A stretch of 24,242 nucleotides of DNA from Oopsacas minuta. Taxonomy: Eukaryota; Animalia; Porifera. The stretch's first letter is position 1; the number at the start of each line of letters is the position of its first letter. The stretch covers positions 1 to 24,242 of the forward strand of contig JAKMXF010000142.1 of NCBI GenBank assembly GCA_024704765.1, written 5' to 3'. Positions 1 through 24,242 of this stretch are shown here, piece after piece. The position numbers and the translations under genes were made by a program. The notes below the pieces were generated by a model. That model made no database searches. It saw only the letters and a program-made list of their open reading frames with translations, and was not told the DNA's origin.

Positions 1-170
1 CTAATAGTATTTTCGGATACAGCAACCCCGATATACCCTAAAAACACTCCAACAATCTGAGCCAAGAGATAGAAATATTTTTTTGTTGACCTGTGTAATG
101 TGCAAGTTCTTAGATAATTAGTATCATGAGCTACACAGAGAACTATAGGTAAGTATTATTGGTTCACCTA

Positions 171-227
171 AATACGAGCTTTTGGCACGTCGCTTCGTGA
201 TGAACTCGGTACCTTGCGTCAAGGTAT
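171..227 (-). repeat. Dispersed repeat with GC hairpin (copy 1), possibly a Helitron/Helentron-type end
   Basis: The reverse complement (TACCTTGACGCAAGGTACCGAGTTCATCACGAAGCGACGTGCCAAAAGCTCGTAT) matches 14466-14529 and 18968-19024. Confidence 0.6.
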
Positions 228-563
228 CAATTATTATCCAAATTGATGCGAAAATGGGATATGGCATATTTGTTAAAACCCTATATTGCCGTTGAGAGCA
301 AGTCAGCCTAGCCAGCTTTGGCATAGTGCTCGCGCACAGGTGCAGGTGACGCAAAATCGGGGCAGGAGGTAGGACATTACCTGATACAAAAAATACAAGT
401 GATTCATTTGCGCCACTTGCACCACTCTGTCTACGCTACGCCACAAGGGCAAGTCCACAGATATTATAATATTTGGTAATTTGTTTACTTTTAGGTACAT
501 AAAGTAAACAATTTCCAAAATTGACGTAGAATCATACTTTCAATGGTTATGCTGAGGTAATCG

Positions 564-645
564 AGTATGCTGAGTCCAAATATGGTACTGTAAACAACTA
601 TATTATTATATCTCAAATGTTGTTTGTCTGTTTGTTGTCCGTTGA
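564..645 (+). repeat. Dispersed repeat, second family segment
   Basis: AGTATGCTGAGTC.AAATA...TATTAT..ATCTCAA.TGTTGTTTGTCTGTTT.TTGTCCGTTGA recurs at 14384-14464 (+) and partly at 14831-14872 (-). Confidence 0.65.
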
Positions 646-928
646 TATGTAAATATATTGTTGTTTTTTGTTCGCTTAACGAACAGAATTAATTCCCCAG
701 GACTCGAGATACGAGCCATGCAAAAACAAATTTTTGGCGAGTAGATTTGGATAGTTTGTATCGTGACCTAGGTTAAATAATGCCTGTGCACTCACTTTGT
801 GAATTGGACCATGGATTAAAGGTAGGCTATTGTTCAAAAATGTATATTGGGTCAGTTGAGGAAGATTCCGTGAGGGAAGGGAAATCAGTAGGTCAAGGAA
901 GAAGGGCGTAAAACAAGATGAGGACAGG

Positions 929-1285
929 ATGAAATGTAAACAGAAACTCAAAGATGGAGTATACAATCCACTAGAATTTCTAAAAGCTATGAGCCTAACA
1001 ATAGGCAATGTTGTGAGTACTCAAGATGAAGCCTCAAGTAGGTCTGAAGATGAAGGTGTGATCGACGATACTCAAACAATGGAGAACCATTGTATTGTAT
1101 GCTTCGGACCACTGGAAACTTGGGTATTTATGCCATGCAGGCATGCAAATTGTTGCTCCGATTGCTGCCAAAATATAGAAAATCTAAGACAAATTTGTCC
1201 TATATGCCGCTTAACCATTGATTCAACTTTCAAGATATACACTAAATCATACTCCATACATCTACTTCATTTCGTTCGTATTTAA
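929..1285 (+). CDS. RING finger (C3HC4, IAP/Mdm2/MIB-like) ORF, possibly the 3' end of a degraded Mutator-like transposase gene
   Basis: CIVC-x11-PCRHANCCSDC-x10-CPICR at about 1091-1211. The in-frame upstream sequence has a stop near 858 (...WVS*GRFREGREISRSRKKGVKQDEDRMKCKQKLKDGVYNPLEFLKAMSLTIG). That upstream part resembles, from memory, C-termini of invertebrate MULE transposases. The RING call is firm; the MULE link is inference. Confidence 0.6.
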   Translation: MKCKQKLKDGVYNPLEFLKAMSLTIGNVVSTQDEASSRSEDEGVIDDTQTMENHCIVCFGPLETWVFMPCRHANCCSDCCQNIENLRQICPICRLTIDSTFKIYTKSYSIHLLHFVRI

Positions 1286-1470
1286 ATTTATGTATTACCT
1301 ATGTTTGTTAGAATAATCGATTAAATATAATCAATCTATTGAATGCAAAAAACATCAGTACTTTCGGAAAAGTGACAATATATTGAAAAATGATTCAGAT
1401 AAATGCAGCTTCCTCTGTCAGATATGTTAAATTTATGTTCAATGATTTAGAAATGATATTGGCATTATTA

Positions 1471-1784
1471 GGCCAAGTAAAAGTAATTACTTGTTTCTCA
1501 TCCGGAAATATTTCGGAACTGGTACGCGGCGGGCGGTATTGTATTTTTAATTTTATAATCCAGTTAATATATGAAATACTTTTGACCCTTCGATTATCTT
1601 GCCACATTCTCTCAGAGCATTAAAAATATTGAATTTTTGAACTATGCAAGTAGTAAGATGTGGATTGCACACCCTGTGACCATAGAAATATCCATAAATT
1701 CGGAAAAATAAAAATAAAACTTTCCGTACGGGGATAACATTTGAGACCGGCGGGATGAGAAACAAGATATTACTTTACATGGCC
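1471..1784. mobile_element. PIF/Harbinger-like (Tourist-type) MITE, 314 bp
   Basis: TIR of about 33 bp: GGCCAAGTAAAAGTAATTACTTGTTTCTCATCC versus rc GGCCATGTAAAGTAATATCTTGTTTCTCATCC. TTA target duplication at 1468-1470 and 1785-1787. Same family as 20949-21635. Confidence 0.8.
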
Positions 1785-1989
1785 TTATGAATATAAGGTA
1801 GGAAAATACAATAAAAATCTGAGTAGGTAAATGAGAATGTCAATAAATAGATAGGTACGAAGTCTATGTATAGAATTCACGTTCTTTATTAAAAAAGAGA
1901 TGAAACAGTTAGTGGCTTATGTGATTAACTTTTCTAGGATATCCCAAACAACTGTATCACAAACTCGGACAGCTATCCTCCAGCTTTGA

Positions 1990-3440
1990 CTCTCTTCTTC
2001 AATAACTTTTAGCGTAATTTTCACTATAAGTTGTATAGATGGTCCCGTGACCATTTTTTAAAAAAGTAGAGAGCGATCTTCAATCGATTTACAAATCTTC
2101 CAAAAGGATTCAATAACTTCGATTCACAAGTGGATAGCGGTTTCAGTGGTCAATTAAATTGCAAGAGTGTAAGCTGAGTCGAGTGATTCCCCAATTTGGA
2201 TTTCTTCATCTTCGGTCAGAAAAGATAAACAGACTTGACAACGGTTTGATATCTTAATGTAAGAATGAACAGTGTACCCAGCAACAAATGCAAGAGCTTG
2301 AAGTGTTTATGTAAAAACAGTAATATCTGAATAATTAAGGAATTTCTGAACAACAAACATTGAGGGTCGAGGTTGTAGAATTATCAAAAACTCAATGCTA
2401 ATTTGACATTCTGCCACTCGATACTTGAAGGCAAACATACCTTTGCTGTTAAGCGGGGAGCAAATATTGCTAGAGAGTAGAGACAATTGATCAGCTTTGT
2501 ACATAACTCGAATAATTTCGAAAGAGGCAGAAAGAATTTGGGAAATCTTCAAAGCTCGGAAAAACAAACGTACAATTGACATCTTTCTCGTTTAGCCAGT
2601 TGTTCTGAATTGATTTCAGGATATGCACAAAATCAAATAGTAAGATTTACATTTGGATCAAGAATATGGGGAACAATGGGCTCCCAAATATGGGCTGGGG
2701 AAACATCTTGAAAATGTTCACGTTTATAGGATAGTTATCTGTACATACACCATTAACATACAATCCACAACGCTCGATATTTTCTATCACTTGCTTGATG
2801 ACAGGGAATATATCCATTGCAGATGAATTTGAACATGGTAATAGTCGAACGATGGTTGACCACTTTTTAGATAAGCTACAACTCATAAATCAACATCCGA
2901 TACAACCGGTTGAATGAAATGGGGTTGATTCTCATCAGTAGGCCACAGTATCCACTGCATTAGAAGAGAATACGGACAAGCTTATACTTTAAATCTTCAT
3001 ATCGACGCGTTGAAAATTATCTTCATCAATGCTTTTCTGCTCCATACTCAGTTCAATCCAAGAGCCAGGTGATCATGATATTTGGTGTTTAAGTCTAACC
3101 GAGTTGACTGAGTACTTGTCCATTGGGTTGAGTTGAATATGTAGCTGGGGCAACATGGCAAAGCAGGTAACTGCAAGTGGGCAAAGTCAAGGGAGACTGC
3201 ATTACTCTTGAAAGATGGGACGGTTGGGTTGAGGTATACTAAAGAAAAACTCACATCTTCATCACGGAAATTTTGTAGGCAGACGTAAATCCTCTTAATT
3301 TCCTCAATAAATTCTCTGTGAAGAAATTGTTTCCATTGAGAAACTATGCGAGGTGGACCACTAAGCATCTTGAAAATGGGTGTGTGTGGTTCACCTTCAT
3401 AGTTACTCCTACAACCAGGAGCAGAACATTTATTTAGCAT
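1990..3440 (-). pseudogene. THAP-domain P-superfamily (THAP9/Galileo-like) transposase, internally deleted and frameshifted
   Basis: THAP domain MLNKCSAPGCRSNY...W...VCLQNF (zinc-binding His replaced by Asn) at 3440-3260. Catalytic-region motif VNGVCTDNYPINVNIFKMF in 2886-2647. C-terminal motif LQALAFVAGYTVHSYIKISNRCQVCLSFL at about 2300-2215. Several frameshifts and stops; the left boundary is approximate. Confidence 0.8.
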
Positions 3441-3544
3441 TAAGACAGAAAAGTGTAATAGAAAAATTCTAATTTGAACAAAAGAACAAGTGTGGGAAAT
3501 AGAAAGGAAAAATATGAATTAGACCGTGACCTACGTTATAATAA

Positions 3545-3697
3545 GGCCTGTTCACTAGTACGATTTTTTGGACCATGGATGTCGTTTAAGTCCATTAAAT
3601 TTTATTTCAAATAATCATGTATTTGATGTTATTCACCCAAATCGTGAACTTAAAAATTGTTCTTAGGCGATTTTNCAATTATATATATATTCAGGCC
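3545..3697. mobile_element. Short Harbinger-like MITE candidate
   Basis: TAA|GGCCTGTTCACTA...TTCAGGCC|AAA. A related terminus TAA|GGCCTGATCACTA lies at 10683. The TIR match is short and the TSD imperfect. Confidence 0.4.
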
Positions 3698-3707
3698 AAA
3701 AAGTGCA

Positions 3708-3821
3708 GTTTAAATCTTATCACAACTAATATATCTCCATTATTTCCTTAGAACTGACTTACCCAATCCCTGGTCCAAGTCCATTAATCAGCACCATTGC
3801 CTTAGTGTATAGAATGCTATG
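3708..3821 (-). mobile_element. 114-bp terminal inverted repeat of a P/Galileo-like element (terminus at 3821)
   Basis: Reverse complement of 23611-23724 with 2 mismatches. It ends ...TAGTGTATAGAATGCTATG, followed directly by CCCGTAC (3822-3828). It lies 381 bp upstream of the THAP ATG. Confidence 0.75.
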
Positions 3822-4019
3822 CCCGTACCATTGGGAGGGGATTAGGGATTTAGTTCACTACCTTATGGATCTGAGTACTCATTTGTACTCGTTATTAAGC
3901 TACCTAGGGGCGGGATGTGGACTTCATGGTGATTTTGTGTTTGGATGCACTTTTGTTGGAGTAATTATTAGAAAAGATTGCAGAATTGCGGATCGTTGGA
4001 TTATTTGTTTTTACATTTG

Positions 4020-4103
4020 TGACAACAGTCTAAAAATCGATTCTGACTTGTGACAACTAAGGATATTCTGACTAATGACAACTTCGAAATTCTGACTAGT
4101 GAA
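4020..4103. repeat. Arm of a small inverted-repeat element with about 3 degenerate 24-25 bp tandem units (ATTCTGACT..TGACAAC)
   Basis: 4065-4103 is the reverse complement of 23498-23536 (38/39 identical). Confidence 0.75.
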
Positions 4104-4206
4104 TGCGCTTCATTACTGAAAAATACATAATGATATGAACCATGGTATTTAGTACATATTAACACAGCACAAGGTATTAAAATAAAAATAGAGCTCTTCG
4201 CTTTCT

Positions 4207-4314
4207 AGGTCGCTTCACGACGTGAGTCACCTACGCGGAACTTAGTGCCTCAATTGCACTAATGATGAAACATCGAAAAAAGATTCAGAAATAATATCAT
4301 GGTCCAGATTGAGG
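4207..4314 (+). repeat. Dispersed repeat terminus shared with 13342-13401
   Basis: AGGT(C/A)GCTTCACGAC...GAG and GGTCCAGATT(G/A)AGG occur at both sites in the same order. Confidence 0.45.
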
Positions 4315-4851
4315 TGTGTCTATTTTTGGTACTCTAAGTTGACAATATAGTCAGTCCGCACCAATAGGATGTGTAAGTCGGGAATACGAGCCTCAAGTAT
4401 TAAGTAGATTCAGAAAATTTGCGATTTTTAAAATGAGTGCCATTTGTCTAAAATGATGATGTCATGGCATGCCATGTGCAAGTTAGACTGGTGATTCAAT
4501 TTTCAATCATCTCGAAAAATACAAAAGTCACTAACATATAAACTGTCAAATGTGTGAATTTTCGTCAAATAGGGCATGGCCCTGCCAACTCCATCTCCTG
4601 GTATACGTATTAACGAGAGTCTAATGTACAAGAATAGAATAAGAATACACAAGAAAAGAAAGATAATTTGATATACAAAAGAAATAATTACATATGATAA
4701 TTTCAATACATACAAATAGTTGCAGATTTGAATTGTTAGATAATCAAATATACAAACAAAATAGATTAATTTAATCATTAACAACTTGTGACAGAAGTGA
4801 TCTCTTTGAATAAGTAATATACTAGCATTAAGTGATAAGAATTAATGGAAT

Positions 4852-7800
4852 TTAGCGACAACCACAGGCAGCTACTTGCATATCCAGATACACCTTCATA
4901 ACATATCTTCTGGTAATAGGATCTGAATAGATTAAGGTTAGAGGATTGAGTTGTGTTGGAGTACAGCATACAGATGGTACAGAAGGCTCATTCAAATGAA
5001 ATAAAGAATTCTGTAAGATAGAATGATTGGTAGCATTGAAATGAGATAATAAGGGGATAGGACACATTCCATAGCAGTAATTAAGGTAGTAACCTTTTGG
5101 GTACAAAACCCAATTAGACCATCCAATTTCATTAAAACTAATATAAAGATTATGTTTCTGACATTGATCTGAGTCAGGAGGATAATCTGGAATGTCATTA
5201 GAGGAGCGTCTATTCCTAATAAAAACATCTAATCATCTCGCCATAATACAGTACAAATATGATTTAACAATTATTTATATTAATTAATTAAAAGTATCGT
5301 GTCAAATCACGGATAAGTTGGCAAGTATCCTAGAGACATGGATATTAATGAGAAATTATTTCACCCCTGGAGTGCACAAGAGTACTATAAATCAATAATA
5401 GTGGGGTTCCAATGCATCTATTACTTAGAGGCATTGTAAAGTTAAACTTTGGTTTAATCTTGAAGGTTAGTATCTAAATAACATTTTTGGACTGAGTAGA
5501 CAAACATCAGAAAGAATTGATGCACTCGGGGGTATGGACTTCGAGGGGACTAACTATTGCATGACTGTCCCTGTCATACAATAGTTTGTCCCCTCAAAGT
5601 AGGTACGACCGGACCATATATGGCAATGGATGGTCCCCATGTAGTGTAATGTACCCCAGAATAATCCCAATAATGAAGAATTAAGGGACTAATTCTCTAA
5701 AGAGATATATATAGGGCTTTCCCTGGTTGTGTTGTCCTCCAAGTTATATAATTGGAGTATATTATAACTTGATCTGGGTGTTATATGGGATATTATCTCA
5801 AATTATTTACTAATCAATCTTCTAATTATAGTATTTGTGGATTTCTATCTATTTGTATGTAACTGAGAGATGTTCAAGGGATTAACTTACATCTTTATTA
5901 TGAATTACATGTTTGTACTCCAGGCAAAATACTGAGTGAATTTAATAGAGTGACCCATTTGGCCTTGGTAGCCCTTGTAAAGCCTGCAATAAACATCGTG
6001 AAGAGCATTTAATATAATAAAAAGAGGGGAACCAAATTTTAAGGGCGAACCATCCGACCGGACCATTTAAAGCGGTGGACCAATAAAGCGTGACACTCCC
6101 CACCAAATGAAATATGTTACAGTATAGTGTATGAATAGTTGTATAAATTGGAAATACGACCTTTCGGGTAGAGGACGCTCTGAGCTACATTTATGCAAAT
6201 TTGAGCAAATCAAACGTATAAATAATTTTCGAGGTAAGATCATGCAAAGTGGCTGAGCCACAATGAATAGTGGCCTTGGACCACAGGACCCCAAAAGCCA
6301 CATTTTCGTATTTGGTTCAAATTGTCAGGATTAGTTCGTCTAGATGATGTGGACGTGGTTGGACACGTGTTTTTGAAGTGACAAACCTTTAACGTGTAGT
6401 AAACCCGTTTCGTGACATGCGTTATAGACCAGCTGATTACTTGAGGTTTATAGCACTCATTAATGTGTCATTGGTTAGTAAACTGATTTTTAGATGTGTT
6501 ACAAACCATAACAGTAGGTATCCATTGATTATTGACCAGATATATTAAGAAGCAGATACATGGATACATTGATGTGATCAAAGAATAAATTACCTAATTA
6601 GCACTTGAACGATTCAAATGGATAACGGGGCTCTGATTAACACACGGTCCTAAAAGTATGAATCTACTAGATTATCAAGTGCTAAATAAATAATCTAATT
6701 CAAACTTCAAAATTATCACTGAATAAGAAGAACCAAGAAACTGAATTGATCAGCTGATATATATATTGTGAAGTATTGTGGAATTATGGACCTTTAAGTG
6801 GCGGTTAGCCACTTAAAGGTCCATAATCCCAAAATACACGTACAATCAATATTTGCTTTGAGCCACGTACATATATCATCTATACAAACAAATTGTCAGG
6901 GTTGTATTCGCCTATGTATAGAATAGAAATATGTAGGTAGTTAAGATAAGAATACCGTTTTCTAGAAGATGGATCTTATATTGGAGATGCTCTTATAACC
7001 GTGTATTCTTATTAGCGTTACCAACAAGTATTAACATTATTTGTTTATTAAGAATTAAATCAAGAACCCTACTTTAGAGTGCCCCCTTCAGAAACCTTTA
7101 GGACAATCGGTCATTTTCCATAAACAGTGCTCAACAATTAATGTTTTACTTATATATCGCGGATATATATCTTTATATACTGGCACCTCTTGTCCACCTA
7201 AAAATTCACAATCCATGTCTCTAGATTCATGCTGTATTCAACAACGACTTCTATTATAGTAGCATTGTAATAATACAATACTTACCTGTGATGATGTTGC
7301 CAGTAAACACTTGAGGTTTGTTTATCTTGGGAATATAAAATAAGTTTCGCTGATATATCCAAAGTATATTCTTTGTCAGCCAAAATAAATAATGTTAATA
7401 ATCCGTCTCTTATTAACTTAGATAATTTCTTTAGAGGAATAAGATAATTCTTATTTGATAATAATTTCTTATCTGTAAAGAGATTAACGATATTTCCTTT
7501 AAAGACAGCTAGCACGGTTAGAGGATAGAGTTCAGTAATTTGATCTCCTAATATCTTAACATGAACATATCCAGTGATAAATTTATCACTCAGGAGGGAG
7601 ATATTAAAATTGTAAGTTTGAAGCAGATATCGATAACCAAAATCCCCTAAAAGTAAAGAAAAAGATCCGTATTATATATGTACAAAGCTAACTAGAAGAA
7701 CCCTTATTTTCACAACATGGGTATTTTCAGTTAACCGCAGCAATTGTCTGCTAACCGGTAGCAGGTCTACCGAATATCAACTAGTCTTGTAAAATCTGTG

Positions 7801-9093
7801 AGAATTTTAAACTATATAGTATTTAGAACAAATATAACCGAGAAAGAGGTACTCATAGGCTAAATTGGTCACTTTTACAAACGAAATCAGGAAACACAGA
7901 AACAAAAAATGAAAAAATCAGAAAAGATCGTAAAATGCAATATAAATAACATGTTTAGCCAATACAGAGCTATTTCTTGTAATCAATGAATTCAAACATA
8001 ACCTGCTAGGTTACAAGCCTCACCGGTTTTACATGACTACTTGCCATTAGGTAGAAAAACTTTGGTAATTTATTCAATTTTCCCATTTTGTGAGTTGAAT
8101 TCTATAAAATTGTGAAGTGATGCATATGGAATTCAGATTCGGACTCAGCATAGTTGATAGAACTGCTAGTAGCCCATAAACCAAGGGAAAAGGAAAAAGT
8201 CCATACCGAAGGAAGTCTGTCGGGGGGATGGCAGAAGGAGATCTGAATCTGATTCATAGGGCAGAACCAGCGGAGCAAGACGTTATCCACAAAGGGACAC
8301 CTCCAGGTTGGCATCGTAACACAATAGACTGGAAATAAGCAGCCTTATGGGCCTTTTCCTGTGACCCATCCCCTTGAAGTATCGTACAGTAGATGGGGTG
8401 ATGCATGGGCTACTACAATGCGGCTATACATGCTGACAAATTATAGTAAAATATAAGAATACAATTTTATAAATCCCATTAAAGAAAAAATAATCCTTCA
8501 ATGTTTGCGAATTGAACCTTTTTAGGGTAAAACGTCCTAGGAATCAATTTAGATTTATTAAAAGTTCAAACAGCCATGCTTCATCTAGTTTAGGCTCAAT
8601 TCAAAATATGACATCATAGTGTAGAAATTCATTAGTGAATTTTTAATGAATATCGCATTACTTACATTCCATTAATATATTATTTCCGGGAAACCAATAT
8701 GACCGTTGGACCCCCAAATGGTCATATTGGATACAAATACAGATTCTTAAAGGTATGTATAATGGAAACAATCAACAACAAACCTCTCAACGTAGAGATA
8801 GGATACAAGGTCTGTATAGAATTCGCGAATATTTTCTTATTTCCATAACCAAGCAAATTCATCGCCTTCATAGGATCCTGTTGAGCTCTATTAATCACCT
8901 TATTATATAGACGTACCATAAAACTTGGTAGTTGAGAGTCGTCTGGCCAGTTTGAATGGTTCTTGTCCATATTTGTACCGTCCATCACACCAAGTTTAGA
9001 AGCCAAAATAAGAGATACAGGAGATGTCATCAAAGTATTTGATGAAGTATAATGTAACAGATTCAAGAGACATAGAAACACAAGTATGAGCAT
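4852..9093 (-). CDS. TGF-beta superfamily ligand, BMP-like; 3 exons (9093-8784, 7646-7286, 5215-4852), 344 aa
   Basis: The exons join in frame through GT-AG introns (phases 1 and 2; 1035 nt total). Signal peptide MLILVFLCLLNLLHYTSS; prodomain motifs LPSFMVRLY and ANSIQTL; furin site RNRR/S. The mature domain has 7 conserved Cys: CQKHNLYISFNEIGWSNWVLYPKGYYLNYCYGMC...NATNHSILQ...CCTPTQLNPLTLIY...DMQVAACGCR. Confidence 0.93.
5572..6095. mobile_element. TGTCA...TGACA-terminated non-autonomous element (Ginger/TDD-like or solo LTR) in TGF-beta intron 2
   Basis: TGTCA start, GCGTGACA end, sub-terminal GGACC/GGTCC motifs. Flanks GTCCC/CTCCC (4/5 match). Similar end at 10426. Confidence 0.4.
6773..6837. 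repeat. 65-bp near-perfect palindrome (30-bp stem, 5-nt loop)
   Basis: ATTATGGACCTTTAAGTGGC-GGTTA-GCCACTTAAAGGTCCATAAT is a perfect 20-bp stem that extends to 30 bp with 2 mismatches. Confidence 0.9.
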
Positions 9094-9299
9094 AGTTGAA
9101 CTTATCCCAACTCACATATTAGTAAATATCTATAAATTGACATGAATACTCAAAAATTGTTGAATTAACACATTTTTCACATGAACAGTAAACCTTTTGA
9201 AGTACAGCACAAGCGGTTACTCTCGATTGTGCCGCATCATGAGGTTACCTGTAGCGAATAATGAATGTGCAGTATTACATCGTCAGTACAAACACGGTT

Positions 9300-9460
9300 T
9301 ATACGAATTTTCGAATAACACGAACAAATATTTACACAAAATCAGGTCCCTACTATGTTTTTCAATTGATATTGCTCCAGTTAATACTACGTACTCCGGA
9401 GAAGAAGTATAAAATTTCGAAGGCCCACTCGTGTACGCATTTAAACGAAGTTGGACTGTA
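9300..9460 (+). repeat. Diverged internal segment of the Harbinger-like MITE family
   Basis: ATACGAATTT...ACGAACAA...AATCAGGTCCCTAC...TTCAAT.GATATT.CTCC...ACTCCGGA is shared with 21073-21170. Confidence 0.55.
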
Positions 9461-9829
9461 TTTGAAGTGCAATGCTAACTTCCCAGTTAGTGACGGACGT
9501 CAAGGTTTTCTGATGACAGAAGGTTACTAAGATCATTGTTAGCCTGTTAGGAAAAAGTGTGCCTAGATTTCTTTTAGGAAGAAGAGTGATTTCGTAAAAT
9601 ATTTTTGAATAACTCCCAAAACATGGAAAGAGATATTGGCAAGGTAAGGCCAGGTTCGTTAGCTAATTCGATAAAAATGTCATATGCTCTGCCAGTAACT
9701 CTCCAAGATACACCCGTCAGGAACCAAGGGGTGTCTAAAATCTCCGTCCACGAGGCAGACCATGCTGGCCGAAAGATTTCAAATCCTCGTGTCAAATAGT
9801 GGAGATAAAATGAAACCATTAATTGATCT

Positions 9830-10426
9830 CCTCGGACCAATTTTGGTTGCCAAATTTGCTCTGGGAGACCAGTTTTAGCCAGCCAAATTGGTCCTGGGCA
9901 GGACAGTATTAACTCATTTGAGTTGGCAAAATCAACTCATTTTCTTGAATGAGTTGAAAGTTATCGAATGAATTAGTTGTATGAATTGATAACGCAAATC
10001 GGGACTGGAGGTATGAAAAGTAAGTACACTATCTGTGCCAAGAATGGTAAATCATCTAGTGAATTGATGTAACAATTAATTTTGTTTCCACCGTAACAGC
10101 ATTGCTTCAGTAATAATGTCTTAAACTTATTATTTCATATTTAACTCGTATCTTGGTTATAAAATGAGTTAGCAAAATCAAATCATTATTTAAAATGAGT
10201 TGAATGAGTTTGTAGCGGCAAAATGAATGAGTTGAACTATTTGGCTAAAGAAAAGTGAATAAGTTAGTAGACAAAAATGAGTATTTTTGCCAACTCAAAA
10301 TGAGTTGATACAGCCCTGATAGGAGGGGACCATTTTTGGCAACGAAAAGTGGTTCGAGGGAGCAAATTTGGCAGCCATGATTGTCCAGCCGGACCACTAT
10401 TGGCCCATACCAATTTTGGCGTGACA
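9830..10426. mobile_element. Inverted-repeat element with GGACC/GGTCC units (host of a nested MITE)
   Basis: 9830-9898 is a diverged reverse complement of about 10321-10395 (GG.TGCCAAATTTGCTC...CCA.TTTT...GCCAAA.TTGGTCC). The right end is GGCGTGACA; the left end is uncertain (possibly TGTCA at 9790). Confidence 0.5.
9899..10318. mobile_element. hAT-like MITE nested in the preceding element
   Basis: TIR CAGGACAGTATTAACTCATTTGAGTTGGCAAAA versus rc CAGGGCTGTATCAACTCATTTTGAGTTGGCAAAA, with internal AATGAGTT subrepeats. No clear TSD. Confidence 0.65.
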
Positions 10427-10751
10427 AGGCGGTTCTAATACGATACATAGTTTTCTATTGCAGAGGAATACAAATAACAATAAACATACATTTTCATTAT
10501 TCGTTATTTAGAAGTATTAGGCATAGTTTTTGACGAAAAGATTTCAAGAAAACCATCAAATAGAGATTGAAAGATGATATAATAACAAAATCGATGTGGT
10601 AATATAAAATCCAAGCTGTCAAGATAAAGCATATGAATTTTATTGAATAGTAGTTGATATAAGCATAGCCTACGAAAGATAAGGCCTGATCACTAAGTCC
10701 ATTTCACTGGACCAGTGATAAAAGGAAGTAGATATATTTTTACCAATACTA

Positions 10752-11207
10752 AAGTTCAGAGATCCCACATTTTCTATTCTGAAAGAAAAGATGCAAGCAG
10801 TTTCTGAGTTGATTCATTAAACATTTGAGAGAGAACTGAAAGGTAATGGGTACAACTTTATTCGAAATTTCTCCAGGAAATACCTGAGGTGTGTGAATCA
10901 TTGAAAGAGGAAGAACGGAATACAATATGCCTTCAAGCAGGTTTATCCCTGGTCGAACGTGAAAAGGAAATTGCAAACAAGATATCCTGGGTAAAGAATA
11001 TCAGCAGGCCAACAACAAAGGTACATTTTCTGCTCAACCATTTAGATGAGTTCTTAAACTAGTTAGCACTGGAAGGCAATACCCTATTGGTCTGGTTTTC
11101 TTTTCGGAGCAGGCGTTGGAAGTAGTCACAGTGATTTTACCAAATTTTCGAAGGAATATACAGGAAAAAGTAGTTTGCTAAGGGTAACCATAAAATATAA
11201 TGCATAA
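10752..11207 (+). pseudogene. Degraded DDE transposase C-terminus, Transib/Chapaev/RAG1-related
   Basis: Across frameshifts and stops: GYNFIRNFSRKYLRCVNH*, NISRPTTKVHFLLNHLDEFL (about 10997-11055) and GLVFFSEQALE + SSHSDFTKF (about 11089-11150, 1-nt deletion). Motif order and spacing resemble the T-K-x-H..H and SEQ..E..H region of this group. Recognised from memory, not by search. Confidence 0.5.
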
Positions 11208-11516
11208 ATAACATCAAAAAAGCAAGAAAGGAAAGTCTGTAATTGGAAAATATTAGTAGTGTAGAGTCTATAAACTCCTAATGTATAATAGTTGCATAAT
11301 GAATTCGGAATTAGCGTGGAATAATTATATAATCAGGAATAGCGAATAAGTAATCCAATGCGTAAAATATAATCTATATTTAGTATGTATATAGGACTTA
11401 TATCCGTTACAATGTATCTGTGGTTTCTATTCAAAATCAATTATTATTGTATAATAATACCAATGCATAAAGTGAATATTTTAATGCGCTACAAGTTCAG
11501 TCTAATATAGTGTAAT

Positions 11517-12156
11517 CAGTGGCGGACACTTGACGAAATGTTTGGGGGGTGAAATTAGTTGGGACTCATCACACTTTCAATATTCTTAGTCAGTGCCCCA
11601 ATCAATCTTCTTATTGCCAGCGGCTGATTTTGTGTTTACATGTATCTTTTGTATTTTATATTAGACGTATCGTATATCATATGAAAAGGACCCAACCTTT
11701 TCAAAGTTCTCGCCATCTCGAAGACCTTACATGTGGGTACCGCAACGGTGGAAAGGAGTTTTAGTGGATGAATCGCATATTAAGCTGGGCTCGAAGCAGC
11801 TTAGATTTTCGTTGGCCAGTGACTTTATGCTGCTTTCGATGAACAAAGACATTTTAAAAAGGCTAAATTGGACAAAGTGCTTGATCGTTGGGTGAATCAA
11901 AAGTCCGAGTTGCATCATTAAACTTTTTTTCCTTTATTAAGGCTTTTGAACACTTGAGGATTAGTAGTGTCTTTTCTCAATTTCGCTATATAATTATGCT
12001 ATTTTGGTGTTGTTGTTTCTATTACAATTTGTACTAACTCCTTCCACTTTTAAAGTAAAAGATTCCTTGTGTTTCCACTTATTTACTCAAATTTCTTTAA
12101 ACTTTATTCTTTCGAAATTATTGGGGGGTGGCCACCCCCCCTAGTGTCCGTCACTG
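11517..12156 (+). mobile_element. hAT deletion derivative, 640 bp, retaining a hATC dimerisation-domain remnant
   Basis: TIR CAGTGGCGGACACT / AGTGTCCGTCACTG. 8-bp TSD AGTGTAAT/GGTGTAAT (7/8). Internal KVLAISKTLHVGTATVERSFSG* followed by NRILSWARSSL and LASDFMLLSMNKDIL at about 11703-11880. Confidence 0.88.
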
Positions 12157-12694
12157 GGTGTAATATCATTGTATATAGCTAAAGAATATCTAAATATAAA
12201 AACATATGTTGCACAACATTTTTCGATAAAATTATTGCAAGTACCAGCGGCTTCCAAATCTCGATAAATCGAAAAAATTTATTATTGCTCGTCTAACTTG
12301 AATGGGAATTAGCATGAAGACTTTATTATAATGGTTATTCTAGAATCTAGAGCTATATTATATCCCGGTATTGAAAATTTTGAGTAGTGTTTTAGGCTTT
12401 GATAAACTAAATTATTACTAAGTCATTCACTTGTATCAACACATTTACAATGATCTACACATTTTGATATGAATTCTTGTATTACTAAATCTCACGGCAT
12501 AGTATATTTTTGGAAAATATAGAGATAGATTAGACTTCTAGATAACTCTCGAGTTACTTGTAACATAGTGATTCGTAGGCATAATTTGTGATTCATTTGG
12601 GGTAAGATGATAACCCTTTGCAAATAGGTATATTCAATAGAGAATCCTATTTGTTGAAAACATAATTGTAGGAGAAATTAAATTTTGTTTTAGA

Positions 12695-13195
12695 ATGGAT
12701 TTGAATGTGAACTTAGTTACAGGACGGTATTTACAATTGAAGCTGAATCAGCCATCTTCCCATGAGTTAATCCTTGAGAAGATATCTGATTTGACCAAGA
12801 TACCTCCCAATAAGCAAATGCTCGTGAAAAATGGGAAAGTGATTAAAGAAATCAACCCAATAGTGATCGAGAGCCCAGGAGATATCTGGCTCATTTCTAA
12901 AGTGAGGGCCGGCGTGATAGTACATGTAAAACTATTTAGTGGGGTAATCCTCTCTGTAGAAGTTGAATTGGACGAGGATACCATTTTCAATGTAAAGGAA
13001 AAGATAGCTGAGAAGCAAGATATTGAAACAAGTAAGCAAGCTCTATTCTTCAAAGATAGATCACTGGATGACGATGAGCTAAAATTATCTGCTGCTGGAA
13101 TTCAAAAGGGTGATGTACTGAATTTAATGTTAAAAACTGATGACAGCAGTGTAAGAGTTGAAGAAAAATCTTCCAGTTGTTGCTGTTTCCTATAA
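12695..13195 (+). CDS. Tandem di-ubiquitin-like protein with C-terminal CaaX (CCCFL), 166 aa
   Basis: Domain 1 (aa 1-73) keeps ubiquitin register at G10, K29, I30, I36, P37, P38, Q41, L43, G47 and K48, and ends KVRAG. Domain 2 has VK..G...EVE...DTIFNVKEKI..K..I...Q.L.F...L.D...LS...IQKG..L.L.L. The tail is SSSCCCFL*. A pyrimidine tract and AG just before the ATG suggest a 5'UTR intron. Confidence 0.88.
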   Translation: MDLNVNLVTGRYLQLKLNQPSSHELILEKISDLTKIPPNKQMLVKNGKVIKEINPIVIESPGDIWLISKVRAGVIVHVKLFSGVILSVEVELDEDTIFNVKEKIAEKQDIETSKQALFFKDRSLDDDELKLSAAGIQKGDVLNLMLKTDDSSVRVEEKSSSCCCFL

Positions 13196-14290
13196 ACTAT
13201 CGGGTCTCGAATTTGATTTATGTTGTCATTATAACCACAGCTACTATGCGATATTTTGTATTACATTTGTTAGCTCTTGTTCCTTTACTATGTCTTCAAA
13301 TTAAATATTACTAATTATTACTATATAGTGCGCTTGTTGTAAGGTAGCTTCACGACTGAGGTATATGCAAAATCAGAAGCGCGAACAGGTCCAGATTAAG
13401 GTAAGTGGGACCATATACCGTATGTGTAGGTAGGCTCTCACTTCAATTTATATTAACTAACTTAATAATATCAATTCAGGGCATCTGCATCAATCATGTC
13501 TGTAGAACCGGCACTTTTAGATACCTACCAAGTAGCGTGCCGTTAAGGGCCGTGTAATTGACTGCATTACTAATACTTACTTGCGCCAAATGAATTCCTC
13601 GGATTCAGGTCTGCGCCACCTAGCATCAAACACTGGCGGCCCCACTGCCGCCAAGCACCTAGATCAGTGGTTTAAAAAGTACACAGAGCATCCGCGTTAG
13701 GTACATGGTCTTAGACACATATTAGTTACATAATGAATATGTATTAGATAGATTAGTCATTACTGTTAAAATCTCTTTAGGTACATACTGTAATGACTGT
13801 GTATTTTGAGTATTGTTGCACAGTTCGTATTGTATGAGAGGTGGACTATCTGCTCTATGGAATGGTAGTTTCCCTACTCAGGTTACTATAATAAGGATGA
13901 AATTTGGCAGACTATGGTTTATGGTAGAGATGAAAAAGTACAAATTCTAGAAAGGGACGAATAAATGCTAACTTCGATAAAAACTATCCTCAAACATAAC
14001 ACAGGCCAACATTTTCTTGGCTGATAAGTTTAGACTATTTCTAGGGTATATCGGGGTCATTGAGTTCCAAAATGGCACTAGTTCTGGTCAATTGGCTCTA
14101 CTTTTCGTGATATTGTATAATTATGTTTTTCAGCATCCGTGAATCTGTGTTCACTGATACCATATAGTATGTATGTATTACCTTATAACTAGAATTGAAT
14201 GGACGTAATAAGCAGATAATTTGAGATATAATATGATCTGAATACTTANCATGAATAAATTTGGGTGTCATCAGGTATATAATGCATATT

Positions 14291-14377
14291 TAAAGCTTCC
14301 TCGGATTTAGCGACAAATCGGATATAACGACCTTTTTTGCCTGTCCAAACGAGTGTCGTTAAATCCAATGTTTACTG
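14291..14377. mobile_element. Very short pogo/Tigger-like MITE candidate
   Basis: CCTCGGATTTAGCGACA versus rc CATTGGATTTAACGACA; the right end is ...TTTACTG|TA; the left end is degenerate. Confidence 0.4.
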
Positions 14378-14383
14378 TACTCA

Positions 14384-14529
14384 AGTATGCTGAGTCTAAA
14401 TATTGTAAACGACATCAATATTATTTAATCTCAATTGTTGTTTGTCTGTTTTATTGTCCGTTGAATACCTCAAGGAGCAATGCGATGAGTTCATCGCGAA
14501 GCGACGAGCCAAAGGCTTGTATATTCTAA
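14384..14529 (+). repeat. Dispersed repeat (both family segments contiguous), ending in a hairpin plus CTAA
   Basis: Matches 564-645, then 171-227 (rc) and 18968-19024. Hairpin ACGAGCC-AAA-GGCTTGT is followed by ATATTCTAA. Confidence 0.65.
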
Positions 14530-15051
14530 ATGAGAAGCTTGAAAACGCGAAATTCGGATTCAGCGTACATTGTTACGCCATTGTAGTCGTTAAGAGCAAG
14601 TTTCTACCATTATTTCAAGATGTTAACTATTGTTTACTTGATAAAAACAACAATTTATTTACATATGATTAATTCAAAAGTGTGAAAATCGGATACAACA
14701 TATTCGATAGATTTAGTCAAGTTATATTGAATTCTGTTTAGTAACTTGCTAAACACGAGTAATGCAAAGTTATGACATCTCAGGGCTTGGGTATTCGAAT
14801 TGTAAACAACATTCCATAAATCCTTTCCTTGACAACAGACAAACAGACAACACTGGAAATTTAATAATATAGATTCAACACTTTTTCCAATACTTTTCTT
14901 TTATACACTAAACTAGGAAAACACAATGAGTAAATATTACAAATAATTGTAGAAACATAGATAATCTAACCAAAAAATAAAATCATACCATTACACCTTA
15001 TATAAATTTGGAGACACTTAGGAATCCAAGTATAGTACTTGTACAAGCTTA

Positions 15052-18000
15052 CTACATCATCAAACACTTCATCCCGGTTGTAGCCTGATTTTCTCCGTAG
15101 TACTTATTTTGGTACTCCTCCATATCCTTGATATAAGAAATAGGAGGCCATCTATTATTAATCACGAATGTAGCATGTTCTTCATCCAAACGCTGAACAT
15201 CTCCCTTAGACTCAAATACAGAATAATTAGTTGATATAAAGTGCAAACACCAACCAACAAGCTGTTTTGCATTATAGGCTTGTGCAACTCTTAGCAACTC
15301 TGGGAGATCAACGATTGATCCGGCAATACGCTCAGTGGTCTCTCTCTCTACATATTTTGTAAGCGCAAGTTCGCATCTAGCTACAAGGCGAGGTAAACAA
15401 TATTGATTAGCTGCCGACATTATTCCAACTAAATCAACTGATCCATCCACAACAGTAGTCATGGAATATATAAAATGGAGTAATTCACGAAATACTTGAA
15501 CTTCGATTTCTGTAATTTCGATCACATTAGATTGAGATTTGGCTAAATTTCCAATGAGCAAAGCTCTCAGTACTTCACTCCTTGCAACAATAACACATCG
15601 ATGAGCAGGAATTAGTTCTTCGCCTACTTTGAATTGCATATCAGAGAGTGTGGATTTACCAACAAATAATTCACTTGCAACCTGTAAAATAATAAAGGAA
15701 ATAAAATCAAATATTTTACTGAAAGAGCAAAGGCAGTTAGTGCACACACTCCATTATATCAAACTAATATCAATCTTTGCATTATTGCATAACTTTTGGG
15801 AGGCCTGCGTGGTCAAATACAACTCTAGTTAGCAATGGAAAGGATAAGTGTTCACACAGCTTCTCAAATCTATATTCAACTTAGCAGTGGCATACCCAGT
15901 ACGGCTGATGCGGTGTTTCTGTAAAACTAATCGCTCTGTTATACCATCTTTATCTCTTCGAAAATATACAATTCGTTAATAATTTCATTATTTTTATATA
16001 ATATAATGAATAGACAGTTTGTAAGTTTGATTCCAGCGGTACTAAGTTAACCAATGCAGCGAAGCAGGACCAATTACCAAACTGTTGCGCCGCTGTAGGA
16101 CAACAATTGAATACTGAAATTTATCGCCGTACAACTTTTCGAATGGATATGCCGCGCTTGTAGGAGGTGTAATATAGCAATTTTCGCATGCCTTGATATG
16201 TATTCCTACAGGTGGAACAATATTCGTGAACAGAGATACCAATCCTAGCGAAAATATGTTCCATTTTCGATTGATATATTTTAGATGGATTCGACGTCGA
16301 TTGCATTTCTTTGAAAATAATTTGTATATAGAAAGTAAAACTTTATTCCTCTAGAAATATATTAATATTAGGCTTGCTTATTGAATCAATTTTCGCTGGA
16401 CCAGGGATAAAAGGAAGTGGAATTGGTGGATTTATTTTACACATCTCTGGGATGGGAAATATAATATTCGCTGATAATAAGAAACTTTCACAATTTCATC
16501 CGAAAAATGTAATATTGATATGTAACAATTTCCAAAATTATTTGTTCATTTTATATTCATAAAACAACAAAAAATTTATAAATGATAAATTAAGAATGAC
16601 AAATTCGTAATTCATCATATGTAAATTTATTGTTGTTTTTATGAATATAAGGATATCTCTTACGAATGTGACGTAATCATGAATATGCATATAACTAGAT
16701 TCAACTAAAAGTATGGGTAAGTTATTAATACTGGTAAGAACCATAGAATCGAATTTAAGTGTTTACAATCGAATCTAAGGAAGAAAGAATTCGGAAATAT
16801 TTTGTAGAGGAAATACACAAACCTGTCCAGCAATTTCATTCATATAAGTAGAGATGCTAGGGTTAAGATCATCAGATTGATCCTCAATGTTTTGGCAAAA
16901 CTGAGACATTTTGGGTAATGAGAAGAAATCTGCAGCCTTTATAGTTTCGGGAATCATATCGTCTTGGTCCAAGATAAATACTGTACCAGTGTACAAAAAT
17001 TCTATTACCCTACGTAAGCCCAAATCTGAGAATATCTCACAATCTACCTCAAGTACTGGATATTCCTTACCATCAATTTCCTCAACTTTGAAGCTTATAA
17101 ATCCACTAACCCTACCTTCATTTATCATAGAAGCAGAGACACGTTGTTGTCCTTGACTCTCTGTATCGAGAAGTAATTTGGGTTTACCAACACGAAGTAA
17201 CTATGAAAAATAGACAATAAATATTATATTTAATAATGCTGAGAGCAATTAAACAATGCGATCGTAATCGTAATCAGAATTTTAATCAGTGGCGGATTTA
17301 GAGGAGGGGGCAATTGTCCTCCCCACCCCTTTTCCAGGAATAGGTGCCAAAACATATTTTGAAATTATGTGGTTTTGTTTACGATTATATATTCAATATA
17401 CCCGCATACATATAGTGTTATACACTATTGGCTGGTACTAGAATACAATAGACTCCGGTTAATAACGACCAAAATCTGGAATAAATGAGTTTCTTCTATG
17501 CGAGTCAACTGTATATATTCACTATCGTATAAAATGACAATTATAGCATACAGTAGAACCTCTATAAGTGGGGGAGGTTAGGCCGGCGAATCTTCAAATA
17601 ACCCCCACATTTCCCATTTATAATTTCTAATGTAAATGTCCTTAAGCTTAGTTTTTTTGAGTCAATATGCATAACCACTTCCTCCAACGACTGTTTTCCA
17701 ATGCTATTTGATTATAAGAATATGTCCAAAGATGTTGGATGAATTTTCTCCTGAGAAACCCAAAAAATTCAATTCATCATAGCGATAAATACGTGTATTC
17801 CTTCCAAATTTCACACAAGAATTGATTATTCAATAAAATTTGTCTTATAATTCCCCACTTAAAGATGTAATTTCAATGGTGTGAGGCATGATTTATCTAA
17901 ATAATGCCCCATTCCACATTCCCCGCTTATAGAGGTTCGTTTCTATGGAAATGAGTGAAGGTGGGCCAAAACCCCACCTATAGAGGTTTCACTGTATATT

Positions 18001-21000
18001 AGAGCTAAATTGTCCTGGAAAATGAGTGAACATAGCACTAGATGGATTTTTGGGTGTTTAGGAATGATATAAATTCTGGGGAAGTTTACCCTCCCAGACC
18101 TCGGATTATACAATTACTCGCTAAGCTCGCTTCTCCTTCCTTCCACAAATCCTGGATCTGCCACAGTTTTAATCATTGAGTAGCGTCGTAATCGTTCAAA
18201 AATCTAAATAGGAATTGACCCCAACTCTGATTCAGAAATTAACAAGCGGTCATATATCAGTAAACAGATTCACTGGTAAGATTGGAAAATTAAATAATAA
18301 ATTTACCTGTCTAAAGAAATGGCTATTACAGGCAAGGATAATTCTGTTGAGATAGTGGTAGTGATCCAGGCGTTTAATGATGAAATCTGAGGCTGTAGGA
18401 GATTCTAGCAGATACTTCATATCATGACCATATGTTATTAGAGGAATATTTATCCAAGGTGCTTTTCCTGCAGGTGGCATATCAGGAGGAGGAGGAATTG
18501 CAGCTTTGGCCGTTTCGTCAGTTTGTCGCCGCCAGAAAAAAGAAAACTTCCTACAAACATTAGGAATAAATGTATAATCAATATTATTAAATCAAAATTG
18601 TTGTTTGCTTGCCCGTTGTCAAGGAAAGGAATTAAGGTATGCAATTTTAAAATTGTCGCATAACTATATATTTATTGTGTTTATTAAGGAAGTAAATATA
18701 ATTCAATAAAACTTCACTAAATATATCGAATTTGCGGAATCCGATTTTCACACTTTGGGATTAATCATATGTAAATTTATTGTTGCTTTTATGAATATAA
18801 AGTAAACAAATTAGCCAAATCCCAAAATATACGTACAGCCTTGTTCTAAACGTCTGCCCAGGGGTAAGTAAGTACGCTGAATGCGAATTTCGCATTTTCA
18901 AGTTTCTCATATGTAATTTTATTGTTGTTGTTATGAATACAAAGTAAACAAACTTCAAAATTTAGGTTACCTCGAGGCGCAATGCGCCGAGTTCATCGCG
19001 AGGGACGAGCCAAAGGCTCGTGTATAATAAAACAAAGATTATATTGCAGCTCATGTTTGGAGGGAGCCACACGGAAGCAAGGTTTGTGATTTCCGAATGC
19101 ATGCATGTCCAAAGTATCATGGGAAAAATGTTCCTAAAGAAGTAACAATTTATACAAGGATAAATTAAAATGTGACATGGACACATGCCCAAGAATTCAC
19201 GATATTTAAAGATGAGCAAGATCAAAAGATAAAGAGTTCAAGAAGACATTTCAAGTGTAGTGCCTAGGAAGTAATACAATTCTGCACCCCATTTGGTAAA
19301 TACTCTTCAATGATGCGAGTGCAAGTCTTCAATAGGCTTAAAGACCTGAGACAGCGAATTGTGGGTCAATCGCGCTCATTCCCGCTACGCTCGTTCGCGC
19401 GAATAATAATTAAGGAGGTAAAGGGGACTACATGAAATTACTTTAAAACTAATGCTAACGCCAACTGCCCAAATTCGAGCTGTTGATGACTTGCTTGGAA
19501 GTTTAGTCGAGCTAATGACAACGCTAAATTCGACCTAACGCACCCCTTATTAGAATAATGGATTTTGTTTAATTAGATCAGAAAAGTCTCAATTCGGCAG
19601 ATCCTAATCATGGCTTACTTTTACACGATTGTGTATCCCACTGAGTATGCGAAAAATAGAAGCCTGATTTAGTTTATAATTTAAATATAAACCAATGCTC
19701 TTACCATTTGCCAAATATAATTTCAAGGGGCTTTTGTATATGAGGAATTCATTGAGACTGCTTAGCAAGTACTCACGGCCGCCCTTCATGTGGTTTAGGC
19801 TCTTCTTAACGATGACGTCACCATTTCAAAGAATTTAATCATTTGGAAGGATATTTTATTTAAAATAGATTTTATTTAAAATAGATTTTATATATTTTTA
19901 TAAAGTAATCTGAATGAATTATTTTACTATTTTTCTAAAAAAATAGACAAACACTCAGAACAATGTTTGAGCAAACGAGAGATTCATTATAGAGAATGTT
20001 GGGTATAACTAAACTGTAAATAACTTAAGAAAATGATCAAACCTTGCTGAAGCTGAAGAAGCCTTTTTCTGATGTCCATCAATGCCACATTGAATTGCTT
20101 TGTCAAAAACTGTACGTAAATTGGATTGTGTGAGAGAACTACACTCTAAATGACCTGATGCACCAGTCTTCTTGATAACTTCATCAGCATAGGTTGAAGA
20201 AACAAATCTAAAAAATATCAAATCACTGTTTGTGCCTAACTAATTTTAAATTATCTCAAGATATATCTGACCCAATCTATGCTTTCTAGTATATGAGCTA
20301 GATCTACTGTCTACCTCCAAAAGGACCCCACTCTTGGAAAATACTCCATCATAATTGTGGTACAGTACTAAGGGTTGGAAATCTAGACATATGTATATAT
20401 TTCTGGATGACTATTTCGCTATTAACAAATTATGAAAATTATCAGATTCGTAATTACGCACTCAATTATATCGCACATCGTCCATGCCATTAGGGGATTT
20501 CCCAATAGGAGCTGCACTAAAAATAGGTATACGTAGAGAGGTTCTGAATGGCCTGGGTAATAACGAACGGAATTCCGAATTTCGCAATTTATAGTTTTTA
20601 TAATATAATGAATTTTACTAGTACAGTGGAACCTGAAAATTACTACCACAGAGGGAGGGAAGATAAAATATGGCCGTAATTTCTGATATTAATGAGCTGT
20701 AGTGTAGTACAGTTTTTTGCAATAGAAAAACCCCATACTCTCATTCGAAAAGGTGACTTTCATTAATCCGAAAAATGACCTTTCCTCGAAGATAGAAAAG
20801 CTGAGCTATATGTAAGTTATTTGATTAATAATAGTGTCAATTAGTAGTTGAACGGGACTATAAAATATGGTCGTTAAGCGGGTTCAAATTGGATACCTTG
20901 AGCTCCGAGCTCATCCCGAAACTACGTACGAGCCCAAAGCTAATATAAGGCCATGTAAAATATATTACTTGTTTCTCAGCCATTTTTTTCTGCGAAATAA

Positions 21001-22033
21001 GGGCGGGGGGCGGCATTTTATTTTTATATTTTGCTTAGCGTAATTTTACTAATTTATTAAAATTATCTCGTTAATACGAATTTCTGATAAGACGAACAAT
21101 ATTCGTACATAATCAGGTCCCTACAACCGTACTTCAATGGATATTACTCCGGGTTTGTGAACTCCGGAATGGTGAATAAATTTTAACCGTACGATACGTT
21201 GGTGTTCGTATTAAGCTTACACTGGATATGGAAAAACTAATATTCACTTCCTCTCTATAATCTGAATTATTGTACAATTTAAATAATAATGACAAAAATT
21301 TAGTGCACACGGGTCCCGACTAAAAACGGTATGTCCCTCCCCATAAACCCGGACTGAGCCTGTCCAAACTCAGAACCTGCTTTTAAGTGTCCTGACGAAA
21401 TTATGATGCCATTCAGACCTTTTTGGATTTTCGAAAAATCACATGGTTAGCCACACTGCTCAGCGACCTAGCTAGCGAAGGGCGCTAGTGTTAAATAATT
21501 AGCTTGTTTCGAAGACGCTCATCTGCGAATATATGTATTAAATAAAGATATGTATTAAAATAAAAAAAATTACCGAGGAGGGAGATTAAATGGGGCGGGC
21601 GGGGATGATAAACAAGTATATTATTTTATATGGCCTAATTTATAATAGTAACTCACTTCTCAGGTTGAGCTGTTCGTAAATCACTCTTTAGTCCGATTAC
21701 TAGATACGGAGTGTGAGGGCAGTGATGAGTTATCTCAGGGATCCACTTTGCGGTTATATTTTCGAAACTATCTTTACTAGAGACATCATAACAGAGTAGA
21801 AAAATGTCAGTCTGTGGATAAGAGAGAGGTCTCAAGCGATCATAGTCTTCTTGTCCCGCTGTATCCCAAAGTCCAACATTATACGGTTTACCATTATACA
21901 TAATATTGGCAGAATAGTTATCGAACACCGTTGGTACGTAATCTCCAGGGAATGCATTTGTTGTGTATGAAATTAGGAGACAAGATTTCCCAACAGCTCC
22001 ATCACCAGCAACGAGAAGTTTCAAATTCTGCAT
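15052..22033 (-). CDS. RhoBTB: RhoBTB protein, RacA-type: Rac-like GTPase + Pro-rich linker + 2 BTB + CaaX; 5 exons (22033-21657, 20207-20043, 18550-18307, 17200-16823, 15681-15052), 597 aa
   Basis: All junctions are GT-AG and phase-compatible (2,2,0,0; 1794 nt). GTPase motifs [42 protein letters not shown] and ECSSL. Linker [21 protein letters not shown]1 ...VIEFLYTG. Junction [14 protein letters not shown]|[20 protein letters not shown]2 [19 protein letters not shown]...[10 protein letters not shown]. RhoBTB tail [16 protein letters not shown]...NNRWPPISY; ends GMKCLMM*. Confidence 0.92.
16616..16650 (+). repeat. 35-45 bp motif repeated at 18766-18810 and 18908-18952
   Basis: CATATGTAAATTTATTGTTG(T/C)TTTTATGAATATAA. 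The latter two copies are a local direct repeat 142 bp apart. Confidence 0.7.
17287..18166. mobile_element. hAT-like MITE in RhoBTB intron 3, containing a nested pogo-like MITE
   Basis: TIR CAGTGGCGGAT / ATCTGCCACAG (2 mismatches). Direct repeat TTTTAAT abuts both ends. Sub-terminal G/C runs. Confidence 0.7.
17551..17994. mobile_element. pogo/Tigger-like (Tc1/mariner superfamily) MITE, 444 bp
   Basis: TA|CAGTAGAACCTCTATAAGTGGG...CCCACCTATAGAGGTTTCACTG|TA, with TA target duplication. Confidence 0.85.
18968..19024 (+). repeat. Dispersed repeat with GC hairpin (copy 3)
   Basis: TACCTCGAGGCGCAATGCGCCGAGTTCATCGCGAGGGACGAGCCAAAGGCTCGT, with a perfect ACGAGCC/GGCTCGT stem. Confidence 0.65.
20949..21635. 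mobile_element. PIF/Harbinger-like MITE, 687 bp, in RhoBTB intron 1
   Basis: TAA|GGCCATGTAAAATATATTACTTGTTTCTCA...TGATAAACAAGTATATTATTTTATATGGCC|TAA. TIR family shared with 1471-1784. Confidence 0.8.
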
Positions 22034-22351
22034 ACGTAATGATTGTATTTGAAATAAAAAGCTTAATCGAAAATATAATAAAATCTTGATTTTATTACTT
22101 AATATATGCCAAATATTGAAGAACAAATATAGATTGAAACGAAAATAACTAAAGCTAAATATAGATATATATTTAGAGTTTTTAATAGAACTAAATAATT
22201 ATAAAAAAAGATTTCCTAATAATTCTATCCAATACTAATACGTAAGTTATCAGGAATCAATCCTAAATGTATAGAAAATACTCTAATTATAGTTTGACAC
22301 ATAAATTAATTCAGGGGAATTTGTAATATTAATTAATGCTATGATGTACGC

Positions 22352-22460
22352 CAGTGCTTCTAAACCTGAGGTCTGCGACCCATAGGGGGCCCGTGGCCCC
22401 CATAATTGCATAATTGACTAGAGTGGGTCCGCGGGTGAAAAAAGGCTGAGAAATACTCTG
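22352..22460. mobile_element. Short hAT (Charlie/MER5-like) MITE upstream of RhoBTB
   Basis: CAGTGCTTCTAAACCT...GGGTCCGCG...AAAAGGCTGAGAAATACTCTG. Flanks ATGTACGC/GCGTACTC (5/8, degraded TSD). Confidence 0.55.
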
Positions 22461-23497
22461 GCGTACTCAATAAGTTTCACGTTGTTGGTGTTGCGCAGTT
22501 AATGTCGCACTACATGCTTCATTCCCCGCCATCTATCCCACTTATGGGTAGAGGTGTAGCATGTAGCTAGGCCCGCACAAAGGGTGCTGTAAAGGAGTGG
22601 CACATAAGCTCCATGTTTGGGTTCCTGGGGGATCAGGACCCCCCAGTTTAGTGGTAAAGACCGTCTTTTTGCGAAATTTACATAGAGGTAGCACCAATTT
22701 CGCATGGTGGACCCCAGGTCTGATTTTATTTCCTAAAACTTACATATGCCACACCCAAGCTGCGCCTTTGCTTATGGGCCACCCGTGCGCCAGTAGTCTT
22801 TAATTATCGTAGATTTATAATAAATACTATCGTGCAAGAAATATCAAGAAAATTGAGGGACAGGGGAGGTTGATCAAAAACAATCTAGAAATTTGATTCG
22901 TCATAAGTCAGAAACCACGTGAGCGATTGTCCTGAAATTTTGACAGAAGTGAAGACATGATGGTACCCAGCTCTACAATAAATTTCGGATAAATTGGTAG
23001 ATGTTGATACCATTTTACTAATTTCAGCTTACAATGGTCTGAAAAAGTTCAGCTGATGCGCACCATCTTGGCTAGATCTCTGTCACTTATACACATTATA
23101 TTTTCCTTGTTTCCTTCTGATGGATTTCTACAATTAACTTTCAAACTGGAATTCAAGTTCAATTATATTCTATTATCCAGGAAGGATACCAAACCTGACC
23201 ACATTTTTATGACAACATTCGGGATATGAAATAACCCGATATAACAGTAACCAAGTTTTTTAATACAAGAATTAACCAATTGGTTTGGATTTGAACATTT
23301 TATAATAAAAGCGGGTTATTCTATTATGTGGTATGAAAATAATCTGGATCTACTGATATATGGATTTGTCTAAAAAATATAACCTAGTTAAAGTGTATGT
23401 CAATCGTATTATTCTAACCAATGGATTTAAAATTGAATAGAGTTTGTTAGAAAACGGCTTCTACTGAATGTCAATTAATAGATTGCTGAGGGGAAGT

Positions 23498-23536
23498 TTC
23501 GCTAGTCAGAATTTCGAAGTTGTCATTAGTCAGAAT
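23498..23536. repeat. Opposite arm of the small inverted-repeat element at 4065-4103
   Basis: TTCGCTAGTCAGAATTTCGAAGTTGTCATTAGTCAGAAT, 38/39 identical to rc(4065-4103). Confidence 0.75.
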
Positions 23537-23610
23537 CTACTTTTCCGACATGTCGCGTGGCAAATGAGGCCAGGCAAAAACCTTTTATTCGATTTATTAT
23601 AAACCCGTAC

Positions 23611-23724
23611 CATAGCATTCTATACACTAAGGCAATGGTGCTGATTAATGGACTTGGACCAGGGATTGGGTAAGTCAGTTCTAAGGAAATAATGGAGATA
23701 TATTAGTTGCGATAAAATTTAAAC
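23611..23724 (+). mobile_element. 114-bp terminal inverted repeat of the P/Galileo-like element (terminus at 23611), interrupted by mariner
   Basis: Begins CATAGCATTCTATACACTAAGG and is preceded directly by CCCGTAC (23604-23610). 112/114 identical to rc(3708-3821). Confidence 0.75.
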
Positions 23725-23728
23725 GGTA

Positions 23729-24242
23729 TCAGGGCGTTCAATAAGTCTTGCGGGTGATGATATATCTTAGGAATTAGTCAAGTAATATATCTAACTTTCA
23801 CATATTATAAGCCCGTATAGTTAAACTCCATATACTGAAAGTTTCAAGCTTACTCAATACAAATTATGAATCTTTGAAATAGTTACGTGTAGTCAATTTA
23901 TTCCCACTGTTGAATTTATGACTTCAAAGGATGATAATTTCAACCTCAAATGGCGAGCTTACATAGAGTTTCGCACAATACTCAAGATTCAGCCCGTACA
24001 GATCTTCAGCGAGTTACAGGATATTGTGCGTGGATTGCCCTTACAGATCTACTGTAGGGCGATGTGCTGCTCGTTTTAGATCTGGTGATGCTGATGTCAC
24101 AGATTTGCCTCGATCTGGAAGACCGGTATCCGCCACCACTTCCGAGAATATCGCACTCATTGAAAGTATGGTCATGGAAGATAAGTGCATTACTGTCAAT
24201 CAGTTAGAACAAAGTATGGAGATTTCATCGGGAGCTATTCAT
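23729..24242 (+). mobile_element. mariner transposon 5' end with frameshifted transposase (runs off the window)
   Basis: TA|TCAGGGCGTTCAATAAGTCTTGCG is a mariner-type TIR. ATG at 23918: MTSKDDNFNLKWRAYIEFRTILKIQPVQIFSELQDI, a frameshift near 24030, then CPYRSTVGRCAARFRSGDADVTDLPRSGRPVSATTSENIALIESMVMEDKCITVNQLEQSMEISSGAIH (paired-like HTH region). Confidence 0.9.

Follow-up and report, generated by a model that had tools for sequence, protein, structure and literature searches.

Two halves of one nested transposon insertion and the probable permutation of a scaffold in the glass sponge Oopsacas minuta

The window analysed here is the entire 24,242-bp scaffold C142 of the glass sponge Oopsacas minuta, in which BMP-like, di-ubiquitin-like (di-UBL) and RhoBTB-like genes lie between two halves of a single transposon insertion, arranged so that the left half follows the right one at a distance of 19.8 kb. 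The question raised by this locus is whether such an inside-out order belongs to the genome or to the assembly. The original prediction treated it as genomic; the swapped order is present on the record as described, but as a property of the genome it could not be upheld, as it runs through two single-N joins, at positions 3675 and 14249. With moderate confidence, the order is probably a scaffolding permutation and not a genome rearrangement. The features discussed below are listed in Table 1.

Table 1 Features of scaffold C142 in the order of the record.
Feature	Position	Strand	Remarks
Piece 1	1-3674		begins in repeat-A-like fragment (9-67), stops 150 nt into young 3.6-kb element
RING-finger gene, last exon (zf-C3HC4_3)	929-1285	+	PF13920, E 9e-11
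P-element-like transposon, old, internally deleted	1417-3524	-	80-86% identity to other copies
E36 terminal inverted repeat (young 3.6-kb element)	3506-3674	+	96-99% identity to other copies
Single N, unclosed join	3675		left: inner end of E36 repeat; right: internal foldback position
Foldback right end, 146 nt	3676-3821	+	family homology reaches N 3675
Target-site duplication CCCGTAC, copy 1	3822-3828		after first arm
MITE (401 bp), right part	3829-4111	+	
MITE's own 7-bp duplication, right copy ATTACTG	4112-4118		
BMP-like gene	4852-9093	-	TGF_beta exon 4852-5106; N-terminal exon 8722-9093
di-UBL gene, single exon, 166 aa	12695-13195	+	
Repeat A, high-copy, 256 nt	13996-14251		913 candidate copies; ends at N 14249
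Single N, unclosed join of pieces 2 and 3	14249		repeat A / repeat B boundary
Repeat B fragment, 130 nt, young	14250-14380		97-99% identity to other copies
RhoBTB-like gene	15052-22126	-	Ras/Rho exon 21653-22126; BTB exons 16775-17128 and 15052-15747
MITE's own 7-bp duplication, left copy ATTGCTG	23482-23488		
MITE (401 bp), left part	23489-23603	+	
Target-site duplication CCCGTAC, copy 2	23604-23610		before second arm
Foldback left end, 118 nt	23611-23728	+	100% identity to copy L002
Mariner, first 516 nt of 1.33 kb	23727-24242	+	inserted at TA within foldback; scaffold ends inside mariner

The two predicted 114-nt inverted arms (3708-3821 and 23611-23724) are indeed present with 98% complementarity, and they form the opposite ends of a DNA transposon of about 1.1 kb that is non-coding and almost a palindrome. 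This foldback family comprises at least 40 copies possessing CATAG...CTATG ends and 7-bp target duplications, and when copy L002 is aligned to its reverse complement the two agree at 95.7% over 1103 nt. Matching 7-mers (GTTGATC, GCTCAAT, GATCTTC, GCTAGAC, GTTTACA, CATTAGT) flank most of the complete copies examined, one further copy having a near match (TTTCGGT / ATTCGGT) and two listed copies no clean match. In the window both arms adjoin CCCGTAC, as had been noticed, and this 7/7 match has a chance probability of about 1e-4 at fixed positions, given the base composition. The arms differ at 4 of 118 positions. Within single copies the terminal 118 nt show 0-4 differences (n = 8), a range that includes this value, whereas different copies are 11 apart on average and 6 of 112 such pairs have four or fewer, which puts the value in the low tail of that distribution.

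Outside the target duplication the two junctions continue into complementary parts of a MITE belonging to a family of at least 140 candidate copies. The 39-bp inverted pair reported at 4065-4103 and 23498-23536 was recovered as part of a 45-nt repeat (4059-4103 / 23498-23542, 93%). Joining 23490-23610 to 3829-4108 did rebuild one element, yielding a single colinear alignment across the junction to intact MITEs of about 400 bp (85.6% over 411 nt for L057, 84% for L058 and 89% for L056), each of which contains one CCCGTAC-like 7-mer. The MITE has a 7-bp duplication of its own, as is typical of the family (TCCTGGG, ATCTATA and ACCAAA[A/T] in three intact copies), and the two copies of it in the window match at 6 of 7 positions (chance about 2e-3), which ties the two halves to one MITE copy. 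Because of this duplication, the 7/7 match of the foldback duplication and the similarity of the arms, positions 23489 and 4111 must once have been contiguous, and both junctions derive from one foldback insertion into one MITE copy, just as the original prediction had it.

The scaffold ends inside a third element. All copies of this mariner are preceded by TA and extend over 1.33 kb between 25-nt inverted repeats, and the 371-aa frame of copy L035 matches PF01359 above the cut-off (E 6e-8) and PF17906 below it, so that the TA target, the short inverted repeats and the Transposase_1 and Mos1-type HTH domains place the element in the Tc1/mariner superfamily. The possibility that the arms are themselves the termini of a long-repeat mariner was rejected, as the mariner does not begin until 23727, at a TA within the foldback. 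The order of arrival is thus nested: the MITE first, then the Galileo-like foldback, then the mariner. The use of nested insertions as markers of contiguity is standard logic, and this locus offers two 7-bp layers for it, those of the MITE and the foldback, followed by the TA of the mariner.

By its structure and 7-bp duplications the foldback most resembles Galileo, an element of the P superfamily from Drosophila. Both have long inverted arms forming a near palindrome and 7-bp target duplications, arms that are near-identical within a copy and several per cent apart between copies, and non-coding derivatives of about 1 kb residing in transposon-crowded regions (PMC2775673). Of the features that define P/Galileo membership, the 7-bp target-site duplication (7-8 bp in the group) and long foldback arms more alike within than between copies were both found, and the target CCCGTAC shares its GTAC end with the Galileo consensus GTAGTAC (PMC2775673). 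Unlike Galileo, the foldback resides in a glass sponge. Elements of this group are mobilised by a P-type transposase with a THAP domain, whose autonomous copy has the same termini. To the family with termini CATAGCATTC no transposase source was linked; P-like remnants with THAP and TNP-like RNaseH similarity occur in the window at 1417-3524 (ORFs 3048-3440 and 2647-2886, both Pfam matches being under the curated cut-offs).

The assembly, 61.46 Mb in 365 scaffolds, was made with SPAdes, SSPACE (-k 5), Pilon and GapFiller, the number of scaffolds being reduced from 936 to 365. Scaffold C142 contains only the two Ns named above, and we take a single N to be the mark of an unclosed SSPACE/GapFiller join; a limited look at the literature found no published statement that either program puts a single N at such joins. 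The scaffold is a small super-scaffold of three repeat-bounded pieces (1-3674, 3676-14248 and 14250-24242), all of which terminate within high-copy transposons, and both scaffold ends lie in high-copy young repeats too. The N at 3675 interrupts the foldback internally. On its other side the E36 repeat, with its outer end at about 3506-3525, stops at its inner end, and elsewhere E36 repeats form four pairs of a plus copy followed by a minus copy, three spaced at 3.6 kb and one at 6.7 kb, so the body of the element should run on into the gap. These two transposon-internal sequences cannot be naturally contiguous, and the N conceals at least the remainder of E36. The N at 14249 is intergenic, lies between the two MITE/foldback junctions and is spanned by no gene; the repeats A and B that meet there are unrelated and high-copy, and another MITE-like repeat begins at 14377, directly after the repeat B fragment. 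A circular over-run of the contig was also considered and rejected, since the mariner frame at 24242 is not continued at base 1 and the scaffold ends share no direct repeat; the right end, in the mariner, does not connect to the left end.

Placing piece 3 before piece 2 with their present orientations kept would turn the locus into an ordinary nested insertion. What the sequence shows is that a foldback of about 1.1 kb inserted once into the 401-bp MITE, which had the 5′ side of RhoBTB as one neighbour and the 3′ side of the BMP-like gene as the other, and that the mariner landed later inside the foldback. Read from left to right, the restored locus would begin with the left MITE duplication and the left part of the MITE; CCCGTAC and the left end of the foldback would come next, then the mariner and the unassembled remainder of the foldback (about 1.6 kb altogether), and the series would close with the right end of the foldback, the second CCCGTAC, the right part of the MITE and the right MITE duplication. 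Reversed ends would be absent from such a locus. Both the palindrome and the young repeats may have broken the assembly, after which the scaffolder would have ordered the pieces wrongly or ambiguously.

Several lines of evidence argue for this reading, under which the swapped order is most likely not genomic: C142 is a whole scaffold with unclosed single-N joins, the N at 3675 is flanked by transposon interiors that are not naturally contiguous, the N at 14249 falls exactly at the end of repeat A and the start of repeat B where no gene crosses, and positions 23489 and 4111 were once contiguous. Other copies of the palindromic foldback family in the same assembly also have gaps: L010 contains a single N, and L026/L029 a run of 213 Ns. 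The locus shares with permuted or collapsed draft assemblies its small orphan scaffold, the repeats at every boundary, the single-N joins and the palindromic element, and the exchange of two pieces gives a canonical structure.

Further support comes from related sponges and from the search for copies. PF22591 ORFs, and not RhoBTB, come after di-UBL in three related sponge assemblies; homologous exon ORFs of RhoBTB were found in the relatives as well. The matching PF22591, 565-aa and CRCB genes of O. minuta are on scaffold C336, where these conserved di-UBL neighbours sit inside the scaffold and not at its end, so the adjacency across the N at 14249 differs from the one kept in the relatives. 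The check proposed originally, a search for a second copy of the three-gene block, revealed none of any part of 4110-23490 in the assembly, and no independent contigs encoding exactly the same di-UBL protein are on record. Exons of the spliced genes were searched individually and not as joined models.

Against the permutation stands the fact that scaffolders require read pairs for a join, and the links between pieces 2 and 3 and between pieces 1 and 2 were made by the scaffolder though the pieces are perhaps not neighbours. The repeats flanking each N differ in family, so that mislinking through a shared repeat is not obviously applicable. Synteny is conserved only in part, the kinase next to BMP in one relative being on a third scaffold in O. 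minuta. A collapsed tandem duplication would also give an identical scaffold.

That the swapped order is real, with the 20-kb block tandemly repeated, circular or relocated and bracketed by facing fractured foldback ends, must be regarded as rather doubtful. One form of it, itself only tentatively entertained, is the main rival of the permutation: in this form a cyclic unit of RhoBTB, MITE/foldback, BMP and di-UBL was tandemly duplicated at least twice and collapsed in assembly, or exists as an extrachromosomal circle. The novel junction would then be at or near the N at 14249, and the unit would include the whole foldback with both flanks, which implies an origin by unequal exchange or a replication-based mechanism and not by end transposition. 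This accounts for both the link across 14249 and the ancestral contiguity of the MITE with no false join at 14249, and under a collapsed duplication the contigs should break exactly where the novel junction lies, with a non-ancestral adjacency there, as the synteny shows; moreover, young near-identical transposons crowd the region and could mediate unequal exchange. Its difficulties are that no part of the block has a second copy, leaving everything to an unseen collapse, that a pair of copies would leave piece 2 with two equally supported right neighbours, a case which the ratio test of the scaffolder should refuse, and that the joining of piece 1 to the left of piece 2 is left unexplained.

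It is improbable that the order is real in a single copy, produced by a three-break swap, by duplication and deletions, or by excision and re-entry of a circle, with facing foldback ends on which reversed-ends transposition might act, as the original prediction proposed. Such an explanation accepts both scaffold joins at face value, Galileo-type elements do cause rearrangements in Drosophila (PMC2775673), and the record shows the reversed-ends geometry known from maize Ac/Ds (PMC1592236, PMC3744419), with about 20 kb of genes between two facing termini of one element family. This much of the claim stands, whereas reversed-ends transposition as the origin of the arrangement is not supported. 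In maize the reversed ends belong to two separate insertions (PMC1592236, PMC3744419), while the flanks in C142 are two halves of one target, an outcome that the maize reaction does not yield, and the C142 arrangement, unlike that of maize, hinges on unclosed scaffold joins. Tandem duplications made by reversed ends have a second element with the original duplication on one side and a new flank that does not match on the other (PMC3744419); in C142 that flank is the matching MITE half with the same 7-mer, so reversed-ends transposition did not create the arrangement, and the segment 4110-23490 is not present twice in the assembly. The documented Galileo rearrangements, in turn, are inversions with exchanged, reverse-complement duplications (PMC2775673), while the C142 7-mers are direct and identical. 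A single-copy order would also require three breakpoints or several steps, the N at 3675 is demonstrably no clean junction, the foldback family has no linked transposase source, and the products that such an event would leave were not found.

Equally unlikely is a large composite with two foldback ends that contained piece 1 (the RING exon and transposon debris) and moved into the MITE as a unit. In such a composite the foldback left end and the mariner would be followed by unknown sequence and then by piece 1, E36 and the foldback right end; only the 14249 join would be wrong, and the scaffold would be a circular permutation of host, composite and host. The join of pieces 1 and 2 and the 7-bp duplication outside both ends are retained in this case, and 4 differences in 118 arm positions fit two sister copies too; however, nothing places piece 1 between foldback ends, the N at 3675 hides at least the rest of E36, the two scaffold ends are unconnected, and the eight complete foldback copies examined, at 1.09-1.11 kb, are all without cargo.

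Two independent foldback insertions at the same 7-mer in two MITE copies, or two MITE-plus-foldback composites with partner ends off the record, would draw on the multi-copy nature of both families but are already close to refuted, given that the MITE's own duplication matches between the halves, that no examined foldback copy lies in this MITE, the targets being unrelated 7-mers, and that the nearest other MITEs (91% and 86% identical) are uninterrupted, no second copy interrupted at CCCGTAC having been found, by which the scenario of many such composites, named originally as a refuting one, was rejected as well.

If the order is an artefact, scaffold C142 needs re-ordering, the di-UBL-RhoBTB and RING-BMP neighbourhoods are unfit for use in synteny, and like caution applies to other single-N joins beside palindromic transposons in this assembly. 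If it is real, the locus would record that three developmental or signalling genes were duplicated or relocated in an event that can be dated, though one of a known kind; it would offer a natural example, in an early-branching animal, of a gene block duplicated or moved, datable by the split target site, and a standing substrate for more end-to-end transposition. Within the window no RNA genes or tRNA-derived SINEs were detected. The locus adds to the evidence that P/Galileo-like foldbacks making 7-bp duplications are abundant in a sponge and have been active there recently.

In the window, 3708-3821 and 23611-23724 form an inverted repeat of 114 nt that is 98% complementary, with CCCGTAC directly after the first arm and directly before the second, as in the original prediction; the 39-bp inverted pair reported with it also exists and belongs to a 45-nt inverted repeat (4059-4103 and 23498-23542). 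When the arm was used as a query against its own genome, at least 40 matches were found, many of them paired about 1.1 kb apart. Eight complete copies of this foldback element are 1091-1106 nt long, start with CATAGCATTC and finish with GAATGCTATG, and most of them are bordered by matching 7-mers, e.g. GTTGATC, GCTCAAT, GATCTTC and GCTAGAC. A complete copy can be aligned along its full length with its reverse complement (95.7%), which makes the family a non-coding DNA transposon of nearly palindromic structure.

The outer 118 nt of the foldback arms show 0-4 differences within a copy versus a mean of 11 between copies, and private variants are common to both arms of the same copy (L002:1501-2603, L005, L013, L015, L020, L021, L025 and L028), including a deletion in L028 and the CACATATC variant in L020; the arms have therefore been homogenised within copies and have diverged between them. 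In Galileo, which belongs to the P superfamily and is foldback-like, the duplication is 7 bp long (consensus GTAGTAC), and the arms of one copy are more than 99% alike, those of different copies about 7% apart (PMC2775673). The sponge family has in common with it the foldback shape, the 7-bp duplications and the arms homogenised within a copy.

The sequences inside the two arms, 23490-23610 and 3822-4110, each have many genomic matches and overlap by exactly 7 nt in intact copies of a MITE; rejoined, the halves give one continuous alignment to these intact copies of about 400 nt, each of which contains CCCGTAC once. Three intact copies show the MITE's own 7-bp duplications, TCCTGGG, ATCTATA and ACCAAA[A/T]; its outer flanks in the window, ATTGCTG (23482-23488) and ATTACTG (4112-4118), match at 6/7 positions. 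With 4/118 differences between them, the foldback arms of the window fit an origin from one copy. Since the MITE halves, the 7-bp duplications and the arm similarity agree, bases 23489 and 4111 were formerly contiguous and both junctions derive from one insertion, so that the single event first proposed from CCCGTAC and the arms holds and is extended by the MITE duplication and the arm comparison. Many genome-wide copies of a MITE-plus-TIR composite were ruled out: among the other copies examined, no foldback element lies inside the same MITE, and the nearest other MITE copies (91% and 86% identical) are both uninterrupted.

The window represents the entire scaffold C142 of an assembly of 61,460,524 bases in 365 scaffolds, and its only Ns are those at 3675 and 14249. 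The assembly started from a SPAdes hybrid run; SSPACE (-k 5 -a 0.7 -n 15) linked 936 scaffolds, and 365 super-scaffolds were left after treatment with Pilon and GapFiller. The sequencing libraries contained DNA from different adults, and the mean Illumina depth of the genome is 186x (PMC10280926). To the right of N 3675 the foldback homology reaches the N, the element being cut at an internal position, and to the left lies the inner end of the 150-nt terminal repeat of E36, a young 3.6-kb element. Because the outer end of this repeat is at about 3506-3525 and its inner end at the N, the E36 body is expected inside the gap, the orientation being based on four plus-then-minus pairs of repeats, three of them 3.6 kb and one 6.7 kb apart. 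The sequences flanking N 3675 cannot be natural neighbours, so that either sequence is missing at this N or the join is false. N 14249 marks the exact boundary between the end of a 256-nt repeat (repeat A, 913 candidate copies) and the start of a 130-nt fragment of another (repeat B), with 97-99% identity to further copies of repeat B. With both Ns at such boundaries, C142 consists of three pieces, 1-3674, 3676-14248 and 14250-24242, and high-copy transposons are found at every piece boundary and at both scaffold ends. We take the single Ns to be unclosed SSPACE/GapFiller joins. The genes were identified from exon ORFs searched one at a time, unjoined; none crosses N 3675 or N 14249, and gene structure thus cannot vouch for the joins.

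Features of scaffold C142
Feature	Coordinates	Strand	Remarks
RING exon	929-1285	+	piece 1
Decayed P-like element (THAP, TNP-like RNaseH)	1417-3524	-	piece 1
Foldback terminal 146 nt	3676-3821		sole right-end remnant in window
BMP-like gene	4852-9093	-	piece 2
Di-ubiquitin-like gene (di-UBL)	12695-13195	+	piece 2
RhoBTB (Ras, BTB, BTB)	15052-22126	-	piece 3
Foldback terminal 118 nt	23611-23728		sole left-end remnant in window
Mariner	starts 23727		TA target, 25-nt inverted repeats, 1.33 kb full length

Three related ENA assemblies contain homologues of di-UBL with 60-70% identity on long contigs. Each of these homologues is followed downstream by an ORF with PF22591 (eIF3a PCI/TPR-like) and has no RhoBTB within 10 kb; in one assembly BMP exons lie just upstream. 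Orthologues of RhoBTB (P0009-P0014) are present in the related assemblies ERZ25071281, ERZ25072730 and ERZ25072740. Since the relatives have PF22591, not RhoBTB, after di-UBL, the di-UBL/RhoBTB adjacency across N 14249 is not the conserved one. In O. minuta, scaffold C336 has within 152.7-159 kb the top PF22591 match, the 565-aa ORF that comes next and the CRCB gene, and a kinase that is a neighbour of BMP in one relative lies on C39. Synteny shows where the non-ancestral junction is located, namely at N 14249, and fits equally a false join and a real duplication with its new junction there.

A permutation introduced during scaffolding is the most likely reading of the swapped order, with roughly an even chance of being correct. 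If pieces 2 and 3 were exchanged without turning, a fully canonical nested insertion would be restored, in which about 1.6 kb, comprising the mariner remainder and the inner palindrome, would be left unassembled. The weakness of this reading is that the read links behind the joins are unexplained. These links are accounted for if at least two tandem copies of the block RhoBTB - MITE/foldback - BMP - di-UBL were collapsed by the assembler, or if the block forms a circle, but such an explanation depends on an unseen collapse, no second copy of the gene block having been found in the assembly, and leaves the join of piece 1 unexplained, so we consider it possible though doubtful. A composite with two foldback ends that carries piece 1 needs just one false join; it is improbable. 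A real single-copy swap with the reversed-ends geometry is likewise given little probability, and the inside-out structure originally predicted stands as the order on record and is, at the genome level, more likely an ordering artefact. Reversed-ends transposition as its origin was not borne out: a duplication of that origin carries, next to its second element, a new flank that does not match (PMC3744419), whereas C142 has at this position the matching half of the MITE and an identical 7-mer. Independent insertions at the two junctions are nearly excluded.

The foldback element, the MITE and the other elements belong to known kinds, of which they are new members. Other foldback copies also contain assembly gaps (a single N at L010:1782 and a 213-N gap at L026:1180-1392 and L029:1726-1938), and the family causes breaks in this assembly quite generally. 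The MITE family (23489-23603 plus 3829-4111; L056-L074) includes at least 140 candidate copies of about 400 nt; its members have GGGG...CCCC termini, contain short repeats, both inverted and direct, and are bordered by target duplications of 7 bp. As the duplication length is 7 bp in both families, one transposase may move the MITE and the foldback element.

Copies of E36 (3506-3674 in the window), whose 150-nt terminal repeats are 96-99% identical between copies, are also found at C314:93896-97522, C11:43949-47592 and C177:278892-282531, and their right ends have about 17 extra outer bases in common with the window copy. In a further MITE-like family, two inverted copies (14377-14875 and 18575-18967) flank the 3' half of RhoBTB and a fragment lies in piece 1 (485-633), which explains the inverted repeats I2 and I3 of 137 nt and 79 nt.

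The di-UBL protein of 166 aa ends in CCCFL and, as equal length and 49-70% identity are kept in several related assemblies (P0002-P0008), is the product of a real, conserved hexactinellid gene. The PF22591 exon is present in at least 10 copies clustered on C336 (57000-153200), many with stop codons, and also on C48, C317, C358 and C270; the cluster resembles a tandem expansion specific to this lineage, or else an array of pseudogenes.

The C142 record stops 516 nt into the mariner, whose family carries Transposase_1 and Mos1-type HTH domains and has at least 215 candidate copies in its own genome with 94-96% identity. The copy at L035:1644-2756 retains an open 371-aa frame with both domains, and the family may still be active.

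What the first reader, a model, noticed from the sequence alone, without database searches (positions are those of the whole stretch)
12695..13195. Tandem di-ubiquitin-like protein with a lipid-anchor tail instead of di-glycine
Seen: two ubiquitin folds; the junction is KVRAG-V (no GG); the C-terminus is SSSCCCFL. Established: ISG15 and FAT10 are di-UBLs ending in GG. UBL3/MUB proteins are single UBLs ending in a prenylated CaaX. This protein combines both plans. CCFL predicts geranylgeranylation, and the adjacent Cys could be palmitoylated. Domain 1 keeps K29, K48 and a V8/V44 patch in ubiquitin register. Inference: it could be a membrane-tethered linear di-ubiquitin mimic, a chain primer, or a decoy/regulator for E2s, DUBs or ubiquitin receptors. 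I cannot place it in a named family.
Basis: partly seen in the sequence, partly recalled or inferred. Interest (0 to 1): 0.7.

Follow-up and report, generated by a model that had tools for sequence, protein, structure and literature searches.

The report
Glass-sponge lipid-tailed double ubiquitin-like protein
Glass sponges carry a conserved small gene for two ubiquitin-like domains that cannot be conjugated in the usual way. It ends in a cysteine-rich lipid-attachment signal, so it is probably a membrane-tethered ubiquitin look-alike that arose independently of the known UBL3/MUB proteins.

Summary
Window 12695-13195(+) is an intact single-exon ORF of 166 aa. It has two ubiquitin-fold domains, an ...RAG-V junction, no C-terminal Gly-Gly, and the ending ...SSSCCCFL.

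It is not a chance ORF or a decayed polyubiquitin:
- There are nine relatives of 49-70% identity and about 166 aa. One is a complete ORF in a Vazella pourtalesii (glass sponge) transcript. Earlier scan notes give the window genome as Oopsacas minuta, another glass sponge.
- All ten tails are Cys-Cys-a-a-(L/V/I), with the stop in the same place.
- dN/dS is 0.10 for domain 2, 0.31 for domain 1, 0.64 for the linker and 0.07 for the tail.
- One of four public runs of this organism shows transcript-like depth on the ORF alone.

Both domains derive from ubiquitin: 32-33% identity to linear di-ubiquitin against 17-20% to ISG15. The UBL3/MUB domain model matches none of the nine family proteins scanned. 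The tail copies the animal UBL3 'C-CAAX' plan (CCVIL).

Best reading: a glass-sponge-restricted, ubiquitin-derived, non-conjugatable di-UBL held on membranes by geranylgeranyl plus palmitoyl groups. It would act as a tethered ubiquitin-like docking or regulatory surface. Lipidation and function are inferred.

This is a new variant of a known kind.

The parts
12695..13195 (+). Complete single-exon CDS (166 aa plus stop) of the di-UBL C-CaaX protein
   Evidence: ORF list and sequence. Nine relatives of 162-173 aa as called, at 49-70% identity. Overall dN/dS is 0.21. Between species, nucleotide similarity is confined to this ORF. The start context is A at -3 and G at +4, with an in-frame stop 18 codons upstream.
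12695..12913 (+). Domain 1 (residues 1-73): a divergent ubiquitin fold with a 3-residue deletion at Ub 53-55. A hydrophobic patch V/I/L8-V/I44-W68-I/V70 is conserved and the Trp is invariant.
   Evidence: 21-30% identity to ubiquitin in register. AF2 block pLDDT 79-88 over residues 1-70, with strands and helix in beta-grasp order. dN/dS 0.31.
12905..12913 (+). Junction R-A-G (residues 71-73), in the register of ubiquitin R74-G75-G76. (R/K)-A-G is found in all ten sequences.
   Evidence: Alignments. The Ala and Gly codons change synonymously (GCC/GCT/GCA; GGC/GGT/GGG) while the residues stay.
12914..13135 (+). Domain 2 (residues 74-147): a ubiquitin-like fold and the best conserved part. K27, K29 and K33 are invariant, K48 is replaced by an invariant Arg, and there is no LRLRGG tail.
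   Evidence: PF00240 best stretch 76-148. 33-39% identity to ubiquitin. Rmsd 0.7-1.1 A to ubiquitin, Z about 15. dN/dS 0.10.
13136..13177 (+). Acidic/polar disordered linker (residues 148-161) between domain 2 and the tail
   Evidence: pLDDT below 50 from residue 150. dN/dS 0.64, with length conserved but sequence variable.
13178..13195 (+). C-CaaX tail C162-C163-C164-F165-L166 plus the stop. C163 is the predicted prenyl acceptor. C162, and C164 where present, are candidate palmitoyl or thiol-bonding sites.
   Evidence: C162 and C163 are invariant. The tails are CCCFL (6 species-level sequences plus the window), CCYCL, CCCFV and CCCFI. Cys codons vary TGT/TGC, the stop varies TAA/TGA/TAG, but its position is fixed. 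dN/dS 0.07.
13300..13305 (+). ATTAAA, a likely poly(A) signal 105 nt after the stop
   Evidence: Sequence. AATAAA or ATTAAA lies 105-156 nt after the stop in 6 of 8 orthologous loci. Depth in run X4 collapses after about 13255-13285.
12664..13285 (+). Approximate extent of transcript-like coverage in run X4
   Evidence: X4 word depth is 9,387-21,051 in bins 12664-13254, against about 62 before and 46 falling to 3 after. X1-X3 are flat at about 46-193. An adapter-like loose end follows 13285. No joints lie inside the ORF. The data are contigs, so the ends are approximate.

Best explanation
This is a real, expressed, single-exon gene. As far as the databases show, it is restricted to glass sponges (Hexactinellida).

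It arose from ubiquitin itself, probably from a head-to-tail di-ubiquitin unit, and diverged into a fixed, non-conjugatable di-UBL. The inter-domain Gly-Gly became Ala-Gly, and the second domain lost the LRLRGG tail altogether. E1-dependent conjugation through a C-terminal glycine is therefore impossible for the full-length protein.

In place of that tail it carries a disordered linker of about 14 residues and a C-CaaX box (CCCFL). By the established CaaX rules, Cys at -4 with X=Leu makes a GGTase-I substrate, so C163 is most likely geranylgeranylated. The flanking cysteines C162 and C164 would then be S-palmitoylated, as in CCaX proteins such as brain Cdc42, or C162 might be used like UBL3 C113.

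The lipidated protein would sit on the cytosolic face of membranes and display two ubiquitin-like surfaces. One is the conserved hydrophobic patch of domain 1, equivalent to the ubiquitin I44 patch and centred on an invariant Trp. The other is the strongly conserved acidic loops of domain 2. These would recruit or regulate ubiquitin-binding partners (E2s, E3s, ubiquitin receptors) at the membrane. In function it would be convergent with UBL3/MUB.

Shown here: the gene, the fold, conservation, selection on the tail, transcript evidence and ubiquitin ancestry. Inferred: lipidation, membrane location and partner recruitment.
For: Gene reality:
- The ORF is intact.
- Nine relatives of 49-70% identity sit in at least 7 assemblies, and P0002 is a complete ORF in a Vazella pourtalesii Trinity transcript.
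- dN/dS is 0.12-0.26 on unsaturated pairs, and dS is saturated between the deeper lineages.
- Position is conserved: the window shares an upstream ORF with L009 and L004, and a TGF-beta exon with L004. An eIF3a gene lies downstream in six loci of four other assemblies.
- Run X4 shows depth 150-400 times that of the flanks on the ORF only, and no joints. The Oopsacas genome project made RNA-seq and DNA-seq in one BioProject.

Ubiquitin ancestry:
- PF00240 matches all 9 of 9 members.
- Identity is 32-33% to linear di-ubiquitin against 17-20% to ISG15.
- Domain 2 lies 0.7-1.1 A from ubiquitin.

No conjugation: there is no GG anywhere, and the junction is A-G in all sequences.

Tail:
- C162 and C163 are invariant, X is L/V/I, and the stop is fixed.
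- Tail dN/dS is 0.07 against 0.64 for the adjacent linker.
- The tail is disordered, as CaaX substrates are.

Precedents:
- Animal UBL3 ends in C-CAAX (CCVIL). C114 is geranylgeranylated and C113 is used for bonding (PMC10511055).
- Leu at X directs GGTase-I, and CCaX proteins are prenylated and then palmitoylated (PMC9868626).
- MUBs tether and inhibit E2s at the plasma membrane (PMC4996978).
Against: - No lipidation, localisation or binding data exist for any member.
- The a1/a2 residues (Cys-Phe, and Tyr-Cys in one orthologue) are less canonical than aliphatic pairs. No prenylation predictor was available.
- The inter-domain geometry is not defined (pTM 0.48), so a specific mimicry of linear di-ubiquitin is unproven.
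- The hydrophobic patch of domain 2 is eroded (V70 becomes M/T/S/E).
- The invariance of Ala-Gly at the junction is not explained by a pure linker role.
- RNA evidence in this species rests on one run of unrecorded kind, read only as contigs.
- The restriction to glass sponges rests on searches that cannot see distant di-UBL kin scoring below about 142 bits, because of the polyubiquitin flood.
- Only two of the source organisms are actually named.
Confidence: 0.6

Rival explanations
1. Precursor model. A dedicated protease cuts after the invariant (R/K)-Ala-Gly. This would release domain 1 as a free UBL, possibly conjugatable and ending in Gly, and leave domain 2 as a single lipid-anchored UBL similar to MUB. 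It would be comparable to ubiquitin fusion precursors and to UFM1 maturation after Val-Gly.
For: A72-G73 and the basic residue before them are invariant in all ten sequences, despite synonymous codon changes. Neighbouring positions vary. The segment keeps exactly the length and register of the ubiquitin tail 71-76 and is predicted to be coil.
Against: By established knowledge, G75A in ubiquitin is poorly accepted by general DUBs and E1. Most orthologues have Pro at the position of Ub L71. No protease or E1/E2 partner was identified nearby. Domain 1 is the less constrained domain (dN/dS 0.31).
Confidence: 0.13
2. UBL3-like thiol modifier. The Cys just upstream of the CaaX cysteine (C162) forms reducible bonds with substrate proteins. 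This would sort them to membranes or vesicles, as reported for UBL3 C113.
For: The C-CaaX arrangement is identical to that of animal UBL3 (CCVIL), and C162 is invariant.
Against: The domains are not of the UBL3/MUB type: PF13881 matches none of the 9 family proteins scanned. The chemistry of UBL3 bonding is itself unresolved. An upstream Cys is equally explained as a palmitoylation site.
Confidence: 0.12
3. The Cys-rich end is not prenylated. It would be only S-acylated, or bind a metal, or form disulfides, and the CaaX-like spacing would be incidental.
For: a1=Cys and a2=Phe, or Tyr-Cys in one orthologue, are non-canonical. Part of brain Cdc42 (CCIF) escapes prenylation and is doubly palmitoylated.
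Against: The stop is fixed exactly 3 codons after the invariant Cys in 10 of 10 sequences, across lineages with saturated dS. X is always L, V or I. A plain palmitoylation cluster would not need this spacing.
Confidence: 0.1
4. Decaying polyubiquitin copy or processed pseudogene whose tail resembles CaaX by chance.
For: The gene is intronless, derived from ubiquitin and only 21-39% identical to it.
Against: The ORF is intact in every assembly. dN/dS is 0.1-0.3 with saturated dS. The tail and position are conserved, a complete transcript exists in Vazella, and depth in X4 is transcript-like.
Confidence: 0.02

Closest known systems
UBL3 / MUB (membrane-anchored ubiquitin-fold proteins)
   Same: Both are ubiquitin-fold proteins without a C-terminal Gly-Gly. 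Both have a flexible linker followed by a conserved CaaX box with an extra Cys directly upstream: animal UBL3 has CCVIL, this family has CCCFL. Both have X=Leu, predicting geranylgeranylation.
   Different: UBL3/MUB has one UBL domain of the PF13881 type. This family has two domains of the ubiquitin (PF00240) type, and PF13881 matches none of the 9 family proteins scanned. No UBL3/MUB chain appears among the top structural matches. UBL3 is pan-eukaryotic, whereas this family was seen only in glass-sponge-type assemblies. It works like UBL3/MUB but is not a member.
Linear (Met1-linked) di-ubiquitin / polyubiquitin
   Same: This is the best sequence and fold match. Residues 2-147 align without rearrangement at 32-33% identity, and the junction is in the same register.
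   Different: The junction is RAG-V rather than RGG-M, and the last domain has no LRLRGG. The domains are only 21-39% identical to ubiquitin, against near identity in true polyubiquitin. K48, K63 and K11 are lost or variable. The protein has a lipid-anchor tail.
ISG15 / FAT10 (tandem di-UBL modifiers)
   Same: Two tandem beta-grasp domains in one polypeptide of about 160 aa.
   Different: ISG15 and FAT10 end in Gly-Gly and are conjugated by E1-E2-E3 enzymes. This protein has no terminal Gly. It is only 17-20% identical to ISG15 structures, which is lower than its identity to ubiquitin. ISG15 and FAT10 are vertebrate lineages (own knowledge).
CCaX dual-lipidated proteins (brain Cdc42 CCIF; RalA/RalB by own knowledge)
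   Same: The C-terminal Cys-Cys-a-X motif. In the precedent, the first Cys is prenylated and the second palmitoylated.
   Different: The precedents are small GTPases. The cargo here is a di-UBL, and there is a third Cys upstream.
Other uncharacterised poly-UBL proteins ending in CaaX (P0108, a lamprey 'polyubiquitin-like isoform X2' ending ...SSCVIL; P0066 ending ...KCIVS; P0079 ending ...KCVIS)
   Same: Strings of divergent ubiquitin repeats whose last repeat lacks Gly-Gly, followed by a short linker and a CaaX box.
   Different: They have 6-9 repeats in 621-822 aa. They are no closer to the sponge family than plain ubiquitin is: 23-33% identity and 27-53 bits, against 76.6 bits for di-ubiquitin. 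They are apparently independent derivations and none is described in the literature searched.

Membership tests
UBL3/MUB | UBL domain of the UBL3/MUB type (Pfam PF13881, Rad60-SLD_2) | tested here: not met
   PF13881 was matched by none of the 9 family proteins scanned, even at E<=10, while PF00240 was matched by all 9. No UBL3/MUB chain is in the top 50 of Foldseek or VIA.
UBL3/MUB | Conserved C-terminal CaaX box, with a nearby upstream Cys (C-CAAX in animals) | tested here: met
   C162-C163-x-x-(L/V/I)-stop in 10 of 10 sequences, with tail dN/dS 0.07. The UBL3 pattern is taken from PMC10511055.
UBL3/MUB | Single UBL domain architecture | tested here: not met
   Two beta-grasp domains.
UBL3/MUB | Prenylation-dependent membrane anchoring; E2 backside binding with the lap-bar loop | not testable with these tools
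   Needs cell biology or biochemistry. The mechanism is known from PMC4996978.
Polyubiquitin (conjugatable ubiquitin precursor) | Ubiquitin-family domains (PF00240) | tested here: met
   E=1.1e-17 with 2 stretches. All 9 members match.
Polyubiquitin (conjugatable ubiquitin precursor) | Repeats joined by ...LRLRGG-M... and a terminal Gly-Gly exposed by DUB processing | tested here: not met
   The junction is (R/K)-A-G followed by V/I/A/T. Domain 2 ends ...LK-TDD... with no Gly-Gly.
Polyubiquitin (conjugatable ubiquitin precursor) | Near-identity of each repeat to ubiquitin | tested here: not met
   Domain 1 is 21-30% and domain 2 is 33-39% identical to ubiquitin.
ISG15/FAT10-type di-UBL modifiers | Two tandem UBL domains | tested here: met
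ISG15/FAT10-type di-UBL modifiers | C-terminal Gly-Gly for E1-dependent conjugation; specific sequence kinship | tested here: not met
   No terminal Gly. Identity to ISG15 chains is 17-20%, against 32-33% to di-ubiquitin.
CaaX / CCaX prenylation substrates | Cys exactly four residues from the C-terminus, in a flexible tail, with X determining the transferase (Leu for GGTase-I) | tested here: met
   Cys is at -4 in 10 of 10 sequences. X is L in 8, V in 1 and I in 1. The stop position is fixed. The tail has pLDDT below 50. The rule is taken from PMC9868626.
CaaX / CCaX prenylation substrates | Actual covalent prenyl (and palmitoyl) modification | not testable with these tools
   No experiment or prenylation predictor was available.

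The most novel reading that the evidence does not exclude
The gene encodes a two-in-one precursor. Cleavage after the invariant Arg/Lys-Ala-Gly would release domain 1 as a new conjugatable modifier ending in Ala-Gly. Domain 2 would stay on the membrane through its geranylgeranyl and palmitoyl tail as its receptor or regulator. Alternatively, the intact lipid-anchored protein is a hard-wired, DUB-resistant mimic of a linear di-ubiquitin signal, permanently displayed on the membranes of the syncytial glass-sponge tissue. Either would be a ubiquitin-type signalling device with no described counterpart.
Probability: 0.15. Interest if true: 0.8.

Novelty: new variant of a known kind. Interest (0 to 1): 0.6.

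Why it matters
Lipid-anchored ubiquitin-fold proteins are currently known as one ancient family, UBL3/MUB. These proteins tether and inhibit E2 enzymes, support MARCH-dependent ubiquitination and sort cargo into vesicles.

This sponge family shows the same solution evolving a second time: drop the Gly-Gly, then add a linker and a C-CaaX tail. Here it started from ubiquitin itself and in a tandem format. That is a natural experiment on which features of a membrane-tethered ubiquitin surface matter.

The family also gives a compact, testable protein of 166 aa with no introns. It could be used to ask whether a fixed di-ubiquitin-like unit on a membrane recruits linear-chain or I44-patch readers.

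Unrelated poly-UBL proteins with CaaX ends exist in lamprey and in environmental eukaryotes. This hints at an overlooked class of prenylated poly-ubiquitin-like proteins.

Tried and rejected
1. The word-indexed search with the family profile added only the tandem paralogue P0010.

2. The index-free profile search of 1.84 billion representatives was flooded by multi-repeat polyubiquitins. All other top-150 hits were at least 308 aa with at least 3 stretches. It shows only that no second cluster of two-domain relatives scores 142 bits or more. Weaker di-UBL kin cannot be excluded.

3. The ESM Atlas gave generic ubiquitin, ISG15 and polyubiquitin clusters at scores of 0.89 or below. These are leads only and were not used as evidence.

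4. I looked for the eIF3a gene that lies directly downstream in six loci of four other assemblies. It was not found in the 11 kb downstream in the window, so synteny is conserved only on the upstream side in this species.

5. No run is recorded as RNA for this organism. X4 is interpreted as RNA-derived from its depth profile only.

6. Pseudogene, ISG15-like and UBL3-orthologue readings were rejected.

7. I did not test whether glass sponges also keep a canonical UBL3. I had no tool-derived UBL3 query, and no way to restrict a search to these genomes.

8. The literature searches found no description of a di- or poly-UBL with CaaX.

Full report
**Observation**

Window 12695-13195(+) is an uninterrupted ATG-to-stop ORF of 166 aa (sequence). 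Pfam finds the ubiquitin family (PF00240) at E=1.1e-17 with two stretches. Residues 2-147 align colinearly with solved linear di-ubiquitin chains.

An AlphaFold2 model built on the family alignment gives two beta-grasp domains, with block pLDDT 70-90 and 128 residues between 70 and 90. The tail from residue 150 is disordered. The overall pTM is 0.48, so the relative orientation of the domains is undefined.

Foldseek ranks linear di-ubiquitin first at 32-33% identity, ahead of ISG15 at 17-20%. VIA-align places domain 2 on ubiquitin at 0.7-1.1 A over 72-77 residues, Z about 15.

**Is it a gene?**

The word-indexed search found seven full-length relatives of 49-70% identity and 162-173 aa. The profile search added a tandem paralogue.

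One relative, P0002, is EukProt EP00800 from Vazella pourtalesii, a TransDecoder 'complete' ORF from a Trinity transcript. The identical protein is encoded by Vazella-associated metagenome scaffolds. Earlier notes of this scan identify the window genome as Oopsacas minuta, another glass sponge. I did not test that identification independently.

In every assembly the gene is a single open frame. Two shorter or longer gene calls are start-codon artefacts of the gene caller, because a normal ATG gives 166 aa.

Nei-Gojobori dN/dS is 0.12-0.26 for the unsaturated pairs, and dS is saturated between the deeper lineages. Between species, nucleotide similarity stops at the ORF borders.

All loci show a purine at -3 and G at +4, and an in-frame stop 2-24 codons upstream. 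Six of the eight have AATAAA or ATTAAA 105-156 nt after the stop.

Position is conserved. An unnamed ORF (window 8722-9093, minus strand) lies upstream here and in L009 and L004, and a TGF-beta exon (window 4858-5106, minus strand) lies upstream here and in L004. In six loci from four other assemblies an eIF3a gene follows directly downstream. It is not within the 11 kb downstream in this window.

**Expression in this organism**

No holder run is recorded as RNA. The four holders come from one sample and one study.

- X1-X3 have flat depth across 10300-16200, apart from a repeat.
- X4 has word depths of 9,387, 21,051 and 18,350 in the three bins covering 12664-13254. The depth is about 62 before and falls from 46 to 3 after.
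- X4 also has high depth over the BTB ORF at 15052-15747.
- No joint lies within the di-UBL ORF, and an adapter-like loose end follows 13285.

The Oopsacas genome paper reports RNA-seq and DNA-seq libraries in one BioProject (PMC10280926). I therefore read X4 as the RNA library. This is an inference from contigs, not from reads, and the transcript ends are approximate.

**The tail**

All ten sequences end Cys-Cys-x-x-(L/V/I)-stop:

| Tail | Where |
|---|---|
| CCCFL | the window and six other species-level sequences |
| CCYCL | one orthologue |
| CCCFV, CCCFI | the tandem pair |

C162 and C163 are invariant. Their codons switch between TGT and TGC. The stop codon is TAA, TGA or TAG but always sits three codons after C163. 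Summed over seven unsaturated pairs, dN/dS is:

| Region | dN/dS |
|---|---|
| Domain 1 | 0.31 |
| Domain 2 | 0.10 |
| Linker (148-161) | 0.64 |
| Five tail codons | 0.07 |

A fixed distance from a Cys to the C-terminus, in a disordered tail next to a freely evolving linker, is the signature of a CaaX box. Leu at X directs GGTase-I. Cys-Cys-a-X proteins such as brain Cdc42 (CCIF) are prenylated on the first Cys and palmitoylated on the second (PMC9868626).

Animal UBL3 ends in the same 'C-CAAX' (CCVIL). C114 is geranylgeranylated and C113 is needed for reducible bonding to substrates (PMC10511055).

**Ubiquitin register across the family**

Domain 1:
- It keeps a hydrophobic patch: V/I/L8, V/I44, an invariant Trp at the position of Ub H68, and I/V70.
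- It has the invariant motifs KNG (Ub 45-47) and PG-IWL (Ub 64-69).

Domain 2:
- K27, K29 and K33 are invariant. K27 pairs with D52 in ubiquitin, so this may be structural (own knowledge).
- K48 is replaced by an invariant Arg, K11 by Val, and K63 is variable.
- V70 becomes M/T/S/E.
- The most conserved segments are GVIL(S/T)VEV-LDED and K-x-R-x-L-(D/N)-D-D...LS(A/S)AG, which are acidic loops.

A role as acceptor for K48, K63 or K11 chains is therefore not supported.

The junction (R/K)-A-G is invariant, with synonymous codon changes. It sits exactly in the register of Ub R74-G75-G76. This is unexplained by a pure linker role and keeps a processing model alive.

**Relation to known families**

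The UBL3/MUB domain model PF13881 matches none of the nine family proteins scanned, even at E<=10, while PF00240 matches all nine. The family is therefore not UBL3/MUB, although its tail and its lack of Gly-Gly follow the same plan.

It is not a polyubiquitin: it has no RGG-M junction, no terminal GG, and only 21-39% identity to ubiquitin.

It is not an ISG15/FAT10-type modifier: it has no terminal Gly and is closer to ubiquitin than to ISG15.

The index-free profile search of 1.84 billion representatives gave 5,912 hits at E<=0.001. The top 150 are multi-repeat polyubiquitin-like proteins plus the family's own representative (P0002, 302.6 bits). No other two-domain protein scores 142 bits or more. 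More distant kin cannot be excluded.

Literature searches found no description of a di- or poly-UBL with a CaaX box.

**A by-product**

Among the 150 hits, three poly-UBL proteins end in canonical CaaX boxes after a last repeat that lacks Gly-Gly:
- P0108, NCBI XP_078740965.1, 'polyubiquitin-like isoform X2' of Lampetra fluviatilis, ending ...SSCVIL.
- P0066, from a TARA metagenome scaffold, ending ...KCIVS.
- P0079, from Logan assemblies, ending ...KCVIS.

A fourth, P0045, ends ...NCCCCCLLLLY.

They are no closer to the sponge family than ubiquitin is. The architecture therefore seems to have arisen several times.

**Mechanism and confidence**

| Claim | My confidence |
|---|---|
| Real, selected, transcribed gene for a ubiquitin-derived di-UBL with a functional C-terminal Cys motif | about 0.95 |
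| The motif is a lipidation signal (geranylgeranyl on C163, plus or minus palmitoyl on C162/C164) that tethers the protein to membranes | about 0.75 |
| The tethered protein works as a non-covalent ubiquitin-like docking or regulatory surface for E2s, E3s or ubiquitin receptors, like UBL3/MUB | about 0.4 |

Three rivals remain: cleavage at RAG to release domain 1, UBL3-like thiol bonding through C162, and palmitoylation only. The pseudogene reading is refuted.

**Verdict**

Noticed in passing
P0108 (NCBI XP_078740965.1, Lampetra fluviatilis), P0066 (L014:3001-4866, TARA metagenome), P0079 (Logan), P0045 (L013:3001-5118): These are unrelated multi-repeat ubiquitin-like proteins of 621-822 aa. 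Their last repeat lacks Gly-Gly and is followed by a short linker and a CaaX box (CVIL, CIVS, CVIS). P0045 instead has a poly-Cys end (NCCCCCLLLLY). They may be an overlooked class of prenylated poly-UBLs, and no paper was found.
   Followed up: partly
L001:5679-6176 and L001:8001-8498: The most divergent assembly carries a tandem pair of the di-UBL gene with tails CCCFI and CCCFV. dN/dS between the copies is 0.45, so constraint has relaxed or the copies are diverging after duplication.
   Followed up: partly
window 15052-15747 (-) and 16775-17128 (-): Two BTB/POZ-domain ORFs lie downstream (PF00651 at E=1.1e-20 and 5.6e-05). The first also has very high depth in run X4 only, so it is probably strongly expressed. 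BTB proteins are Cullin-3 adaptors. A link to the di-UBL is only a guess, because these genes are not syntenic in other species.
   Followed up: partly
window 14043-15027: Depth in this stretch is 100-600 times the genomic level in all four runs, with many internal joints and loose ends. It is a high-copy repeat or satellite-like element between the di-UBL and BTB genes.
   Followed up: no
window 4858-5106 (-) and 8722-9093 (-): A TGF-beta ligand exon (PF00019, E=1.8e-18) is 82% identical to the one upstream of the L004 orthologue. An unnamed 123-aa ORF is conserved upstream in L009 (65%) and L004 (51%). Together they form a conserved upstream neighbourhood.
   Followed up: partly
L004, L005, L006, L009, L011, L012 downstream of the di-UBL; window 13200-24242: An eIF3a (PF22591) gene follows the di-UBL directly in six loci from four other assemblies. 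It is absent from the 11 kb downstream in this window, so there has been a rearrangement or insertion in this lineage.
   Followed up: partly
window 21653-22126 (-), 929-1285 (+), 3048-3440 (-): A Ras-family GTPase exon (PF00071, E=7e-40), a C3HC4 RING-finger ORF (PF13920, E=9e-11) and a THAP-domain ORF. The THAP ORF is 37% identical to one near the L003 copy.
   Followed up: no
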